A stretch of 60,788 nucleotides of DNA, from contig JAKAUM010000012.1 of assembly GCA_021827685.1 (NCBI GenBank), forward strand, positions 1-60,788. Reading direction: 5' to 3'. The translations under genes and the position numbers were made by a program. The notes below the pieces were generated by a model. That model saw only the letters and a program-made list of their open reading frames with translations. It searched no databases and was not told where the DNA came from. Numbering within the stretch: position 1 is the stretch's first letter; every line of letters starts with the position of its first letter. This document shows positions 1-60,788 of the stretch, piece after piece. The stretch comes from a bacterium. GTDB taxonomy: Bacteria; Patescibacteriota; Minisyncoccia; UBA6257; 2-01-FULL-56-20.

Positions 1-153
1 CTTGATATCTCGCTCCTTAAGGAACGGGATAAGCGTTTCCTTTATGAATTCTACCGATGCTCTCGGCGCATAATGCTCGCCACCCTCGGAGGCAAAGTCA
101 TTTTGGAGATCGACGGCGAGGAACTGGATTTCCATGCGATGATTGTATCGCAT
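1..153 (-). CDS. isochorismatase/nicotinamidase-like cysteine hydrolase, N-terminal fragment (gene continues past window start)
   Basis: Not in the ORF track (<60 aa). Minus-strand translation from the ATG at 153 gives MRYNHRMEIQFLAVDLQNDFASEGGEHYAPRASVEFIKETLIPFLKERDIK. The VDxQNDF strand-1 motif is typical of the isochorismatase family. The frame is open to position 1. Confidence 0.45.
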   Translation of the reverse strand, partial: MRYNHRMEIQFLAVDLQNDFASEGGEHYAPRASVEFIKETLIPFLKERDIK

Positions 154-394
154 TTTTGTGCTCCCGTCATACCGGGTGCAAGGCGCATGTGTTCACTTTT
201 TGAAAGTTCGACAAGGTTGTCAAACTTTTTTATCCATGTTTATTTTCTGAACACCCTCATGCGGCAAGAGAACAGCTCCGACTTACATCGGAGCTGCCGC
301 ATCATGTTCGCTCGTTGAACAATGTTCAGATTGCGAACCGTTATCTTCTCGCCCACTGGCACGCTCCGGTTCGAATTGAATTTTAGGGCTCTAA

Positions 395-997
395 CTAAAA
401 ATCGCTTTTTAAAATCTCTCTTGCCTCCCTGAGCGCCTTGCCGCGATGACTGACTGAGTTCTTTTCCTCAACGGTCATCTCCGCGTTGGTTTTCCCCAGC
501 TCTTCGTTGTAGAAAATAGGATCATAGCCAAAACCATTCGCACCCCGCGGCTCACGGATAATTCTGCCGCGATAGATGCCTTCGCACGTACGGGTCTTGT
601 CGGTCGCAGGATCATAAATGGCAATGACGCAATGGAATTGAGCGCCGAGTTTATCGTCGGGGAAGTTTTTCAACTCACCCAGCAGTTTTCGGTAGCGGTC
701 TTCGTCGGTGCCGGGCTCATACCGCGCAGAATAGATGCCAGGCCTGCCGTTAAGTGCATCCACTTCAAGCCCTGAGTCATCAGCAAGAGTCAGCAATCCC
801 GTCTTTTTCCCTACTGTCATTGCCTTGATTATCGCGTTCCCCTCAAATGTCATAGCCGGTTCCTCCACCTCGTATTTCGGCGGCAGGGATGGGATATCGT
901 TCAAGTTCAGAAAGTCGAACGCCGCCCCCTGAAGCTCGGCGGTTATCTCGGGGAATTTACCTTTACTGTGGGTGACGATAAGAAGCTGTCGGCTCAT
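395..997 (-). CDS. rdgB: non-canonical purine NTP pyrophosphatase (RdgB/HAM1 family)
   Basis: 200 aa with an ATG start. Family motifs: THSKGKFPE, ADDSGLEVDALNGRPGIYSARY, GFGYDPIF, SHRGKAL. Confidence 0.9.
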   Translation of the reverse strand: MSRQLLIVTHSKGKFPEITAELQGAAFDFLNLNDIPSLPPKYEVEEPAMTFEGNAIIKAMTVGKKTGLLTLADDSGLEVDALNGRPGIYSARYEPGTDEDRYRKLLGELKNFPDDKLGAQFHCVIAIYDPATDKTRTCEGIYRGRIIREPRGANGFGYDPIFYNEELGKTNAEMTVEEKNSVSHRGKALREAREILKSDF

Positions 998-1063
998 AGT
1001 ATTGATTATACAGGCTCGGACCGTATGGCGTTGCTCAAATAAATTTCAACAGGCCCCCTTTGG

Positions 1064-1807
1064 TCATGCTGTTTCCTTAGCCAGTTTGTCCCACAGCGAG
1101 TCGAACACCAACTTCTGCGTCTCGGCAAGGCCGGTGTCTTCGATAACAACGCTGTGCGGACGACCCTGCGAGAGGGATATAATCGCGACTTTCTTTCCGT
1201 AGATGATAACGTAAGCGGGGGCGCCACGCTTGGCCGTGATCCAGCGCCGCTCATCAAGGCCGCGGATTTCGCCGCCGGCACCGATCGCGATAACTTTCGC
1301 CTTGATTTTCTCCTTGATGCGCCGCTCGGAGAAGCTCGCAAAGTTGTAATAGAGATATTCCCTGATGTTTGCGGCGGAATATACCCGATATTGTTTGTCC
1401 GTTTCTGCCGCCATCGTTTTGAGCACGTCCTCCAATATCAATTTCGTTCCCGTATGCCCCTCGTGGATTTTAATGATCGGCTGCTCGTGCTTGGTCTCAT
1501 AGAACGTCTGTAGCTCAGGAAGGGATTTCGTCAATTCTTTTCGCATGCTCACCAACTTCTGCCGCTCTTCCTTAAAGAGCGTTTTAAGAATAGCGGGATC
1601 TTCCGCGACGAACTGTTGCCTCTGTTTTTTCTGCGAATGGCTTATCAGTCCGCGGTCGCCGAGCACCTTCAACGCCTCATACACGGTTCCTCGGTTGATG
1701 CCCGTGTCCCCCGCTATCTGCCGGATGGATGCGCCGCCGTTCTTCAGCAGATGCGTATAGACCTTTCCCTCGTTCTCCGAAAACCCGAGTTTTTCAAAGA
1801 TTTTCAT
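1064..1807 (-). CDS. TrmB-family HTH transcriptional regulator
   Basis: 247 aa with an ATG start. The N-terminal winged HTH (LGFSENEGKVYTHLLKNGGASIRQIAGDTGINRGTVYEALKVLGDRGLI) is typical of TrmB/sugar-sensing regulators. Confidence 0.75.
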   Translation of the reverse strand: MKIFEKLGFSENEGKVYTHLLKNGGASIRQIAGDTGINRGTVYEALKVLGDRGLISHSQKKQRQQFVAEDPAILKTLFKEERQKLVSMRKELTKSLPELQTFYETKHEQPIIKIHEGHTGTKLILEDVLKTMAAETDKQYRVYSAANIREYLYYNFASFSERRIKEKIKAKVIAIGAGGEIRGLDERRWITAKRGAPAYVIIYGKKVAIISLSQGRPHSVVIEDTGLAETQKLVFDSLWDKLAKETA

Positions 1808-1864
1808 TTTGATTCTGGTTTATTTTTTCGACTATACGGTGAAGCTTACCGCATCCCGACACAC

Positions 1865-1897
1865 TGTCAAATACTTTATTGACAATATATTTGACAA
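1865..1897 (-). promoter_or_regulatory. TTGACA-type repeat cluster upstream of the TrmB-like gene (putative promoter/operator)
   Basis: Inverted repeat tgtcaa(1865-1870)/ttgaca(1879-1884) plus a direct ttgacaa copy (1891-1897). It lies 58-90 nt upstream of the start at 1807. Confidence 0.3.
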
Positions 1898-1910
1898 CGG
1901 CGGTATGCGT

Positions 1911-1938
1911 AAAAAAAGGCCCCGATGCACTCGGGGCC
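1911..1938 (-). terminator. rho-independent terminator after 1963..2523
   Basis: 8-bp GC stem ggccccga(1918-1925)/tcggggcc(1931-1938). On the minus strand it is followed by T7 (plus-strand a7 at 1911-1917). Confidence 0.75.
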
Positions 1939-1962
1939 CGTAGCGAATGAAATCCTCCAATT

Positions 1963-2523
1963 CTACGCCGGAATGGGCCGGGCTTGCGACAGCGACTGGT
2001 CGATGAGCGATATAAAACACCAAGCATCCTCTTTCCGTTCTCGCAGATATTCGGGGTTCAGGAAGAACCGGGAAAACGTATCGCGGAAAACCAGGTAGGC
2101 CGCTCCCTCATATTGGGCTGCCATGCCGGTTGCGTAGCGTTTCGCTTCGTTGCGAATCCGCTCGGAGATACACCACATGAGCTTTGCGACGACGGCGAAA
2201 AACTCTTTCTGGAGATAGTAGTCGGGCGAAGCCATGATCGATTGCCGGTCGAAGCGAACCCAGAGGATTGCTTCCTTGTCGTCGTATTCCGGACAAACCA
2301 CCTGGATGTACTTCCACTCCGATCTCTTCCAATCCGGCTGTTTGTTCTGCTCATCGCAGAAAGATTTGAGTTGCGGGATGCGGTTGAACGGTTTGGCGGC
2401 AATCGTAACTTTGAGCTCGGGAATAATCGCCCGCCAGTGGGATGTAATCATCTCGTAAGACTTGGTGATGAGAGCCGCGACTTCTTGGTCGGCCTCGGGA
2501 TTCGTTACGGTCATAGTTGGCAT
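1963..2523 (-). CDS. hypothetical protein
   Basis: 186 aa with an ATG start, its own terminator and coding-like composition. I recognise no family. Confidence 0.55.
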   Translation of the reverse strand: MPTMTVTNPEADQEVAALITKSYEMITSHWRAIIPELKVTIAAKPFNRIPQLKSFCDEQNKQPDWKRSEWKYIQVVCPEYDDKEAILWVRFDRQSIMASPDYYLQKEFFAVVAKLMWCISERIRNEAKRYATGMAAQYEGAAYLVFRDTFSRFFLNPEYLRERKEDAWCFISLIDQSLSQARPIPA

Positions 2524-2670
2524 CAGTCACTCTCCTTGTTGAATTTTCAATGCCGGTTCGAGGCACCGTATTCACTATGGCCGGGTACGCGCCATCTCTC
2601 AATAACCTGATTGGCAAATATTGTGACAATATCAAGCTTCCTTACGGACGTATGGAAGCTTGATATTTCC

Positions 2671-2710
2671 CAAAAGAAAACCCTCGCAGCTGCCGGAGCA
2701 GATGCGAGGG
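2671..2710 (-). terminator. rho-independent terminator after 2743..3399
   Basis: Stem ccctcgca(2681-2688)/tgcgaggg(2703-2710). On the minus strand it is followed by TTTTCTTTTG. Confidence 0.75.
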
Positions 2711-2742
2711 TCAAGGGGTCAGACAAGAAGAGTGTCTGGTGG

Positions 2743-3399
2743 TCAACGAGAATTGCGAGAGAAGACCTGATCGCCACCGCGCCACGTGTTCGGGTACGTG
2801 ACGGAGCGCGCGCGCACGCGCCAGCCGCAGTCGTCAGCGGCCCAGTACACGCCCACGGCACGGAGCACGCCTTTGGCGTCACGAACATAGAAGATGTTCG
2901 CATAGCCGTTCGTAAGGAGCGCTCCCTTCTCGCCGTTCGGCTGGGCCGACATCAGGGCGAACACTTCGGCGAGCGTCGTTTCCGCTTTCTCTTCGCCGCC
3001 GAGTTCGGCGATGATCGGGCCGTCCACGGACGAGCGCGAGAGCGTGCCGTATTTCAGGGTTGATCCCTCGAACGGCTGCTCTGTCTTGTCCATGAACCAG
3101 CTCGTGAATTCATCCCAAATGTAGGCGATCTTCACGGCCGCGTTCCACTTGGTGTTCACGACAAACTTCTCGCGGGCGATGAAAACGCCCTTGGTTGGGG
3201 CGATCGCCACGGTGCCAATCGGTTTGAGTAATAGTATCCGGGCGATCGCCGCTCCGCCGCGGATGACCGCAAGAACGTCGGCGAAGAAGCCGCCCTTTGT
3301 CATTGCCTTCACCTCGGCATGCGTGGCTCCCGCGCGAGCCAAGGCAAACTCAACTTCCTGAATCTCTCCGGCACTCCCGAAGGTAAACTTGTCGCTCAT
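2743..3399 (-). CDS. hypothetical protein; C-terminal domain resembles the scaffold of the DGR target at 13735..14415
   Basis: 218 aa with an ATG start. The C-terminus NGYANIFYVRDAKGVLRAVGVYWAADDCGWRVRARSVTYPNTW parallels NGYTYFWGTIFRGANSSLYVGYLFRDGDRWRWDCRWLGYDW of the target. Shared pattern: NGY..F....G.L..VG..W...W. Confidence 0.6.
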   Translation of the reverse strand: MSDKFTFGSAGEIQEVEFALARAGATHAEVKAMTKGGFFADVLAVIRGGAAIARILLLKPIGTVAIAPTKGVFIAREKFVVNTKWNAAVKIAYIWDEFTSWFMDKTEQPFEGSTLKYGTLSRSSVDGPIIAELGGEEKAETTLAEVFALMSAQPNGEKGALLTNGYANIFYVRDAKGVLRAVGVYWAADDCGWRVRARSVTYPNTWRGGDQVFSRNSR

Positions 3400-3601
3400 G
3401 ACTGGTTCCTTTTCCGACTCGTTTCCCTTAGGAAACTTGTCTTCTGTAAAGTCATGGAATTGCTCCCATGCTGACCGTATCTTATGCCCTAATTCCTTAA
3501 TTCGTCAAGCGCGCGTAAATATTAATCTCGCGCGGCCTAAGGAAGCATTGGCCACGAACCATTTAACAGACAAAGGCGAAAGTTCCACCTGATTCGTTTC
3601 A

Positions 3602-3638
3602 AGAAAATGCGCCCGTATGGATTGCTCCAAACGGGCGC
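3602..3638 (-). terminator. rho-independent terminator after 3662..4123
   Basis: Stem gcgcccgt(3609-3616)/acgggcgc(3631-3638). On the minus strand it is followed by ATTTTCTTG. Confidence 0.65.
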
Positions 3639-3661
3639 TAGTTCGATGATCAACGCGGTGG

Positions 3662-4123
3662 TCATACCGCGCAGAGCAGCTTGGGCAATTCGACGCGGAG
3701 CTTGGCTATCGCATCCTCGTGCGAATCAAATGTAATAATTTTCACGACGGAGGGATTTCCCCGAAGCAGCCGCGATATCTTGCGAGCTTCGAGCTTTCTT
3801 TGCTCGCAAAGAATTATCACGGGGATGCCACTCCGGTTTGCCATCTCCACCTCGATGCCGCCACCCCAGGAAGGAGCTTCGGCGACAACGACGAGGAGCG
3901 ACGTGCGTTCGCATACCTGCTCACGCTCGGCCGCATCCACCTCGGGAGCGGTGTAGTGCCCGTGCTTTACTGGGTCATAATGTTCGTGCGGCACGAACGC
4001 CCGCACTCCGGTTTCGGCCTCAAACAGATCCGCGATTGCGACATAAAATGCCTTGATCGCGGCCTGTTCTTCTGGCGTCAGTTCGGTCAGTGGGCCGCAT
4101 ACATATGCGGAGTTTCCATTCAT
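3662..4123 (-). CDS. nucleoside 2-deoxyribosyltransferase-like (Rossmann-like) protein
   Basis: The ORF track extends to 4195. I place the start at the internal ATG at 4123 because a GGAGG lies 6 nt upstream. Motifs: N-terminal YVCGPL and C-terminal LLVVVAEAPSWGGGIEVEMANRSGIPVIIL, the PSxGxxxExG pattern of the NDT-like superfamily. Confidence 0.5.
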   Translation of the reverse strand: MNGNSAYVCGPLTELTPEEQAAIKAFYVAIADLFEAETGVRAFVPHEHYDPVKHGHYTAPEVDAAEREQVCERTSLLVVVAEAPSWGGGIEVEMANRSGIPVIILCEQRKLEARKISRLLRGNPSVVKIITFDSHEDAIAKLRVELPKLLCAV

Positions 4124-4445
4124 CCAACACCTCCGATTCATTGGCATTGATGCTGCTTGGCTGAATAGATTTAAACAGAAAGAGCATGTGGTCAAGGAAG
4201 CATAAATCGATCGCCTTTAACAACCACTATTCGATTATCGTGATGAGTCCCAGCAACAGCTATTTTAAAGACGCGATAGGGAGGATTACCGCTTCGCCCG
4301 CCGGAACACTCCGGTCTGTGGCGGACTTTGGGACGCTGTTTTGCGCCCGTATTCCATGCATCGATTTTTATCGCGCATGAATCGCGCAGAAAATCGCGCA
4401 GTGGTTCTGACCGGCTCGTAGGGCACACAGCGGACCTTAGGATAA

Positions 4446-4787
4446 CTATTTCACTTTTCGGGTCAACTGTAAGGTTTTCTTGATAAATTCGTTATGTTCT
4501 TCCGAATATTTCTCCCGGTCTTCTGGATATTTTTTCGCCGGCTCCTTCTTCGGGCTTGAGCATGCCTTCGTGTGCGCTGGATGAGCGTTCAGAGGTTTTC
4601 CATGTTCGCCATGAACGGGTCTTCCCGCTATCGGGAAAATAAAGCTCCCTGCCAGCGATGACTTGCGCCACCCATACACCTTTCGGAGTATGACGGTCCC
4701 CGATGCTCTGACGAGGGGCTTTATACCGGGAACAGAATATTGCGCCATGCCAGCGAGTTGCCTTGCTAGTTTAGGCGTCTTATTCAC
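4446..4787 (-). CDS. hypothetical basic protein
   Basis: 113 aa with a GTG start and a Lys-rich C-terminus. No recognisable domain, so the coding status is uncertain. Confidence 0.35.
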   Translation of the reverse strand: MNKTPKLARQLAGMAQYSVPGIKPLVRASGTVILRKVYGWRKSSLAGSFIFPIAGRPVHGEHGKPLNAHPAHTKACSSPKKEPAKKYPEDREKYSEEHNEFIKKTLQLTRKVK

Positions 4788-4810
4788 TTGTTATATTAAT
4801 TTTATGACGA

Positions 4811-4835
4811 GAAAAGCGCGCCTGTCTAGCGCGCT
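4811..4835 (-). terminator. rho-independent terminator closing the AAA/vWA/paralog gene string
   Basis: Stem agcgcgc(4815-4821)/gcgcgct(4829-4835). On the minus strand it is followed by TTTTCTCGTC. It lies 58 nt after the stop at 4893. Confidence 0.65.
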
Positions 4836-4892
4836 CTGATTTCGAATTCACATATTTTATATAAAAATTTTCGGAACCAAATTCCAAAGTAT

Positions 4893-5774
4893 CTATTCAC
4901 GAGAGAAAAGGACCTGAGGGCGGAACCCCAAGCCGGCGCTCCGCCCGTCGGGATCATCCCAGCGGACGATCGAGAGACCACCGTCCCCCGAGCTGCCACC
5001 ATCGAGGCGCCCCTGGCCCTTCATATAAGAATCTTCGAACCACTCCCATGTGTTTGCTCCGCCCCACTTGGGATAATATACGTTTCCCATGTAGTTCCAT
5101 TCAATCGCACGCGGAAGCCGCAGCGATTCGGGCGGGACATCCAACGCCTCCGCAATGGCTTTCTTCACCTCCGGCTTATTCAACTCGTCCCATGAAATGT
5201 TATAGCGGGAATCCTTAACTTTGAAATCGGTGATGACTTTCTTTTTTCTCAAATCTTCCAGCGTCTCGGCCAGTATATCATCGGCGTATTTTTGCTTGCC
5301 GTCCTGGTATTGCGGCTTCTCGCGGGTATCGACAAGAATCCAAGCGGCGGGAAGCTTGAGAGTTTCCTTTGGAAGATTGCCATTCTTCACTTCATCAAAA
5401 AATTCGATGCCCCATTTTTTATCCGGAGTGTATCGCGTGCCCGGCTTTTTCTTCCACCCGGGCAGATCGCGCCCTTCGTCAAGTTCTTCGTCCGGCAGGT
5501 AATGAAGTTCAAGCCCCATCTCTTTCCATTTCTCGTAGCGCTCGGGCGTAATTTCTTCCGGGAGTTCCGGAACCTCAATGTCGTATCCGAAAAAATTGCG
5601 GAGTGATTCTGCTTCCCGATCGAGGAGCTCGCGGAACTCCATCGTTTCCGCACGCATTCTACCGCGCTCTTTTTCCGCTTCGCCTAAAACCCTCTCCACC
5701 TTCTTTTGAACAGAGGTTTTATACTGGTCGGGGTTATATCCCTCGTATATTTTGTAACCGGGGAAGCGCTCCAT
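4893..5774 (-). CDS. variable-tail paralog P1: cytoplasmic protein with a C-terminal CLec/FGE-like putative DGR variable region
   Basis: 293 aa with an ATG start. It shares the N-terminus MERFPGYKIYE..YNPDQYKTSVQKKVE and the C-terminal frame PRAIEWNY.GN..P.WG....EWFEDS ... LGFRPQV.F.RE with P2 and P3. No signal peptide or TM segment. Confidence 0.85.
   Translation of the reverse strand: MERFPGYKIYEGYNPDQYKTSVQKKVERVLGEAEKERGRMRAETMEFRELLDREAESLRNFFGYDIEVPELPEEITPERYEKWKEMGLELHYLPDEELDEGRDLPGWKKKPGTRYTPDKKWGIEFFDEVKNGNLPKETLKLPAAWILVDTREKPQYQDGKQKYADDILAETLEDLRKKKVITDFKVKDSRYNISWDELNKPEVKKAIAEALDVPPESLRLPRAIEWNYMGNVYYPKWGGANTWEWFEDSYMKGQGRLDGGSSGDGGLSIVRWDDPDGRSAGLGFRPQVLFSRE
4932..5027 (-). 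repeat. hypervariable block (putative DGR VR) of P1
   Basis: Encodes YMKGQGRLDGGSSGDGGLSIVRWDDPDGRSAG. Aligns codon-for-codon with 5888..5983 and 9098..9193; see findings. Confidence 0.7.
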
Positions 5775-5848
5775 ATAAGTTATTTATTTTTGATTATCAT
5801 AAATTTTTCGAACCCGCCAAAGAAACAAAAGACCGATTACCAAAGCAC

Positions 5849-6700
5849 CTATTCACGAGAGAAAACAACCTGAGGGCGGAACCCCAAGTCGCCGAGCCGC
5901 GCGCCGGGATCACCCCAGCCGACGCTCGAGAGACCACCGATCCCCGAGTAGCCAACAGCGAGGCGCCTCTGGCCCTCCCCTAAAGAATCCTCAAACCACT
6001 CCCACGTATCGGTGTCGCCCCATGAAGGGTGGTAGGCGTTGCCGAGATAATTCCACTCGATGGCGCGGGGAAGGCGGAGATATTTTTCTGGAACATCAAG
6101 GGCTTCCGCGATCGCTTTCTTTACTTCCGGTTTGTGCAGTTCATCCCATGAAATTCTGAAACGGGAGCCTTCGACTTCAAAAGCTCCGATGACTTTTTTC
6201 TTTCTCAGTTCTTCAAGCGTTTTAGCAAGTACGTCGTCTTGGTACATTTGCTCGGCGTGTTGATATTTCGGTTTTTCTCTTGTATCCGCGAGGATCCACG
6301 CACCGGGTAAAGTCGCCGCATCGGCATCAACTTTTTTATCTTTAATATTCTCATAAAACAAATCGCGGGGTTTCTTCTTCCAGCCGGGCAGTTCGCGGTC
6401 TTTTTTCATTTCCTCCGCCGGCAAGTAATGGAGTTCGAAACCCATCTCTTTCCATTTCTCGTAGCGCTCCATCGTAATCTCTGCGGGGAGCGGCGGCACT
6501 TCAACGTCGTACCCGAAAAAGTTGCGGAGCGATTCTGCTTCGCGACCCCGAAGCTCGCGGAACTCCATGGTTTCGGGACCCATTCTGCCGCGCTCTTTTT
6601 GCGCTTCGCCTAAAACTCTCTCCACCTTCTTTTGGACGGAAGTCTTATACTGGTCGGGGTTATACTCCTCGTAGATTTTGTAACCGGGGAAGCGCTCCAT
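5849..6700 (-). CDS. variable-tail paralog P2
   Basis: 283 aa with an ATG start placed 2 nt after the vWA stop. Near-identical to P3 outside the tail; for example, a roughly 95-nt stretch around 6037-6133 appears identical to 9247-9343. Confidence 0.85.
   Translation of the reverse strand: MERFPGYKIYEEYNPDQYKTSVQKKVERVLGEAQKERGRMGPETMEFRELRGREAESLRNFFGYDVEVPPLPAEITMERYEKWKEMGFELHYLPAEEMKKDRELPGWKKKPRDLFYENIKDKKVDADAATLPGAWILADTREKPKYQHAEQMYQDDVLAKTLEELRKKKVIGAFEVEGSRFRISWDELHKPEVKKAIAEALDVPEKYLRLPRAIEWNYLGNAYHPSWGDTDTWEWFEDSLGEGQRRLAVGYSGIGGLSSVGWGDPGARLGDLGFRPQVVFSRE
5888..5983 (-). repeat. hypervariable block (putative DGR VR) of P2
   Basis: Encodes LGEGQRRLAVGYSGIGGLSSVGWGDPGARLGD. Confidence 0.7.
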
Positions 6701-6702
6701 GG

Positions 6703-8730
6703 TTATAGATCTCTTGTGTATTGAAGAATAACTTTTTGGACGGCTTGCGGCAATTTATTGATGTCCACGATGACTTCCGCATCCGGTTTATACGTTTCCT
6801 GAACAGCGGCCCCGGATTCCGTCATGCCCAAGCCTAAAATAATCACGCCCTTCTCGCGCAGCGCTTTGAGGTTCTTCTGGACGCGTTCGGCGTTTTCGCT
6901 GTCGCCGTCCGAGAGTACTACGATCACTTTGCGCCGTATCTTTTCCCTAAGCTGCCGCTCATCTTCCGGTGTCAGGGATTTTAACGCTTCTTCGAGCGAG
7001 AGATAATCCGGCGTTCCGCCACCCGCCTTGTGCATTTTCTTCCAAATCGCGATGCGGTCTTTTTCCGAAAGATCCGGCGAGAGTTTTTTGAGTTCCACAT
7101 CGCCGAAATCGCCGAACGCTCTCGTTTCGGTTCTCACGCCTAAACCCACAGGCATGCCGCTCTCGTATTCTGCTTCCTCGATTTCTTTCTGAAAGTCCGC
7201 GAGCGATTCCAAGAAAAGAAGTTTGCTTTTTCTATCCATTTCGAGCTTCCCGCCCTCGTTCATGGAGCCGGAAAGGTCATTGATCAGAGTCATATCAAGC
7301 GCGCCATATCCCTCTTCTTCCCGCTGCTTGCGCTCCACATCTCGAAATGCTCTCGGCTCACCGCCGCTTTTGGACTCGATATACGCTTCCGCGACCGTTC
7401 CACCCTCTATTTCCTCTCCTTCTCGCTGGAGCTGCGGGCGAACTTTCCAGCGCCGCTGTAATCTCTTCGTCACTACTTGCTTGAACACTTCGCGAAGTTC
7501 GGCAATGAGCGGGGCAATTTCTTTATATTCGTTTCGATATCCAATCACGTCTTCGGGGCTTACGTCGTGCTCCCTTGCCCATTGCTCAAGGATGCTCTGA
7601 TCGAGAGTGGGCACTCCGCCGCGCTCTTTCACAATCGTCTCGATCGCTTTCATGATTTTTTCTTCGTCTTTGGCCGACAAGGGCTCGGGGTGCGTCGCCT
7701 CATATGTTTTATATTGCTCCTTGAATCGCTTCTCGGCCTCGCGCCGGGCGCCGCCATCGCCGCGCTTCTCTTTTTTCGTGTCTCCTCCGCCTTCTTCTCC
7801 CTTTCCATTGCCGCCCTCGGCCTCTTTTTTCTTTTTAAACTTCTCCCACCACTTTTTGTCTTTTTTTTCGCCGCCCTGCTCGCCCTGCCCACCCTGCCCT
7901 CCTTCCTGTTCGCGACTTTCGTTCGACTGGCCTTGACCCTGATCCCCTTTGCCTTTTTGTTTCTGCGTTTCGCGCTCCATGTCTTTGCGGTAAAGTTCCA
8001 TATAAACCGGCTCGACAACCTGGCGCATCAACTTGAACCGGTCGCGCGGCTCAATTGTGGGCGTCGTTACAAGATCTAAAATATCTGTTCTGTCGTCGCC
8101 GAAATTGCGAAGCTTATCGAGGGCTTCCTGTGCTTCGGGACCCACCGTAACTTGTTCATCCGGAACCATCATCTGGCGGATAAAGCCGTACACGAACTGA
8201 ACGTGGGCAGACAATTCCTGTTCTTGGCCAGTTTGCGGATCCTTGAGGCGCCGGTAATCGGTCGCCGGAAACATTTTCTCTTTATATAAAGTGCGGCGCG
8301 TTTCCTCCAGAAATGGAAGTTCAGCGACAATGCGCCGATTCCCAAGCACGTCTTCAAAGATATTGTGGAGAATATGGAGCTGCGGTTTTTGCTGGCTATA
8401 TCGTTTCGCTTCCTTAAGTACAAATTCCGGATCTCTCAAAAGTTCCCCGTAGTGAGCCATAAGCTCGTGCGTCGTCGCAAAGAGCGTTTCCTTAAGATCG
8501 TAACCGCGCTCAATGAAAAAATTGGGATCGTAAACAAGTCGCCGGTTCTCGAAGTCGAACGCCCAACCGTTGCTCCCCCTTTCGAGCGTAATGTCCCCGC
8601 GCATCCCGTATGCGCCGAGGATCTCGCCTTCCTTGTCGAAAAACGCTTCAACTTCGGACGGCTGCGACTCCTTCTTTTCAATGGGATTCTCGTCTCCCTC
8701 GGGCGGTTTTTCAGGAGAGAATTTAGTCAA
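6703..8730 (-). CDS. vWA-domain protein with an N-terminal HExxH (metallopeptidase-like) region and a central K/E/G-rich low-complexity linker
   Basis: 675 aa. HELMAH motif near residue 90. C-terminal vWA domain with the MIDAS motif DLSGSM. The track start at 8730 is a TTG overlapping the stop of the RT remnant, so the true start is uncertain. Confidence 0.8.
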   Translation of the reverse strand: MTKFSPEKPPEGDENPIEKKESQPSEVEAFFDKEGEILGAYGMRGDITLERGSNGWAFDFENRRLVYDPNFFIERGYDLKETLFATTHELMAHYGELLRDPEFVLKEAKRYSQQKPQLHILHNIFEDVLGNRRIVAELPFLEETRRTLYKEKMFPATDYRRLKDPQTGQEQELSAHVQFVYGFIRQMMVPDEQVTVGPEAQEALDKLRNFGDDRTDILDLVTTPTIEPRDRFKLMRQVVEPVYMELYRKDMERETQKQKGKGDQGQGQSNESREQEGGQGGQGEQGGEKKDKKWWEKFKKKKEAEGGNGKGEEGGGDTKKEKRGDGGARREAEKRFKEQYKTYEATHPEPLSAKDEEKIMKAIETIVKERGGVPTLDQSILEQWAREHDVSPEDVIGYRNEYKEIAPLIAELREVFKQVVTKRLQRRWKVRPQLQREGEEIEGGTVAEAYIESKSGGEPRAFRDVERKQREEEGYGALDMTLINDLSGSMNEGGKLEMDRKSKLLFLESLADFQKEIEEAEYESGMPVGLGVRTETRAFGDFGDVELKKLSPDLSEKDRIAIWKKMHKAGGGTPDYLSLEEALKSLTPEDERQLREKIRRKVIVVLSDGDSENAERVQKNLKALREKGVIILGLGMTESGAAVQETYKPDAEVIVDINKLPQAVQKVILQYTRDL

Positions 8731-9053
8731 GTTATTGCGTTTATTATACCGCTTATAGGCCGAAAAATCAAATGATTTTCTTTACCATTTCCCATCGCAC
8801 GGTGCGCGATTTTAAGATCGGCGTTGAGAAATTCGCCGACTTTCCCTATATAGCTCGACAGGAGTTCTCGATCTCTGTCTAAAATTACGAAGTCGTCGCA
8901 GTAGCGCATGTAATACTTCGCGCGCAGAGTCATTTTTATGAATTGATCGGGTTCGTTCAGATAGATATTCGCGAAGAGCTGGCTCGTGAGGTTGCCGAGC
9001 GGCAGTCCCTGTATGTCAACATCCCTTTTGTGAGACAAGAGCCAAAATCCCAA
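8727..9053 (-). pseudogene. internal remnant of a DGR-type reverse transcriptase (motifs 4-5 only)
   Basis: Translation QGLPLGNLTSQLFANIYLNEPDQFIKMTLRAKYYMRYCDDFVILDRDRELL. It carries the LGxxxSQ motif-4 signature of DGR RTs and a YxDD catalytic box (YCDD). N-terminal fingers motifs 1-3 and the thumb are absent. The apparent start is a TTG 5 nt after the P3 stop. Confidence 0.75.
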
Positions 9054-9058
9054 AGCAC

Positions 9059-9910
9059 CTATTCACGAGGGAAAACAACCTGAGGGCGGAACCCCAAGGC
9101 GTCGTTCCGTCCGACGGGATTACCCCAGTAGACGTTCGAGAGACCACCGCTCCCCGAGTGGCCACCATCAAGGCGCCTCCGGCCATTCATGTAAGAATCC
9201 TCGAACCATTCCAATGAATTCGTCTCGCCCCATGAAGGGTGGTGGGCGTTGCCGAGATAATTCCACTCGATGGCGCGGGGAAGGCGGAGATATTTTTCTG
9301 GAACATCAAGGGCTTCCGCGATCGCTTTCTTTACTTCCGGTTCGTGCAGTTCATCCCATGCGATCCCGAAGCGGGAGCATTTGACTTCAAAAGCTCCGAT
9401 GGCTTTTTTCTTTCTCAATTCTTCAAGCGTTTTAGCAAGTACGTCCTCTTTATACGCCTGCTTGCCGTCTTCGTAATGCGGTTTGTCCCTGCCGTCTACA
9501 AGTATCCATGCCGCAGGCAGCGTTGCTGCATCAGCGGCGACTTCTTTTGCTTCCAATATTTCATAAAACCAGTCCCGCGGCTTCTTCTTCCAGCCGGGCA
9601 GTTCGCGGTCTTTTTTCATTTCTTCCGCCGGCAGGTAGTGGAGTTCGAGCCCCATTTCTTTCCATTTCTCGTAGCGTTCTGCCGTAATTTCTTCCGGGAG
9701 CTCCGGAATCTCAATGTCGTATCCGAAAAAGTTGCGGAGTGATTCTGCTTCCCGATCTATCAGCTCCCGGAATTCCAATAATTCCGGATTGATGAGCCCT
9801 TTTTCTTTCTGCGCTTCCCCAAGCGCCTTTTCTACCTTCTTTTGAACAGAGGTCTTGTATTGGTCGGGGTTGTACTCTTCGTATATTTTGTAACCGGGGA
9901 AGCGCTCCAT
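9059..9910 (-). CDS. variable-tail paralog P3
   Basis: 283 aa with an ATG start 12 nt after the AAA ATPase stop. Same family as P1 and P2. Confidence 0.85.
   Translation of the reverse strand: MERFPGYKIYEEYNPDQYKTSVQKKVEKALGEAQKEKGLINPELLEFRELIDREAESLRNFFGYDIEIPELPEEITAERYEKWKEMGLELHYLPAEEMKKDRELPGWKKKPRDWFYEILEAKEVAADAATLPAAWILVDGRDKPHYEDGKQAYKEDVLAKTLEELRKKKAIGAFEVKCSRFGIAWDELHEPEVKKAIAEALDVPEKYLRLPRAIEWNYLGNAHHPSWGETNSLEWFEDSYMNGRRRLDGGHSGSGGLSNVYWGNPVGRNDALGFRPQVVFPRE
9098..9193 (-). repeat. hypervariable block (putative DGR VR) of P3
   Basis: Encodes YMNGRRRLDGGHSGSGGLSNVYWGNPVGRNDA. This copy is the richest in AAC/AAT codons. Confidence 0.7.
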
Positions 9911-9922
9911 AACATAATGGGA

Positions 9923-11599
9923 CTATTCTTTGCCCTGCCAGGCGCGCAGCGTCTTCGCCGCAAGTCCGGGTACTTTGAAGTCTTCGGGCTTAGTGTCCTT
10001 GAAGAATTTATTGGCCATAAAGACGCGGATCATATTTTCCCTGTCTTTGCTCGCCCGGCCGCTGATTTCGGCTTTATGGAAAAACTCGCGAAGCACGACG
10101 TCCCCGAGCTGCTCTTTAAATCCGCCGGCTTTCCACGCTTTCATGATTTCGATCTGGTCCTTCAGGGTAACCACAAGCTCCTTGAATGCCAGGCGGTCGC
10201 TTTTCGCCAAACTTTCTTCCGCGCCTTCGCGCACGGAAAGCGTGAAGTCTTCCTGTATCTTGCGGCAGGCGGCGGCAAATCGCTTCAGTTCATCCACCTT
10301 CCCGGCCGCCCCTGTTTCGCTCCACTGGATATTGCCGTGCCGGTCGGCGAGAACGGCGGTCAAAATTCGGAGCGTTTCCGGAGCGATATATTGCCCTTCT
10401 TTATTTTTCTTCCCGAGATCCAAATAGTGAATTTCGCGGGCTCCCGCGCCTCCGATGAAGCGGCGGAGCGTCGCTACATCGAGTTCATAGCGCTGCTTGT
10501 ACCGCTCCGATTTCAAGTTAGCCGTTGCCATAATCGGTGCGCGGATCGGGATTTCCTCGCCGGTTACGGGATGCTTCCAAACATCGCCGACCCGCTTTTG
10601 CAAAAGGTCGTGCAAAATTCCCGCGAACTCGTGGGGCATAAGATTCACTTCATCTAAAATCACGGGGCGCCCTTCTTTTTGCGCTTTCACGAATTCGGAA
10701 TAGTCAAAAACCGTCTCACCGCCTTTGAGTCCTCGGGTGCCCAAGATCTGCGATTCTTTGATCTGTTCCTGTATGGAAATGAGCGCCGGCGCTTTTCTCA
10801 AATATCTCTCCGAAATATATTTCGCAAGCTGCGATTTCCCCGAGCCGGTTTCGCCCTGGAAAAGAACCGGGGCGCCCTGAAGCAGATCCGGCAGTATGGC
10901 GCGGATGAGTTCCGTGCGCGATTCCGTTTCGGCAAAACTGTATTGCTCCAAATCGCGCTGCATCTTGCGGATGCCGCGCCGCTCGAGCATATCGATTGTG
11001 TCCGGATCAAGCTCGAAGTTTTTTATCGTTTCCTGAAGTTCGCCCTTGCGGGTTGCGAGGTCGGCCATTTTCTTCCGCTCGATGGGCCCCGGCGCCCGCC
11101 CCACTTTCTCGTAAACCATCTGAAGCTTTTTCTCTGCCGAGGTTATCGCGTCAAGTTCTTTTTCGGCATGTTCATACTGCAAAGATTTCGTAAGCGTTTG
11201 TTTCTTTTTCTCGAATTGCTCCTTATAAGTTCGTAAAACTTCCGGATTGCTCGCCAACTCTTTGATGCGGGCATCGTATTCCGTAAGCGTCGTTTCTTGA
11301 AATTCCGCGAGTTCCGGATCGAGTGAAAGCGCCTCGAGATGCGCCGCGACTTCGTTTTCTCCTTTGGCCTTCAAATCTGCGAGCTCCGTTTTGCTTTTCA
11401 CACCCCATGCTTCGTTCACGTGCTTCGCGACTTCGGCGCGGGAAGCCGAAAGCTCCGCGAGCTCATTTACGCGAGATTCCAATTCCTCGCGTGAAAGTGG
11501 TTTCTCTTTTTTAGATGGCTTTTCCACGCTCTCCCGCTCAAGAATCACTTCGGGGGTGGTTTTTACTTCGGGAATATGCGGCAACTTTTCTGGAGACAT
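9923..11599 (-). CDS. MoxR/AAA_5-like P-loop ATPase with a long coiled-coil N-terminal region
   Basis: Walker A is GETGSGKS and Walker B is VILDEVN, followed by an ATANL sensor-like segment. The track ORF starts at a TTG (11662); the first ATG is at 11599 (MSPEKLPH...). Confidence 0.8.
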   Translation of the reverse strand: MSPEKLPHIPEVKTTPEVILERESVEKPSKKEKPLSREELESRVNELAELSASRAEVAKHVNEAWGVKSKTELADLKAKGENEVAAHLEALSLDPELAEFQETTLTEYDARIKELASNPEVLRTYKEQFEKKKQTLTKSLQYEHAEKELDAITSAEKKLQMVYEKVGRAPGPIERKKMADLATRKGELQETIKNFELDPDTIDMLERRGIRKMQRDLEQYSFAETESRTELIRAILPDLLQGAPVLFQGETGSGKSQLAKYISERYLRKAPALISIQEQIKESQILGTRGLKGGETVFDYSEFVKAQKEGRPVILDEVNLMPHEFAGILHDLLQKRVGDVWKHPVTGEEIPIRAPIMATANLKSERYKQRYELDVATLRRFIGGAGAREIHYLDLGKKNKEGQYIAPETLRILTAVLADRHGNIQWSETGAAGKVDELKRFAAACRKIQEDFTLSVREGAEESLAKSDRLAFKELVVTLKDQIEIMKAWKAGGFKEQLGDVVLREFFHKAEISGRASKDRENMIRVFMANKFFKDTKPEDFKVPGLAAKTLRAWQGKE

Positions 11600-11753
11600 A
11601 TTATTGAAATTATAATAGCAAAACAAGCATTTCTCAAAATTCCGTCGAGCTATGTATTCCAATAATACTACAGATGCTCTAATAAGTCAACCTTTTCGCA
11701 CTGGTTCCCCACCAGGGCGGCCTTATCCGACTTATAGCTCCCTCGCGCCCTTC

Positions 11754-12047
11754 TTATCGCATCCCTTTGAATACGATGCCAGTTGTTCTTTGCAAAAGTT
11801 CCAATGTCGCCCGCACGGATGGGTTGCTGGTGTGCCGTAATTGGACTCTATCGCCGTAGGTTTTCCCGAGCGGCGTCAGAAATTCGTCGCCCCATGAAGG
11901 TGAAAAGGTCAAAACGTCCTCGAAGTCGATCTCGAGATTCTCATCCTCTTTGATGTCGCGCAATGTCGGCTGGAATGCCGCGAACGATTCGCGTCCGGCT
12001 TGGCGGGAAATGAGGGTCGTCCCGAATTTTTTGAGTTCGATGGTCAT
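11754..12047 (-). CDS. STAS-like small protein (DUF4325-like)
   Basis: 97 aa with an ATG start. The pattern ISRQAGRE...LEIDFEDVLTFSPSWGDEFL matches the DUF4325/STAS-like architecture. The gene starts 5 nt after the GHKL gene stop. Confidence 0.55.
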   Translation of the reverse strand: MTIELKKFGTTLISRQAGRESFAAFQPTLRDIKEDENLEIDFEDVLTFSPSWGDEFLTPLGKTYGDRVQLRHTSNPSVRATLELLQRTTGIVFKGMR

Positions 12048-12052
12048 GGATT

Positions 12053-12775
12053 TTAATATGATATGAGGACAAGGCAGCCGCGTAGGTTCTCTTTGCTTTT
12101 CGCCACAATGAAATCGGTATCCCTGCCTTTCATGGTAAGTGCTGCGTCGCCGCTTTGGAAGGAGATGTTAATGTTATTTTCAGAAACGACCTCCTTCACG
12201 TACTTCAGTCCGTTGCCCCGCCCCTCGGGAGCGCGGCCGGAGATGACTTCCGTAAACGCGACCTTCAGGGCATCTTCGTAGTTATTCAGCGCCGGTCTCA
12301 CCCGCTTCAATGTTTCGAGGACGCCGATACCTCTATCGGCCAACACAATCTGCTTTTTCACAAGATCGTACGCGAAGAATATCCCCGGCGTATCCGGCCA
12401 CAATCCGAGATTATGGTCGAATGAGTTGTTCCCTATTTCCCCCGCGACTGACACGAGCAGCGAGAAGAGATCAGGTACCGTGCCGCCGCGAATCATGTCG
12501 TCCTGCATCCTGATGAGCCGCGCCTGGAAAACGGCGCTCGTCTGACAATAGAAACCCTGCGGGAATTCCGCATTGCCCGCGATCCAATCGTGGGCAAGCC
12601 TGAAAAGGTTCTGCGAGAAAATCTCGACATCCTTTCTCCGGTAATAACGGTCTCCTCCTTCCCGTTTCCGGATGGCAGGAAAACGTCCGCTCTCATCCCA
12701 ACGGCGCAACGTCATTATGGAGACGCCCATCAGCTCGGCGGCTTCTCCTATTGGAACCAGATCTTTGTCGTCCAT
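12053..12775 (-). CDS. MerR-type HTH fused to a GHKL (HATPase_c-like) ATPase/kinase domain
   Basis: MerR HTH: IGEAAELMGVSIMTLRRWDESGRFPAIRKREGGDRYYRRKDV. GHKL boxes: N-box EIGNNSFDHN, G1 DRGIG, G2 GRGNGLKY. The track start at 12826 is a TTG; the first ATG is at 12775. Confidence 0.7.
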   Translation of the reverse strand: MDDKDLVPIGEAAELMGVSIMTLRRWDESGRFPAIRKREGGDRYYRRKDVEIFSQNLFRLAHDWIAGNAEFPQGFYCQTSAVFQARLIRMQDDMIRGGTVPDLFSLLVSVAGEIGNNSFDHNLGLWPDTPGIFFAYDLVKKQIVLADRGIGVLETLKRVRPALNNYEDALKVAFTEVISGRAPEGRGNGLKYVKEVVSENNINISFQSGDAALTMKGRDTDFIVAKSKENLRGCLVLISY

Positions 12776-12816
12776 AGCTTTGTTAGCTTCAAGAGCTATT
12801 TTATCATACTTTTTAT

Positions 12817-12884
12817 ATCTATACAAACTTCCCTATATCTATACATCTACCATAAATCTCTATATTTTCCTCTTAATCTATACA
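12817..12884 (-). promoter_or_regulatory. periodic direct repeats upstream of the MerR-GHKL gene (putative operator array)
   Basis: Plus-strand atctataca at 12817, 12837 and 12876, plus a degenerate atctctata at 12856. This gives a period of about 20 nt. The minus-strand motif is TGTATAGAT. Confidence 0.4.
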
Positions 12885-13271
12885 TTGCTTTCCTCCAAAA
12901 TCAGGGCGCCACCCCCCCCTACCCCTACCTACCCTAAATATCCCCATTTTCTCTGATTTCCACTGCCTTTCCGGCGTCTGGGGGCGGACATGTCCGGTTT
13001 TGCGCGAGCCGATCGCCCACTGGCATGCATACGCGGTACACGCTCGGCGTGAAAATCGACAGCCTGCTCGTCGAAACCATCGCACAGATATAAGAAGCGA
13101 ATCGTGCGAGTAAGGGCACGAAGCTGCCGCATCTTGAGCGCGCCGCTCATTATCTCGACCTCGCGAAACTCTTCCTCGAGATGCTCTAGGAGATCAAAGC
13201 GCTGGATAGCGGGAAATATATCTCCCTTTCCGAAAAACTCTTTGAAGCGGGCAGGTAGGCCAGCGGTTGGG

Positions 13272-13385
13272 CGCGGCCGGCTCGTTGTCGTTCCAGTCGT
13301 TGTCGAGCCAGTTATAGTTCCAGTTCCACCTGTTGCCGTTCCAGTACGGGTACTCGACATACAGGTTACCGTTCGCGTTGCGGAA
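13272..13385 (-). repeat. DGR template repeat (TR), 114 nt
   Basis: The minus-strand sequence would read FRNANGNLYVEYPYWNGNRWNWNYNWLDNDWNDNEPAA and contains 11 AAC codons. It is 85/114 identical to 13750..13863. Similarity ends at the ttccgc (5') and ccggccgcg (3') boundaries. Confidence 0.8.
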
Positions 13386-13639
13386 TCGTGCGCCGTGCCA
13401 TCCGCGCCACCATCCGTTGATTACTCTCGGGATTGAATCGTGTTCGGGATGCCCCCAGCACCGCGCACCAAGTATCTTCGTTTTTATTTCGGTTGAAAGA
13501 ACGGCGCTGGCAGAAAGCGTACCCGCTGCCATTCCGCGTTCAGTGATACCGGAATGCGGCCGCCGAAACCGCAGCCTCGGACTTGTTTTGAGCCTTATTC
13601 CGAAATCGTTTTTCACGTCTTATTTTTGTAGATAATAGA

Positions 13640-13680
13640 TAAAAGAAGGCCCGTGCAGAACCGAAGTTCGCGCACGGGCC
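13640..13680 (-). terminator. hairpin/rho-independent terminator downstream of the VR
   Basis: Stem ggcccgtgc(13648-13656)/gcacgggcc(13672-13680). On the minus strand it is followed by TTCTTTTAT. It lies about 70 nt 3' of the VR end. Confidence 0.7.
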
Positions 13681-13734
13681 GAAGAGCAAAGGGGCAGAGG
13701 ATCAGAAAGGTCCAGCTGCCCCATATCCAAAGGA

Positions 13735-14415
13735 CTAACTTGCGAGCGACGCGGCCGGGCTCTGAACGCGCCAGTCGTAGCCGAGCCAGCGGCAGTCCCA
13801 GCGCCACCTGTCGCCGTCCCGGAACAGGTACCCGACATACAGGCTGCTGTTCGCGCCGCGGAAGATGGTTCCCCAGAAATAGGTGTAACCATTCTTCCAC
13901 TCATTAGGAATGAGCTTCGGGTTGGCGAGCAGGGCATCCATGATGCAGGCGTTCAGCACCTGCACGTCCCTCAGCTCCTTGCAGAGCTTGTGGCCCTGGA
14001 TGTAGTTGCCATCCCGCTGCTTTTTTGAGAGGTAACGGACGACTTCCTTGCCGTTCGCATAGAGCTTGCCGTCGTCACGCTTTACGAGGGTGATCGCGCC
14101 CATCGGGCGATGCTCAGTTCCGTCGCCCGTCAGGTAGAGGCCGGATGGGATTTTGGGATTTGCGTCGCAGTCCACGATGATCGACATCGGAAGCGGGGCG
14201 GGCTGCGGTTTCCCGATAACGGGAACCACTGCGGCTGGCGTCTCGAACTTACGTCCTTCGACCACCTGCTGCAGTTCATCCATCACCCAGTCGTATTCGA
14301 GCGTGCCTTCGTTGATCCGGCGCTTCAATTCGTCGGTGCGACGAGTCATCTTTCCGAGCTGCTCATCGTCCATCTTGGTTCCGTCGAGGACAGCGCTTGC
14401 CGTCGTATTCGTCAT
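13735..14415 (-). CDS. DGR target protein (cytoplasmic, no signal peptide) with the VR at its C-terminus
   Basis: 226 aa with an ATG start preceded by AAGGAG. The C-terminal 38 codons form the VR. Confidence 0.85.
   Translation of the reverse strand: MTNTTASAVLDGTKMDDEQLGKMTRRTDELKRRINEGTLEYDWVMDELQQVVEGRKFETPAAVVPVIGKPQPAPLPMSIIVDCDANPKIPSGLYLTGDGTEHRPMGAITLVKRDDGKLYANGKEVVRYLSKKQRDGNYIQGHKLCKELRDVQVLNACIMDALLANPKLIPNEWKNGYTYFWGTIFRGANSSLYVGYLFRDGDRWRWDCRWLGYDWRVQSPAASLAS
13750..13863 (-). repeat. DGR variable repeat (VR), 114 nt
   Basis: Encodes FRGANSSLYVGYLFRDGDRWRWDCRWLGYDWRVQSPAA. There are 29 mismatches to the TR, and 20 of them fall at TR adenines. Confidence 0.8.
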
Positions 14416-14545
14416 GACAGTTTCTCCTTTTTCTGCCGCATAGTTGCAGCTTTGAACGTACCATCACATATGCGCTCAAAGCTGCAACGAAGCGGAAATC
14501 CCTTGGAATATATGGCTTTTCAAAGAGCATTGAGTTACGATTTAT

Positions 14546-14573
14546 ATTATATCATAACTATAATCCTTGTCGA
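14546..14573 (-). promoter_or_regulatory. sigma70-like promoter of the DGR target gene
   Basis: Minus strand: TCGACA, a 16-nt spacer, then TATAAT (-10 at 14546-14551, -35 at 14568-14573). Confidence 0.5.
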
Positions 14574-14665
14574 GACAGCCGTTTCGAGCCTTTTTAGTAT
14601 AGAATTTGCACTCTTGCCACCGCTATCTTCCAGGTTCGTAGGCGACCTCCGCGCAAAACGCTCGT

Positions 14666-15211
14666 CTAGCGCTTCGCCCACTGCGGCGCGCGGCGCGCTT
14701 TTTTAAGTCCGTATTTTTTGCGCTCCACCATCCGGGAATCGCGGGTGAGGTAGCCCGTCGCCCGGAGGCGCGGCTTCCAATCCGGCGTATGCCGGACGAT
14801 CGCGCGGGAAATGCCGTGGCGGATGGCTCCGGCCTGGGCCGAAATGCCGCCGCCGCGGACAGTGACGGTCACGTCAAAATCCTTCAGAAGGTTCATCTCG
14901 CGGAGAGGCGCGACTGCCGCGGCGAGGAGGCGCGGGAGGAAGAAATAATGCTTCGGCTCTTTTCCGTTCACGAGCATCTTGCCGCTGCCCGCAAAAAGGC
15001 GGACGCGCGCGACCGCGGTCTTGCGGCGGCCGACCGCTTCCGTATAGCGGCCCTTGGGCGCGGGCGGCGCGGCGTGGGCGGCGTGGGCGGCGTGCGCAAC
15101 GTGCGGCGCGGCGTGGGCGCTCGAGGCGGCGCGGGTATCGCGCGCCTGGGCGCGGGCGCCATGCGCCGGTGCGGACTTCCCTGCTTTTTCCGTCATTTTG
15201 CGTTCGGCCAT
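14666..15211 (-). CDS. rpsI: 30S ribosomal protein S9 with a roughly 50-aa Ala/His-rich N-terminal extension
   Basis: C-terminal 130 aa: GRRKTAVARVRL...GGGISAQAGAIRHGISRAI...LTRDSRMVERKKYGLKKARRAPQWAKR. The start lies 1 nt after the rplM stop. Confidence 0.95.
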   Translation of the reverse strand: MAERKMTEKAGKSAPAHGARAQARDTRAASSAHAAPHVAHAAHAAHAAPPAPKGRYTEAVGRRKTAVARVRLFAGSGKMLVNGKEPKHYFFLPRLLAAAVAPLREMNLLKDFDVTVTVRGGGISAQAGAIRHGISRAIVRHTPDWKPRLRATGYLTRDSRMVERKKYGLKKARRAPQWAKR

Positions 15212-15212
15212 G

Positions 15213-15566
15213 TTATTCGAAAATAAGATTTTTCATCCGCTTTTGGTTCAGGAAATTTTTAGGAAGCATTTTGCGCACCGCCTGCCGGAGCACCGAGCGC
15301 GGATCCTTCTCGAGCTTCTGTTCGAGGGTCAATTCCTTGAGATGCCCCACGTAACCCGTATGGCGGTAATAGATCTTCTGGGTCAGCTTTTCACCCGTCA
15401 CCGCGATCTCGCCGCAGTTTTTTACGTACACCTTATCCCCGCCGATGCGGTGCGGCGCATAATCAGCGCGCTTTTTGCCCTGTAGAATAAGCGCAATCTC
15501 GGAAGCGAGGCGCCCCAGCGGCTTGTTCTTGGCGTCAATGTGGTAGTCCATAATCGTGGAAATCAT
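15213..15566 (-). CDS. rplM: 50S ribosomal protein L13
   Basis: Motifs: IDAKNKPLGRLASEIALILQGK, YYRHTGYVGHLKE. Confidence 0.95.
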   Translation of the reverse strand: MISTIMDYHIDAKNKPLGRLASEIALILQGKKRADYAPHRIGGDKVYVKNCGEIAVTGEKLTQKIYYRHTGYVGHLKELTLEQKLEKDPRSVLRQAVRKMLPKNFLNQKRMKNLIFE

Positions 15567-15916
15567 ACGAATTCTATCCGGGCCATCGGAGCGCCGTCGC
15601 GCTTGCGGCTCCGCGCAAGCTTTACGATCCGGAGGTAGCCGCCCGCGCGGCCGGCATAGCGCGGTCCGAGCTCGCGATAGAGTTTTTCGACGACTTTTTC
15701 GTTCTGCACGCGGCTTTGGATCACGCGGCGCGCGGCGAGCGTCTGCTTCTTCGCGAACGTAACGAGGCGTTCAACCTGCGGACGGACGGCCTTCGCCCGC
15801 GCTTCCGTCGTTTCCATTTTCCCCGTGCGGATGAGGTCGTTTGAAAGGTTGCGCAAAAAAGACCTGCGCGGCCCGCGCATTCGGTTGAACTTCTTGCCTT
15901 TTTTCAAATGCCTCAT
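15563..15916 (-). CDS. rplQ: 50S ribosomal protein L17
   Basis: MRHLKKGKKFNRMRGPRRSFLRNL...GGYLRIVKL. Confidence 0.95.
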   Translation of the reverse strand: MRHLKKGKKFNRMRGPRRSFLRNLSNDLIRTGKMETTEARAKAVRPQVERLVTFAKKQTLAARRVIQSRVQNEKVVEKLYRELGPRYAGRAGGYLRIVKLARSRKRDGAPMARIEFV

Positions 15917-15934
15917 GGATCTTAAAAAATACCG

Positions 15935-16765
15935 TTATTCGGAATCCTCCGCGCCGGCTTCCGCCGCCGCATCTTCTTCTCCGGCGGATTTCTTCGCGCG
16001 CGCTCCGCGCTTCTTCGCGCCCGGCGCTCCGGAGGCCTTCCCCGCCGATTTCTCCGCATCGAACTCGCGGATTTCCACCGCGCCGACTTTCTCGAAATGG
16101 TCCTTCAGGATGTTCGCGGCCTTGTGGAGCGCCGAAGACGGGCTCGTCGTGCCGTCGGTTTCGACTTCGATCCGCAAGCGGTTGTAGTCGGTCCGGTCGC
16201 CCACGCGCATATCCTCCACCGTGAAGTTCACGCGGAGTACCGGCGTAAAAATCGCATCCACCGCAATCGCGCCGATGGGAAGCCGCCCCTCGGCTTTGCG
16301 CGACTCCACGGGCGAATACCCGAGTCCGCGTTCAACCTTGATTTCAATGTCGAGCTCCGCGTCCTTCGCGGTCAGCGTCGCGAGCTCCTCTCCCGGATTC
16401 ATGAGCTCCACCTGGGAGTTAAGTTCGATATCGTCCGCCGTCACCGTCTTCTCCCCCTTCGCCTTCAGCGCGAGCACCTGCGGCTCGTCGGCGTGCAGGC
16501 GGAAACGCAGTTTTTTGAAATTGAGCATGAGCTCTACGACGTCCTCCTTCATTCCCGGGAGGGTGGAAAACTCGTGGGGAACGTTCTTCACTTTTATTTC
16601 CGTCACCGCGGCGCCGGGGAGGGATGAAAGGAGCGCGCGGCGCAGGGCGTTCCCGACCGTAAGGCCGTATCCCGCAAAAAGCCCTTCCACCTCGAACACG
16701 CCGCGTTTCGCGTCTTCGGAAACGGTCTTTATGGAAACGGATGAACTCAAGTATGCGTATTCCAT
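15935..16765 (-). CDS. rpoA: DNA-directed RNA polymerase alpha subunit, N-terminal domain only (no recognisable alpha-CTD)
   Basis: Alpha-NTD motifs: GNALRRALLSSLPGAAVT, PIGAIAVDAIFTPVLRVNFTVEDMRVGDRTDYNRL. After about residue 230 there is only a 45-aa charged low-complexity tail. Confidence 0.9.
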   Translation of the reverse strand: MEYAYLSSSVSIKTVSEDAKRGVFEVEGLFAGYGLTVGNALRRALLSSLPGAAVTEIKVKNVPHEFSTLPGMKEDVVELMLNFKKLRFRLHADEPQVLALKAKGEKTVTADDIELNSQVELMNPGEELATLTAKDAELDIEIKVERGLGYSPVESRKAEGRLPIGAIAVDAIFTPVLRVNFTVEDMRVGDRTDYNRLRIEVETDGTTSPSSALHKAANILKDHFEKVGAVEIREFDAEKSAGKASGAPGAKKRGARAKKSAGEEDAAAEAGAEDSE

Positions 16766-16784
16766 GTGTGTGTCGTGTGTTGCG

Positions 16785-17408
16785 TTATTTTGAGAAAGAT
16801 TCGATGAGGAGTTTCACGTCGAAGGGGATTTCCGGAAGCGAGGGGGGCGAAAGCACGATGCCCTCCAGCTTGTCCGGCGCGAGCGCGAGCCATGGCGGCG
16901 CGTCATATTTCTTTAAAAGCTCCCTGCGCTTCGCAATCGCCTGCTTCCCTTCGGATCCTTCGCGGACGGAAACCGTGTCGCCCTTCTTCAGGAGATATCC
17001 GGGCGAGGACGTTTTCCTCTTATTCACGGAAATATGGCCGTGGCGCACGAGCTGGCGCGCGGCAAGGCGCGTCGGGGCGAAACCAAGGCGGTATACCGCG
17101 TTGTCGAGGCGGCTTTCGAGGAGCTGAAGGAGCTTTTCGCTCGAGGCGCCCTTCGACGCGACTGCCGCGAGATAAAGGCGCTTCATCCCCCGTTCGCCGA
17201 CGCCGTAGGCGAGCTTGAACTTCCGCTTTTCGCGGATCTGGAGGCCGAATTCCGAAAGCGTGCGGGGGCGGCGGCCGCGCTGGGGGCCGTGGACGCCCGG
17301 CCGGTACGGCTTCCTGAGGAACGCGGACTTCGGCGACATCGAACGATCGCCCTTCAGCCCGAGGCGCTCGCCCAATGCCCGCTCTCTTTTTTCTTTTGGA
17401 CCCATCAT
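16785..17408 (-). CDS. rpsD: 30S ribosomal protein S4
   Basis: Motifs: EFGLQIREKRKFKLAYGV, LESRLDNAVYRLGFAPTRLAARQLVRHGHISVN. Confidence 0.95.
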   Translation of the reverse strand: MMGPKEKRERALGERLGLKGDRSMSPKSAFLRKPYRPGVHGPQRGRRPRTLSEFGLQIREKRKFKLAYGVGERGMKRLYLAAVASKGASSEKLLQLLESRLDNAVYRLGFAPTRLAARQLVRHGHISVNKRKTSSPGYLLKKGDTVSVREGSEGKQAIAKRRELLKKYDAPPWLALAPDKLEGIVLSPPSLPEIPFDVKLLIESFSK

Positions 17409-17417
17409 GTGTTTTTT

Positions 17418-17873
17418 TTATACGCGCCTTACTTTAGGCGGCCGGGGGCCGTTGTGGGGAATCGGCGTCGCATCTTTTATGGAAAGCACGTTAAAACCGA
17501 AGTTGATGAGCGAGCGGATTGCGGAATCGCGCCCGGAGCCGATGCCCTTCACTATAATATGGAGATCCTGCGGCCCGTTGCCCTTCAGTTTTTCGGCCAC
17601 TGCGGCAACCACCTTTTGGGACGCGAACGGCGTCGCCTTCTTCGGCCCGGAGAAACCGAGCGAACCCGCGGACGCCCACGCGAGCACGTTGCCCGCGCCG
17701 TCCGTCACGGTGACGACGGTGTTGTTATAAGAAGCGTTGACGTACGCCCGGCCGAGCTCGATCCTCTTCGCGCGCTTCCCCGCCGCCGGCGCCGCGGACG
17801 CCTTCGCGGGCGCGGCTCCCGCCGCTCCCTGCGCCGCATCATCCGTCTTTGTGGCTACTTTCTTCTTTCCCAT
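17418..17873 (-). CDS. rpsK: 30S ribosomal protein S11
   Basis: Motifs: YVNASYNNTVVTVTD, GFSGPKKATPFASQ, IKDATPIPHNGPRPPKVRRV. Confidence 0.95.
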   Translation of the reverse strand: MGKKKVATKTDDAAQGAAGAAPAKASAAPAAGKRAKRIELGRAYVNASYNNTVVTVTDGAGNVLAWASAGSLGFSGPKKATPFASQKVVAAVAEKLKGNGPQDLHIIVKGIGSGRDSAIRSLINFGFNVLSIKDATPIPHNGPRPPKVRRV

Positions 17874-17880
17874 AAGCGCG

Positions 17881-18264
17881 TTATTTCAGTTCGACTTTCC
17901 GTTTGCCGCTGCCGGCGGTTTTCCTCACGTTGCCGCGGACCGTGCGCGAGTTCGTGCGCGTCCGCTGGCCGCGCGCGGGAAGCCGTCGGAGATGGCGCAG
18001 GCCGCGATAGGCCTGGAGATCCTTCAGCCGGTTGATGTTCGCCTTGATCCGCTGCCGCAATTCTCCTTCCACCGGAAAATTTTTCTCGATGAATCCCTGG
18101 ATGCGCAGTACCTCGTCCGAGGTGAGCTCCTTCGCGAGTTTCGCCGCATCCACCTTCGCGGCATGGAGCGCCTTGCGGCTCAAAGACCGGCCCACGCCGT
18201 AGAGGTACGTGAGCGAAATCTCCGCTTTCTTATTGTCAGGTATATTGACTCCCAGTACGCGCAT
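17881..18264 (-). CDS. rpsM: 30S ribosomal protein S13
   Basis: MRVLGVNIPDNKKAEISLTYLYGVG...YRGLRHLRRLPARGQRTRTN. Confidence 0.95.
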   Translation of the reverse strand: MRVLGVNIPDNKKAEISLTYLYGVGRSLSRKALHAAKVDAAKLAKELTSDEVLRIQGFIEKNFPVEGELRQRIKANINRLKDLQAYRGLRHLRRLPARGQRTRTNSRTVRGNVRKTAGSGKRKVELK

Positions 18265-18270
18265 ATGGAA

Positions 18271-18384
18271 TTATCCTTGCCGCTGTTTATGCTTCGGGCT
18301 TTTACAGAGGACGTAAATCTTGCCCCGGCGCTTCACGACCTGGCACTTCGCGCAAATTTTCTTGACCGAGCTTCGCACTTTCAT
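18271..18384 (-). CDS. rpmJ: 50S ribosomal protein L36
   Basis: Not in the ORF track (37 aa). Hand translation: [37 protein letters not shown]. Confidence 0.9.
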
Positions 18385-18426
18385 ATTGAGTATGCCGCTT
18401 TCCCGGCTGCCGCCCTGCGGCGGTTT

Positions 18427-18639
18427 TTATAACCTGCGCACGATCCGTCCGCGCGTGCCGTCGGGGGAAAGTTCCACGGTCACCCGGTCGCCGGGCACGA
18501 TGCGGATATGATGAAGTTTCATCTTGCCCGCAAGATGGGCGAGAAGAGTCCCGCCTGAATCCTTGTTTTCCTCGAGACGCACGCGGAACAGCAAGCCGGG
18601 CAAGGCCTCGATTACTACCGCTTCCTTGCCGGTATTCAT
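18427..18639 (-). CDS. infA: translation initiation factor IF-1
   Basis: S1-like domain: [14 protein letters not shown]...[37 protein letters not shown] place the start at the ATG at 18639 (about 70 aa); the track extends to 18687. Confidence 0.9.
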
Positions 18640-18691
18640 GATCTGCGCAACGGGATGATTATAGACGGAACGGGCATCTGGTGTCAAACGG

Positions 18692-20389
18692 CTAGTCCGC
18701 CGTCACCTCTATCTTCGCGGGATTTGAAGGCATGCGCCACAGCCAGACGGGCCAGACGGAAATCTCTCCGTTCGCAAGGCGCGGGATGGCTCCGACGGCC
18801 GTGCGGGCGGCGCCCAGGCTTTCGCCCGCGATCGACGCCCCGAAAACATCCGTCGAGAAGGAGGGTTCCAAGCTGCCGGATGCGGATACCGTGAAATCCA
18901 GTATCCCTTTCGCAAAGTCCGGCCTCACGTTGGAATAGGTGAGCGCGAGCGACGCCCACGTCGAGCTTGCTTCGGTGGACTGCGCGAGGGACAAGAGAGC
19001 CGCCCTGAGCATCGACTCGTTGAAGCCGATTGCTTCGAGGTTCGCCTCGCCGAACACGCTGAATTGCCCGTTCGAGTCGGTGGTGGTATTGACCATAAGC
19101 CGGGTTATCGTCGCCTGCGTCGCGCCATCGAGGATTTTAAAGTCGTTCGGATAGCTCGATGCGATGTCCGCCGCGAGCGCCGCCTGGAGGAGCGACGTCA
19201 TTTTTGTTTTTGCCGCCGTGATGTCAGCCGCAGTCGGCACCGGACTCATGCCCGACGCCCCGCCGGAAGCGCCGCTGAGAAGCGCTCCGTAGAACCCGTC
19301 GTATTGCGGCATGCCCTTGAAGCCCGGGATCGTAAGTTTGGCTACGGGGCTCGAATTGTAAGCGGGGCCCGGCTGGTCGGCCGCGACGACCGCCTGAATG
19401 GATGAGGGCGAGAGCTTTCCGCCCGAAACCGAGGCGCCCGGCACGATCACATTGCGCACGAGCCGGTAGAGTTTTCCGTCGGGCGTAAGGAACCTCGTCC
19501 TCGCGACGAGTTCCTGCGGCCGTGCGCTGTAATCGTTGTAAATCGTAATGGTCCCGCTGGCTTTTATGGATACGTCCGCGCTGCCCGAAGCGGGAAAAAG
19601 TTCCGTCATGTTCTTCTGCGCCGAGAAAACCTGCGCCGGAATCACGCCGTTCACCGCGTCCGCGACGCCCGCGGATTTGTCCGCGACGAAATTGCCCGCG
19701 TAGTTCCATGGCGTCTTCTGGAATGTGATCGTTACGGATGCGCGGCCGAAGGCGAATGTCGCAATCCCGAGCGCAACGAGCGCGGCGGCCGCAAGGGCGG
19801 CGGCCCACCACAACGCCTTGCGGCCGCCGCGGCGCCGGCGCTTCCCCGTCCGCTCCTCCCCTTCGCCGCCATCCGCATCATCGTCGCCGGATTCTGATTC
19901 TCCGCGCGCGGCGAAGAAGCGCTCTTCGTTCTCTTCGAATGCGCTCTCTTCCGCCTCAAGCGGATCCTCCGTTTCCCCACCTTCTTCCTCCGCGCGTACC
20001 GCGAGCTTCCGCGCGGGCGCTTTCGCCTTTTTCGCGCCGGCAGGGCGCCGCCTCGCGTATTCTTCCGGCGGAGCCGCTTCATCGAGATCCCGGCCGGACG
20101 GAATAATGTCCGATACGCCGCCTCCGCCGCGGACGCCGCGCCACAGCGGATGATTCGCATCAAGGCCGCTGCCTTTCGCAAACGCGAGAATATGCTCGTC
20201 CACGGATTCCACCGCGACGGATTTCTCCGCGGCATCCGCTTCCCGCTTCAAAAGATGGAAATTAGCGGCCGATCTGCCAAGCACCGATCCTTTCGGGATG
20301 ACGAGCGCGATATCCGCGTCCTCCTCGGCCAGTACGCGCTCGATCGCTTCCGCAATCCCCTCCTCTTTATCTAAAATGATTTTTTTCAC
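18692..20389 (-). CDS. hypothetical single-pass membrane protein (acidic/low-complexity linker plus a large extracytoplasmic domain)
   Basis: 565 aa with a GTG start. One TM segment: [23 protein letters not shown]. No recognised family. Confidence 0.6.
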
Positions 20390-20439
20390 CTTGTTTCAAA
20401 GTATAGCATATCGCGCCGCAACCGCCGCAGCAGGCCCGC

Positions 20440-21639
20440 TTATCCCGCGAGCCAGTGAAACCGATGACGCAATCTTCGATTGATCGGGGAGTCGCTCCGA
20501 TCGAAATAAGCCTCTATAAAAGAGAGAAGCGGCCGGAATGCGGCCTGACGACGCCGTTCGTCATTCATAATTTTCCGGTATGCGCCGCCGCGAGAGAGCG
20601 AGAAGCCGAGTTCCGCGAGAAGCCCGCCGACCGGAGGCTCTTCGACCGATATCCCCGCAATTTGGATCCCGGCCGGGGGATGCGGCACGTCGAGATATAT
20701 CGTTCCCTTCACTTTCTTCCGGCCGAGTTCCTCTTCGAACGCCGCGCGCGGCGGCTCGGTGATTTTTGCGAACGCGCGCGCGGCGGCCGGCGACATTTCG
20801 CCGCGGCGATAGAGGCGGTAGAGGTCGCCGGCGGTCGGCGCATCCACCGAAAATGCCGCGGCCACCGCCCGGACAAAATCCGCAGGCGACCATTTAAGCT
20901 TCTCTCGGTACAGCACGTCGTAATCCCCTTCGGGCCGCATAAGAAGATAGAGCGCCGCGCCGTCTCCCGGGGACGCGCCGTCCGGGGCGCCCTTGCCGTC
21001 TCCGGGAGAGACGAGGCCGACGGGCGGTTTCTTCACCCGCGAAAGCGCGCGGAGGCGCGCCTGGGGAGCCTCGGCGAAATAGAAAATCTCCGGCGAAGCG
21101 AAAAGAGGGGCGAGCGCCTCGAACACGCGCCGCGCGGCGAAGGTAAGCTCGAGGATAAGCGAAATTTCCTTTCCTGCGGAACCCACGGGGCTGCGGAGCG
21201 GCGCGCCGTCCATCTTGAACCGCGCGGCGGAGGCGCCGACGAGCACGGTGTCGAGTTCGCCCGCGCCGAGGCGCTTCGCCGCCTCGGCGCGGCAGTTGTT
21301 AAAAATTTTTGCGAACGCCCGGGCGATCAGGTTTTCGAATTCGTCCAGCGTGATCTTCGTCCCCGCATTCGCCTGTTCGCGCGGAAGCCGGAGAGGGATG
21401 GGAATCGTCGTGGCAAGCGACGGATGCGCCGCCGCGATCACGCGCCGGCGCGCGCCCGGCAGCGGCGCGCTTCCTCCGAGGGCATGCGCAAACCGCCGCG
21501 CGGGAGATTTAAGAAACTTGGCGAGCGCCGCGCCCTCCACGAACTTCTCCAGGATGATGCTCCGATCTTCGTCGACGGAAAAGAAAAGGCCGTCCGTCCC
21601 GTCCGGCCCGATTTCAAGCGCGAGAAACTTTTCCTTCAC
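20440..21639 (-). CDS. hypothetical protein, possibly a divergent FtsA/PilM-like actin-fold protein
   Basis: 399 aa with a GTG start. The N-terminal FLALEIGPDG resembles the phosphate-1 loop of actin-like ATPases. This is a weak assignment. Confidence 0.35.
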   Translation of the reverse strand: MKEKFLALEIGPDGTDGLFFSVDEDRSIILEKFVEGAALAKFLKSPARRFAHALGGSAPLPGARRRVIAAAHPSLATTIPIPLRLPREQANAGTKITLDEFENLIARAFAKIFNNCRAEAAKRLGAGELDTVLVGASAARFKMDGAPLRSPVGSAGKEISLILELTFAARRVFEALAPLFASPEIFYFAEAPQARLRALSRVKKPPVGLVSPGDGKGAPDGASPGDGAALYLLMRPEGDYDVLYREKLKWSPADFVRAVAAAFSVDAPTAGDLYRLYRRGEMSPAAARAFAKITEPPRAAFEEELGRKKVKGTIYLDVPHPPAGIQIAGISVEEPPVGGLLAELGFSLSRGGAYRKIMNDERRRQAAFRPLLSFIEAYFDRSDSPINRRLRHRFHWLAG

Positions 21640-21643
21640 GCTT

Positions 21644-23563
21644 CTATTCTATCACTCCGCGGATGCGGCGGATGCCGGCGCCCACCGCCTCTTCCTTTAT
21701 AATCCTGAACCGGCCGATTTCGCCCGTGCGCGAGACATGCGGCCCGCCGCAAAACTCTATGGAAAAAGCCTCGGCGAACCGCGGATCGGCGGGGGTCGCC
21801 CCCTTCGGCCCTATGGAATACACCGAAACGCGCTCCGGATATTTCTGGCCGAACTCGCGCTCGGCGCCGAGCCCTTCCGCTTCTCCGCGCGGCATTTCGC
21901 TCCTTATGACCGGCAAATCCTCCGCGATTTTTTCGTTCACGATCCGCTCGGCTTCGCGCTGTTCTTTTTCCGTCATTTTCCCTTCGTATGAAAAATCCAT
22001 GCGGAGGCGCTCCTGCGTGATGTTGCTGCCGCGCTGTTTTACCTGCGGGCCGAGCACGGCCTGAAGCGCCTTAAGAAGGAGATGATGGGCGGTATGCAGC
22101 CGCGTCGTCTTCTGCGAAGCATCGGCGAGGCCGCCTTTGAACATGCCGGCGGACGCCGTGCGGGAAAGCTCTTGATGCTTCCTCGCCTCTTCCTCGAATT
22201 TCCGTACGTCGACGGAGCGCGCGCGCTTCGCGAGCTCTTCCTGGATGAGTTCGAGCGGAAACCCGTACGTTTGATAGACGAAGAACGCGCGCGCCGGATC
22301 CACTTCCCGCGGGCCGCCCGCTTCCGCGGAGCCGATCATTTTCTCGAGCTCCTTCAGCCCTTCCCGCAAGGTCTTCCGAAATTTCTTTTCCTCTTCCGCA
22401 AGCGAAGCAAGGATGCGTCCGGCATGTTCCTCGAGGAGATAGCCGAGCGGAGGAGCTTCCTTATACTCCCCGATGAACGCGCGCGCGACCGCCGAGAGCT
22501 CCCCGTCCCGCGCCATGCCCAAGGCGTCGCCGAAGCGCACGGCGCGGCGGATGAGGCGGCGGAGGACGTACCCCCTCCCCTTGTTCGCGGGCGCGACTCC
22601 GTCCGCGGCGAGGAACACCGCGGCGCGGACATGGTCCATCACCACCCGGAACGCCCTTTCGTTCCCTTCGTAGGATTTTCCGGAGGCGTGCTCGAGCGCC
22701 GCGCGCGCGCCGCGGAACGCGCTTATCCGAAAAATGTCCGGCTCGTTTTCGGAAGCCGCGGCAATCCGCTCCAGCCCCCCGCCGAAATCCACGTTTCTCC
22801 TCGGCAAGTCCGAAAACCCTTTTCCCTCTTTCCGGAACGCCATGAATACGGAGTTGCCGATTTCGAGAAAACGCCCGCAGTCGCAGTTCGGATGGCAGTG
22901 CGCCCCGAATTTCGTGTCGTGGGGCGTTCCAAAATCGTAGAAAATCTCCGAATCCGGCCCGCCCGGCTCCCCTGCCGGCATTCGGGACGGCGTCCCGGAA
23001 CGACTCCACCAGTTTTTCGCGGCGCCATAGCCGAAGATGCGTTCATCCGCGCGCATGCCCCGCGCCGACCCTTCTTCCTCGGCGCCCATTTCGGCGTATT
23101 CCGCGGGAATCCCGCTTGCGGAGAAAATCTTCCGCCATGCCGCGACGGATTCATCGTCCCGCGCGATGCCGTCGCCTCCCGAAAAAATCGTAACGTAAAG
23201 CCGCCGGGGATCGATCTCCGGCCCGCGCCCTTTCGCGGTAAGAAATTCGAATATCCACGCAAGCTGGTCTTCCTTCCAGTAGTCACCGAAGGACCAGTTC
23301 CCCAGCATCTCGAAAAAAGTCGTATGCCGGTTGTCCCCCACGTCATCCACGTCTTCGAGGCGGAAGCTCTTCTGGGCGTCCGCCACGCGCGCTCCCTCCG
23401 GATGCGTTTCCCCGAGGAGATACGGGACGAGCGGCTGCATGCCCGATCCGACGAAAAGCGTCGTCGGGTCGTTCTCTGGCACGAGCGAAGCGGAAGGCAC
23501 GATCGCGTGCCCCCGCGCTTTGTAGAATTGGAGGAATTTGCTCCGGATGTCGGCCAGGTTCAT
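21644..23563 (-). CDS. alaS: alanyl-tRNA synthetase, short form (no C-Ala domain)
   Basis: Motifs: FLQFYKARGHAIVPSASLVPENDPTTLFVGSGMQP, HTTFFEMLGNWSFGDYWK, editing-domain HTAHHLL and CGGPHV. 639 aa. Confidence 0.9.
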   Translation of the reverse strand: MNLADIRSKFLQFYKARGHAIVPSASLVPENDPTTLFVGSGMQPLVPYLLGETHPEGARVADAQKSFRLEDVDDVGDNRHTTFFEMLGNWSFGDYWKEDQLAWIFEFLTAKGRGPEIDPRRLYVTIFSGGDGIARDDESVAAWRKIFSASGIPAEYAEMGAEEEGSARGMRADERIFGYGAAKNWWSRSGTPSRMPAGEPGGPDSEIFYDFGTPHDTKFGAHCHPNCDCGRFLEIGNSVFMAFRKEGKGFSDLPRRNVDFGGGLERIAAASENEPDIFRISAFRGARAALEHASGKSYEGNERAFRVVMDHVRAAVFLAADGVAPANKGRGYVLRRLIRRAVRFGDALGMARDGELSAVARAFIGEYKEAPPLGYLLEEHAGRILASLAEEEKKFRKTLREGLKELEKMIGSAEAGGPREVDPARAFFVYQTYGFPLELIQEELAKRARSVDVRKFEEEARKHQELSRTASAGMFKGGLADASQKTTRLHTAHHLLLKALQAVLGPQVKQRGSNITQERLRMDFSYEGKMTEKEQREAERIVNEKIAEDLPVIRSEMPRGEAEGLGAEREFGQKYPERVSVYSIGPKGATPADPRFAEAFSIEFCGGPHVSRTGEIGRFRIIKEEAVGAGIRRIRGVIE

Positions 23564-23568
23564 GCGCG

Positions 23569-24801
23569 CTAGGCCAGGCTCTCGAATCCCTCGAGCGCCG
23601 GCGCCTTGCTGTGCTCGCGCACCTTCTCGAGCGCCTTCGCCTCGATCTGCCGGATGCGCTCGCGCGTCACCCCGAAGGACTTGCCGACCTCTTCCAGCGT
23701 GTGGCTCACGCCGTCGTCCAGCCCGAACCGCATTTTGAGGATATCCTGCTCGCGCTCGGTGAGGTCGATCATTATTTCCTTAATAAGATCGCGGAGCATC
23801 GCCCGCGCGGTGAGCTGGGACGGCGTGGCGTTCTTCTCGTCCGGGATGAAATCGGACAGCGTGGAGTCCTCTTCGTCGCCGATCGGCGTTTCGATGGACA
23901 GCACTTCCTGGGAAATCTTCTGGATATGGCGCACCTTGTCCACGTCCACGCCCATTTCCGCCGCCACCTCCTCGGCGAGCGGGTCGCGGCCGAGCTCCTG
24001 GATCAGCTGGCGGCGCACCTGCGTATATTTGGAAATGGTTTCCACCATATGCACGGGAATGCGGACCGTGCGCGACTGGTCGGCGAGCGCGCGCGTAATC
24101 GCCTGGCGGATCCACCAGGTCGCATACGTGGAAAACTTAAAGCCGCGGCGGTAATCGAATTTTTCCACGGCGCGCGAGAGGCCGATATTCCCTTCCTGGA
24201 TGAGATCGAGGATGGAAAGGTGCGGCGTGCGGTTCACGTAGCGCTTCGCAATCGAGACCACGAGGCGGAGGTTCGCCTTCATGAGCTTCTGGCGCGCTTC
24301 CTCGTCGCCCTTCTCCGCGCGCTTCGCAAGCTCGCGTTCTTCGTCCTTCGTGAGAAGCGGCGTTTTCCCGATTTCCTTGAGATACATCTGCACCGCGTCC
24401 GGCACCTCGCCCTCGAACGCGAGCGAGTCGTCGATCTCCGCGCCGGCTTCGCCCTTCGAAATATCGATAAGCGCGCTCGTTTCAATCACCTTGATGCCCG
24501 CCTGCTCGAGGCGATGATACACCTCGTCGAGGAGCGCCACGTTGTCCTCCACGTTGGGGAAATAATAGAGGATTTCGTTGTCCGTCACGAATCCGCGCGG
24601 GCGGCCGCGTTCAACAAGTTCGTTTATCTCGGCGGCATGCTTCGCAAGCCCCTGATCAAGTTTGGAAAGGGGTTTTTTGCGCTTGGTTTTCGCCGGGCGC
24701 GCTTTTCCGGCCGGGCTTTTTGCGCCTTTTTTGGCGCCCGCGCGCCGCCGGAGGGCGCCGGATTTCCCGGGTTTCCTGTGCTTTTGATCTTTTTTTCTCA
24801 T
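23569..24801 (-). CDS. rpoD: RNA polymerase primary sigma factor (sigma-70 family)
   Basis: Region 2: [40 protein letters not shown]. Region 4: [24 protein letters not shown]. Confidence 0.95.
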
Positions 24802-24833
24802 AGGAGGGGCATCAAATAATACCTAATTATAAT

Positions 24834-26633
24834 CTATTTTTCATCATTCGGCAATGCGGACGGGAGCTCGCCGAGCGCCTTGAGCGCCGCCGCGAGCTCC
24901 GCTTCGTTTCCCTGCGCCTCGGCATCCCTCACGGTTCTCGCAAGCGCGGCGCGGCGCTCTCTATAGTATTCCTTCGCAAGCTCCCGCTTCAGCGCCGATA
25001 TTTCTTCCGGCGCCAGGCGGTCCGCCGCACGGAGGGTTATAATGCCGATCCTCTCATCCAAACTCGGATCTTCGCTCCTCCGCGCGCCGCTTTTCAGCAT
25101 GCGGAATATTTCCTTGTCCGCGGCGTCGAAATATTCCGCGCAGTCGTCGAGAAGCGGAAGATCATCCGCGGCGAGCGCGGCGGCAAAAAGCTCCTCCGCG
25201 ATGAGTCCCGCGCGCGGCGCGGCGCGCTTCGCCTCCGCGGCGTCGTCGCGCGGAGCGTTCCCCGCGGCGGGCGCGGAGGCGGCCTTCGCCGCTTCTTCCG
25301 CGAGGGTCCGCCCGGGGATGCCGGTTCTCGCCGAAAGTTCGGCGAACCACGACTCGCGGAGCACGGGGCTCGCGATATGCGAAAGTTTTCCGAGGACGGC
25401 GCGGAGCGCGCGGAGGCCTTCGCGCGTCCTGAACGCCGCGCTCCCGCCCGCGCGGATATCCGCTTCTTTCGGGAGATATTTTCCAAAATAGAACGCCGGC
25501 GCCGGCATGGCGGCGTCGTAAGCGCGCCGGACATTCGCCGGATCCGCCTGCGCCGCGTCCGCCGCGTCCTTATATCCTTCAATCACAGCGACTTTCACCT
25601 CGAAATCCTCCGCCTCGCTGAGGTCGATCGCCCGTTCCGCCGCGTCCATTCCCGCCGCGTCGCCGTCGAACGAGATAACGAGCGTGTCGGCAACGCGGCG
25701 AAGGGCGCGCAGATGATCCGCCGTGAGCGCCGTACCGGAGCTTGCCACCGCGTTTTTCATCCCCGACTGCCATGACATCAGGAAATCCATCTGCCCTTCC
25801 ACGAGAAACGCGGTTTTTGCCTCCCGGATGGCGTCTTTGCTTTTCCAGAACCCGTACAGGAGCTGTGATTTCCGGAAAATGGGCGTTTCGGGGCTGTTCG
25901 CATATTTCGCGACCTCCGCGCCGGAGGGCGCCTCGCGGCCAGGCGCGCCGGCGCGCCTGGCCGCGAGGCGCTGTTCCACCTGCGGCAGAATGCGGCCGGT
26001 GAATCCGACCACCTTGCCGATATGATTATGGATCGGGAACATGATGCGGCCGCGGAAACGATCCAGCATGAGCCCGCGTTCGGTTTTTATGGAAAGCCCC
26101 GCCTGGACGAGATCCTGCGGCGACGCGCCGCCGTTCAAAAGATGCATCGAGAGCGCTTCCGGCTCGTCGGGCGCCCAGCCGAGCTCGAACGTTTCCGCCG
26201 TTTCCTGCGCGAGCCCGCGCGCCGCAAGATATTCCCGCGCGACCGGCGCCGCCGCGAGCGCCTTCCTGAAATATTTCTTCGCCGCTTCGTTCAGGTCATA
26301 GAGGACGCCCGCATAACGGTACTCGGCCTGATTCTCGCGCCGCAATTCCACGCCCGCCTTTTCCGCAAGCATGCGGAGCGCCTCGCCGAATTCGAGATTC
26401 TCGTAGCGCATCGCGAATCCGAAAATATCGCCTCCCGTGTTGCAACCGAAACAATGCCACGACTGGCGGTCGGGAGAAATCATGAAGGACGGCGTCTTTT
26501 CCCGATGGAAGGGGCAAAGCGCTTTAAAATTCCTCCCCGCGGGCGTGAGCGTCAAATATCCGCGCAAGAACTCGACGATGTCTAGCTTGCTTTTAATGAG
26601 CTCCGTGGTCGAGGAAGGCATCGCGTATGCCAT
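24834..26633 (-). CDS. dnaG: DNA primase
   Basis: Zinc ribbon: CPFHREKTPSFMISPDRQSWHCFGCNTGGD. TOPRIM: FLVEGQMDFL. I place the start at the ATG at 26633, because the track extension to 26759 reads through the tRNA-Gly gene. Confidence 0.9.
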   Translation of the reverse strand: MAYAMPSSTTELIKSKLDIVEFLRGYLTLTPAGRNFKALCPFHREKTPSFMISPDRQSWHCFGCNTGGDIFGFAMRYENLEFGEALRMLAEKAGVELRRENQAEYRYAGVLYDLNEAAKKYFRKALAAAPVAREYLAARGLAQETAETFELGWAPDEPEALSMHLLNGGASPQDLVQAGLSIKTERGLMLDRFRGRIMFPIHNHIGKVVGFTGRILPQVEQRLAARRAGAPGREAPSGAEVAKYANSPETPIFRKSQLLYGFWKSKDAIREAKTAFLVEGQMDFLMSWQSGMKNAVASSGTALTADHLRALRRVADTLVISFDGDAAGMDAAERAIDLSEAEDFEVKVAVIEGYKDAADAAQADPANVRRAYDAAMPAPAFYFGKYLPKEADIRAGGSAAFRTREGLRALRAVLGKLSHIASPVLRESWFAELSARTGIPGRTLAEEAAKAASAPAAGNAPRDDAAEAKRAAPRAGLIAEELFAAALAADDLPLLDDCAEYFDAADKEIFRMLKSGARRSEDPSLDERIGIITLRAADRLAPEEISALKRELAKEYYRERRAALARTVRDAEAQGNEAELAAALKALGELPSALPNDEK

Positions 26634-26681
26634 GAGTGTACGGCAAAAGAGATACCCCGGCAAACCGCGGCGGAATCTTTG

Positions 26682-26752
26682 AGCGGGATACGAGAATCGA
26701 ACTCGCGTCTCCTGCTTGGGAAGCAGGCGTACTGCCACTGTACTAATCCCGC
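26682..26752 (-). tRNA. tRNA-Gly (anticodon CCC)
   Basis: Minus strand: GCGGGAT...CCTGC-TTCCCAA-GCAGG...GAGTTCGATTCTC...ATCCCGC-T. The cloverleaf was folded by hand. No CCA is encoded. Confidence 0.85.
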
Positions 26753-26828
26753 GCCGCAACCGCGCTCCAGAATATTATCCGAAACGGCGGGGGCTTGTCT
26801 AACGCGCGCCGCGGCGCGCGTCCCCTCG

Positions 26829-27137
26829 CTATCCGCCCGTCGACGTCGCGCCCGTCGGCGTCGTGGAAGAAGCCGCCGGGGGGACGATGACGATCATGGT
26901 CTCGCCCGGCTTCTTATAGTTGAAACGCGCGCGCAGCTCCTTTTCCAGATTGAGCGGGTTCGCGAGATATTGCACTTCTTCCTGCAGATTCACCTCGTCG
27001 GTTTTCGCCTGAGAGAGGCGTGTTTCCGCCGCGGCGAGCTCCGCCGAAAGCCCCCTCTCTTCCGCGAAAAACGTCCATACGCGGCCGGCGACGAGGGCGA
27101 GCACGACCGCGAGGACGATGATTGCCGCGATCTTCAT
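26829..27137 (-). CDS. ftsB: FtsB/DivIC-like septum formation initiator
   Basis: 102 aa with an N-terminal TM segment, a coiled coil, and the motif LEKELRARFNYKKPGETMIVI. Confidence 0.65.
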   Translation of the reverse strand: MKIAAIIVLAVVLALVAGRVWTFFAEERGLSAELAAAETRLSQAKTDEVNLQEEVQYLANPLNLEKELRARFNYKKPGETMIVIVPPAASSTTPTGATSTGG

Positions 27138-27209
27138 GCTTCCAGTGTAGCAGAATCGCAGGCGGTTTACAGCCGGCGGCGGAATTGAGAGAATAAAAAT
27201 GCACCGATC

Positions 27210-28424
27210 ATGGCTTCATCCTCCGCTTGCGAGCACTGCGCGCCCTACAAACCCCGCCATTTCGAAAACTGGCTGGATGACGTCCTCGCGCTCTTGATTC
27301 ATCCTTTCTTCGGGCGCATCACGCCCGCGCCGGTCGCCGCGCGTTTCACCGATACGGCGATTACGAACGCCCTCGTTTTCTTCGGCATCGTCCGCCCGGA
27401 ACGCGATTTCCCCCTCGGGAAGATCAATCCGATTGCGGCGATTTTCATCAAACGCGGGCAGGCGCGGGGCCTCGCGTTCGAAGCCCTGCGCGGCCCTTCC
27501 GGCTATCTCACGTTCTTCCGGATGTGCGCAGGCGGGCGGATGCGCGTGATAGACCGCCTGCCGGGCGCCGGCGCCAATACGTTCCTCGCGGACGACAAAT
27601 GGCGCGTAAAGCGGGAGCTTTTGAAATCGGGATATCCCGTAGCGCCGGGGCGCGCGTTCTGGTGGTTCGAAAGGCGGCGCGCGGCGCGCTACGCGGCGTC
27701 GCTCGGCTTCCCTGTGGTCGTAAAGCCGCGCCGCGGATCCCTGAGCCAGCACATGTTCGTCGTAAAAGACGGCGGCCGCCTTGCGGGCGCCGTCCGCAGC
27801 GTTTCCTCTTACGCGCCCGCGTTCCTCATCGAAAAGTTCGTGCCCGGCGCCACGCTCTACCGCGCAACCGTCGTGGATCCTCCCGCAACCGCAACGAAAG
27901 AAAACGGCGGAGGGCGCGGCGGCGGGAAAAGAGTGTTTGTCGTGAAGCGCCTGCCGCAGGCGGTCACGGGCGACGGCGAAAACACGCTCCTGGCTCTCGC
28001 CCGGAATGCGGGCTTCGACCTGCGCCGGCTTGACCGTGAGTTTCTCAAGGAACAGGGCGCCGCGGCGGACGGCATAATTCCGCGGGGCAAAAGGGTCTCC
28101 CTCCACCGAAAAGCGGTGATGGCGCTCCATTCGGAAATCGTACCGGTCCCGCCAGGGGAAGTTCATCAGTCCATCCTCGCCATGTGCCGCAGTATCGCGG
28201 AACGCTTCGCCCTGCCGCTCGTCGGCATCGATATCCTCATGCGAGACCACCGCATTCCGCTCGGCGCGCAGGATGCCGCGGTGCTTGAACTCAATACGCT
28301 TCCCAATATCGTCATGCACACGTTCGTGAAAGAAGGCCGCGAAGAAAACGAAGTCGCGGACGCGCTCGTCGATCTCGCCGCGGGGGCGCCCGCCGGACCC
28401 GCTACTTCTTCAATATCTCCCTGA
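27210..28424 (+). CDS. ATP-grasp domain protein (cyanophycin-synthetase/RimK-like ligase fold)
   Basis: Motifs: DDKWRVKRELLKSGYPVAPG, LGFPVVVKPRRGSLSQHMFVV, IEKFVPGATLYRATVV, VTGDGENTL. The 3' end overlaps lepA convergently by 23 nt. Confidence 0.6.
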   Translation: MASSSACEHCAPYKPRHFENWLDDVLALLIHPFFGRITPAPVAARFTDTAITNALVFFGIVRPERDFPLGKINPIAAIFIKRGQARGLAFEALRGPSGYLTFFRMCAGGRMRVIDRLPGAGANTFLADDKWRVKRELLKSGYPVAPGRAFWWFERRRAARYAASLGFPVVVKPRRGSLSQHMFVVKDGGRLAGAVRSVSSYAPAFLIEKFVPGATLYRATVVDPPATATKENGGGRGGGKRVFVVKRLPQAVTGDGENTLLALARNAGFDLRRLDREFLKEQGAAADGIIPRGKRVSLHRKAVMALHSEIVPVPPGEVHQSILAMCRSIAERFALPLVGIDILMRDHRIPLGAQDAAVLELNTLPNIVMHTFVKEGREENEVADALVDLAAGAPAGPATSSISP

Positions 28425-30252
28425 ATACTTCCGGCGTGAGCTCCACGCGGGCCATGCCCTGGAGCTTTTCTTTCCCGCGCTTCTGCTTCTTCCAAAGTTT
28501 CATCTTCCGGGTCCTGTCGCCGCCGGTCTTCCCGAAATTGCCGAGGAGCTTCTTCATCGCCGGGATCGTTTCGCGCGCGATGATGCGGCCCATCGCCTGC
28601 GCCTGAATCGCCTGTACGAACTGCTCCTTCGGTAAAAGCTCCTTTAGTCGCTCGACGGTCTGGCGCCCCTCGCGCTCAAGGTCCTTCCGCGGCACGATGC
28701 GCGTGAGCGCGGGCACCGTTTCCCCGACGATCAGAATTTCCAGCTTTTCCACGTCCGCTTCGCGCTCGCCCGCGATCTCGTACGTGAACGAGGCGTATCC
28801 CTGCGTCGCGGACTTCAGCCGGTCGTCGAAATCTCGGATCAGCTCGCGGAGCGGCATGTCGGCTTCGATAAGCAGGTTCTCGCCGAAATTCTTTATCTCT
28901 TTCACTTCCAGGTCGAACACCGTCCTTAAATTCACGACGGCGCTCAGGTACTTTTGAGGCGCGAGGATTTCAAGCGCCACGATCGGCTCCCATGTTTTTT
29001 CCGGCTTCATCGGAAAATTCTGCGGCTGTTTTACGACGCTCGTTTCCCCGCGGTCCCTCACGCGGTAAGCGATGGACGGAAAGCTCGTGAGAAACGATAT
29101 GCCGTACTCGCGCTCGAGCCGGCTCGCCGTAATCTCGAAATGGAGCTGCCCAAGAAAACCGGCCTTGAGGCCCCGGCCCAGCGCCTCGTTCGCGTCCGGC
29201 TCGAAAGCAAGCGCCGCGTCGTTCAGGCGAAGTTTTTCGAACGCGCGCTTCAGGTCGTCGAATTTCGTGTCGCCGTCGGGATAGAAAGAGACGAACACCA
29301 CGGCGCCCGGTTCGCGGTAGCCCGGGAGGCCGCTGGCCGGCGACCGATCATCGAGCACGAGCGTATCGCCGATCTTTACGAGCGACGGATCCTTGAGCCC
29401 CGTCGCCACATAGCCGATTTCTCCGTCGCGGAGTTCCGGCGCGGCCTTGAGGTCGGGAAGGAAATAACCGACTTCTTTCGGCTTGAACGCGGCGCCCGTC
29501 GCAAGGAATTTCATGTCCTCCGCGCGGAACTTTCCCCCGAATACGCGGACGAACGCGATGATCCCCTTGTGATCGTCGTAAAGCGAATCGAAAACGAGGG
29601 CCCGGGCGCCCCCCCCGCCCGCCGCCCGGGCGGCGGGCGGGGGGGGCGGCACCTTCCCGATCACCGCGCTGAGCAGTTCCTTCACGCCTGCGCCGGTCTT
29701 CGCGGAAACGCGGAATACGTCGCCGCGGGCGACGCCGAGGAGCTCCGCGGCCGCCTCCGCCACCTTGTCGATCTGCGGCAGGGCAAGATCGATCTTGTTC
29801 ACCGCGGGAACGATCGCGAGGCCCGCCTTCCGCGCGGCGCGGAGATTGGAAAGCGTCTGCGCCTGGATCCCCTTCGTACCGTCGATGAGAAGGATGGCTC
29901 CCTCCACCGCCGCGAGCGCGCGGGAAACCTCGTAGGAAAAATCGGAGTGTCCCGGCGTGTCGATAAGATTCAAGACATATTTCCCGGCGCCGTCCGCGCC
30001 GCCCGCCGAGTCCGCGCCGCCCGCCGGAACCCCGCCGTCCGCGCCAGATGAAACTTCCGGCGCATATTCCATCCTGACGGGCGCCATCTTTATCGTAATT
30101 CCCCGCTCGCGCTCCAGCGGAAGACGGTCGAGATACTGCGGCTTCATGGAACGCGCGGGCACCGTCCCCGTGATCTCCAAAAGCCGGTCCGCGAGCGTGG
30201 ACTTTCCGGAATCGATATGCGCGATGATGACGAAATTGCGAATTTGCTCCAT
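28402..30252 (-). CDS. lepA: elongation factor 4 (LepA)
   Basis: IRNFVIIAHIDSGKSTLADRLL, LNLIDTPGHSDF, and the LepA C-terminal domain ...QKRGKEKLQGMARVELT. Confidence 0.95.
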   Translation of the reverse strand: MEQIRNFVIIAHIDSGKSTLADRLLEITGTVPARSMKPQYLDRLPLERERGITIKMAPVRMEYAPEVSSGADGGVPAGGADSAGGADGAGKYVLNLIDTPGHSDFSYEVSRALAAVEGAILLIDGTKGIQAQTLSNLRAARKAGLAIVPAVNKIDLALPQIDKVAEAAAELLGVARGDVFRVSAKTGAGVKELLSAVIGKVPPPPPAARAAGGGGARALVFDSLYDDHKGIIAFVRVFGGKFRAEDMKFLATGAAFKPKEVGYFLPDLKAAPELRDGEIGYVATGLKDPSLVKIGDTLVLDDRSPASGLPGYREPGAVVFVSFYPDGDTKFDDLKRAFEKLRLNDAALAFEPDANEALGRGLKAGFLGQLHFEITASRLEREYGISFLTSFPSIAYRVRDRGETSVVKQPQNFPMKPEKTWEPIVALEILAPQKYLSAVVNLRTVFDLEVKEIKNFGENLLIEADMPLRELIRDFDDRLKSATQGYASFTYEIAGEREADVEKLEILIVGETVPALTRIVPRKDLEREGRQTVERLKELLPKEQFVQAIQAQAMGRIIARETIPAMKKLLGNFGKTGGDRTRKMKLWKKQKRGKEKLQGMARVELTPEVFREILKK

Positions 30253-30282
30253 GTTGGGTTGGGTCGGGCCCGCGCCCGGATA

Positions 30283-32322
30283 TTATATTTTCCTTAGCGT
30301 AAGACTGACGATGAGCCGTCCGGGCGGATCATCCGAGCGGTAAGTATACGAGGCAAGGCCGTTTTCGGCGAATACATAGCCGAGCGGCGCGTCGATTTCG
30401 TAGGAATACGAGCGCGCCGTTCCCGCCTGCTTTTCGAAAACGAACTGGTATTGGACGCCCGCCGCGGGCAGCGTAAACAGCTTCCGCGTGTAATACAGCA
30501 AAAACTTCGACGAGCCGCCGGGCCGGAGGAACGACCACGTCGAGAATACCTGTTTGCCGTCCTCCGCATGCCACGCGACCCCGGGGTACGCAAAGAGCGT
30601 CTGGGTACTCGATTCGATCGCGGCGACGAGCGGGTCCGTCGAGTAGCCCGCGCGGGCGTAATTGAGCGGCGGCGTGATCCGCACGGCTTCCCCTCCCTCG
30701 GCGTTCTGGAGTACGGCGCCTGGCGCCACGAACACTTGGAGATAATCGCGGTTGGGCACGCGATTCCACCAATAGGTTCCCTGTCCCGCGTGATCCGCGC
30801 GCGAGACCGCGACCTCGGCGGTCAGCGTTCCTCCGGCGCCGATCTCGGCAGTGTAAGAAACGGTGCTTGAGACGTAAGTATCGGATTTCCCGCCGCCCGC
30901 GTTCGCATCCACGACCGCGAGATAGTCGCCGTTGAACCTATGGGGCAGGGCATAGACGTCGCCGCCCGCGCCGTAGAGCTCCGCAAAGCTCTCCAGGCCC
31001 GGGTCGGTGAAATACGCCATGACATCCTTTTTAGCCACCCAGTCGAGGAGCATCGCGAAGAGCTCCTGCTTCCCCGCATCGTCAAGCGCGCTGAGTTTCG
31101 TGAAGATCGCCTGCGCAAGGTCGCGGAGCACCTGTTTCGGATAGGTCGCGGAGGAGGCCTGGCCCTCCTGCACGTACTCCTGCGTCTTTGCAAGAAAGTT
31201 CTCCGCGGTGAACGTCGTCGTGGGATGCCCCGCGGCGACCGGCCCCGTCACCGAGAGGATGTCGCTCACTACTTTGGGCGAGACGGCGATCGCGCCGTCG
31301 AACGAAGTGGAGGAATTCGCATAAAGGCCCGATTCGTCGAAAAATTTTATTGTTTCGGACGCAGAGGTCGGAAAATCAAAAAACCAGTTCGCGTCGGCCG
31401 GGCGGAACCGGGAGACGGCGATCTGCAGGGGTTCCGGCGGCACGATTTTCGGCGCAAACGACGCATCCACGCCCGCAATATCGTGGATGTCCGCACGCTC
31501 CACGCTCCCGCTCGCAATCACGAGGTCGGCATAGCTCCCGAGGAAACCGCCCGCGGGGCGCAGTTCCGACGGATTCTGGAACATGATAAGGAGGTGGCGG
31601 GGGCGGGGCGACGAGAGCCACGGGATGAGGTCACCGAGGAAGGATCCGGCGCCTGCAAGCTCGGATTTCATGGCAAGATAAGCATTAGTGCCGACGATGC
31701 GCGCGGCGGCGTCCGGCGGAAGCGCGGCCGCAAGTTCCGTATCCGCGGACTGGATCGCGTCAATCGTGGCGCGCAACCGGACAAGCGACGCGACGAACGG
31801 CGCGCCGTTGCCGCCGAGGAAAAACCCCTGAGAGCTCGAGGCGGCGTCGCCGACTTCCCCCGAAAAGAGCGCCAGCTGGGCTGCAAGATTGCCGAACGAA
31901 ACCGCTTCCTCGCGCGCGTTGCCGAAAATGGAGCCGAAGGCGCCGAAAAGCGCGCCCGCGTCGGAAGGAGAAACGTCCTGCAGGGAGGAAAATTCTTTTG
32001 CCGCGCCCGAGGCGTCGAGGTTTTCCAGATCCGCAATCCCCGCCCGCAGCGCTCCCGTATCTTTATTGATGGCCGCGTCCGCTTCGCGTTTTGCGGTGTA
32101 AAAGGACGCGGCGGCGAATCCCGCAACGAAAAGCGCCGCAAGCCCGGCGGCTCCCCATACGACGCTCCGGGGGAGCGCGCGGCGGACGCGCGCGTCCGCC
32201 GCGCGCCGGCCGGCCGGGGCGCGCTCGAACGTCTTATCCTCCGGTTCCGCCCCGATCAGTTTCGCGAAGCCGGCCGGCTTCACTTCGTCTTCTTTATGAA
32301 ACCAGAACCGCCGCATAGCCAT
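30283..32322 (-). CDS. DUF4012-like membrane-anchored protein
   Basis: 679 aa with an N-terminal TM segment. The signature LLIMFQNPSELRPAGGFLGSYADL matches the DUF4012 family as I recall it. Confidence 0.65.
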   Translation of the reverse strand: MAMRRFWFHKEDEVKPAGFAKLIGAEPEDKTFERAPAGRRAADARVRRALPRSVVWGAAGLAALFVAGFAAASFYTAKREADAAINKDTGALRAGIADLENLDASGAAKEFSSLQDVSPSDAGALFGAFGSIFGNAREEAVSFGNLAAQLALFSGEVGDAASSSQGFFLGGNGAPFVASLVRLRATIDAIQSADTELAAALPPDAAARIVGTNAYLAMKSELAGAGSFLGDLIPWLSSPRPRHLLIMFQNPSELRPAGGFLGSYADLVIASGSVERADIHDIAGVDASFAPKIVPPEPLQIAVSRFRPADANWFFDFPTSASETIKFFDESGLYANSSTSFDGAIAVSPKVVSDILSVTGPVAAGHPTTTFTAENFLAKTQEYVQEGQASSATYPKQVLRDLAQAIFTKLSALDDAGKQELFAMLLDWVAKKDVMAYFTDPGLESFAELYGAGGDVYALPHRFNGDYLAVVDANAGGGKSDTYVSSTVSYTAEIGAGGTLTAEVAVSRADHAGQGTYWWNRVPNRDYLQVFVAPGAVLQNAEGGEAVRITPPLNYARAGYSTDPLVAAIESSTQTLFAYPGVAWHAEDGKQVFSTWSFLRPGGSSKFLLYYTRKLFTLPAAGVQYQFVFEKQAGTARSYSYEIDAPLGYVFAENGLASYTYRSDDPPGRLIVSLTLRKI

Positions 32323-32396
32323 ATTATACAGGAAAACCGCGCGGAAAACGGCGCAAAGAACCTGCGCCGCGGCGCGCGCCTTGCTATAATAAGGGC

Positions 32397-34397
32397 ATGT
32401 TCAGGAAAGCAACCTCGATTTTTGCGCGCTGGGCGCTCGTCCTTATCTGCCTCGCCGCATTCTCGTTCATGTGGTTCGCCGCCCGCGGCGATTCGGCCAT
32501 CATGGACGAGCTCGCCCACATCCCCGCGGGCTACGGCTACGTGCATAATCTCGACTACCGCCTGAATCCCGAGCATCCGCCGCTCGTAAAAGCCCTCGCG
32601 ATGCTGCCGGTCCTATTCCTCAACCCCGTGTTCCCGACGCAAAGCGCGGCATGGCTTACGGAAGTGAACGGCGAGTGGGACATGGGCACGCAATTCCTTT
32701 ATCAGTCGGGCAACCACGCCAGCGCGATCATCGATACCGCGCGCATTTTCCCGATGATCATCACGCTTCTCCTTATTATCTTCACTTATGCGCTCGCGAG
32801 CCTCGTCATGGGCGATTTATGGGCGCTTCTCCCCGCCGTCCTCGTCGGCTTTTCGCCGAACTTCCTCGGGAACGGACATTACGTCACGACGGACGTCGGC
32901 GCCGCGTTCGGCGTGGTATTCGCCTTCTATTATTTCCTGAAATTCGCCGGCTCGCCGTCGCACCGGCGCCTCTGGGCCGCCGGGCTCGCATTCGGAGTGG
33001 CGCAGATCACAAAATTCTCCGCACCCTTTATCGCCATCATTTTCGTATTCCTCGCCATCGTCTTTTGGATCCGCGACCTCGCCGCGCGGCGGCGGGCGCC
33101 ATGGCGCTGGATCCCGCGCATTTTCTTCATAATCGTGATTGGGTATGCTTTCGTCGTCTATCCCGCGTATCTCCTCTTTACCCTGCATTACCCCGTGGCG
33201 CGGCAGGTTTCGGATACGACGGCAATCCTCGGATCCTTCGCCGGCGGCCCGCCCGCCGCCGGCACCGCATGCCATTTCATGCGCTGTATCGCGGATGCGG
33301 ACGTCTGGATGGCCGGGAATCCCGTCCTGCGGCCCCTTGCGGAATACCTCCTCGGAATCCTCATGGTGTTCCAGCGCATCTCCGGCGGCAATACGATCTA
33401 TTTCCTCGGCCATGTCGCTCAGGACGGCGGATGGATCTATTTCCCGCTCCTCTTCCTTATTAAGGAGCCGATTCCCACGCTCATTATTATTTTCGTCGCG
33501 CTCGCACTCGGCCTGTATTGGATCCTCCGGCCGGAGCCGCCGGGCGGGCGGCGGCGCGGACGGCGCATCAGGGACTATCTCGACGAACATTTCGCCGAAT
33601 TTTCGATGGCTTCGTTCGTTATTTTTTATTGGGGCTACAGCATACATAGCACCCTGAACATCGGCATCCGGCACCTCCTTCCCACGATCCCGCTCATCTA
33701 TATCCTTGCGGCAGGGGTCTGGAAGAAATGGGTCTCGCGCGCAAGCCTGCCGCCGGCGGGCGGCGGCGATTCGCTCGCGGCCATAATGGCGATGGCCGGC
33801 GCCGCCGCCCGCTCTTTCATCGTTTCCGCCGCCAAATATGCCGTGCTCGTCATGCTCGTCATCTGGCTTTTCCTCGAAACCGCGTTCGCCGCGCCGTACT
33901 TCCTCTCGTATTTCAATGAATTCGCCGGCGGGACATGGAACGGGTACCATTTCGTCACCGATTCCAATTACGACTGGGGGCAGGATCTCCTCCGGCTCCG
34001 GACGTGGGCGGACGCCCATCCAACGGCGGGGCCGATTGCCGTCGATTATTTCGGCGGCGGCGATCCCTCCTATTACCTCGGCGCGCGCGAGATAAACTGG
34101 TCTTCCGCAAAGGGAAATCCCGCGAATCACGGCATCCGCTGGCTCGCGGTCTCGGTAAACACGCTGGAGCAGGCAGTGTCGCCGCCCGCGCCCGGAGAGA
34201 CGCCCTTCAATGCTTCCGCTACATATTCCTGGCTTACCGCGATCCGCCCGCCCGCCACGACGACCTCCCTGCTCGGCACGCTTCTCGGCAACCCGCGCAT
34301 GGGAGATCTTCCGCCGCCGGATGCCCGGGCCGGAACTTCGATTTTCCTCTATCACCTTGCACCGAACGCGAGCAGTACGCCGGCAGCAGGCCGCTAA
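32397..34397 (+). CDS. GT-C fold glycosyltransferase (family 39 PMT/ArnT-like)
   Basis: 666 aa and polytopic. The first loop carries the DE motif (MDELAHIPAGYGY), and multiple TM segments follow. Confidence 0.7.
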   Translation: MFRKATSIFARWALVLICLAAFSFMWFAARGDSAIMDELAHIPAGYGYVHNLDYRLNPEHPPLVKALAMLPVLFLNPVFPTQSAAWLTEVNGEWDMGTQFLYQSGNHASAIIDTARIFPMIITLLLIIFTYALASLVMGDLWALLPAVLVGFSPNFLGNGHYVTTDVGAAFGVVFAFYYFLKFAGSPSHRRLWAAGLAFGVAQITKFSAPFIAIIFVFLAIVFWIRDLAARRRAPWRWIPRIFFIIVIGYAFVVYPAYLLFTLHYPVARQVSDTTAILGSFAGGPPAAGTACHFMRCIADADVWMAGNPVLRPLAEYLLGILMVFQRISGGNTIYFLGHVAQDGGWIYFPLLFLIKEPIPTLIIIFVALALGLYWILRPEPPGGRRRGRRIRDYLDEHFAEFSMASFVIFYWGYSIHSTLNIGIRHLLPTIPLIYILAAGVWKKWVSRASLPPAGGGDSLAAIMAMAGAAARSFIVSAAKYAVLVMLVIWLFLETAFAAPYFLSYFNEFAGGTWNGYHFVTDSNYDWGQDLLRLRTWADAHPTAGPIAVDYFGGGDPSYYLGAREINWSSAKGNPANHGIRWLAVSVNTLEQAVSPPAPGETPFNASATYSWLTAIRPPATTTSLLGTLLGNPRMGDLPPPDARAGTSIFLYHLAPNASSTPAAGR

Positions 34398-35260
34398 CGG
34401 TAATACGCGCGGCGCTCCACGCGGAAATCAATATACTGGAGGCGCCCGAAATTCGGCTGCGACATTAACTGTTCCAGCACGGCGAGATCCTCTGCCGCCG
34501 AAAAACGCAAACTGAAATATAAATCCGGCCCGTTCGTCGTCGAGACATCAACTTCTTCCAGGCTAAGATCCTTGAGCGCTATATCCGCCACTCCGATGCC
34601 GCTCGCGTTCAGGGTATCAAGGACGGAAACGAGGTTCGGCACGAATTCCGCAGGAAGGATTTCGTGCGCAAGGCCCGGGTCGGACTGCGAATAGTCGTGG
34701 ACGACGGGGATGAGATTGCCCTGCGTGTCCGGCGCGCGCGCGAACATAAAACCGTTCGCGTCGAACCAATAGCAATGCTCGTTCGCGCCGCCGCCGGCGC
34801 CCGAAGCGGCGCTTACCGTACTCGAAGCGCCGCCCGGCGCATTCCGCGGCATGAAGCACCAAATGCCCGCAGCCGAGCGCTCGGTTACGTTGATCGTGAG
34901 CGTATGGGTGAAATAATCCTTTGAAAGCGATGCGGATCTCAGGCGCGGATCGAAGGCGAGGTCCGACGAAGAAAGCGAGTCCGGCCAGGCCAGCATGTTC
35001 CGGTAGCCGAGGAGCGCGCCGAAGAACGGATGGCCGCGGCCCGCGGCGGCTTCCGCAATCGCAATCACCTGATCCGCGGGCACGGCGGCGTTCCCCGCGA
35101 CGGCAATGCGGTCCACGCGGAAGAGCGGCGCGCGGAGAAGCGCGAGCGCGATTCCGAGGAGCGCGAGGACTGCGGCGGCGGCGGCGAACGCGACGAAGAG
35201 GAAACGGCGCCCCCTCCGCCGCCGCCGCTGTTTTTCGGAAAGATAAGAATCGAACTGCAT
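34394..35260 (-). CDS. ftsQ: FtsQ/DivIB-like cell division protein
   Basis: N-terminal TM segment followed by a POTRA-like FRVDRIAVAGNAAVPADQVIAIAE. Confidence 0.6.
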   Translation of the reverse strand: MQFDSYLSEKQRRRRRGRRFLFVAFAAAAAVLALLGIALALLRAPLFRVDRIAVAGNAAVPADQVIAIAEAAAGRGHPFFGALLGYRNMLAWPDSLSSSDLAFDPRLRSASLSKDYFTHTLTINVTERSAAGIWCFMPRNAPGGASSTVSAASGAGGGANEHCYWFDANGFMFARAPDTQGNLIPVVHDYSQSDPGLAHEILPAEFVPNLVSVLDTLNASGIGVADIALKDLSLEEVDVSTTNGPDLYFSLRFSAAEDLAVLEQLMSQPNFGRLQYIDFRVERRAYYR

Positions 35261-35265
35261 GGGCG

Positions 35266-36465
35266 TCAGACGACGATGCGCTCCATGAGCGGGTTGAGGC
35301 GGGTAAGAAATTCATAATGGGTCGTGCCCGCCTTCCGCGCCTGCTCCTCCGCCCAGATTGCGCAGCCGCCCGCGCTCCCGACCAAAGTGGCGATACTGCC
35401 GACGCGGATCGGCGCCGTAGCTCCCGCCATGCCCGCCGCGCCGCGGGGCGCGGCAACCATGGAAATGTCCATGCATACCCTCCCCAGGATCCGCGCGCGC
35501 TTCCCGCCGATGACCGCTTCGCCCGCGCCCATATCGCCCGAGAGCGCGCGCGGGAGCCCGTGCCAGTACCCGACGGGGAGGATGGCCATATCCGTCCGCG
35601 CGGCGGCGCGCCCCGCGAGATCATATCCCACGCGATCCCCCGCGCGGAGTGACTTTGTCTCGCTTACGAACGCCCGCCAGGAAAGCACGGGGCGGAGCGC
35701 GAGCGCGCGGGCGAACCGGCGCCTGAGAGGATCCGAAGGCCAGTAACCGTAGAGGCCGATTCCGATCCGCACGGCGTCCAGATGATATTTTTTCCCGAGC
35801 AAAGTTCCGCCCGTCGCCGATGCGTGCCGGACAAGATCCTTAAAACCGGCCTCCTTGAAAAGTCCCGCCGCCCCCGCGAACGCGCGGAGCTGTTTTTCGG
35901 TCTGCGCCGCATGAGCAGGATCCTTCGCGGCGGCAAAATGAGTATATATGCCCTTGAGTTTCGGACGGAGCGCGGGACGCGCGGCAAGCGCCTTCAAGAC
36001 GCGGCGCAAATCCTCCGGATAAAAACCCTGCCGGTGCATGCCCGTATCTATCTTTATATGGAATGCCGGCGCCGCTTTCGCGCGCCCGAGCGCGGCAAGC
36101 GCCTCGAAGCTCGAAACCGTAACGGCGATCCCGCGCTCCGCCGCGTCGGCATAGCGCCCGGAAAGCGTAGGGCCGAGGGTAAGAATCGGCGCCCTGATTC
36201 CCGCGCGGCGGAGCGCGGCCCCTTCGACTTCGCTGTCCACGCAAAATCCGTCCACTTCCCCGGCTACGATCTTCGAGAATGCAAAAAGTCCGTGGCCGTA
36301 AGCGTTCGATTTCACGACCGACCACAGTTTGACGCCCGGGCCCGCGGACCGGCGGAATGCGCGGCAGTTCTCGCGCGCCGCGCGCGAGTCGATTTCAATC
36401 CACGTCCGAAGACCCCTCGCGCGCGCTTCGCGCGCGGCGCTAGCCGATGACGGCTTTGCCGACAT
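35266..36465 (-). CDS. alr: alanine racemase
   Basis: PLP-Lys motif VVKSNAYGHG, plus VGYWHGLPR and CMDISMV. I place the start at the ATG at 36465, which overlaps the serS end by 26 nt. The exact start is uncertain. Confidence 0.85.
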   Translation of the reverse strand: MSAKPSSASAAREARARGLRTWIEIDSRAARENCRAFRRSAGPGVKLWSVVKSNAYGHGLFAFSKIVAGEVDGFCVDSEVEGAALRRAGIRAPILTLGPTLSGRYADAAERGIAVTVSSFEALAALGRAKAAPAFHIKIDTGMHRQGFYPEDLRRVLKALAARPALRPKLKGIYTHFAAAKDPAHAAQTEKQLRAFAGAAGLFKEAGFKDLVRHASATGGTLLGKKYHLDAVRIGIGLYGYWPSDPLRRRFARALALRPVLSWRAFVSETKSLRAGDRVGYDLAGRAAARTDMAILPVGYWHGLPRALSGDMGAGEAVIGGKRARILGRVCMDISMVAAPRGAAGMAGATAPIRVGSIATLVGSAGGCAIWAEEQARKAGTTHYEFLTRLNPLMERIVV

Positions 36466-37720
36466 ATTTTTGGAGCACCTTCGGCACCTCGATTTTCCCC
36501 TCTTTCGTCTGGCAGTTTTCCAAAATCGCAATCAGGATGCGCGGGGTCGGGAGCGCGGTGCTGTTAAGCATATAGACGAACTTCTTCTCGCCGTCCGCAT
36601 CCGCGTATTTCACGCCGAGGCGCCGCGCCTGCCAATCCAAAAAATTGCTCGCCGATCCCGTCTCCGCCCAGCGGTTCATGCCCGGAAGCCAAACCTCCGT
36701 ATCGAATTGGCGGTATTTCCCGGCGCCGAGATCGCCCGCGCAAATCGCGAGGCGGCGGTAAGGCAAGCCGAGCTCTTCGTGCATTTCTCCGGACACAGCC
36801 AGCATCTCTTCCTGGAGCATATTCGATTTTTCAATATCCGCCTCCGCGAGCACTACCTGTTCCACTTTCATGAACTCATGCACGCGGTACAGCCCCTTCA
36901 AGTCCTTTCCATAGCTCCCGATCTCGCTCCGGTAGCACTGGCTGAAACCGGACATCCTGAGGGGCAGTTTCCCGAGCGGCAACATCTCGCCCGCATGGTA
37001 CGCGAGGAGCGGCGGCTCCGCCGTGCCGACGAGGAATTTTTTCTCCCTGCTCGCCGCGCCGTCCGATTCCTTGTCGCGGCCCGCAATCTCGTAAATTTCA
37101 TCGACCGCGGCGTCATATTCCTTTCCCTTGAAATATCCCGTACCGAAAAGCGCGAATTCCTTCACGAGCGTCGGCGGGATCATCGGCGCGTATCCCTTCT
37201 CCGCCATTTTGCTCATGGCGTACATCATGATGCCCATTTCCAAAAGGACGCCGTCGTTTTTCACGTAATAGCCGCGGAAGCCCGCCACTTTCGCGCCGCG
37301 GTCGAAATCGAGGATGTCGAGCGCCTCGCCGAGCGCCACATGGTCCTTCGGCGCAAAATCGAATTTTTTCGGCTCGCCCCGCCGGAAGACCTCCGTGTTG
37401 CCGGCTTCGCTTGCCCCGGGCGGCGTATCCGGCGAAATGACGTTCGGCAGGCGCGCCGCAAGCTCTTCGAATTTCTTGTCGAGCTCTTCCATCCGGCTTT
37501 CCTCCCAAACCTCATTGAACTGCTTCTTGAGCGCCGCGCCTTCCTCTTTATTTTTCGCCTTCTTCTGTTCGGCGCGGATGCCCTCCAATTTCTGCATGAA
37601 CCCGCGCCGCGCCTTGTCAACTTCAAGGAACTTGTCCACGGCCGACGGATCCATTCCCTTCCGCCGCGCCGCGTCCCTCACAACGTCCGCGTTTTCTCTC
37701 ACGAATTTGACGTCCAGCAT
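36440..37720 (-). CDS. serS: seryl-tRNA synthetase
   Basis: MLDVKFVRENADVV..., class II motifs GFSQCYRSEIGSYGKDLKGLYRVHEFMKVE, and TALPTPRILIAILEN. Confidence 0.95.
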   Translation of the reverse strand: MLDVKFVRENADVVRDAARRKGMDPSAVDKFLEVDKARRGFMQKLEGIRAEQKKAKNKEEGAALKKQFNEVWEESRMEELDKKFEELAARLPNVISPDTPPGASEAGNTEVFRRGEPKKFDFAPKDHVALGEALDILDFDRGAKVAGFRGYYVKNDGVLLEMGIMMYAMSKMAEKGYAPMIPPTLVKEFALFGTGYFKGKEYDAAVDEIYEIAGRDKESDGAASREKKFLVGTAEPPLLAYHAGEMLPLGKLPLRMSGFSQCYRSEIGSYGKDLKGLYRVHEFMKVEQVVLAEADIEKSNMLQEEMLAVSGEMHEELGLPYRRLAICAGDLGAGKYRQFDTEVWLPGMNRWAETGSASNFLDWQARRLGVKYADADGEKKFVYMLNSTALPTPRILIAILENCQTKEGKIEVPKVLQKYVGKAVIG

Positions 37721-37806
37721 GGAATCATCATACCCCAGATTAAATCTCCATTAAAGAGCGGGCATCCGTTGCAATGGACGTCCGCCCGGCGTAAAATGGG
37801 CTTATC

Positions 37807-39558
37807 ATGCCCGATTCGGCAAATGCCTCCCTCGACCGCATACGGCACTCGCTTGCCCATCTCCTTGCGGCGGCGGTTCTGAAGGAATTCCCCGACGCAA
37901 AGCTCGCCATCGGGCCGACGATCGAAAACGGCTTTTATTACGACTTTCTCCTTCCGCGGTCGCTCGCGCCGGACGACCTTGCGAAATTCGAGAAGACGAT
38001 GCGCTCGCTCGCGGCGCAAAATCTTCCGTTTAAAGGAGAGTCCGTCACGCCCGGGGAAGCCCGCGCACTGTTCAAGGATCAGCCGTTCAAGCTGGAGCTC
38101 GTCGAGGAATTCGCGAAGGCCGGCAACAAGCTCACCGTCTACCGGACGGGCGACGCCTTTATGGACCTCTGCCGCGGCGGGCATGTCGAAAACACGGAGG
38201 AAATACCCGCCGAAGGGTTCAAGCTCGATAAGATTGCAGGCGCCTATTGGCGCGGAAGCGAAAAGAATCCCATGCTCCAGCGGATTTACGGCATCGCATT
38301 CGAAAGCAAAAAGGCGCTGGATGACTTCCTCGCCCTGCGCGAAGAAGCGGAACAGCGCGACCATCGGAAGCTCGGCGAACGGCTGGACCTCTTTACGTTT
38401 TCCGATCTCGTGGGCCCCGGCCTCCCCCTGTGGACGCCGCGCGGCACGCTTCTCCGGGATATCCTGGATAAATTCGTCTGGGAGCTCCGCGAAAAGCGCG
38501 GCTACGTGCGCGTGGATATCCCGCACATCACGAAGCGCGGCCTCTATGAAAAAAGCGGCCACTGGGAAAAATATAAGGACGACCTCTTCCGCATCAAAAC
38601 CCGCGAAGGGCACGAGTTCGCGATGAAGCCGATGAACTGCCCCCATCATGCGCAGATCTACGCGCGCCGCCCGTGGAGCTACCGCGAGCTGCCCCAGCGC
38701 TACGCCTCGACCACGAAAGTGTACCGCGACGAGCAATCGGGCGAGCTTGCGGGGCTCACGCGGGTGCTCGCCATCACGCAGGACGACGCCCATGTGTTCT
38801 GCCGCGAAACGCAGGCGAAGGGGGAATTCATAAAAATCTGGGACATCGTCCACGAGTTCTACGGCGCATTCGGCTTCGCGCTCCGCGTGCGGCTCTCGCT
38901 CCACGACCCCGCGCATCCCGAAAAATACCTTGGCGACGCGGCGCGGTGGAAAACGGCCGAGGATATGCTCCGCGAGATCGCGCGGGAAAAGAAAGCTGAT
39001 GCGTTCGAGGGCGTCGGCGAGGCGGCGTTCTACGGCCCGAAGCTCGACTTCATGGCAAAGGACGCCCTCGGCCGCGAGCACCAGGTCGCGACCATCCAGC
39101 TCGACATGAACATGCCTGAGCGGTTCGACCTCGCCTGCACGAACGAGAAAGGCGGCCGCGAACGGATCGTCATGATCCATGCCGCCATCATGGGCTCCAT
39201 CGAGCGGTTCCTTGCCGTGATCATCGAGCACTACGCCGGCGCGTTCCCGACATGGCTCGCGCCCGTGCAAGCCGCGGTGCTCCCCGTAAGCGACAAATCG
39301 AATGAGTACGGCTCTTCGGTCTGCGCCGCGCTCGCCGCCGCCGGCATACGGGCGGAACTCTCCGAAGCCGACGAGTCGCTCGGCAAGCGCATCCGCGAGG
39401 CGAAACTCATGAAAATCCCCTACCTCCTCGTCGTGGGCGAAAAGGAACAGAAGGACGGCGCGGTAGCCGTACAAAGCAGGAAAGGCGACGAAGGCGCGGC
39501 GGCGCTCGAGGATTTCATTAAAAAAATCCGCAAGGAGGCGGAGATAAAGGCGATTTAG
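37807..39558 (+). CDS. thrS: threonyl-tRNA synthetase (no N-terminal TGS domain)
   Basis: Motifs: RHSLAHLLAAAV, DHRKLGERLDLF, MKPMNCPHH, FYGPKLDF. Anticodon-binding domain at the C-terminus. Confidence 0.95.
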   Translation: MPDSANASLDRIRHSLAHLLAAAVLKEFPDAKLAIGPTIENGFYYDFLLPRSLAPDDLAKFEKTMRSLAAQNLPFKGESVTPGEARALFKDQPFKLELVEEFAKAGNKLTVYRTGDAFMDLCRGGHVENTEEIPAEGFKLDKIAGAYWRGSEKNPMLQRIYGIAFESKKALDDFLALREEAEQRDHRKLGERLDLFTFSDLVGPGLPLWTPRGTLLRDILDKFVWELREKRGYVRVDIPHITKRGLYEKSGHWEKYKDDLFRIKTREGHEFAMKPMNCPHHAQIYARRPWSYRELPQRYASTTKVYRDEQSGELAGLTRVLAITQDDAHVFCRETQAKGEFIKIWDIVHEFYGAFGFALRVRLSLHDPAHPEKYLGDAARWKTAEDMLREIAREKKADAFEGVGEAAFYGPKLDFMAKDALGREHQVATIQLDMNMPERFDLACTNEKGGRERIVMIHAAIMGSIERFLAVIIEHYAGAFPTWLAPVQAAVLPVSDKSNEYGSSVCAALAAAGIRAELSEADESLGKRIREAKLMKIPYLLVVGEKEQKDGAVAVQSRKGDEGAAALEDFIKKIRKEAEIKAI

Positions 39559-39562
39559 CGGA

Positions 39563-40489
39563 ATGAAGCCGGCCGTACTGGCCATCGTCGGCCCTACCGC
39601 GAGCGGAAAAACGGCGCTTGCCGTCGCCGCGGCGCGCGCGCTGAACGGCGAAGTTGTTTCCGCCGATTCGCGGCAGGTCTACCGCGGCATGGACATCGGC
39701 GCGGGGAAGGTTTCGAGACGCGAGATGCGCGGCGTTCCCCATCATCTTCTCGACGTCGCCTCTCCGAAACGCGTTTTCAGCGCGGCGCGCTACCGCAAGC
39801 TCGGCCGCGCTGCCATCCAAAAAATATTGAAGCGCGGCAAGCTCCCCATAGTCGCGGGCGGGACCGGGTTCTATCTCGACGCGCTCCTCTACGACCGGCT
39901 CCTGCCGGAAGTGCCGCCCGACCCGAAAATCCGCGCGAAGCTGAAAAAGGAATCCGCCGCGGCGCTTTTCGCGCGGCTCCGCAGGCTCGATCCGCGCCGC
40001 GCGGCGGCGATCGACCGATTCAACAAGCGGCGCCTCGTTCGCGCGCTCGAGATAATCCGCGCGACGAAAAAACCCGTGCCGCCGCGCGGCGGCGGGAAAT
40101 CGGCGCAAAAAAGCCCGTATCGAGTGACTGCGATAGGACTTGCGCCGGAGCCGGAAGCCCTCAGGAAAAATATCCGCGACCGCCTCACGAGGCGCCTCCG
40201 CGCGGGGATGCTCCGCGAAACGGAACGCCTCCATGAACTCGGCGTAACCTGGCGCCGGCTCGACGAACTCGGCCTCGAATACCGCGCGGCGAGCCGCTGC
40301 CTCCGCGGCCTCATCGGCCGGGAAGAGATGTCCCGCGCGCTGGAACGCGACATCCGGCGCTATGCGAAGCGCCAGATGACCTGGTTCCGGCGCAATCCCG
40401 CGATCCGCTGGTTTAAAACCCCGGAAGCGGCGCTCCGGCACATTAAAAAAGAAAAACTCCTTCAAAAATATAATAGGCGGAGGCAATAA
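39563..40489 (+). CDS. miaA: tRNA dimethylallyltransferase
   Basis: IVGPTASGKTALAV...VSADSRQVYRGMDIGAGK. Confidence 0.9.
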   Translation: MKPAVLAIVGPTASGKTALAVAAARALNGEVVSADSRQVYRGMDIGAGKVSRREMRGVPHHLLDVASPKRVFSAARYRKLGRAAIQKILKRGKLPIVAGGTGFYLDALLYDRLLPEVPPDPKIRAKLKKESAAALFARLRRLDPRRAAAIDRFNKRRLVRALEIIRATKKPVPPRGGGKSAQKSPYRVTAIGLAPEPEALRKNIRDRLTRRLRAGMLRETERLHELGVTWRRLDELGLEYRAASRCLRGLIGREEMSRALERDIRRYAKRQMTWFRRNPAIRWFKTPEAALRHIKKEKLLQKYNRRRQ

Positions 40490-40509
40490 AGCCTCCGCCT
40501 GTTTTTTTT
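40476..40509 (+). terminator. rho-independent terminator after miaA
   Basis: Stem ggcggaggc(40476-40484)/gcctccgcc(40491-40499), followed by T8. Confidence 0.85.
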
Positions 40510-40590
40510 ACCGACCCCCTAGTCGGGGAGGCCGGCGAACGGACAATAGACGATCATGTCGCACCTCCTCTCCTCGGGAAAGATACTACC

Positions 40591-42048
40591 CTAGCCCGCA
40601 CCGCCAGTCAAGATTTTTTCCAAAAGCTCCCTTAGTATCTCCGGCCGCGCGCGGCCTCTCAATTTGGCCATCGCCTTGCCGATCAGGAATTGCATGCTCG
40701 CCGTCTTGCCTTTTCGATAATCGTCCGCCGCGGCCTTGTGCTCCCCTACTACGGCGAGCACCGCGGCTTCCACCTCGCCCATATCTTCCGCGACGCCCAG
40801 CCCTTCGCGTTTTATTATTTCCTCCGGATCCGCGCCCTCTGCAAACATGCGGGCGAGGACGTCCTTCGCCTGGCGCGAAGTGATCGCGCCTCGCGCGCCG
40901 AGCGCCACGAGGCGCGCGAGGCGCGCCGGCGAGATCTTCAATGAATCAAAGCCCGTTTCCGCTTCATTCATGAGCGCGCGCAAATCGCCCAAAAGAAAAT
41001 TGGCGACGGCCGCGGGCCTCGCCTTTGAAGCATCGGCATTGAATTCATCGAGCTCCGATGCCGTCTCCTCGAAGAACGCCGCGAGCGCGGGCTCGGCGGC
41101 CAAAAGATCCGCCTGCCCCGCCGCGAGACCAAATTCGGAAACGAACCGCGCGCGCTTCGCGGCCGGAAGCTCCGGGAGGGAAGCCCTAATTTCTCCGACG
41201 CCGAACGGCGCCGTCTCAAAGGGTGGAATGTCCGGCTCGGGGAAATAGCGGTAATCGTGCGCCTCTTCTTTCGAGCGCTGCGCAACCGTCTTTTGCGCGG
41301 CCTCGTCCCATCCGCGCGTTTCCTGCGCGATCTTCTCGCCGCGCGCGAGCGCTCCCTCCTGCCGCGCAAGCTCATACGCCACCGCGTCGCGCACCGCCTT
41401 GAACGAATTGATGTTCTTGAGCTCCACTTTCGTTCCCATGTCCCAGCTCACGTTCGCCTCGATTCTCATTTCTCCTTTTTCCATATTCGCGTCCGAAACG
41501 CCGAGATAGCGGAGGATGAGCTGGAACTCGCGCGCGAAAGCGGCCGCATCATCCGCGCTCCGGATGTCCGGCTCCGTCACGAGCTCCATTAAAGGCACTC
41601 CGGCGCGGTTGAAATCCACGAGCGAATATTTTCCCCGCCCTGCGCCGCCTGCGCCGTGCGCGAGCGTGCCCGTGTCCTCTTCAAGGTGGATGCGCCTGAC
41701 GCGCACGCCGTCCGGCGGGCCGCCGGGGATCGCGAGCGACCCTCCCGCGACGAGCGGCTCGTCGTACTGCGAGATCTGATAGCCCTTCGGCAAGTCGGGG
41801 TAGAAATAATTCTTGCGGTCGAACTTCGCCCGCGCGGCGACGGTGCCGCCGAGCGCAAGACCCGTCTTTATCGTGTGCGCGACCGCCTCGCGGTTCGGTA
41901 CGGGCAAAGTCCCGGGGTGGCCGAGGCAAACCGGGCATACGTTCACGTTCGGATGTTTTTCCTCCGGGTCGTTCAGCGAGTCGCAGAACATCTTCGTTCT
42001 TGTCTTGAGTTCCGCGTGAATCTCGAGCCCGATCGTGGGTTTCGGCAT
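40591..42048 (-). CDS. gatB: Asp/Glu-tRNA(Asn/Gln) amidotransferase subunit B
   Basis: IGLEIHAELKTRTKMFC...NVCPVCLGHPGTLP...RIEANVS. Confidence 0.95.
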   Translation of the reverse strand: MPKPTIGLEIHAELKTRTKMFCDSLNDPEEKHPNVNVCPVCLGHPGTLPVPNREAVAHTIKTGLALGGTVAARAKFDRKNYFYPDLPKGYQISQYDEPLVAGGSLAIPGGPPDGVRVRRIHLEEDTGTLAHGAGGAGRGKYSLVDFNRAGVPLMELVTEPDIRSADDAAAFAREFQLILRYLGVSDANMEKGEMRIEANVSWDMGTKVELKNINSFKAVRDAVAYELARQEGALARGEKIAQETRGWDEAAQKTVAQRSKEEAHDYRYFPEPDIPPFETAPFGVGEIRASLPELPAAKRARFVSEFGLAAGQADLLAAEPALAAFFEETASELDEFNADASKARPAAVANFLLGDLRALMNEAETGFDSLKISPARLARLVALGARGAITSRQAKDVLARMFAEGADPEEIIKREGLGVAEDMGEVEAAVLAVVGEHKAAADDYRKGKTASMQFLIGKAMAKLRGRARPEILRELLEKILTGGAG

Positions 42049-42083
42049 TGCTTCAATTATTCGCGATTCGTGCGGCGAAGTAA

Positions 42084-42108
42084 AGGAAAACGCGGGGGAT
42101 CCCCCCGC
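42084..42108 (-). terminator. rho-independent terminator after rplK
   Basis: Stem gcggggg(42092-42098)/cccccgc(42102-42108). On the minus strand it is followed by GTTTTCCTTT. Confidence 0.6.
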
Positions 42109-42164
42109 GCGCGGCGCGGCCGCGGCAGTGCGGCCGTGAAATAGGAAAAGCTTATGCTCTTACG

Positions 42165-42593
42165 CTAAGAGTCCGACACCTCGATTCCCATATTCCGCGC
42201 GGTGCCGCGGATAATGCGCTCGGCGGCATCGAGATCGTCGGTATTAAGGTCCGGCAGCTTCTTTTCGGCAATCGCGCGGATGTCCGCCTTGGATACCTTG
42301 CCCACCTTGGCCGTAAGCGGATTCGCGGCGCCTTTCTCGATTCCCGCGGCTTTCTTAAGAAGCGCCGCGGCGGGAGGCGTTTTCAGGACGAACTTGAAGC
42401 TCCTGTCCTCGAAAATCGTAATCTCGGCAGGAACAGTGTCTCCCTTCATCGCCTGCGTCGCATCGTTGAACTGCTTGCAGAAATCCTGAAGATTGATGCC
42501 GTGCGGGCCAAGTACGGTGCCGACCGGAGGCGCGGGCGTCGCGGCGCCCGCCTGGAGCTGCAGCTTCAATATGGTTTTTACTTTCTTTGCCAT
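42165..42593 (-). CDS. rplK: 50S ribosomal protein L11
   Basis: [34 protein letters not shown]. Confidence 0.95.
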
Positions 42594-42665
42594 GCGAGAA
42601 AAGGATACTAAATCGACCGACGAAAAGCAAGGAGCGGAGGGCGGAAAGGCCCGCGCCGCAGAATT

Positions 42666-43190
<525 letters not shown>

Positions 43191-43643
43191 TTAAATTTTC
43201 TTTAAAAGATTCTCAAGCGCTTCATTGCTCAACGGTTCGCGCGCGGGCGCCTTGCGCGGCTCCCGCGGGATGGCCGGAGCATATCCCGCACCGCCGGGCC
43301 GCCCGGGCCGCTCAGGAAGGACGGCCGGAGCCGCCGGCGCAGGCACGCCTCCCTTGAGAGGGACGCGGACGATCATGGAGCGGATGACTCCGTCCCGTAA
43401 GCGGAGGTCGCCCTCGAGCTTCTTCGCGTTCTCCTTCGGCGCATTAAAAACAAACGTAACGAATGCCGCCTCCGTATTGCCGTTGATGGGATAAGCGAGC
43501 GCGAGCCTCCTCGTACGCGGCTCGGAAACGGTTTCGCCGCCGTGCTGGCGCACGAGCGTCACGATTCCCGCTACGTCGTCCTCGCTCTTCAGGAGGAGCG
43601 CGAGCTCGTAATAGGTGTTTTTGTTCTCCGATGCTTCGTCCAT
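43191..43643 (-). CDS. rpsF: 30S ribosomal protein S6 (with C-terminal extension)
   Basis: YYELALLLKSEDD...RRLALAYPING...VIRSMIVRV. Confidence 0.85.
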   Translation of the reverse strand: MDEASENKNTYYELALLLKSEDDVAGIVTLVRQHGGETVSEPRTRRLALAYPINGNTEAAFVTFVFNAPKENAKKLEGDLRLRDGVIRSMIVRVPLKGGVPAPAAPAVLPERPGRPGGAGYAPAIPREPRKAPAREPLSNEALENLLKKI

Positions 43644-43664
43644 GGCCGGATCAGTATACGCGGC

Positions 43665-50432
<6,768 letters not shown>

Positions 50433-50495
50433 AGTGGGATTATGCTCGGGGACCCCGCACGCGCAAAAACGGCGCTTTTGCGGACGAAGTGCCGT

Positions 50496-51467
50496 TTAGT
50501 GGCTTTCTAGGTATTTAACTGTATTTCGGTGTTGCTCGTCAAGTGTAATGGCGTAAATGGTTTTCCCGGTCTTCGGATCGCTCAGATAATACCAGTACGG
50601 CGAGCGCTTGGGACGCGCGGCAGCTTCGATGGCGGAGATATCGGGACTCCCGATCGGACCAGGCGGGAATCCTTTATATAGGTAGGTATTGTAGGGCGAA
50701 TTGATTTTCAAGTCAAGGGCTCCGCAGTCGGGGGTGCCCGCGGGATCCGCGACCTGCATCGCGTAGCATACGGTCGCATCCACCTGGAGCGGCATGCCTG
50801 CGTTTTTTCTCTTCCAGAGGATGCCGGCAACGATTGCCTGATCCGCCGGATCCGGCACTTCTTTTTCCGCTATGGACGCGACGATGAGGTCGCTCGTCGC
50901 GTTCGCGGGATCCTGCGCAAGCGCCGGCCCCGCCTTCGCCTGGAAATCCGCCAGCATCTTTTGGACGACCTCCGCCACCGGCGAGCCGGTGAAAAAGCGG
51001 TAAGTGTCGGGAAAGAGTTTCCCTTCGATTCCGCCGCCGCCATGCGCCGCCGCGAACGAGATAAGCGCGCCGCGAGGGATCACGAGCGCGGCGCTCAGGA
51101 GAGCGTCGTCCTGGTAGACATTCGCGTCGGGCGGAATCGTGACCGAAACCTCGCGGCCGCCCCCGCCGGAAAGTTCGCGGAGTAGGGCGGGCGCGGACTG
51201 CGAGGGAGAGAGCCGATATTCTCCCGGCTGGAGCGAGAACGCGGATCCGGTGAAAAGCGAAAAGGCTCCGGCCGCAAGGGAAGAACGGATGAGGCCCGCG
51301 CGGGAAAGTCCCGCAATGACGCCCGTAAAGCTTTCTCCGCGCGAAATCGAAAAAATGACCGGCGCGGCGCCCGCGGCGGCGCGCGCGGGGCGCAGGGCGG
51401 CGGCGAAGAGAAGCGCCATGACGCCGATGACCAGCACGGCGGCGACTAAAGAGCGGCGCTTCGTCAT
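50496..51467 (-). CDS. mltG: endolytic murein transglycosylase MltG (YceG-like)
   Basis: N-terminal TM segment. Motifs: PLQVDATVCYA, NSPYNTYLYKGFPPGPIGSPD. Confidence 0.85.
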   Translation of the reverse strand: MTKRRSLVAAVLVIGVMALLFAAALRPARAAAGAAPVIFSISRGESFTGVIAGLSRAGLIRSSLAAGAFSLFTGSAFSLQPGEYRLSPSQSAPALLRELSGGGGREVSVTIPPDANVYQDDALLSAALVIPRGALISFAAAHGGGGIEGKLFPDTYRFFTGSPVAEVVQKMLADFQAKAGPALAQDPANATSDLIVASIAEKEVPDPADQAIVAGILWKRKNAGMPLQVDATVCYAMQVADPAGTPDCGALDLKINSPYNTYLYKGFPPGPIGSPDISAIEAAARPKRSPYWYYLSDPKTGKTIYAITLDEQHRNTVKYLESH

Positions 51468-52510
51468 GACCGCCGCCTGATGGAGTTTACGACGGCGATG
51501 AGCGAAAAGTCCGCCAGCATGCTCGATCCCCCGTAGCTTAAAAACGGAAAGGTGACCCCTACGACCGGAAGGAGGCCGGTGGACGATCCGGCATTCAGTG
51601 CGAACTGGACGATAAGCATGACGGCGGTGCCGAGGCAGATGTATTTTTCGAAATTCTCATCCGCAAGGGCGCCGATGCGGAGAATGCTGTAAACAAGCCA
51701 AAAGAATGCGGCGAGAATAACGAGCCCGCCAAGCACTCCCCATTCCTCGATGAGGGAAGATAATATAAAGTCCTCCGCCGGCTCGGAGAGGAAGCCGAGC
51801 TGGGCCTGCGTCCCCTGCCCATAGCCGGTGCCGAGGAATCCCGCCGACCCGATCGCGACTTTCGACTGAATGGTGCTGTAATTGATCCCGAGCTGGTTTT
51901 GCTGGGGATAGAAGAAGCCGATGATCCGCGCCCGGTGGTAGCTCTTGAACACGAACGTCCAGATGAAGGCCCCCGCGAGCACGAACGCCACGGCGGCGAC
52001 GGCGATCCTCTTCCATGGCAGGCCGGAGAGCAGGAGGAACCCGAACCAGATGGAAAAGAAGATGACGGCCGATCCGAGGTCGGGCAGGCGCGCCGCAATG
52101 GCGGCGGGAATGGCGAAAAACGCGAATGAAGACAGGATAGTCTGCCATCGCGCGACTGCGAGGTGGCGCCGGCTAAAATACTGCGCAAAGAGGAAAATGA
52201 GCGCCACCTTCACGAATTCCGCTGGCTGTATCTCCACGGGGCCGACGATAAGCCAGCTCCTCGTATTCCTGATGCGCGGCCCGAAAAGGAACGCAAACAG
52301 CATGAGGCCGAGCGCGCCGAGGTAAATGCCCCATACCACCCAGCGGTGATTGAAGACCGCGCGCCAGTCCATATAGAAGAAAAACGCGACGAGGCCCGCG
52401 CCGAGCGCGATCCATGCTATCTGCAGGACGAAAAAATGCGTCGAGAGCGTCGAAAGGACGATGAGGCTCGAGGCGAGCAGTATGCCGAGGGGTATAAAAA
52501 GGGAAAGCAT
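51464..52510 (-). CDS. SEDS-family peptidoglycan glycosyltransferase (FtsW/RodA)
   Basis: Polytopic. Motifs: LSEPAEDFILSSLIEEWG, LPVVGVTFPFLSYGGSSM. Confidence 0.9.
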   Translation of the reverse strand: MLSLFIPLGILLASSLIVLSTLSTHFFVLQIAWIALGAGLVAFFFYMDWRAVFNHRWVVWGIYLGALGLMLFAFLFGPRIRNTRSWLIVGPVEIQPAEFVKVALIFLFAQYFSRRHLAVARWQTILSSFAFFAIPAAIAARLPDLGSAVIFFSIWFGFLLLSGLPWKRIAVAAVAFVLAGAFIWTFVFKSYHRARIIGFFYPQQNQLGINYSTIQSKVAIGSAGFLGTGYGQGTQAQLGFLSEPAEDFILSSLIEEWGVLGGLVILAAFFWLVYSILRIGALADENFEKYICLGTAVMLIVQFALNAGSSTGLLPVVGVTFPFLSYGGSSMLADFSLIAVVNSIRRRS

Positions 52511-52528
52511 AAGGGAACGCCTCGGGCG

Positions 52529-53302
52529 CTACGGCCGCGCGGCGTATGCGTAGAATTGCGTAAGGAGCGGATTCACGCCGGGGGCCGCGGCGGCGGGATA
52601 CGAAACGGAAAAGGGCTCCGTTTCGCCGGGAGCGATGGCGTTCAGCTCCGTTTCCGACGCGCCGACCACGGCGCCGTTGCCGCCGTAGAGGATGGCAACG
52701 ATCGTGATATTGCTGAAGGCCGATGGGTCGCCGTCCTCGAGCGTGCCCGCGACCGTGATTTCGCCGGAACCGGAACCGTTGTTCCCGCCCGTCACCGGGA
52801 GAGGGTTTCCGAACTGCGGCGCGGGGCCGAAGTCGCGCGCCGCGACCCAGTCGGGGTTTTCCACGACGAATGACGCATGGTCGAATGCGCCGGCCGAAAT
52901 ATTCGGCACGACGATGTATTTCACCTCGCCGTCATAAAGGAACGACGTTCCGGAAAAGGCTTCGGTCACCGTGCCCGAAGCGTCCTCGAGCTCCAGCGCG
53001 TAATCGAAGCTCTTCGCCGCAAATCCCGTTTCGTGGTTTTCCACGCGCGCGAGAAACGTATAGCTCCCGGCGCCAGAAGAAAAATCATAAAGTTCGCCGA
53101 CGATTATCCCCGCGGCGCCCGAGGGAACGCATCCGGCCCCGCTCGCGCCGCCGGCGCCGTTCGCGCCGCCGGCGCAGGCCGCGACAGGCCCCGAGGGCGC
53201 CGAATTCCGTACGAAAATAAAATAAACCCCGCCCGCAATCGCGGCGAGGACTATCAAATAGAACGCCCCGTAGATAACCTGCTTCGCGCTCCGCGCGGTC
53301 AT
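52529..53302 (-). CDS. hypothetical membrane-anchored protein
   Basis: 257 aa with an ATG start and an N-terminal TM segment (VIYGAFYLIVLAAIAGGVYFIFV). No recognised family. Confidence 0.55.
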   Translation of the reverse strand: MTARSAKQVIYGAFYLIVLAAIAGGVYFIFVRNSAPSGPVAACAGGANGAGGASGAGCVPSGAAGIIVGELYDFSSGAGSYTFLARVENHETGFAAKSFDYALELEDASGTVTEAFSGTSFLYDGEVKYIVVPNISAGAFDHASFVVENPDWVAARDFGPAPQFGNPLPVTGGNNGSGSGEITVAGTLEDGDPSAFSNITIVAILYGGNGAVVGASETELNAIAPGETEPFSVSYPAAAAPGVNPLLTQFYAYAARP

Positions 53303-53407
53303 GGCAGTATTCTACCGTTTTTTCCGGTTTTTGGGCAGTCGGCCGGATCACCCGCCGGGGGCGATCCGCACGGCCGGCCGCGCCGTCGGCTTCCTGTCGG
53401 CCCTTTG

Positions 53408-53520
53408 ATGTCGGCACATCCTACTTTCCCCGCAAGCGCGAGTATCATGGGATCGGGGCGCTTTCACTTCTCTGTTCGGAATGGGAAGAGGTGGGGCACG
53501 CCCAAATGAAGCACCGACGT
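53408..53520 (-). rRNA. rrf: 5S rRNA
   Basis: Minus strand: GUCGGUGC...CCCACCUCUUCCCAUUCCGAACAGAGAAGUGAAAGCGCC...GGAAAGUAGGAUGUGCCGACAU. This matches the conserved loop A/B/C and helix I pattern of 5S rRNA. Confidence 0.9.
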
Positions 53521-53697
53521 CAAAAGGTCGATTTGGAACGGCCGCTTCTGCGCGGTGAGCGCAGAAGCGGATAAGTCAGCATTGGGATGGTTGGCGGGAT
53601 TATTAGTACTCCTCGGCTTAAGCCCTTGCGGGCCTTACACCTGGAGCCTATCAACGTGGTAGTCTTCCACGAAATCACACACACCTAATCTTGGGGT

Positions 53698-53731
<34 letters not shown>

Positions 53732-53850
53732 CTTCCGTACATAGCTACCCGGCAATTCACCTGGTGGCAAAGCCGGTAGACCAGAGGTACGTTCAGCCCA
53801 GTCCTCTCGTACTAAGGCCAACTCCCCTCAAGTGTTAAACGCCTGCAGCA

Positions 53851-53891
<41 letters not shown>

Positions 53892-54525
53892 ACGTGCCAC
53901 TTTAATTGGCGAACAGCCAAACGCTTGGGAGCTTCTCCACCCCCGCGCTGTGGCGAGCCGACATCGAGGTGCCGAGCGAAGTCGTCGATAGGAACTCTCG
54001 GACTTCACCAGCCTGTTATCCCCGGAGTAGCTTTTATCCGGTGTCTCCGGCCTTCCTATAAAGAAGCCGTCGGGTCACTAACTTCCGCTTTCGCGCCTGC
54101 TCGGCTTGTAGGCCTCGCAGTCAAGCCGGCTTATGCGTTTGCACGTCCTGCCCGATTTCCATCCGGGCTAAGCCGACCTTAATAAACTCCTCCGTTACTC
54201 TTTTGGAGGAAAACGCCCCATTTAAACTGCCTACCAAGCACTGTCTCGGTTGGGTTTCCCCTCAGGGTCCCCAACCGGTGAGTCGCTAAAACTTTGAAGA
54301 TGGCTGTTTCATTGTCGGGTCCGCGCGAACCAAAATCCGCGCTTCAATCCCTCGCCACTACGCTACGCATCAAAGCTCTAGAAACAATACCAAGCTGCAG
54401 TAAAGCTTCCGGGGTCTTTTCGTCCCGCTGCAGGTATCCCGCGTCTTCACGGGAATCGCATTTTCACCGAGCTTGCCTCTGAGACAGTTCTCCAGTCGTT
54501 ACGCCTTTCGTGCGCTTCGGAACTT

Positions 54526-55119
54526 CTTTGTGTTTCTTGTTTTACAACAAGTATCAGACTATATCTTTATCTTCAGAGCTTCGATCAACTCCTCTTTATC
54601 GTTTTGCTTGGCCGAGATAAGAGGAAATTTTTCGAAGTGAGGGATTGTTTTTTGCACCAGATCCTTATGATCTCTAATTTCGAATTTCATGGTTTTATCA
54701 CTCCAATCACGGCGGATAAAACCGCATCCGAAATATTTTCTCATGAGATCGAGTACTTGGCGGCGGTCTTCGTTCTGGCTAACCGAAAAACTTGGCCGGA
54801 ATTCCCATCCGAGCAAAGCTTTCGGCTTGCGGTTGAACGTAACCGCGAAACATCCTTCACCGTCAACATAGCCGGTTATGTATTCCGCTATGTTTCTATC
54901 CGAAGAAGCCGGCGTGTAATGAATTGGCGAAGCCAAATCATTGCGTCCTTTTACGGACGGAGTCGTTACGGGGTCATTTCGATCTTTGATCGATGGACTT
55001 CCCACGATGTTATCCTGCCAAATAAAGATTAAATGGACATTAAATCTTTTTGACGGGACTTCCTCGTTATAAGCCGGCAGTTACAATGCGCCTCACGGCG
55101 CAAAGGGGCAAGTTTCCTT
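54526..55119 (-). mobile_element. intervening sequence in 23S domain IV (group-I-intron-like) carrying a homing endonuclease ORF
   Basis: The conserved run ...AAUUCCUUUUCGGGU | AAGUUCCGAAGCGCACGAAAGGCG is split by about 594 nt. The boundaries are ambiguous by up to 3 nt because AAG is repeated. With my choice the 5' exon ends in U and the insert ends in G, as group I splicing requires. Confidence 0.75.
54559..55005 (-). CDS. LAGLIDADG homing endonuclease (single-motif type)
   Basis: 148 aa with a GTG start in the track. It has the LAGLIDADG motif YITGYVDGEGCFAV, followed by a typical FRPSFSVSQNEDRRQVLDLMRKYFGCG core. The first 35 aa or so may be non-coding intron RNA. Confidence 0.85.
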   Translation of the reverse strand: MGSPSIKDRNDPVTTPSVKGRNDLASPIHYTPASSDRNIAEYITGYVDGEGCFAVTFNRKPKALLGWEFRPSFSVSQNEDRRQVLDLMRKYFGCGFIRRDWSDKTMKFEIRDHKDLVQKTIPHFEKFPLISAKQNDKEELIEALKIKI

Positions 55120-56591
55120 ACCCGAAAAGGAATTGCGCTACCTTAGAACGATTATAGTTATCGCTGACATTGACGAGGGCTTGAGCCAGTGAGCCGCGCG
55201 CATTGCTGCGCGCCACCCCCAGCCTTGACCTTCTCGCATCGGTCAGGCGTCACCCCCTATACATCCTCTTGCGAGTTAGCAGGGAGCTGTGTTTTTGGTA
55301 AACAGTCGCCAGAGATACTTTCGCTGCGGCCCCGCCCCGACGCATTGCTGCGCCGAGAAAGGGCAGGCCTTATCGCGAACTTACGGCCGCTTTTTTGCCG
55401 AGTTCCTTAGAGGCAAATCACTCGTTCCCCTTGGGCTTCTCGCCCTATCCACCAGTGTCGGTTTCCGGTACGGATCCTCTGCAACGTGACCGGCGCGCTT
55501 TTCTCGGAAAGCTCTTCACGCGTGTCGGCGGGGTAAATTCCCCGCCTTCCGCCCATGCGCGCGTTAACTTCGCATGAGCGATACCAAACCATTAAGGCAT
55601 ACGCGCTTATTTCCTTCGCACGCGACGGATAATCGCAAAGGAGGGCTGGAATATTGACCAGCATGCCATCAGCTGCGGCTTTCGCCATCGCCTTAGGACC
55701 GCCTAACCCGTGGTTGATTGCCAGTGCCACGGAAACCTTGGATTTTCGGGGTTCCAATTTCTCATTGGGATTGTGGTTACTCATGCCAACATTTTCTCTT
55801 CCGGCCGCTCCAGCCGCCCTCGCGGGTCAACCTTCACTGCGGGCCGGAATGCTCTCCTACCGCTCGCCGGCTTCAATGAAGCCGGCGAACCCGTAGCTTC
55901 GGTACCATGCTTAGCCCCGGTACATTTTCGGCGCGCCCCGCCGTCGAGCAGTGAGTTGTTACACACTCTTTAAAGGATGGCTACCTCTAAGCCAACCTCC
56001 TGCCTGTCTATGGCGGCACACTACCTTTTACACTTAGCATGGATTTAGGGACCTTAGCTTACGATCTGGGCTCTTCCCCTCGCGACCACGGAGCTTAGCC
56101 CCCGCAGTCTGACTAGCGTGATACCGCCGCGGTATTCGGAGTTTGATTGGTCTGTCGGCCTTTCGGCCTTTACAGACCATCCAGTGCTCTACCCCCGCGG
56201 TTACTTCACGCCGCTAGTCCTAAAACTATTTCGGAGAGAACCAGCTATTACCGAATTCGATTAGCTTTTCACTCCTTACCTCAGCTCATCCGAAGGTTTT
56301 GCACAACCCACCGGTTCGGGCCTCCCTTTCGGTTTCCCGAAAGTTCACCCTGGCCAAGGCAAGCTCATCCGGCTTCGGGTCTATCTTGCGCTGCCTAATT
56401 CGCCCTGTTAAGACTCGCTTTCGCTGTGCCTCCGCGCTGACGCGCTTAGACAAGCAACGCAAGATAAGTCGTTGGCTCATTCTTCAATAGGCACATCGTT
56501 CCACTCGCTACGCGTTGCCGCGCAGCGCTCGTGGTTCGATTCCTTGTAGACAAATGGTTTCAGGTTCTATTTCAACGGCCTCACCGGCCTG

Positions 56592-56628
<37 letters not shown>

Positions 56629-57424
56629 ATCTCTGGAAGTATTTAGCCTTGCCTGATAGTACAGGCGAATTCCTCCGGGACTGTTTTACCCCGAAGTACT
56701 CAAGTTGAAAAACTAAGGAGACCATCGGTTTTCGCCTACGGGGCTATCACCCGCTTTGGCCCGGCTTTCCAGCGCGGTTCGGCTAACCGGTGATTTTGTC
56801 ACTCCTCCACCCCGCCCACTAGTAACCGGTTACAAAGTAGCCAGTTACTAGTACGCGGGAGCGTCTCTCCCTTATTACCCTAAGGCCGGCCTTGCGGCCA
56901 GAGCCTTAGTTTGGGCTCTTCCCTTTTCTCTCGCCGATACTAGGGGAATAAACTGATTTGTTCTTTTTTCCTTCGGCTACTGAAATGTTTTACTTCGCCG
57001 AGTGCGCGAACCGCCTTACGGCGGAACAATTGAGGTTTACTCAACTGGGTTACCCCATTCGGAAATCCCCGGATCATAGGTTGCTACGCACCTCCCCGAG
57101 GCGTATCGCCGCTACGCCGCGTCCTTCATCGCCTTCCAGAGTCAAGGCATCCACCATTCGCCCTTAATGCCAACCATCCCAATGCTGACTTAATCCGTAA
57201 TGCCGCAGGGTTTTGAGGACGCGCGCCGTTCGCCCGCCCGCAAAACCCTGCGGCATACGAAAAACCCTGCCTGCCGCGAAGAAATTGATGCCGAAATGCA
57301 TAACGGCAAAGTCGCGACGCAGGGCTTCCGGTATAAATACCCCGACTCTACAATTCGGAGTGCCCGCCGGACAACGCCGGCAAGGCCCTGTAAAATCTGC
57401 AAAAGGTACGATGCCGGCGGAATT

Positions 57425-57453
57425 AAGAAAAAATCAGCCGCACACGGCGGCTG
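57425..57453 (-). terminator. terminator-like hairpin plus U-tract inside the 23S leader
   Basis: Stem cagccgc(57435-57441)/gcggctg(57447-57453). On the minus strand it is followed by ATTTTTTCTT. Confidence 0.45.
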
Positions 57454-57529
57454 GTCCGATGCGCAAAATGCGCGGGCTCAGCCGCAGTGCCGTTTGAAGA
57501 TTTTTACCGTAAGCATTCGTACGCCGTCT

Positions 57530-57557
57530 ATTATAGGCGTGCCCCGTAAGGTGTCAA
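57530..57557 (-). promoter_or_regulatory. consensus sigma70 promoter upstream of the 23S rRNA
   Basis: Minus strand: TTGACA, a 16-nt spacer, then TATAAT (-10 at 57530-57535, -35 at 57552-57557). It lies about 340 nt upstream of the 23S processing stem. Confidence 0.55.
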
Positions 57558-57666
57558 GCGCCCGGCGGTGCGGTATCGGCGCAACCGCCAGTACCGCGCG
57601 GCCGGCGCCGCGGCAGTTGAATTTTTATCTAAAACCGTGTTCAATATTCAGGTGAGAGATGAGTTG

Positions 57667-57737
57667 CGGGCCGTCGTATAGTGGCAGTATGCACGCTTCG
57701 GGTGCGTGCGGTCCGGGTTCGATTCCCGGCGGCCCGA
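57667..57737 (+). tRNA. tRNA-Pro (anticodon CGG)
   Basis: Acceptor CGGGCCG/CGGCCCG plus an A discriminator. Anticodon arm CACGC-UUCGGGU-GCGUG, with U33 and G37. T arm CCGGG-UUCGAUU-CCCGG. The D-arm is slightly irregular in my hand fold. Confidence 0.75.
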
Positions 57738-57797
57738 CGTTAAGTCGCTTTGGATTGTCACATTAAGCGATGTTTTATAAACTTAATACATTCATCT

Positions 57798-58334
57798 ATG
57801 AAACGGCGTTTGCAAATCGGCGTGATGGGATCCGCAGCCGACCTTCAATATTCAAAAGGCGTCGAAGGGCTTGCATTCAGCTTAGGAAGGGAAGTGGCTA
57901 GAACCGACAGCATTCTCGTGTACGGCGCGGAAAAAGACTACGACTCACTCTCGACCGCCGCTGCCCGCGGCGCTAAGAGCGCAGGCGGGTTTACCGTAGG
58001 CATCACATACGGAAAGGGAAAGAAAATTTTGGGCGGAGGCGGCGATACTGATGTGATAATTGCAACGGGAATTGAGCGTGGCGGCGGGAGAGAATTCGTC
58101 CTGGTCAACTCTTGCGACGCGATTATCGCCGTCTCGGGAGGCTCGGGAACCCTCACGGAGATGGCAATTGCATATCAACTTGGGATACCCGTAGTAGCTC
58201 TTGTCGGCACGGGAGGATGGGCAGCCAAGTTGGCGGGAAAATATATCGATGAAAGAAAACGCTTTAAGATCGTACCGGCGAAGACAGCCCCCGAGGCAGT
58301 GCGCAAAGCTGTTGCGCTGGCGAAAAGAGAATAA
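57798..58334 (+). CDS. LOG/TIGR00725-like (SLOG superfamily) Rossmann protein
   Basis: IGVMGSA at the N-terminus and the GGSGTLTEMAIA (GGxGTxxE) motif. I place the start at the ATG at 57798. Confidence 0.65.
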   Translation: MKRRLQIGVMGSAADLQYSKGVEGLAFSLGREVARTDSILVYGAEKDYDSLSTAAARGAKSAGGFTVGITYGKGKKILGGGGDTDVIIATGIERGGGREFVLVNSCDAIIAVSGGSGTLTEMAIAYQLGIPVVALVGTGGWAAKLAGKYIDERKRFKIVPAKTAPEAVRKAVALAKRE

Positions 58335-58630
58335 GCCTATAATCACGGAGGAATATCCAAGGTGCCCCGCGACTTTTCTCGCACTCCACCCGGAACGGAC
58401 AGGCTGCACGGCATCCACCCAGACGCGGGGCCGTTCTGGGTTGTTCGAATATGCCATGTACATAGCTTGGCACACCGGGGTGGTGCGAAGCTATTGAACC
58501 ATTACGGAGAGATTGACAAATCCTAGTCACCGTGGTAAGGTGAAAATTAGTCATTAGGCAAAATGCGTCATGCGTTTTGCTCTTTGACAAATTCACATAC
58601 AGAAAACAGAAAGAAGAAAGGAGGCCTGCC

Positions 58631-60286
58631 ATGGCCATCCGTCGCTACCTCTCGGTCGCGATTGCCGCGATCATCTTCATCACCACCGCAGGCCTCACGG
58701 CATGCGGCGGTGGAGCAAACAGTGGCGGCGGAACGCCGCCTCCTCCTCCCGTCACTATTACGATCAGCGGAAACCCGCTGACCGTGAATGCCGCCGGGCA
58801 AGTCCAGCTTACCGCAACCGCTTCGGGCGGGAACGGCAACCTGGCTGTCACGTGGAGCGCCTCACCGAACGTCGGTAGTTTTTCGCCGGCGAGCGGGACG
58901 AGCGTCGTCTACACGGCGCCCGCCGATGCGGCGATGACGCAAAGTCCGGAGCAAATAACAGTGACCGGAACAGCGTCGTCAGGAAAGCAGTCCTCGTCCA
59001 GCACGGTCGACGTGACCGTGGACCGGACGATCACGCTCAGCCTGGCGCCGGGCTCGATAGTGCCGAATTCCGAGATTTACTCGGATTTCGGAGCTATGGT
59101 CCCCGTGTGGTACTCCTGCGTCGGCTGCGAAGTCGGCGACACCGTGAATTCCACGAGTTCGTTCGGCGGCGTCGTGCAGGGAACCCTCCAGAATGGCTTT
59201 GCCAACCCCTGGCAAATTCTTTATAACTGGTTTGGACAGCTCGACATCCCTGGATCCGTTTCCACCTGGGTTACGGGCCAGGACGGAGCAAAATCCAACA
59301 CCCTCTGGCTCACCTTCGACGGGAGCCAGAATATGGCCGTCGAGGATTCATCATCGGGAGAGATCTACTATAGCTATTCCGGCGACAGCGTCCAAAACCC
59401 AGGGAATATCCTGAAATACAAACAGGATGGTACCGCAGACGGAAGCCTCATCGGTTCCGTGCCCGGCATCGCCGTAGACGGCACCACGCACGATGTGGTG
59501 TTCGTCCAAGCGGGCGGCGCTGATATTGTTATCACCAACCCGGATAGCAACAACGCATTCGGAGCTTTTTCTCCTAACAACTCCCACTATCTGGGCGTGA
59601 GCGCTGCCGACGGCCTCGGCTGCGCCACGGAACCGGAAAGTGACGTCGTGACCTGCTTCGACCTTCCGACGCAACAGGTCTTCGTAAGCACCCCGTACGT
59701 CAACTTGCCCGGGATCCCCTCGGGAAGCCAACCCCTGCCGGTGAAGGTCATGGACTCCTCTGACGTCGTGGTCTACGGCCGGGGCGATTCAACGCTCCGG
59801 TGGTATACGGTGTCGTCGTCGGGAACATCGGCGACTGCGGCGGGAACGCTTACGCTGTCCCAACTCACGCCGGCCAACGCGGCATACTGGAACCAGTATC
59901 CGGTGACCGGCGGCTGGGAAATTGCAGAGGCGAACGGCATCCTCGGCATAATGGGCCAGGTCGTAAATGCCGACGGGACAGTGAGCCAAAAACTCGCCCT
60001 CGTCGACAATACGAACCAGACCCTTATGCAGTATGCGGATCTGCCTCCGGGCACCATTCACATTACGGCCGACCCCGTGCATAACGGAATTTTGGCCGAA
60101 TATGTGGACTTCTCCGGAGCCACCCCGATCACGCGATTCGCACGAATCGATGTGAATACCGGGAGCGTGACCACGCTCTCGGCGACCTCTGCTCTTTTCC
60201 CCGGGGTCGGTTTTCTTGTCACGAACGACGGCAGTTATATCGCCGTCTTCGCGGGAGGGAAAGCCGACTTCATCCCCTATCAGTAA
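58631..60286 (+). CDS. putative lipoprotein with an Ig-like N-terminal domain and a repeat-rich C-terminal region
   Basis: ATG at 58631 preceded by AAGGAGG. Signal peptide and lipobox: AIIFITTAGLTAC-GG. Pro-rich linker, then a Big-like segment VTITISGNPLTVNAAGQVQLTATASGGNGNLAVTWSAS. Confidence 0.7.
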   Translation: MAIRRYLSVAIAAIIFITTAGLTACGGGANSGGGTPPPPPVTITISGNPLTVNAAGQVQLTATASGGNGNLAVTWSASPNVGSFSPASGTSVVYTAPADAAMTQSPEQITVTGTASSGKQSSSSTVDVTVDRTITLSLAPGSIVPNSEIYSDFGAMVPVWYSCVGCEVGDTVNSTSSFGGVVQGTLQNGFANPWQILYNWFGQLDIPGSVSTWVTGQDGAKSNTLWLTFDGSQNMAVEDSSSGEIYYSYSGDSVQNPGNILKYKQDGTADGSLIGSVPGIAVDGTTHDVVFVQAGGADIVITNPDSNNAFGAFSPNNSHYLGVSAADGLGCATEPESDVVTCFDLPTQQVFVSTPYVNLPGIPSGSQPLPVKVMDSSDVVVYGRGDSTLRWYTVSSSGTSATAAGTLTLSQLTPANAAYWNQYPVTGGWEIAEANGILGIMGQVVNADGTVSQKLALVDNTNQTLMQYADLPPGTIHITADPVHNGILAEYVDFSGATPITRFARIDVNTGSVTTLSATSALFPGVGFLVTNDGSYIAVFAGGKADFIPYQ

Positions 60287-60292
60287 CAACCA

Positions 60293-60346
60293 AAGCCCTG
60301 GCGGGCCAGATGAATATCATTCATCCCGCCAGGGCTTATCTTTTTA
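60293..60346. terminator. bidirectional terminator between convergent genes
   Basis: 13-bp stem aagccctggcggg(60293-60305)/cccgccagggctt(60325-60337), followed by ATCTTTTTAT on the plus strand. Confidence 0.65.
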
Positions 60347-60788
60347 TGGATTGATCTCCCGAAGGCCGCCGGGGGTTTGGATCGGCTGGATGACCGTAAC
60401 GGTCGTCGTGGACTGGTAAGTGCCGTTTGTCCCGCTGCAGAAAAGACCGTAATCGGTGGTGCTTGGCGGTGTGACGGAAGCATTGCCAAAGGTGCTGGTA
60501 GCAACGCCATTGCCGAACTGTCCTCCACTCAGGATGCAGGAGTTCGCGTATTGGCAGCCCCATGAGAGCACAGAGCTTGCGCCGGACGGGATGCTCGACG
60601 AACTCGCGCCGAAAGTGCAGGAAGGCGGCGGCGGAATGACGGTGATCGTGATGTTAGTAAAAGGACCAGACACATTACCCGGGGCACCATTGATAGCCGG
60701 CTCCGACGTCCCGTTCCACGTAATCGTCGCCGTATGCGTCCCCACCGGCAAACTGCTCGAGGCATGGATGCCGATGCCTGCGTTGCGC
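60344..60788 (-). CDS. secreted/Ig-like repeat protein, C-terminal part (gene continues past window end)
   Basis: The frame stays open from 60751 to the window edge (…RNAGIGIHASSSLPVGTHTATITWNG…). Cys-containing Ig-like segments: SCTFGASSSSIPSGASSVLSWGC. Confidence 0.55.
   Translation of the reverse strand, partial: RNAGIGIHASSSLPVGTHTATITWNGTSEPAINGAPGNVSGPFTNITITVIPPPPSCTFGASSSSIPSGASSVLSWGCQYANSCILSGGQFGNGVATSTFGNASVTPPSTTDYGLFCSGTNGTYQSTTTVTVIQPIQTPGGLREINP

Follow-up and report, generated by a model that had tools for sequence, protein, structure and literature searches.

A decayed DGR locus with three intact variable-protein genes in a Patescibacteria contig

The window analysed here, a stretch of 60,788 nt from contig JAKAUM010000012.1, carries three intact open reading frames on the minus strand, P1 (4893-5774, 293 aa), P2 (5849-6700, 283 aa) and P3 (9059-9910, 283 aa). 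All three are assigned as stand-alone variable proteins of a diversity-generating retroelement (DGR), a mutagenesis system well known from bacteria. They are paralogues, approximately 80% identical to one another, and have the common N-terminus and framework that an earlier, sequence-only reading of the same DNA had described. The closest match of P1 is gene Pb of the related locus L001 (84% identity). The stretch which had been said to be identical in P2 and P3 is 98 nt long (6035-6132 and 9245-9342), and the 3' flank that had been called shared is common to P2 and P3 (TAGGTGCTTTGG), P1 having TAGATACTTTGG. The P proteins gave no match in Pfam (including FGE-sulfatase), NCBIfam or PADLOC, and a profile search against PDB sequences returned nothing significant, the best hit being CarF with an E-value of 0.95. 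They have neither a secretion signal nor a phage context.

Two further genes of the minus strand belong to the locus. A MoxR-like AAA_5 ATPase (9923-11599; AAA_5 E-value 1e-16) is encoded directly upstream of P3 and shares 90% identity with the corresponding ATPase of L001. Of the ten long family members scanned, nine join AAA_5 and a P domain into a single polypeptide. A 675-aa VWA-domain protein (6703-8730) is a conserved cassette member downstream of the reverse transcriptase (RT), with a score of 24.2 bits for VWA (cutoff 23.8) and of 26.0 bits for VWA_CoxE, just under the cutoff of 26.4. The synteny of AAA_5 and VWA is kept in L001, L003, L004 and L006. A possible metallopeptidase motif, N-terminal in the VWA protein (first half), was considered and rejected: HELMAH is replaced by HEFEH in L006, no HExxH is conserved, and there is no Pfam match. 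Among the profiles of Pfam, NCBIfam and PADLOC, none matched the cassette genes with a VMAP, iSTAND, FtsH, beta-propeller or effector domain.

The variable region (VR) of P1 (4915-5020, minus strand) consists of 106 nt homologous to the template repeats (TRs) of related loci, and the VRs of P2 (5871-5976) and P3 (9081-9186), also on the minus strand, are homologous to the same TRs. The VR sits at the extreme C-terminus of each protein. The 3' end of the P1 VR is the invariant GC-rich TTGGGGTTCCGCCCTCAG, at the place expected for an IMH element, and this IMH-like end is intact in the VRs of all three genes. A tail block of 38 codons (YMKGQGRL to LGFRPQ) was compared among P1, P2 and P3, with 239 upstream codons as reference. 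Variable sites at codon positions 1, 2 and 3 numbered 8, 15 and 4 in the tail and 63, 42 and 146 upstream, so that the claimed bias to the first two positions of the tail codons holds (Fisher's test, positions 1 and 2 versus 3, odds ratio 8, P = 2e-5). The third position varied in 4/38 tail codons (10.5%) compared to 146/239 upstream (61%; P = 2.5e-9). The lack of adenine in invariant codons was likewise found, adenine being present in 4 of 87 invariant tail columns and in 148 of 466 upstream, and the sole invariant codon of the block that contains it is the terminal CAG. When the TR adenines of five relatives were compared with the columns of the window, they fell on 15-16 of the 22 variable columns and on 6-10 of the 84 that do not vary (P between 1e-9 and 5e-8).

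The AlphaFold2 model of P3 (pLDDT 89.6, pTM 0.82) predicts an FGE/CLec-like fold over residues ~45-283. When the model was used as query in Foldseek, nearly all of the 50 PDB matches listed were FGE/CLec-fold proteins, among them CarF, PvdO, TvpA (2y3c, probability 0.90), FGE, EgtB and Mtd (1yu2). The strength of these matches was modest, with E-values of 3e-3 or weaker and TM of 0.36-0.42. Model and search agree, within these modest E-values, with the resemblance to C-type-lectin/FGE-like proteins that had been noticed in the tails, and a predicted FGE/C-type-lectin fold carrying the VR is supported for each of P1, P2 and P3. Taken with the TR-adenine coincidence and the cassettes of relatives described below, the predicted fold supports the proposed DGR origin, i.e. 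that the tails of P1, P2 and P3 are DGR variable regions.

In the relatives the cassette has the order AAA_5 ATPase, P genes, TR, Avd, RT, VWA protein and a further P gene, with Avd (accessory variability determinant) encoded on the opposite strand. It is intact in L001/L005, L004, L006 and L008, all from Patescibacteria (the L008 contig ends directly past avd), and the same cassette is interrupted by IS elements in L003. Several targets are served per TR and transposons are common around the locus. The L001 RT (293 aa) matches RVT_1 and contains LGNLTSQ, and the L001 Avd matches the NCBIfam equivalog DivGenRetAVD (NF033474) with 89 bits, the cutoff being 80. The TRs are AAC-rich, and 167 of the 183 TR-to-VR mismatches in the loci of five relatives (91%) are at TR adenines. 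An RT, an Avd and an adenine-specific TR/VR pair are the marks of a DGR, and the orthologous cassettes L001, L003, L004, L006 and L008 have them. Between proteins of the relatives that are at least 90% identical, 39% of the VR residues differ compared to 5-7% upstream. All three VRs of the window show the same set of non-adenine differences from the TR of every relative, which points to templating by a TR of the lineage's own after its split from these relatives. The lineage-specific VR/TR core CTCGGGGNNCGGTGGTCTCTCGNNCGTCNNCTGG had no match in the JGI metagenome contigs scanned, and thus no closer TR-bearing relative was found.

What is left of the machinery in the window lies just past the stop codon of P3. 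Within a spurious ORF (8727-9053) there is a DGR RT remnant (8808-9011, minus strand), the 68 codons of which correspond to residues 151-218 of the 293-aa L001 RT with 81% identity. LPLGNLTSQ (motif 4) and YCDD (motif 5) are present, and motifs 1-3 and the thumb are missing; an RT with motifs 1-7 and [ILV]GxxxSQ in motif 4, which defines the DGR type, is not found in the window. At the junction of one deletion (9009-9031, minus strand) 23 nt stand in place of ~1.26 kb, and according to L004 and L001 the lost segment contained the TR, avd and RT codons 1-150. Within this junction, TCTCACAAAA corresponds to the sequence that follows the TR on its 3' side in the relatives. At the other junction (8800-8810, minus strand) ~190 bp of the RT are missing (codons ~220-283); the DNA of the final ~10 RT codons is retained past it, and the C-terminus of the ORF is unlike the end of the relatives' RT. 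Both deletions were delimited by DNA collinearity with the relatives, and their junctions are in unique sequence with no IS element. A tblastn search of the window with the L001 Avd gave no match. With RT, TR and Avd all wanting, the window contains no functional DGR cassette.

The sequence-only reading had noted that no template for the P tails could be seen in the window. An adenine-tolerant scan agrees, as it finds the three VRs only, the next-best sites showing 24 or more mismatches at non-A positions per 100 nt. A TR for P1-P3 is absent from the window, from 10 kb past its left end and from two further assemblies, L025 and L026; the DNA examined amounts to ~71 kb of a contig that is 343 kb or longer, in an incomplete genome. 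The template was not found because it had been deleted along with avd and most of the RT. We infer that the template of the P tails was AAGGCCAGAGGCGCCTAGATGATGGCAACTCGGGGAACGGTGGTCTCTCGAACGTCAACTGGGATAATCCCGACGAACGGAACGACGACTTGGGGTTCCGCCCTCA, and a cognate TR is expected to match AAGGCCAGAGGCGCC...AACTCGGGGAACGGTGGTCTCTCGAACGTCAACTGGGATAATCCC. The RT remnant by P3 had been overlooked in the sequence-only reading, as had a TR/VR pair at 13272-13385/13750-13863.

This pair belongs to a second relic, DGR-B (13029-14415, minus strand), in which target gene, VR and TR are present and the RT is absent. The target gene (13735-14415, 226 aa) is unrelated to the P1-P3 element and has its VR (13750-13863) at the 3' end, and the AAC-rich TR (13272-13385) translates as FRNANGNLYVEYPYWNGNRWNWNYNWLDNDWNDN; all three are on the minus strand. 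The TR/VR mismatches comprise 20 at adenines and 9 at non-adenine positions, while in the intact relative L023, which has a 337-aa RT, 14 of 14 are at adenines. The window is collinear with L023 to ~13029; past this point L023 goes on to encode its RT, for which the window has no counterpart. The DGR-B TR was ruled out as template of the P tails, the sequences being unrelated. Further to the right there is a sharp GC jump at 14686, possibly a chimeric join, at which the homology to the assembly L025 stops. Neither of the tRNA genes flanks the island, and a look-up of the last large ORF of the window, its right-hand context, gave no record.

L025 and L026 are independent assemblies from two other samples and are 99.95-99.97% identical to the window. 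They reproduce both deletion junctions exactly, ungapped across 10,648 nt. The VRs of P1-P3 are alike in the three consensus assemblies from different samples, save one SNP at position 4969 of the window, which changes ATC to AGC at a formerly adenine-templated site (~4% expected by chance) and could hint at residual activity or selection. The sequence-only reading had named the lack of a TR together with a lack of population variation as evidence against itself. This combination was nearly found, and it speaks against present activity but leaves the DGR origin untouched. The DGR signature of the tails is historical, not current.

Our reading is that P1-P3 were diversified by a Patescibacteria-type DGR, that two deletions followed and that the tails, per the three consensus assemblies, are now fixed relics; we put its probability, DGR origin and both deletions included, at roughly 0.85. 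In the intact element an error-prone RT and Avd would have reverse-transcribed the TR RNA, any base would have been inserted opposite TR adenines, and the cDNA would have replaced the final ~106 nt of each P gene. The expected outcome would be ~15 randomised codons and non-adenine positions identical among the paralogues. Diversification probably ran formerly in the lineage of the window itself, as suggested by the homogenised synonymous sites of the VRs (4/38 versus 146/239) and by the non-adenine differences common to them. Two later deletions would then have taken the TR, avd and all of the RT except 68 codons. Each frozen tail would represent one sampled specificity, in P genes which stay intact, and P1-P3 would be stand-alone variable proteins of a cytoplasm type.

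Alternatively, an intact DGR with RT and cognate TR, located elsewhere in the genome, might still be diversifying the tails at a distance. Remote targets of this kind are documented (PMC8144416), the IMH-like 3' end of the VRs is intact, the one SNP between samples falls on a variable site, and the ~71 kb scanned are a minority of the genome. We nevertheless consider ongoing diversification unlikely: the cassette's own RT slot is gutted, no TR was found across the 71 kb examined, and the VRs are the same in three assemblies but for one base, whereas among active relatives ~39% of the VR residues are different. DGR-B also has no RT and has accumulated 9 non-adenine mismatches, which speaks against an active DGR RT in the genome. 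An RT dedicated to another TR would in any case be of no use to the P genes.

The TR, avd and RT could also be missing through an assembly artefact in which repeated P-gene tails were collapsed or joined into a chimera: assemblers can be misled by repeated VR/TR segments and by three paralogues of ~80% identity, and the GC jump at 14686 may mark a chimeric join. Since both junctions recur base for base in two independent assemblies, ungapped over 10,648 nt, and are located in unique sequence outside the repeats, an artefact is very improbable. Least probable of all, and hardly credible in our opinion, is an origin with no retroelement, in which diversifying selection acted on a binding loop of the duplicates and gene conversion kept the framework. 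The 98-nt identity of P2 and P3 directly upstream does show gene conversion on the P genes, but selection and conversion would neither put the variable sites on the TR adenines of five relatives nor deplete adenine from the invariant columns, and such an origin is at odds with an RT remnant with DGR motifs just past P3 and with orthologous cassettes whose TRs have 91% adenine-specific mismatches.

Loss by deletion of the template, of avd and of the greater part of the RT explains how a DGR signature can occur here in the absence of a template, and it makes the locus a relic that can be dated. The known DGR mechanism is unchanged by this locus. Loci of this kind are missed by RT-anchored tools, may serve as controls for DGR finders, and show a VR after hypermutation has ended. 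The conserved synteny and the AAA_5-P fusions connect the DGR targets of the CPR with ATPase machinery of the MoxR type and provide a functional hypothesis, in which the P proteins are most likely ligand sensors or adaptors working with the MoxR-like AAA_5 ATPase and the VWA protein. We suggest, tentatively, that AAA_5, VWA and the stand-alone lectin-fold P proteins of these CPR bacteria constitute a cytoplasmic sensing or conflict system of the MoxR-vWA type, the ligand-binding modules of which are normally rewritten by a DGR. If so, the lineage would be a natural case of a system hard-wired by loss of its diversifier, with three specificities kept as intact genes, presumably for recognising something useful, and MoxR-vWA-DGR systems would not be restricted to multicellular bacteria.

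MoxR-vWA ternary conflict systems whose FGS/CLec sensors are diversified by DGRs have been described (Kaur et al. 2020, PMC7159879; Dore et al. 2024, PMC10907252). The locus shares with them a MoxR-clade AAA_5, a VWA and a DGR-diversified FGE-like domain in a conserved operon in which RT and Avd are embedded. In those systems, however, the CLec is usually fused to vWA, there is a third component, VMAP or effector (peptidase, TIR), and they occur in multicellular bacteria, whereas here the CLec is stand-alone, no VMAP or recognisable effector was found and the host belongs to the CPR. Compared to Mtd of the Bordetella phage BPP-1 and TvpA of Treponema denticola, P1-P3 have the same C-terminal VR, a CLec/FGE-type fold by prediction, adenine-specific change at positions 1 and 2 of AAC-type codons and an invariant GC-rich 3' end, but no detectable sequence similarity and a modest structural one (TM ~0.36 to TvpA), and they differ in that they lack both a secretion signal and a phage context. 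Degraded DGR loci, in which transposons or MITE-like elements have cut the RT gene short, are also known (PMC10907252). As in those, the machinery is gone and the targets survive, and the L003 cassette is itself broken by IS elements; in the window, by contrast, the loss is by two clean deletions, the junctions of which are free of IS elements.

The closest likeness is to Patescibacteria (CPR) DGR targets in which a C-type-lectin domain and an AAA ATPase are paired (Paul et al. 2017, as cited in PMC10907252), in a phylum which also has a CPR-restricted RT clade 2 (Roux et al. 2021, PMC8144416). The window comes from this phylum too, the target has no Pfam domain and no signal peptide, AAA_5 is fused to the P domain or, in the window, encoded directly upstream, several targets are served per TR, and transposons are common around the locus. 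The window differs in that ATPase and lectin-fold protein are separate genes and in that the diversifying machinery has been deleted. The locus is thus a decayed member of the known class of Patescibacteria DGR targets linked to AAA ATPases, and not an active or a new system.

P1 (4893-5774, 293 aa), P2 (5849-6700, 283 aa) and P3 (9059-9910, 283 aa), all on the minus strand, are intact paralogues whose tails the sequence-only reading had taken for the mark of a diversity-generating retroelement (DGR), and that observation was confirmed in every element. A codon alignment displayed the common framework as described. In the tail stretch analysed (38 codons, YMKGQGRL to LGFRPQ) the variable sites at codon positions 1, 2 and 3 numbered 8, 15 and 4, compared to 63, 42 and 146 in 239 aligned upstream codons, and the proposed bias to positions 1 and 2 over position 3 was significant (OR 8, P=2e-5). 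The scarcity of synonymous divergence is more telling than this excess: 10.5 % of third positions varied in the tail and 61 % upstream (P=2.5e-9). Adenine was scarce in the invariant tail columns (4/87, against 148/466 upstream). The near-identity of P2 and P3 upstream of the variable region (VR) amounted to a 98-nt identical run (6035-6132 and 9245-9342) in genes otherwise about 82 % identical, which points to a recent gene conversion between them, separate from the DGR. An adenine-tolerant scan of both strands found no template for the P tails in the window, again as reported.

P3 had 43 homologues, those with names being Patescibacteria. In 39 of these the tail framework RL.GG.S..GGLS.V.W..P..R...LGFR was almost invariant and the positions between its residues were random, even in proteins 79 % identical. 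A profile search returned 723 cluster representatives (50 % identity), with the P domain C-terminal in all. An intact cassette was found in a relative, on the 332-kb contig of L001, in the order AAA_5 ATPase, two P genes (Pa and Pb), template repeat (TR, 12057-12167), accessory variability determinant (Avd, on the opposite strand), reverse transcriptase (RT, 293 aa), VWA protein and a further P gene (Pc). The same type of cassette occurs in L004 (Paceibacteria), in L006 (Kaiserbacteria GW2011_GWA2_52_12) and in L008, the contig of which stops just past avd. Against the NCBIfam equivalog for DGR Avd, the L001 Avd scores 89 bits, above the cutoff of 80. At five loci with 13 VRs, 167 of the 183 TR-to-VR mismatches lay at TR adenines, in TRs that are just 20-25 % A; the P proteins thus form a family of DGR targets, with all defining features present.

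The tails in the window could be tied to the same process. Over the 106 nt that align with the relatives' TRs by homology, 22 columns vary among P1-P3, and these coincide with TR adenines: each of the five relatives' TRs has A in 15-16 of the 22 variable columns and in 6-10 of the 84 invariant ones (P 1e-9 to 5e-8). The non-adenine differences from each relative's TR are the same set in all three window VRs. This, together with the homogenised synonymous sites, means that the tails were last written from a TR of the window's own lineage, and thus that the DGR was active there after the split from the L001 and L004 lineages. The P1-P3 tails hence arose by DGR adenine mutagenesis and were homogenised by a TR that is now lost.

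A remnant of the RT is still present, which the sequence-only reading had missed. An ORF at 8727-9053 on the minus strand, starting six bases past the P3 stop codon, reads ...GLPLGNLTSQLFANIYL...YCDDFVIL..., i.e. motifs 4 and 5 of a DGR-type RT, and has a weak RVT_1 match (E=3e-4) at profile positions 117-178 only. When the window was searched by tblastn with the L001 proteins, AAA_5 and VWA were recovered at full length (90 and 84 % identity, respectively), the RT was represented by residues 151-218 of 293 only (81 % identity, 8808-9011), and Avd gave no match. At the DNA level, window 9104-9032 is collinear with the P 3' end and flank of L004, 9008-8809 with the middle of its RT gene (1991-2190), and 8810-8651 with the RT 3' end and VWA 5' end (2377-2536). 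Two deletions follow from these breaks, one of about 1.26 kb that took out the TR, avd and codons 1-150 of the RT, and another of about 0.19 kb within the RT. The window has thus lost TR, avd and RT. The first junction holds a 23-nt filler (9009-9031) containing TCTCACAAAA, which matches ATCGTATCTCACAAAAAG, the stretch that directly follows the TR on its 3' side in L001, L004 and L003. The filler may be left over from the TR flank; if so, the loss took more than one step.

Other genomes show different routes of decay of the same cassette. IS elements interrupt it in L003 (10900-15200), where one P gene is split by an IS200-type transposase and avd is separated by an IS30-like element from the RT gene, which is annotated there as a 165-aa ORF only. 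In L002 (9627-10849) a lone P gene follows a VWA C-terminal fragment and has cytochrome oxidase genes as neighbours, which is unusual for a CPR genome.

The deletions could have been assembly errors, but independent assemblies rule this out. L025 (34-kb contig, sample ERZ27237454) matches window 4039-14686 at 99.95 % and L026 (sample ERZ27237336) matches 3712-7454 at 99.97 %, ungapped and, in L025, with the same junctions. Their VRs equal those of the window save for one SNP, whereas in relatives with a live cassette and proteins at least 90 % identical 39 % of VR residues differ, against 5-7 % upstream. The SNP (4969, P1 VR, ATC to AGC, Ile to Ser), one of five over 10.6 kb between the window and L025, falls in a formerly adenine-templated codon and could be due to chance (about 4 %), to selection or to some late activity. 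Neither RT nor TR was found within ten kilobases past the window's left end. At this locus the DGR of P1-P3 is now dead.

A 114-nt repeat (13272-13385 and 13750-13863), also missed previously, belongs to a second relic, DGR-B (13029-14415), which consists of target gene, VR and TR without an RT. Having no sequence relationship to the P tails, it was rejected as their template. The first, AAC-rich copy is the TR and the second the VR, at the 3' end of a target gene (13735-14415) with 81 homologues. In an intact relative, L023, the target gene has a 72 %-identical homologue with a TR and a 337-aa RT after it, and all 14 TR/VR mismatches are at adenines. Collinearity of the window with L023 extends through TR and spacer to about 13029, beyond which the RT is absent. 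The repeat is a real TR/VR pair, and its 20 adenine and 9 non-adenine mismatches are, as regards the latter, consistent with drift following RT loss. Two dead DGRs thus lie side by side in the island.

Between the relics are genes for a DUF4325/STAS-like protein (11754-12047) and a MerR-type HTH protein (12053-12826; HTH match to PADLOC model mad1, E=4e-14), which have no counterpart in the relatives' cassettes and may be a separate inserted module. GC content rises from about 0.52 to about 0.62 at 14.7 kb (14686) and drops back near 53500. Homology to L025 ends exactly at 14686, within the last ~21 nt of rpsI, after which L025 carries different genes; the position marks a rearrangement or the edge of an island, or else one of the assemblies is chimeric there.

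Sequence-based methods found nothing on the fold of P. An AlphaFold2 model of P3 from the 39-sequence alignment (mean pLDDT 89.6, pTM 0.82) supports, at the level of predicted fold, the earlier guess of a C-type-lectin (CLec)/FGE-like tail. Nearly all of the 50 Foldseek PDB matches listed have the formylglycine-generating-enzyme/C-type-lectin fold, including CarF, PvdO, TvpA (2y3c, probability 0.90), FGE, EgtB/SenA and Mtd, with modest scores (best E=3e-3, TM about 0.4).

Neither a signal peptide nor a transmembrane segment is present in the P proteins, and a TAT-signal Pfam match was seen in one homologue only, so that their place of action is probably the cytoplasm. A MoxR-like AAA_5 ATPase and a VWA protein are their probable partners, since both are syntenic with P in every cassette and ATPase-P fusions occur elsewhere. 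AAA_5 was fused to the P domain in 9 of 10 long family members scanned. Fusion proteins of 800-1157 aa include P0165, P0166, P0170, P0172, P0176 and others, some having two P-domain matches each, and they are gene-fusion evidence for cooperation between the AAA_5 and P proteins that the window encodes separately.

The cassette is similar to the MoxR-vWA systems with linked DGRs described by Kaur et al. 2020 (PMC7159879) and Dore et al. 2024 (PMC10907252). It was not assigned to that family, because domain searches of the cassette found no VMAP or effector domain. The present analysis cleanly accounts for a DGR signature that stood as an orphan, and brings out a conserved AAA_5/VWA/CLec/DGR synteny in Patescibacteria. 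CPR bacteria are enriched in DGRs, with targets lacking recognisable domains (PMC8144416), and in these targets a CLec domain is commonly combined with an AAA ATPase (PMC10907252). The window locus is a decayed member of this known class of CPR CLec/AAA ATPase DGR targets.

What the first reader, a model, noticed from the sequence alone, without database searches (positions are those of the whole stretch)
4893..11662. Candidate new system: DGR-type variable-tail proteins embedded in a MoxR-like AAA+ / vWA-HExxH operon
One co-directional, tightly spaced minus-strand gene string reads: AAA_5/MoxR-like ATPase, 12 nt, P3, RT remnant, vWA protein with an N-terminal HELMAH motif and a MIDAS DLSGSM, 2 nt, P2, 74 nt, P1, terminator.

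None of the three P proteins has a signal peptide or TM segment. If they are diversified binders, they act inside the cell, unlike the classical surface-displayed DGR targets. MoxR-vWA pairs are known chaperone/activation modules. They have also been proposed as cores of NTP-dependent conflict systems with variable sensor partners.

Here the partner appears to be a family of hypervariable lectin-like tails present in three copies. My inference is a sensor (variable tail), switch (AAA+) and effector/scaffold (vWA-metallopeptidase-like) system whose specificity was, or still is, tuned by mutagenic retrohoming. I cannot tell from the sequence whether this architecture has been described before.
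Basis: inference. Interest (0 to 1): 0.85.

Follow-up and report, generated by a model that had tools for sequence, protein, structure and literature searches.

The report
Decayed retroelement cassette with ATPase partners
This is a broken copy of a gene cassette common in ultra-small (CPR) bacteria, in which a mutagenic retroelement varies the binding tips of small intracellular lectin-fold proteins that sit beside a NorQ/NorD-like ATPase and adaptor pair; similar pairings are already published for other phyla.

Summary
The gene string is real and is not a chance arrangement. On the minus strand it reads AAA_5 ATPase, P3, RT fragment, vWA protein, P2, P1.

Relatives in at least 15 CPR/Patescibacteria genome loci carry the same AAA_5 and vWA genes. 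Where enough flank is held, most also carry an intact DGR (RT, Avd, TR) and 2-3 small variable proteins.

In the closest intact relative (L001), all 30 TR/VR mismatches fall on template adenines. In the window, the three P tails differ at 20 of 100 aligned columns, and 16 of these are adenines in that template. Tail dN/dS between paralogs is about 4.2, against about 0.1 for the rest of the gene.

The window's DGR is dead in cis. It has no TR and no Avd, and only 68 residues of RT homology remain.

P is an N-terminal helical leader followed by an FGE/TvpA-type C-type-lectin fold, with no signal peptide or TM segment. The ATPase is closest to Midasin and NorQ, and the vWA domain to NorD and the Midasin MIDAS domain. 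The "HExxH" is actually HExxxH (HELMAH). It is invariant, but the domain is unclassified.

DGR-diversified lectin domains in MoxR-vWA conflict systems are already published (Kaur 2020; Doré 2024), and AAA-CLec fusions in CPR are reported (Paul 2017, as cited by Doré 2024). Verdict: a new variant of a known kind. The sensor/remodeller mechanism is inferred, not shown.

The parts
9923..11599 (-). AAA_5 (MoxR/NorQ/Midasin-class) ATPase, 558 aa. The mechanical ORF runs to 11662.
   Evidence: Pfam AAA_5 E 1e-16. Best PDB sequence matches are Midasin AAA (2e-19) and NorQ (2e-7). Walker A GETGSGKS at 249 and Walker B VILDE at 313. 90% aa identity to the L001 ortholog, dN/dS 0.033.
11609..11637 (-). 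Promoter-like site (TTGAGA-17-TATAAT, 11 of 12) just upstream of the AAA start.
   Evidence: Consensus scan. This is a pattern match only.
9059..9910 (-). P3, 283 aa: N-terminal helical leader plus FGE/TvpA-type C-type-lectin fold. Former DGR target.
   Evidence: AF2 pLDDT 90. Foldseek top hits are CarF, TvpA 2y3c, FGE, PvdO, EgtB and Mtd. No Pfam hit.
9080..9179 (-). Variable region (VR) of P3.
   Evidence: Aligns to the L001 TR 12063-12162. It carries a hairpin-forming 3' end, CTTGGGGTTCCGCCCTCAGG.
8727..9053 (-). Reverse-transcriptase remnant. The ORF is 108 aa; RT homology covers only 8808-9011, equal to RT residues 151-218 (motifs 4-5).
   Evidence: tblastn 81% identity to the L001 RT. 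Pfam RVT_1 E 3e-4, below cutoff. Both deletion boundaries were mapped against L001.
6703..8730 (-). vWA protein, 675 aa: unclassified N-terminal domain with invariant HExxxH (H88, E89, H93) and E126/D127, a low-complexity K/E/G linker, and a C-terminal vWA domain with a complete MIDAS.
   Evidence: Pfam VWA/VWA_CoxE. Invariant columns in 27 homologs. Foldseek top hits are NorD VWA in NorQD complexes and the MDN1/Rea1 MIDAS domain. dN/dS 0.040 against L001.
5849..6700 (-). P2, 283 aa, paralog of P3 (78% aa identity).
5870..5969 (-). Variable region of P2.
4893..5774 (-). P1, 293 aa, paralog with a 10-aa insert. Orthologous to Pb of L001 (84% aa identity).
4914..5013 (-). Variable region of P1.

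Best explanation
The locus is a degenerate copy of a cassette conserved in CPR/Patescibacteria.

In intact copies, a DGR (RT, Avd, TR) rewrites the C-terminal roughly 100 nt of two or three small paralogous cytoplasmic proteins. Each of these has a conserved N-terminal leader followed by an FGE/TvpA-type C-type-lectin fold. Their genes are interleaved with an AAA_5 ATPase (NorQ/Midasin class) and a partner protein. The partner carries a C-terminal MIDAS-containing vWA domain (NorD/Midasin-MIDAS-like) and an N-terminal HExxxH domain.

In this window, two deletions removed the TR, Avd, one P gene and most of the RT. The three tails are therefore frozen products of past mutagenic retrohoming, while AAA, vWA and P1-3 remain intact under purifying selection.

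The inferred mechanism has three steps:
1. The variable lectin tip binds an intracellular ligand, most plausibly a component of an invader.
2. The conserved, partly disordered acidic N-terminal leader (M..F..YKIYEEY.PD.YKT..QKKV) docks the protein on the vWA adaptor (MIDAS) and/or the AAA ring.
3. ATP-driven pulling, as in NorQ-NorD, CbbQ-CbbO or Midasin, remodels or releases the bound complex. The HExxxH domain may act as a catalytic output.

Shown here: the anatomy, the DGR origin of the tails, the conserved linkage, the fusion and the fold classes. Inferred: the physical docking, the identity of the ligand, any peptidase activity and a defence role.
For: DGR origin of the tails:
- The intact relative L001 reads AAA, Pa, Pb, TR, Avd, RT, vWA, Pc, with 3 VRs.
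- In L001, 30 of 66 TR-adenine sites are changed and 0 of 234 non-A sites.
- The window VRs vary at 20 of 100 columns. Sixteen of these are adenines in the L001 TR (p = 2e-10), and nearly all are at codon positions 1-2.
- Between window paralogs, the VR has pS 0.056 and pN 0.209 (dN/dS about 4.2). The rest of the gene has pS 0.49-0.72 and dN/dS 0.08-0.15. The tails were therefore homogenised from one template after the paralogs had diverged.

Conserved linkage:
- The neighbourhood table covers L001-L031. vWA-bearing loci with enough flank carry the AAA and 2-3 P or Q targets, and most carry an intact RT, Avd and TR. L020 lacks the AAA, L026 keeps only an RT remnant, and the divergent L031 shows none of these.
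- TRs were located in L010, L011 and L014.
- The AAA_5::P fusion in L004 links the ATPase directly to the variable protein.
- P and Q targets share 58-71% identity over the first 32 aa but only 23-30% beyond residue 100. Residues 1-13 are predicted disordered.
- A distant DGR-less relative (L037) keeps the pattern vWA, small paralog, AAA_5, small paralog, again with hypervariable C-termini.

Functional state of the core genes:
- AAA and vWA have dN/dS 0.03-0.04.
- The MIDAS residues and the HExxxH motif are invariant.
- Fold and sequence matches are to NorQ/NorD and Midasin and to TvpA/FGE.
Against: - No experiment or complex model links P physically to AAA or vWA.
- Two P-family loci (L005, L008) have no AAA or vWA nearby, and one P homolog carries a Tat-type signal. 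The fold is therefore not restricted to this machine or to the cytoplasm.
- PADLOC gives no meaningful hit.
- The HExxxH domain has no recognisable peptidase relative.
- Foldseek E-values for P are weak (4e-3 to 0.1, TM about 0.4), although the hit list is uniformly the FGE/CLec fold.
- A trans-acting TR and RT elsewhere in this genome cannot be excluded.
Confidence: 0.62

Rival explanations
1. The variable proteins are host-attachment or surface-binding factors of an episymbiotic CPR cell. The AAA_5-vWA pair would be their assembly or export chaperone rather than a signalling or defence machine.
For: PMC10907252 ascribes a host-interaction role to some CPR/DPANN DGRs, citing Paul 2017. One P homolog (P0021) has a Tat-like signal, so the fold can work outside the cell. 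MoxR-class/vWA pairs are generally maturation chaperones (established knowledge of NorQD and CbbQO; structural matches).
Against: The AAA/vWA-linked P and Q proteins have no signal peptide or TM segment. No secretion gene is part of the conserved cassette. PMC8144416 also notes that CPR clade-2 targets lack TM or other recognisable domains.
Confidence: 0.2
2. AAA_5 and vWA are accessory factors of the retroelement itself, for example by remodelling the RT-Avd-RNA complex or the target DNA. On this view they do not act on the variable proteins.
For: They co-occur with RT, Avd and TR in most intact loci.
Against: - Both genes are kept intact under strong purifying selection here and in L026 after the DGR was lost.
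- In L004 the AAA_5 is fused to a P domain, not to the RT or Avd.
- A distant relative keeps vWA, AAA_5 and small paralogs with no RT or Avd within 8 kb.
Confidence: 0.08
3. The three P tails are still being diversified, by a matching TR and RT located elsewhere in the same genome (trans-acting DGR).
For: Kaur et al. report TRs 'elsewhere in the genome' for some systems. Synonymous divergence among the window's VRs is very low, pS 0.056. The 3' VR hairpin and IMH-like end are intact in all three copies.
Against: No TR-like fourth copy exists in the 60.8-kb window or in 10 kb beyond its left end (L033; judged from gene calls only). None of the 120 closest RT relatives lies on a 342,864-bp contig. 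Three of the 20 variable columns are changes at non-adenine positions, whereas L001 has none; this difference is not significant.
Confidence: 0.12

Closest known systems
DGR-associated MoxR-vWA (VMAP/iSTAND) ternary conflict systems of cyanobacteria and gammaproteobacteria (Kaur et al. 2020, PMC7159879; Doré et al. 2024, PMC10907252)
   Same: A MoxR-class AAA+ ATPase and a vWA protein sit in one operon with hypervariable FGS/CLec domains diversified by a DGR. Many of those targets are predicted cytoplasmic. Some loci have CLec-only targets or targets with unknown N-terminal extensions next to the ATPase.
   Different: - Here the lectin proteins are small stand-alone paralogs (2-3 per locus), not C-terminal fusions to the vWA protein.
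- The vWA domain is C-terminal and is preceded by an HExxxH domain.
- No VMAP, iSTAND, FtsH, peptidase, TIR or EAD gene belongs to the conserved cassette.
- The hosts are CPR bacteria, not multicellular lineages. [quoted passage not shown]
[quoted passage not shown] 2017, known to me only through its citation in PMC10907252)
   Same: Same phylum-level host group and the same AAA-CLec functional link. L004 carries exactly such a fusion, an 887-aa AAA_5::P protein.
   Different: In the window and most relatives the ATPase and the lectin proteins are separate genes, and a vWA-HExxxH partner is always present. I could not read the 2017 paper, so I cannot say whether it mentions the vWA partner.
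NorQ-NorD, CbbQ-CbbO and Midasin (Rea1/MDN1) AAA_5 plus MIDAS remodelling machines
   Same: The best sequence and structure matches of the ATPase (Midasin AAA, NorQ) and of the vWA domain (NorD VWA in NorQD complexes, MDN1/Rea1 MIDAS). The vWA domain is at the C-terminus of a long adaptor protein, and the MIDAS is complete.
   Different: No NOR, Rubisco or ribosome-assembly client is nearby. The adjacent genes are hypervariable lectin proteins and a retroelement. The N-terminal HExxxH domain has no counterpart that I could detect.
Treponema denticola TvpA and other FGE-type CLec DGR variable proteins
   Same: The same fold class, with the VR at the extreme C-terminus ending in a GFR motif.
   Different: TvpA is a surface lipoprotein. 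P has no export signal, has a conserved N-terminal leader instead, and matches no Pfam FGE-sulfatase model.

Membership tests
Diversity-generating retroelement (complete, active) | Intact DGR-type reverse transcriptase | tested here: not met
   Only 68 residues (RT 151-218, motifs 4-5) remain at 8808-9011. No other RT is in the window. Relatives L001, L010, L011, L014 and L017-L029 have intact RTs.
Diversity-generating retroelement (complete, active) | TR/VR pair with mismatches confined to template adenines | tested here: not met
   No TR for the P tails exists in the window. The signature is met in L001 (30/66 A sites, 0/234 non-A). The window's VR differences coincide with the adenines of that TR (16 of 20 columns, p = 2e-10). 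This is a past DGR product, not a present one.
Diversity-generating retroelement (complete, active) | VR at the C-terminus of a CLec-fold target protein | tested here: met
   AF2 model with pLDDT 90. Foldseek hits are all FGE/TvpA/Mtd-type folds, at weak E-values.
Diversity-generating retroelement (complete, active) | Avd accessory gene | tested here: not met
   Absent from the P cassette. The only Avd-like sequence in the window (13034-13285, + strand) belongs to a second DGR remnant and has 3 in-frame stops.
MoxR-vWA ternary conflict systems (VMAP / iSTAND / FtsH types, Kaur 2020) | MoxR-class AAA+ ATPase adjacent to a vWA protein | tested here: met
   AAA_5 with intact Walker motifs, and a vWA domain with a complete MIDAS. 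The match is to AAA_5/NorQ/Midasin rather than to Pfam AAA_3, and Kaur's own profiles are not available.
MoxR-vWA ternary conflict systems (VMAP / iSTAND / FtsH types, Kaur 2020) | Third core component: VMAP, inactive STAND or FtsH protein | tested here: not met
   The conserved cassette holds only AAA, vWA, P/Q, RT and Avd. P is a lectin fold. No VMAP profile was available, so this is an absence of any extra conserved gene rather than a failed profile search.
MoxR-vWA ternary conflict systems (VMAP / iSTAND / FtsH types, Kaur 2020) | Variable effector domains fused C-terminally to the vWA domain | tested here: not met
   The vWA domain is the C-terminal domain (residues about 476-675), and the variable modules are separate genes.
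MoxR-vWA ternary conflict systems (VMAP / iSTAND / FtsH types, Kaur 2020) | Enrichment in multicellular or aggregating bacteria | tested here: not met
   All relatives found are Patescibacteria/CPR: Paceibacteria, Yanofskybacteria, Nomurabacteria and contigs labelled Saccharibacteria.
NorQ/NorD - CbbQ/CbbO - Midasin type AAA_5 + MIDAS remodeller | AAA_5 ATPase and a partner with a C-terminal MIDAS vWA domain, structurally like NorQ/NorD | tested here: met
   PDB sequence hits to Midasin (2e-19) and NorQ (2e-7). Foldseek hits to NorD VWA (7e-6) and the MDN1 MIDAS (6e-5).
NorQ/NorD - CbbQ/CbbO - Midasin type AAA_5 + MIDAS remodeller | Physical AAA ring-vWA complex acting on a defined client | not testable with these tools
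   No multimer prediction or experiment was available. That P/Q are the clients is inferred from gene order, the L004 fusion and the shared N-terminal leader.
Zincin-type (HExxH) metallopeptidase | HExxH zinc-binding motif in a recognisable peptidase fold | tested here: not met
   The motif is HELMAH, which is HExxxH. There is no Pfam hit in 27 homologs or 10 distant relatives and no PDB sequence hit with a profile. H88, E89, H93, E126 and D127 are invariant, so a metal site is plausible. The resemblance to the HExxGH motif of the M49 DPP-III family is from memory only, not tested.

The most novel reading that the evidence does not exclude
CPR bacteria, which are unicellular and have ultra-small genomes, may carry a widespread and probably mobile intracellular 'anticipatory receptor' system. 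The cassette is often flanked by a serine recombinase.

In this reading, families of small lectin-fold proteins have binding tips that are rewritten by a DGR, or in distant relatives made hypervariable by other means. They dock through a conserved N-terminal leader onto a dedicated NorQ/NorD-like AAA_5-vWA machine that carries a novel HExxxH domain.

This would extend DGR-tuned MoxR-vWA immunity beyond multicellular bacteria. It would also give a function to the many CPR DGR targets that currently have none.
Probability: 0.3. Interest if true: 0.78.

Novelty: new variant of a known kind. Interest (0 to 1): 0.55.

Why it matters
CPR bacteria are among the lineages richest in DGRs, yet their targets are described as lacking TM or other recognisable domains, with localisation unresolved (PMC8144416).

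The evidence here shows that one large group of these targets has three properties:
- It is a minimal TvpA/FGE-type lectin fold with a conserved docking-like leader.
- It is always encoded with a NorQ/NorD-like ATPase-adaptor pair.
- It stays under selection after the retroelement decays.

This gives a concrete, testable model for what these proteins do. It also links the CPR DGRs to the MoxR-vWA conflict systems so far tied to multicellular bacteria.

For this particular window the practical message is more modest. The element is a fossil, and its three tails are fixed variants.

Tried and rejected
- **Family libraries.** Pfam, NCBIfam and PADLOC gave nothing for P1-3 or the vWA N-terminal domain.
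- **PDB sequence searches.** A profile search with the P alignment gave only spurious TPR hits. A profile search with the HExxxH domain gave no hits.
- **Fold search of the full vWA model.** It was dominated by the vWA domain and says nothing about the N-terminal domain.
- **Search for a fourth, TR-like copy of the tails.** A sensitive blastn of the window found none.
- **Search for another RT or Avd in the window.** Only the RT fragment and one Avd pseudogene, which belongs to a different DGR, were found.
- **Viral contigs.** No vWA relative was found. One P locus (L032) has three tandem P genes and a 1002-aa AAA_5 protein, so a phage origin is not supported.
- **Possible paralogy of ORF 2743..3399 with the second DGR target (ORF 13735..14415).** No similarity was found, and the idea was rejected.
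- **Paul et al. 2017.** The paper could not be read.
- **Papers on DGRs with AAA_5 or vWA in CPR.** The search found nothing beyond Kaur 2020 and Doré 2024.
- **Chance juxtaposition.** Rejected, because the same gene order recurs in many of the related loci compared.

Full report
**1. Observation**

The minus strand of window 4893-11662 carries six co-directional ORFs:
- an AAA protein (ORF 9923..11662)
- P3 (9059..9910)
- a 108-aa ORF (8727..9053)
- a 675-aa protein (6703..8730)
- P2 (5849..6700)
- P1 (4893..5774)

Pfam gives the following:
- AAA_5 for the first protein (E 1e-16)
- VWA/VWA_CoxE at about threshold for the 675-aa protein
- a sub-threshold RVT_1 match (E 3e-4) for the 108-aa ORF
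- nothing for P1-3

The ATPase most likely starts at 11599 (M22 of the ORF). This is where the 90%-identical ortholog in L001 starts, and a TTGAGA-17-TATAAT match lies at 11637-11609.

Walker A (GETGSGKS), Walker B (VILDE) and the MIDAS DxSxS (DLSGS) are present.

P1-3, AAA and vWA have no hydrophobic 19-residue window above a Kyte-Doolittle mean of 1.03, and their N-termini are polar.

- HELMAH is HExxxH, one residue longer than the zincin HExxH.
- The scan found no intrinsic terminator after P1. It finds a hairpin (CTTGGGGTTCCGCCCTCAGG) inside the 3' end of every VR, the position where DGR targets are known to carry a structured element (that expectation is from general DGR knowledge).
- P has no separate N-terminal domain (section 4).

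**2. The tails are DGR products, but the DGR here is dead**

The three P genes are 68-78% identical in protein sequence. Their differences in the last 100 nt cluster at codon positions 1 and 2. No fourth, non-coding copy of this segment exists in the window.

A relative shows the intact state. This is L001, a 331-kb metagenomic contig that also appears as L018 ('uncultured bacterium' MAG). Its AAA is 90% and its vWA 84% identical to those of the window. Its gene order is:
- AAA_5 (8319-9995)
- Pa
- Pb
- TR (12057-12167)
- Avd (opposite strand)
- RT (293 aa)
- vWA
- Pc

It has three VRs. Across them, 30 of 66 TR-adenine positions differ and 0 of 234 non-adenine positions differ.

The window's three VRs differ from each other at 20 of 100 aligned columns. 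Sixteen of these are adenines in the L001 TR (Fisher p = 2e-10).

Selection statistics between window paralogs agree:

| Region | pS | pN | dN/dS |
|---|---|---|---|
| VR | 0.056 | 0.209 | about 4.2 |
| Rest of the gene | 0.49-0.72 | 0.108-0.156 | 0.08-0.15 |

The tails were therefore overwritten from one common template long after the paralogs diverged, and differ almost only by non-synonymous, adenine-site changes.

A DNA comparison with L001 maps two deletions in the window:
- L001 10877-13105, covering Pb, the TR, Avd and the N-terminal half of the RT.
- L001 13313-13503, covering the RT C-terminus.

What remains is RT residues 151-218 (81% identity). The window holds no other RT. None of the 120 closest RT relatives lies on a 342,864-bp contig, the length of the window's own contig.

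Diversification in cis is therefore extinct. A trans-acting copy elsewhere in the genome cannot be excluded.

**3. The linkage to AAA_5 and vWA is conserved**

The P family is small: 43 clusters, all Patescibacteria where named.

The vWA protein family is larger. At least 90 clusters have 39% or more identity. The N-terminal domain alone finds 433 representative clusters, almost all 600-780 aa.

A tblastn table over 31 loci shows two layouts of one cassette:
- Type P: AAA, P, P, TR, Avd(-), RT, vWA, P.
- Type Q: RT(-), Avd, TR(-), [Q], AAA, Q, vWA, Q. This layout is often flanked by a large serine recombinase.

TRs were located in L010, L011 and L014. The hosts are Paceibacteria, Yanofskybacteria, Nomurabacteria and contigs labelled Saccharibacteria.

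Q proteins (267-275 aa) carry a different VR domain, ending in LGVCPSR. They nevertheless share 58-71% identity with P over the first 32 residues, against 23-30% after residue 100.

Other loci add to the picture:
- L004 encodes an 887-aa AAA_5::P fusion.
- L026 is another locus with only an RT remnant but intact AAA, Q, vWA, Q.
- L002 and L003 are decaying copies, and L003 is riddled with IS elements.
- A distant relative of the HExxxH-vWA protein (P0214; L035-L038) reads vWA, 211-aa protein, AAA_5, 211-aa protein, with two more paralogs nearby and no RT or Avd within 8 kb. The four paralogs are conserved over about 165 residues. Their C-termini are hypervariable and vary in length, which is not a DGR signature.

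There are exceptions. L005 and L008 have P homologs without AAA or vWA nearby, and the L005 protein has a Tat-like signal.

AAA and vWA evolve under strong purifying selection, with dN/dS 0.033 and 0.040 against L001 at near-saturated dS.

**4. What the proteins are**

*P.* The AF2 model of P3 has mean pLDDT 90. Residues 1-13 and 34-40 are disordered, helices span 15-62, and a compact mixed fold follows from about residue 65. Foldseek against the PDB returns only FGE-type C-type-lectin folds: CarF, T. denticola TvpA (2y3c), FGE, PvdO, EgtB and Mtd. E-values run from 4e-3 to about 0.1 and TM-scores are about 0.4. The scores are weak, but the hit list is uniform.

*AAA.* The closest solved sequences are Midasin AAA domains (2e-19) and NorQ (2e-7).

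*vWA.* The model is only moderate (pLDDT 68), but the N-terminal domain (about residues 70-260) and the vWA domain are reasonably confident. Its best structural matches are NorD VWA in NorQD complexes (7e-6) and the MDN1/Rea1 MIDAS domain. In 27 homologs the following are invariant:
- H88, E89 and H93
- E126 and D127
- D485, S487 and S489
- T573 and D608, which I take to complete the MIDAS

The N-terminal domain has no Pfam, NCBIfam or PDB sequence relative. Its identity as a peptidase is therefore untested. The HExxxH spacing recalls the HExxGH of M49 peptidases, but that is a recollection, not a result.

**5. Most likely mechanism**

*Shown:*
- The cassette anatomy.
- The DGR origin of the tails.
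- The conserved co-occurrence and one fusion.
- The NorQ/NorD/Midasin-like nature of the ATPase-adaptor pair.
- The lectin fold of P.
- The shared N-terminal leader across otherwise unrelated target types.
- Retention under selection after DGR loss.

*Inferred:* The variable tip binds an intracellular ligand. The conserved, acidic and partly disordered leader docks the protein to the vWA MIDAS and/or the AAA ring, in the way that Midasin's MIDAS binds its clients and CbbO binds Rubisco (established knowledge of those systems). ATP hydrolysis then remodels the complex, with the HExxxH domain as a possible output.

A conflict or defence role is suggested by three things: the hypervariability, the frequent serine recombinase and IS context, and the analogy with published systems. 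It is not demonstrated.

*Rivals:*
- A host-attachment or export role.
- A role of AAA and vWA in retrohoming itself. This is disfavoured by retention after DGR loss, by the AAA::P fusion and by the DGR-less relative.
- Continuing diversification in trans.

**6. Comparison with what is known**

Kaur et al. 2020 (PMC7159879) describe MoxR-vWA ternary systems whose FGS domains are diversified by DGRs. These occur mainly in cyanobacteria and gammaproteobacteria, with the FGS domain usually fused to the vWA component.

Doré et al. 2024 (PMC10907252) extend this and propose the CLec domains as antigen sensors. Their examples include loci with a MoxR ATPase next to targets that lack a vWA domain. 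They state, citing Paul 2017, that the commonest CPR target architecture is CLec fused to an AAA ATPase. [quoted passage not shown]

Roux et al. 2021 (PMC8144416) note that CPR clade-2 targets have no recognisable TM or other domain, and that it is unresolved whether they are non-membrane proteins.

The present cassette differs in four ways:
- Its lectin proteins are stand-alone and have a common leader.
- Its vWA protein has the domain order HExxxH, linker, vWA.
- It has no VMAP, iSTAND or FtsH component.
- It is found in CPR hosts.

It works like these systems, but it fails the membership tests for the VMAP-type ternary family. I could not read Paul 2017, so part of this may already be documented there.

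**7. Verdict**

The general idea is already published, and the CPR version appears to be a distinct, conserved variant. This particular copy is a fossil with frozen tails.

Noticed in passing
window 13034-13863 (TR 13272-13385 minus strand; VR 13750-13863 in ORF 13735..14415; Avd pseudogene 13034-13285 plus strand): This is a second, unrelated DGR remnant. The TR/VR pair is 75% identical, with 20 of 32 TR adenines changed against 9 of 82 non-adenines. The Avd-like sequence has 3 in-frame stops, and there is no RT. The target is a 226-aa protein with no family match.
   Followed up: partly
window 11754-12826, minus strand: A MerR-type HTH protein (257 aa, with a long unassigned C-terminal part) and a STAS-like DUF4325 protein (97 aa) sit between the two DGR remnants. 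The HTH region alone matches PADLOC mad1.
   Followed up: no
window 1-14500 versus 14500-54000: The left 14.5 kb, which holds both DGR remnants and the AAA/vWA cassette, is 52% GC. The following ribosomal-protein and housekeeping region is 62% GC. The region from 54 kb to the end of the window is 55% GC overall.
   Followed up: partly
L037 6563-13517 (also L035, L036, L038): A distant relative of the HExxxH-vWA protein sits with an AAA_5 gene and four 211-216-aa paralogs. Their first roughly 165 residues are conserved. Their last roughly 45 residues are hypervariable and vary in length, and end in a conserved LFVSDK with a conserved 3' flank. No RT, Avd or TR is present. This is hypervariability by some non-DGR route.
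   Followed up: partly
L004 6608-13353: An 887-aa AAA_5::P fusion protein is followed by two more P genes, interleaved with two nucleotidyltransferase/HEPN-type toxin-antitoxin pairs, and then by an Avd gene at the contig end.
   Followed up: partly
L005 7068-8051 (protein P0021): This P-family member has a Tat-type signal (SRRTFLKGAVAGAAMVVG). It lies next to a ribosomal-protein cluster, with no AAA_5, vWA or RT nearby. The same lectin module therefore seems to be used outside the cell in some lineages.
   Followed up: no
L007 1909-7817 and L008 7745-9991: Proteins of 281-382 aa, otherwise unrelated to P, share only the first roughly 25-50 residues with the P proteins of the same locus. This suggests a locus-specific common leader on different cargo domains.
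   Followed up: no
L032 6105-12929 (IMG/VR contig): Three tandem P paralogs are followed by a 334-aa protein and a 1002-aa AAA_5 protein, on a contig classed as viral. No vWA or RT was detected within 8 kb.
   Followed up: partly
L001, L010, L014-L016, L019, L027, L029 (flanks of the cassette): A large serine recombinase (Resolvase, Recombinase and Zn-ribbon domains) lies beside the cassette in many genomes. IS elements and DNA methyltransferases are frequent neighbours. The cassette may move as a unit.
   Followed up: partly
window 43665-50432, minus strand: A 2255-aa ORF, by far the largest in the window. It was not examined.
   Followed up: no

Follow-up and report, generated by a model that had tools for sequence, protein, structure and literature searches.

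Introduction

In a DGR, a reverse transcriptase (RT) and Avd copy the TR RNA into cDNA, with misincorporation opposite adenines. The RTs of these elements carry [LIV]GxxxSQ as motif 4, whereas group II intron and retron RTs carry QGxxxSP. The prototype is the DGR of Bordetella phage BPP-1, which comprises bRT, Avd, TR, and Mtd. The DGRs of CPR/Patescibacteria are known as the 'CPR set' (Wu et al., 2018, PMC5758913) and as DGR clade 2 (Roux et al., 2021, PMC8144416). In most of them, avd and TR are arranged distinctly in order or orientation, a layout termed 'B3' (Wu et al., 2018, PMC5758913), and their targets have no recognisable Pfam domain (PMC5758913, PMC8144416). Inactivated or partial DGRs are common in genome surveys (Wu et al., 2018, PMC5758913). 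In the DGR-associated vWA-MoxR (VMAP-ternary) conflict systems of cyanobacteria and gammaproteobacteria, fusion of the FGS domain to the vWA protein is the usual arrangement (Kaur et al., 2020, PMC7159879).

The locus described here is a case of an inactivated DGR. It lies in a 60,788-nt stretch of DNA, hereafter called the window. The original prediction, made from the letters of the window alone, had placed an internal remnant of a DGR-type RT beside the gene P3. It had also proposed that a deletion left the local cassette dead. In this study, the remnant was compared with intact relatives and its neighbourhood was analysed.

Results

Features of the locus

All features considered are on the minus strand of the window.

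4893-5774, minus strand: P1, DGR target of the Pb type; variable region about 4911-5022, alignable to the relatives' TRs
5849-6700, minus strand: P2, DGR target; variable region about 5870-5976
6703-8730, minus strand: vWA-domain protein gene, 675 aa; Pfam VWA (24.2 bits, cut-off 23.8) and VWA_CoxE
8727-9053, minus strand: remnant ORF, 108 aa; start codon TTG at 9053
8743-8771, minus strand: vWA promoter-like site (TTGATT, 17 nt, TATAAT) that overlaps the former RT stop codon
8768-8807, minus strand: RT fragment B, comprising the RT's final 13-14 codons and the ancestral stop codon TGA (8770-8768), in a frame other than that of fragment A
8808-9011, minus strand: RT fragment A, 68 in-frame aa corresponding to residues 197-264 of the L006 RT, which has 339 aa (tblastn, DNA alignment)
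9009-9031, minus strand: 5' deletion junction zone, 23 nt assignable neither to the P flank nor to the RT
9032-9058, minus strand: shared P-family 3' flank past the P3 stop, defined by comparing the flanks of 9 P genes; the remnant ORF begins within it
9059-9910, minus strand: P3, DGR target of the Pa/Pc type; variable region about 9080-9188, alignable to the TRs of L006, L007, and L001
9923-11662, minus strand: AAA_5 (MoxR-like) ATPase, first gene of a conserved module; Pfam AAA_5 E = 1e-16

The translation of the remnant ORF agrees with that quoted in the original prediction. The frame is still open over 108 codons and ends in a stop that overlaps the start of vWA.

The remnant derives from a DGR-type RT

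Motifs 4 (GLPLGNLTSQ) and 5 (YCDD) lie in RT fragment A, which extends through ...FLNADLKI. The top PDB-sequence match of the fragment was 8ub7_A, a 328-aa reverse transcriptase (residues 178-238, E = 2.3e-9; next best 5e-7), in which the two motifs read GIPIGSLTSQ and YMDD. From its sequence and length, we take 8ub7 to be the bRT of Bordetella phage BPP-1; its database name is only 'Reverse transcriptase', and the code 8ub7 does not appear in the text of the bRT-Avd structure preprint. The remnant ORF also matched Pfam RVT_1 over profile positions 117-178 of 205 (E = 3.4e-4). In tblastn, it was 88% identical to the intact RT of the relative L006 (E = 2e-35). This full-length orthologue was again closest to 8ub7_A (E = 2.1e-45; next best 3.5e-21; group II intron RTs about 1e-21). 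The RT orthologues in L006, L007, L008, and L001 adjoin Avd and an adenine-biased TR/VR pair, and the RT homologues found were all from Patescibacteria. The full-length RTs were reached through the relatives' loci; a direct search with the 108-aa ORF returned proteins of at most 189 aa. The best match to 8ub7_A and the orthology with the L006 RT bear out the DGR-type assignment that the original prediction had drawn from motif 4 and the YxDD box.

Intact cassettes in relatives

In L006, L007, and L008, the region from the P genes through TR, Avd, and RT to the vWA gene is intact. The order is AAA_5 ATPase, P gene(s), TR, Avd (opposite strand), RT, vWA, and P. The L006 Avd exceeded the NCBIfam DivGenRetAVD cut-off (91.9 bits vs 80). 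In the relatives' own TR/VR pairs, mismatches fell at 12-18 TR adenines and at just 1 non-adenine position each. By these sequence features, the relatives carry real DGRs.

Set against these cassettes, the loss of motifs 1-3, Avd, and TR at the remnant, which the original prediction had noticed, can be read off exactly. No second RT was present in the whole 60.8-kb window. A tblastn search with the Avd proteins of L006 and L001 found no Avd in it, and neither a pattern search allowing 3 mismatches nor blastn at word size 7 found a TR or fourth copy of the variable-region core. The window is the part of the genome that was examined, which leaves room for an RT and a TR elsewhere. With TR, Avd, and most of the RT absent, the local cassette is dead, as had been proposed.

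Among the full-length RTs, the closest to the remnant were those of L006 (60/66 residues identical) and P0121 (59/66); because of these values, neither qualifies as an intact allele of the same species. Only short or more distant loci (L010-L018) came out of a P-family scan of metagenomes; their nucleotide identity did not exceed about 83%, and none spans the RT in a close relative. A further locus, L019 (P0248), was uninformative, being a rearranged or chimeric long-read contig with a C-terminal piece of vWA and one P gene. Over the retained 66 codons, 23 synonymous and 5 non-synonymous changes were assigned to the window branch, and 18 and 5 to the intact L006 branch. Since the two patterns resemble each other, the inactivation is recent. 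Decay followed an independent route in the sister lineage L001, where an IS30-like element has inserted into the RT and an IS200-like element into a target gene.

Two deletions in the RT region

The tblastn and DNA alignments to the L006 RT define the truncation points, with residues 197-264 retained in frame and residues 326-339 out of frame. The latter were matched by tblastn at 8812-8771 in a different frame. A complete RT domain (motifs 1-7 and thumb) is lacking, and about 75% of the RT has been lost from the window. The remnant is thus internal to the RT, as predicted, although its in-frame RT part is 68 aa (9011-8808) and not the ~85 aa first estimated.

As predicted, the ORF begins 5 nt past the P3 stop. 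The shared P flank, which had been thought to end there, runs about 27 nt further and supplies the first 7-8 codons of the ORF; blastn homology to the relatives' P flanks stops at 9032-9036. For the 23-nt filler that follows, the best local matches to the relatives' deleted region scored no higher than shuffled sequences. An origin in the TR-distal hairpin region of L007/L001, where the best matches lay, was dropped because the scores were within the range of the shuffled controls. The alignments indicate that the first deletion took TR, Avd, and RT residues 1-196 with motifs 1-3.

A second, internal deletion appears in the DNA alignment of the window and its relatives as a gap of 188 columns. 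Its junction is at about 8808/8807, with a microhomology of 3-4 nt (TCG/CTCG). By the same alignments, it took RT residues 265-325 with motifs 6-7 and the thumb, in accordance with the predicted break after ...FLNADLKI. The original prediction of a deletion that removed TR and the 5' part of the RT therefore holds, and it had missed both this second deletion and the retained out-of-frame RT terminus. The 188-nt deletion shifts the frame, and the final 27 codons of the ORF are therefore a wrong-frame reading of the native RT 3' end and of the spacer between RT and vWA. The out-of-frame peptide of fragment B is also found in an alternative frame of L006. The remnant further carries a unique L-to-P change in the conserved NELDQF segment. 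It has no plausible activity.

P genes and their variable regions

The three P genes remain intact in the window and are 73-87% identical in their 300-nt repeat segments. Like described CPR targets, they have no recognisable Pfam domain. The AlphaFold model of P3 (pLDDT 90) gave Foldseek matches that were weak (E 0.005 and above, TM about 0.4) but uniform, all of them having the FGE/C-type-lectin fold (TvpA, FGE, CarF, PvdO, and Mtd).

With the relatives' TRs as a proxy reference for the window's own missing TR, the three P tails differed at 15 of the 22 columns that are adenine in these TRs and at 7 of the 86 others (Fisher p = 2e-8). This pattern identifies the tails as true variable regions. 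The tails also share lineage-specific non-adenine bases, such as CGTC where all relatives' TRs have CGTG; therefore, they were last written from this lineage's own, now missing, TR. Further window-specific bases stand in GATCCCG and CTCGGGG. A window-type TR was reconstructed as GGCGCCTCGATGGTGGCAACTCGGGGAACGGTGGTCTCTCGAACGTCAACTGGGATAATCCCGACGAACGGAACGACGACTTGGGGTTCCGCCCTCAGA, with adenines put at variable sites, some of which are uncertain.

In its middle region, P1 shares 85%, 80%, and 76% identity with the Pb genes of L006, L007, and L001, respectively, and 64% with P2 and P3. The Pb-type gene of the relatives lies directly upstream of TR, whereas P1 lies downstream of P2 and not beside P3. 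At least one further rearrangement must therefore have occurred. Several recombination paths are conceivable for the position of P1.

The vWA gene and the ATPase gene

The original prediction had suggested that the rearrangement reshaped the 5' end of the vWA gene. This was contradicted by the comparison with relatives, in which the start position, the N-terminus, and the TTGATT-17-TATAAT site are all conserved. The vWA protein is 91.6% identical in amino acid sequence to its L006 orthologue, with a collinear N-terminus, and its start codon is TTG in the window and GTG in relatives at the same position. The promoter-like site matches the consensus at 10 of 12 positions, and nearly every column is invariant in the window, L006, L007, and L001. 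The overlap between the remnant stop and the vWA start is a by-product of the frameshift. The AAA_5 ATPase is syntenic in L001 and L007 at 85-90% amino acid identity. The MoxR-type ATPase and the vWA protein are encoded together in the window, and the pair is kept in relatives.

Independent assemblies

The junction between the remnant and vWA was reproduced in three other assemblies (L003, L004, and L005), two of which also span the P3-remnant junction. Across the junctions, the sequence is the same, at 100% or 99.95% identity and without gaps, in a MAG contig from NCBI, an assembly from ENA, and two Logan assemblies of separate runs. The window and L003 differ by 5 SNPs over 10.6 kb, one of them within a variable region. 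This SNP coincides exactly with a TR-adenine site in the P1 variable region, at position 4969 of the window; the chance expectation for such a placement is about 3%. The P3 variable region is identical in L004.

Discussion

Proposed history of the element

The ORF at 8727-9053 is, with high confidence, a pseudogene fragment of a CPR/Patescibacteria-type DGR RT, in an element that was killed by two deletions, with the P variable regions fixed. In the ancestor, TR, Avd (on the opposite strand), and RT would have lain between the P genes and the vWA gene, within the AAA_5-ATPase/vWA module, and the P proteins would have had their C-terminal variable regions overwritten by the cDNA. A first deletion may then have run from about 30 nt beyond the P3 stop to about RT codon 197, with loss of TR, Avd, and motifs 1-3. 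A second one, with microhomology at its junction, would have removed 188 nt within the RT (codons 265-325) and caused the frameshift. The last 14 RT codons and the spacer probably survived because they carry the putative vWA promoter. As the tails are almost identical across assemblies, all three are probably frozen in their last diversified state.

Alternative explanations

An origin of the fragment from a group II intron, retron, or defence-type RT would undercut this history. The highest NCBIfam match, although below threshold, was indeed group_II_RT_mat (fragment 36.6 bits, L006 RT 150, cut-off 300). This model tops the list because NCBIfam has no DGR RT model. Motif 4 reads LGNLTSQ and not QGxxxSP, 8ub7_A is the best solved-structure match of the fragment and, by 24 orders of magnitude, of the full-length orthologue, and the orthologues sit in cassettes with Avd and adenine-biased TR/VR pairs. 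Rfam gave no intron RNA or msr/msd in 4500-12500. Such an origin is practically inconceivable and, judged by orthology, is rejected. The junctions might also be assembly artefacts that conceal an intact RT and TR. The locus is repeat-rich, with three P paralogues, and the short-read contigs L004 and L005 both end inside P2, L005 beginning at 8997 near the 5' junction. However, the same junction sequence occurs in the NCBI MAG, the ENA assembly, and the two Logan assemblies. Because independent assemblies reproduce the junctions, mis-assembly is very unlikely, to the point of being hardly credible. Scarcely more plausible is domestication of the 108-codon ORF as a small protein, in which a palm fragment translationally coupled to vWA has gained a new function. 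The open frame, the stop overlapping the vWA TTG start, and the few non-synonymous changes in the retained 66 codons would fit it. The intact L006 branch has an equally low non-synonymous rate, and hence the rate reflects past selection on the whole RT. Moreover, the N-terminal codons come from the non-coding P flank, the C-terminal 27 codons are out-of-frame read-through, and the L-to-P change affects a conserved segment. The short form was seen in no other lineage, and the ORF is absent from the gene calls of the NCBI assembly.

The original prediction had left two options for the tails, freezing or servicing in trans. Diversification of the three variable regions by a complete DGR elsewhere in the genome, with the local RT dead, is unlikely but deserves more weight than the foregoing alternatives. 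It would agree with the scarcity of non-adenine differences between the three variable regions (about 3 clear differences in 86 columns), with the SNP on a TR-adenine site between assemblies, and with a report that certain DGR-associated vWA systems have their TRs 'elsewhere in the genome' (Kaur et al., 2020, PMC7159879). On the other hand, a homing event would alter many adenine sites together, whereas the variable regions are essentially identical between assemblies of different samples. TR, RT, and Avd are all absent from the window, and the P-family search gave a single P/DGR locus per relative genome matched. A collection of 5.8 billion proteins contained no full-length RT with more than 91% identity to the remnant, and a search of JGI metagenomes with an exact window-type TR/VR pattern (GGTGGTCTCTCGANCGTCNNCTGGGNTNATCCCG) gave 0 matches. 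Freezing of the tails is thus the preferred reading. The loss of the mutator may itself have been selected rather than neutral. In a 'diversify, then lock' scheme, lineages of the clade would repeatedly switch the DGR off after useful specificities of the P proteins had arisen, with all targets and the vWA promoter retained intact. We consider this speculative and rather improbable. If it were true, the remnant would mark a recent lock, reached by two independent routes, namely deletions here and IS30-like/IS200-like insertions in L001.

Significance and comparison with known systems

The locus provides a clean, base-resolved case of DGR death, in which the endpoints of two deletions spare the neighbour's promoter and the 3' flanks of the targets. 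It also shows that variable-looking paralogue tails beside an RT motif are not equivalent to ongoing hypermutation. A conserved Patescibacteria DGR is placed in an AAA_5-ATPase/vWA module with several small C-type-lectin-fold targets, in parallel with cyanobacterial vWA-MoxR systems. This module context is the more interesting lead, although it is not specific to the remnant.

The element resembles the CPR/Patescibacteria DGRs in that all its RT homologues are from Patescibacteria and that the relatives' cassette likewise has Avd, TR, RT, and multiple targets. In the relatives, Avd lies on the opposite strand between TR and RT, which may be the 'B3' layout. Unlike those DGRs, the element in the window is non-functional, with TR, Avd, and about 75% of the RT gone; in contrast to the inactivated DGRs of surveys, its decay can be traced base by base from intact relatives. 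With the BPP-1 DGR, it shares the IGxLTSQLFAN motif and the YxDD box, a C-terminal variable region on an FGE/C-type-lectin fold, with Mtd among the fold matches of P3, and, in the relatives, adenine-specific TR/VR mismatches. It differs from BPP-1 in being chromosomal in a Patescibacteria-type genome, with three paralogous targets and, in the relatives, an inverted Avd. As in the vWA-MoxR (VMAP-ternary) systems (Kaur et al., 2020, PMC7159879), a MoxR-type ATPase and a vWA protein are combined with DGR-diversified FGS/C-type-lectin domains, whereas here the diversified FGS-like domain is carried by separate small P proteins and the host belongs to the Patescibacteria.

Gene order and identity of the remnant ORF

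The three paralogous target genes P1, P2, and P3 are interleaved with module genes as follows.

12053-12826, minus strand, MerR-type regulator
9923-11662, minus strand, AAA_5/MoxR-like ATPase
9059-9910, minus strand, P3
8727-9053, minus strand, remnant ORF of 108 codons, between P3 and the vWA gene
6703-8730, minus strand, vWA-domain protein of 675 aa, between the remnant ORF and P2
5849-6700, minus strand, P2
4893-5774, minus strand, P1

The translation of the remnant ORF agrees with the peptide quoted in the original prediction, and the observation of a remnant is itself confirmed. The peptide carries LGNLTSQ (motif 4) and YCDD (motif 5). Its match to Pfam RVT_1 (E = 3.4e-4) is under the gathering score and covers only profile positions 117-178 of 205. 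NCBIfam has no model for the reverse transcriptase (RT) of diversity-generating retroelements (DGRs), and the group II match was far under the cut-off. The top solved-structure match was 8ub7_A, a 328-aa RT (E = 2.3e-9); a full-length orthologue matched it at 2.1e-45, versus approximately 1e-21 for group II intron and retron-type RTs. The structure entry is named only "Reverse transcriptase"; from its length and its aligned IGSLTSQ/YMDD motifs, we take it to be the Bordetella phage bRT. The assignment to the DGR class is settled by the orthologous RTs, which sit in bona fide DGR cassettes (see below), and the predicted DGR-type RT fragment is thereby confirmed.

The P proteins are 70-78% identical to one another, and the last ~110 nt of their genes consist of constant blocks broken by single or paired variable bases. 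The family is small, with 43 clusters at E ≤ 1e-5, all from Patescibacteria and all named "hypothetical protein", with no Pfam domain. All Foldseek matches of the P3 AlphaFold model (pLDDT 90) have the FGE/C-type-lectin fold; TvpA and Mtd, both DGR variable proteins, are among them, but the statistics are weak (E of at least 0.005, TM ~0.4).

G+C content is ~51% in the part with the P/AAA_5/vWA module (positions 1-14,000) and ~62% in the remainder, with the shift at ~14,000-14,700. Short dispersed repeats of ~114 nt (75% identical) lie inside the low-GC segment and at its border (13272-13385 and 13750-13863); another, at 4287-4400, was compared with positions 3951-4064 of L003, another assembly of this locus. 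The 23S rRNA gene (53585-57177) owes its length of 3.6 kb to a group I intron (Rfam Intron_gpI, 54535-55129), which contains a 148-codon ORF (54559-55005).

Intact cassettes in related loci

The nearest protein match to the remnant ORF (P0002) leads to locus L001, where AAA_5, P genes, RT, and vWA are ordered as in the window and are accompanied by a gene for the accessory protein Avd and a template repeat (TR), a 110-nt repeat of the P tails. Scanning species-representative genomes for the P family yielded four Patescibacteria loci, which were mapped by tblastn. With target genes divided into subtypes Pa, Pb, and Pc, the order in L007 is AAA_5, Pa, Pb, TR, Avd (opposite strand), unbroken RT, vWA, and Pc. 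In L006 (Candidatus Paceibacteria), whose vWA protein is 91.6% identical to that of the window, it is Pb, TR, Avd (minus strand), RT (339-aa ORF), vWA, and Pc. L008 (Kaiserbacteria) has the same gene order as these two, and L009 shares it up to Avd, at the contig end. The related loci are real DGRs, since the L006 Avd scores above the NCBIfam DivGenRetAVD cut-off and mismatches between each relative's own TR and variable region (VR) fall at 12-18 TR adenines and just one non-adenine position.

In L001, the RT is broken near its 5' end (~codon 50) by an IS30-like element (HTH_38/rve; L001 8545-9640), Pb is broken by a Y1_Tnp (IS200-like) element (L001 6536-6964), and a third P gene has a frameshift. 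The same cassette is thus inactivated there independently of the window lineage.

In the fetched DNA of three more distant P arrays (L023 254-6661, L024 4863-8879, and L022 7068-8051), no RT, Avd, or TR was found. P genes directly flank a vWA gene in L023, and L024 and L022 are similar; the C-terminal tails of these arrays diverge at all positions, not just at would-be adenine sites. P arrays thus exist without a nearby DGR, and the DGR is an accessory of the module rather than a fixed part of it. In another related locus (L021 7342-9689), nucleotidyltransferase/HEPN (HepT-like) toxin-antitoxin pairs alternate with P target genes upstream of TR and Avd.

LOOT RNA (Rfam RF03000) was matched at window 4657-4777 (minus strand), L006 5473-5591 (plus strand), and L007 7007-7127 and 17151-17270 (both minus strand), with 75-90 bits against a gathering score of 46.4. 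In both the window and L006, it lies just 3' of the final P gene; in L007, one copy flanks the AAA_5...P module on each side. A literature search for LOOT RNA yielded no informative paper.

Two deletions in the RT region

The remnant was numbered against the 339-aa L006 RT. RT residues 197-264 correspond to window 9011-8808 (88% identity), and residues 326-339 to 8812-8771 in a different frame, followed directly by the ancestral TGA stop at 8770-8768. The P-family flank persists to ~9032, and the 23 nt at 9031-9009 had no match assigning them to this flank or to the RT. The first missing segment therefore begins ~30 nt beyond the P3 stop and extends to RT codon ~197; its L006 counterpart is ~1.26 kb and holds the TR, Avd, and RT motifs 1-3. 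The original prediction of a dead cassette that had lost TR, Avd, and the 5' part of the RT is borne out by the intact relatives and by the window itself, where no further RT-like or Avd-like sequence was found across 60.8 kb and a fourth copy of the variable-region core was sought and is absent.

That account was incomplete in missing a second, internal deletion of 188 nt, which removed codons 265-325 (motifs 6-7 and the thumb). Its junction lies at ~8808/8807, with TCG/CTCG microhomology at the flanks. As 188 is not divisible by three, the ORF continues out of frame through the RT terminus and the RT-vWA spacer to a TGA overlapping the vWA start; an alternative reading frame of L006 yields the same out-of-frame peptide.

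The rearrangement had also been proposed to reshape the vWA 5' end, which is not the case. The start position is common to the window, L006, L007, and L001 (TTG in the window, GTG in the relatives), and the N-terminal peptide MTKFSPEKPPEG... is collinear with theirs. A promoter-like TTGATT-17-TATAAT in the spacer (8771-8743) is kept, with nearly all columns invariant across the four loci. Selection on this putative vWA promoter probably accounts for the survival of the final ~40 nt of RT sequence.

P1 belongs to the Pb subtype: it has a 10-aa insertion, and its nucleotide identity to Pb genes is 76-85% (window 4893-5774 versus L006 24-704, L007 9992-10873, and L001 7021-7659). In the relatives, the TR comes directly after Pb; P1 instead follows P2 and precedes the flank found after Pc in L006. 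This displacement indicates that the window locus was somehow rearranged beyond the two deletions.

Timing of inactivation and state of the variable regions

The TRs of L006, L007, and L001 stood in for the missing TR, and a column was scored as adenine when at least two of them had adenine. Among the P1-P3 tails, 15/22 adenine columns were variable versus 7/86 other columns (Fisher p = 2e-8); several of these seven could be adenines in the lost TR, leaving ~3 clear non-adenine changes. The tails share fixed bases found in no relative's TR (e.g., CGTC versus CGTG); they were therefore last rewritten from a TR of their own lineage, after the split from the L006 lineage. Across the 66 retained RT codons, 23 synonymous and 5 non-synonymous changes fall on the window branch and 18 and 5 on the intact L006 branch. 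The RT therefore remained under purifying selection through most of this period, and its inactivation is recent. A window-specific L to P change in the conserved NELDQF segment is of the type expected once constraint is lost.

The remnant protein and the junctions recur in GCA_027318325.1 (an NCBI MAG contig), L003 (an ENA assembly), and the Logan assemblies L004 and L005. Over 10.6 kb without gaps, 5 positions distinguish L003 from the window, and the P3 variable region of L004 is identical to that of the window. The only L003 difference in a variable region, at window 4969 (T in the window, G in L003, gene strand), falls on a TR-adenine site of P1 (TCGANCG), for which the chance expectation is ~3%. 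A DGR homing event would alter many adenine sites together; hence, we read the tails as essentially static and position 4969 as one ordinary or selected point mutation. The comparison of assemblies counts against mis-assembly. It also leans against servicing of the P1-P3 tails in trans by a second DGR at another genomic site, as the variable regions are near-identical between assemblies; such servicing is improbable, and the tails are quite probably frozen.

Agreement between L003 and the window stops at 14,689; beyond it, L003 has unrelated sequence (heavy-metal ATPase) where the window has the ribosomal-protein operon. A chimeric join, island mobility, or strain rearrangement could account for this. 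NCBI record DAHVPJ010000001.1 and the window are identical over window 1-18730; window 60788 would map ~2.9 kb past the end of that record (342,864), which may reflect another record version or wrap-around.

Comparison with known DGRs

In a previous survey, over half of the candidate DGRs were discarded because of stops, truncations, or poor agreement between TR and VR, the authors warned that the level of inactivated DGRs is high, and CPR DGRs mostly had their own avd/TR order and orientation (Wu et al., 2018, PMC5758913). A Patescibacteria-restricted DGR clade has targets without recognizable domains (Roux et al., 2021, PMC8144416). DGR-diversified FGS domains occur on vWA-MoxR systems in cyanobacteria and gammaproteobacteria (Kaur et al., 2020, PMC7159879), an association paralleled by the AAA_5/vWA context of the window. 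By comparison with these surveys, the window locus is a decayed representative of an already known type of DGR in a parallel context.

Follow-up and report, generated by a model that had tools for sequence, protein, structure and literature searches.

Probable remnant of a Patescibacteria-type DGR with its machinery destroyed and its target gene intact

[quoted passage not shown] A first-pass annotation had described the pair as the canonical signature of mutagenic retrohoming. A machine repeat search returned the same two segments (Table 1), aligned without gaps over 114 nt at 75% identity and a spacing of 478, and the counts made earlier by hand were reproduced exactly: 29 mismatches in total, falling on 20 of the 32 TR adenines and on 9 of the 82 non-A sites, with 10 of the 11 AAC codons of the TR altered in the VR. 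Machine realignment showed the mismatches to be enriched at TR adenines (p = 7e-8, Fisher/hypergeometric), and the translations quoted for both repeats were also confirmed. The A was on the TR copy at 20 of the mismatched sites and on the VR copy at only 2, so the direction of transfer, from TR to VR, is clear.

The limits of the pair required adjustment. The VR had been given as the last 38 codons of the gene; it does lie in the 3' end, but four further codons (SLAS) and the stop follow at 13749-13735. The boundaries had also been called sharp, but the 3' edge at CCGGCCGCG is not the native one: in every relative examined the identity between TR and VR extends about 10 nt beyond CCGGCCGCG, and the VR of the window can be aligned to the TRs of relatives over 124 nt, with homology reaching 13740. 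The TR of the window is truncated at this point and lacks the final 10 nt of the TR/VR homology.

Table 1. Features of the degenerate locus and its surroundings, in positions of the window
Feature	Position	Strand	Basis and remarks
Target gene, 226 aa, ORF intact	13735..14415	-	ORF call; Patescibacteria-wide DGR target family with hypervariable C-terminus
VR	13750..13863	-	Repeat finder and alignment; homology to TRs of relatives continues to 13740; identical in L001, L002 and L003
TR relic, 32 adenines, 11 AAC codons, 3'-truncated	13272..13385	-	Orthologous to TRs of L004, L007, L087, L088, L089 and L118
Promoter-like site (TCGACA, 16-nt spacer, TG, TATAAT)	14546..14573	-	11/12 matches; upstream of target gene; consensus match only
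Hairpin and T-run, probably intrinsic terminator of target gene	13641..13680	-	69 nt after VR; terminator-like site; RNAfold -26.3 kcal/mol
Deletion scar	13238..13271	-	About 34 nt, against about 108 nt in relatives; about 74 nt lost
avd (bAvd-like) pseudogene, antisense to TR	13034..13276	+	Residues 36-116 of about 127; tblastn with Avd of relatives, 58% identity
Breakpoint	13028..13029		All homology to intact cassettes stops; about 110 nt upstream of the RT start codon of relatives
AAA_5 gene	9923..11662	-	Part of second decayed DGR cassette
VWA gene	6703..8730	-	Part of second decayed DGR cassette

The origin of the pair was established by comparison with relatives, the loci of which are denoted here by L numbers and the nearest named of which belong to Minisyncoccia and Paceibacterota. 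The family is arranged as target (with VR), TR, antisense avd and reverse transcriptase (RT) gene. In L004 a gene for a 72%-identical target is succeeded by a TR and then by a gene for an RVT_1 protein of 337 aa, and in orthologous loci in general, with targets 66-72% identical, the same TR recurs with unchanged spacing, an antisense bAvd gene and a full RT coming after it. From the target through the TR (14451-13272) the window is 77-81% identical to L004, L087, L089 and L118, and across the avd block 69-72%; these four loci continue past the TR into antisense avd and an RT of 330-337 aa, and their TR and VR differ at adenines only. The TR of the window is identical to that of L007 at 106 of 114 positions. 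The RTs beside the TRs of the family carry LGNLTSQ and Y[A/C]DD motifs, and the Avd proteins, of about 125 aa and encoded on the opposite strand between TR and RT, were intact and free of stops in 14 of 14 relatives examined (that of L007 matched Pfam PF22296, bAvd, at E = 8e-8, below the curated cut-off). Both this cassette architecture and the A bias are observed features of the family. Given the orthology to cassettes having all DGR parts, with differences almost only at adenines, the assignment of the pair as a DGR template and variable repeat by descent is secure.

A hairpin with a T-run was found about 24 nt 3' of the TR and is conserved in 43 relatives (e.g., L088:1018-1045); of its six consensus pairs, five show compensatory changes. 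It overlaps the avd stop codon, which lies on the opposite strand, and may act both as the terminator of avd and as the element that sets the 3' end of the TR RNA.

The protein encoded by the target gene matched no entry in Pfam or NCBIfam. A protein search yielded 81 homologues; species-representative genomes gave 243 and metagenomes at least 417, almost all carrying a Patescibacteria/CPR label, and the variation in the family alignment is concentrated in C-terminal columns, namely those that differ between the TR and VR of the window. An AF2 model of residues 70-226 reached a pLDDT of 94.7 and a pTM of 0.89. Assignment of the fold was attempted with two AF2 models and three Foldseek searches; the top matches in the PDB were nearly all C-type lectin domains, but every one of these was below threshold (E of at least 0.2, TM of at most 0.49), and the solved DGR variable proteins of the Mtd, TvpA and AvpA types were absent among the PDB matches. 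A structure search of BFVD gave no significant match, and a profile search of PDB sequences came back empty.

In the Bordetella and Legionella elements, a GC-rich hairpin near the end of the VR, with a stem of 7-10 bp and a GRNA loop, is required for homing. No hairpin of this type was found 4-34 bp from the VR in the window; the only one present lies 69 nt away. This is the GC hairpin with a U-tract that had been noted about 70 nt past the VR, and while its position was correct, its inclusion in the DGR signature was not upheld: at that distance, with a longer stem and a T-run, it is terminator-like and probably serves the target gene as its intrinsic terminator. Intact and with a promoter-like site and terminator of its own, the gene is probably still expressed with one fixed VR. 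The myDGR description places the GC-rich hairpin, with its GRNA tetraloop, 4-34 bp after the VR (PMC6602519), and according to Wu et al. such a hairpin occurs in only 34% of DGRs and is not strictly defining (PMC5758913).

To obtain a baseline for the mismatches, each related locus retrieved was examined for its VR, its RT and the TR that aligned best without gaps; 33 loci had distinct TRs and a near-full RT. Mismatches at adenines ranged from 10 to 24 in these relatives; non-A mismatches numbered 0 in 18 loci, 1 in 10, 2 in four and 3 in one, and the nine of the window are far outside this range. Several non-A differences are common in CPR DGRs, with up to 11 in one target (Wu et al., PMC5758913), which makes the within-family baseline the more telling comparison. 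When each difference was set against the 33 family TRs, the TR of the window proved to be the odd copy at positions 18, 38 and 72, the change at position 38 turning a conserved Leu codon into Pro, and the VR at positions 16 and 43. The earlier suggestion that the pair had drifted since the last homing event is supported, both copies having changed.

Four of the non-A mismatches, at positions 99, 102, 103 and 105, fall in the last three variable codons, a clustering that had been pointed out correctly and ascribed to the expected difference between IMH and IMH*. This interpretation was rejected because the cluster lies 5' of the GC-rich block and the bases of TR and VR at these four positions agree across the 33 relatives. 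In the VR the three codons read GTT CAG AGC, which would be a pure A-mutagenised form of GAT CAG AAC in the L009 TR allele; the local TR reads GAC AAC GAG and resembles that of L081. Damage or replacement close to the deletion described below may have altered the 3' end of the TR, or the VR may last have been written from another TR allele. A total of 51 family TRs were screened as writers of the VR and none fitted, the minimum being six non-A mismatches. Realignment of the cluster by hand with indels yielded nothing more parsimonious.

We then consider what is left of the machinery. The search for an RT covered 60 kb of a 343-kb contig, using a six-frame scan for [YF]xDD and GxxxSQ and tblastn with the L004 RT, and the only hit in the window was a remnant at 8805-9008, which is treated below; beyond the breakpoint at 13029, past which neither an RT gene nor the 5' end of avd remains, tblastn with the L004 RT found nothing. 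The place of the RT is occupied by a MerR-type HTH gene with an uncharacterised C-terminal part (12053..12826, minus strand), next to which follows a DUF4325 (STAS-like) gene (11754..12047, minus strand). The remaining avd sequence lacks both gene ends, contains in-frame stops at 13091-13093, 13187-13189 and 13256-13258, and matches PF22296 at E = 1.6e-5, below the curated cut-off. At the deletion scar, the exact ends of which are ambiguous since alignments differ, the last 10 nt of the TR/VR homology, the conserved hairpin with its T-run and the 3' end of avd have been lost. An Rfam scan of the TR region returned no family for it and unrelated RNAs only. In the Bordetella phage element, synthesis of cDNA begins at the 3' end of the TR and needs the adjoining spacer RNA; by analogy, the deletion of about 74 nt would probably leave the TR non-functional even with an RT provided.

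The exact target protein was recovered on three further contigs (L001, L002 and L003), each from different samples. The window is 100% identical to L002 over 4.8 kb and to L003 over 1.0 kb, and 99.94% identical to L001 over 10,651 nt, with six SNPs (14687, 13602, 13576, 6085, 5263 and 4969), all of them outside the VR and TR. The VR is identical in all four, which is what a frozen VR predicts; these are consensus assemblies, with which low-frequency VR variants within the populations may be compatible. The claim of canonical, working retrohoming was therefore not sustained, as the RT is absent, avd is a pseudogene, the 3' flank of the TR is deleted and the VR is invariant in four assemblies.

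The locus is very probably the remnant of a Patescibacteria-type DGR, the machinery of which has been destroyed and the VR frozen with the target gene left intact. In the intact form, the TR RNA would be copied by the DGR reverse transcriptase together with the bAvd-like protein, with misreading at adenines, and the cDNA would overwrite about 124 nt at the 3' end of the target, thereby randomising some 15-20 codon positions of a compact C-terminal domain; we infer this mechanism of copying and overwriting from the Bordetella phage and Legionella paradigms. Decay would have involved removal, at the 13029 breakpoint, of the RT gene together with the 5' part of avd, the gain of three stop codons by the leftover avd and the deletion of about 74 nt adjoining the TR, with ordinary point mutations accumulating in both TR and VR after the last homing.

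The alternative that holds up best is that the cassette is still active, with an RT (and Avd) elsewhere in the genome diversifying the VR in trans from this or another TR, which we consider distinctly improbable. Remote or trans use of DGR parts has been documented (PMC5758913, PMC10907252), and six relatives (L007, L031, L034, L047, L054 and L102) have a TR/VR pair and no RT within at least 1.6 kb of sequence after the TR; loss of the RT, or its supply in trans, seems to recur in the target family. These six pairs were counted in favour of activity in trans as clean and A-only, the numbers of non-A mismatches being 0-3 in five of them and 14 in L102. The fit of the GTT CAG AGC codons to the L009 allele, poor for the local TR, points the same way, and nine non-A mismatches alone are no proof of inactivity when CPR DGRs reach 11 (PMC5758913). 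However, the criterion of Dore et al. (2024) for use in trans is a perfect match of VR and TR at non-adenine sites (PMC10907252), and with mismatches at nine such sites not even trans use of the window TR is indicated. In addition, the failure of all 51 family TRs to fit the VR, a TR devoid of its 3' homology and of the conserved flanking hairpin, a dead local avd, and the identity of the VR in four assemblies all argue against continued diversification.

The RT remnant at 8805-9008 (minus strand) comprises 68 aa, with LGNLTSQ and YCDD motifs. Its identity is 81% to the RT of L167 and 59% to that of L004, and the RTs of close relatives are 81-88% identical to that of L004. Around the remnant are three paralogous genes on the minus strand (9059..9910, 5849..6700 and 4893..5774), which differ mainly at scattered codons of a C-terminal ...GFRPQVVF segment and have VR-like ends at 9077-9185, 5867-5975 and 4911-5019. 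Locus L167 contains an intact cassette made up of AAA_5, two targets, antisense bAvd, a TR (12057-12165), a 293-aa RT, VWA and a third target, in which the A and non-A mismatches between TR and VR are 14/1, 11/1 and 11/1. The window is colinear with this cassette from 11637 to 4884, but only a small part of the RT remains in it, and a second target, a TR and avd are missing. Together with the remnant, this match to L167 leads us to read the window as carrying two decayed DGRs side by side, not one. Just downstream of the third paralogous target, at 4657-4777 (minus strand), is a match to the LOOT RNA (Rfam RF03000) with 74.9 bits against a gathering threshold of 46.4.

That the remnant is instead the RT of the first element, displaced by inserted genes, so that there would be a single broken DGR, is very improbable. 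No other RT-like sequence occurs in the window, and the remnant shares the strand of the TR, from which it lies 4.3 kb downstream, but it is just 59% identical to the RT family that accompanies this TR and 81% identical to that of L167, the different cassette of which, with its AAA_5 and VWA genes, is the one colinear with the window; the remnant was thus rejected as the first element's own RT. Scarcely credible is the view that the 3' end of the gene was simply duplicated in part, with an adenine pattern due to composition or selection and no retroelement, for although a 140-aa ORF (13194..13616) contains the TR in frame and a weak protein-level resemblance is seen just 5' of both repeat copies, the asymmetry of A is directional (20 versus 2), the same TR stands beside a bAvd gene and an RT in dozens of relatives with A-only differences, and the avd remnant directly adjoins the TR.

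The two decayed elements lie in a part of the window that differs in composition, since positions 1-14689 have 52% GC and those from 14690 onward have 62%, the change falling at about 14689, within the 3' end of rpsI (14666..15211). The 10.6 kb that L001 has in common with the window (99.94% identity) takes in the last 24 nt of rpsI, but what lies upstream in L001 is a different context of 53% GC; the junction could mark a mobile island, or it could have arisen by rearrangement or in assembly. A broader scenario, which on present evidence we think unlikely, is that the 52%-GC block is a transferred island, set at the 3' end of rpsI in a Patescibacteria chromosome of 62% GC, and that the two different DGRs it brought both lost their machinery, so that four diversified binding-protein genes were locked into single variants. 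The better fit of the last three variable codons of the VR to the L009 allele than to the local TR is a hint that, before the element died, one TR had been exchanged for another or the VR had last been copied from a TR other than the local one. If so, the locus would document in nature how receptors diversified by a DGR come to be fixed once they have been transferred. Elsewhere in the window, a GC-rich tandem repeat with a 9-nt period (15052-15138) encodes part of a 60-residue N-terminal extension of ribosomal protein S9, the rpsI product; the 23S rRNA gene (53585-57177, minus strand) is interrupted by a group I intron (54535-55129), with the 5S rRNA gene at 53409-53518; and a single ORF of 2255 aa (43665..50432, minus strand) appears to be a fused rpoB-rpoC, the L005 counterpart of which has 2249 aa with Rpb2 and Rpb1.

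With respect to published thresholds, the pair, at 114 nt with 20 substitutions at TR adenines, is above the minimum of 60 bp and seven such substitutions (PMC6602519). Its A share of mismatches, 69%, falls short of the at least 75% of Roux (2021; PMC8144416), and its non-A share, 31%, exceeds the at most 30% allowed by myDGR, which also requires the RT that is missing here (PMC6602519); under neither scheme would the pair be scored as a DGR. DGRs are abundant in CPR bacteria and their targets are mostly unannotated (PMC5758913, PMC8144416). The window element is a degenerate member of this known group: it shares with CPR DGRs (PMC5758913; clade 2, PMC8144416) the host lineage, a single adjacent target without known domain, an AAC-rich TR and, in its relatives, a bAvd-like accessory gene, and it differs from them in the loss of the RT, the pseudogenised avd and the truncated TR. 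Degenerate DGR loci that keep the target with its VR, and sometimes the TR, with the machinery missing or pseudogenised, have been described in Thiohalocapsa PB-PSB1 (PMC10907252), in another phylum and with another target family.

The comparison with the mtd/avd/TR/brt system of Bordetella phage BPP-1 revealed both likeness and difference. Common to the two are the A-directed transfer from TR to VR, a GC-rich block ending the repeat, an Avd partner and a VR at the 3' end of a gene for a ligand-binding protein. In contrast to BPP-1, the family of the window has its avd in antisense orientation between TR and RT and a terminator-like hairpin after the TR; the window has no working RT, and the best C-type-lectin match of its target in Foldseek had an E of 0.2.

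An A-biased TR/VR pair such as this one records past mutagenic retrohoming and is no proof of a working DGR, and DGR calls should accordingly be made with caution, as the non-A sites, the RT, the accessory gene and the flank of the TR all need to be checked. The locus illustrates on a small scale how a DGR decays in a bacterium with a reduced genome, through deletion of the RT, pseudogenisation of avd, truncation of the TR and drift of both repeat copies. The widespread but unannotated Patescibacteria target family, together with the compact architecture of its cassettes and the hairpin adjoining the TR, may aid the annotation of CPR genomes.
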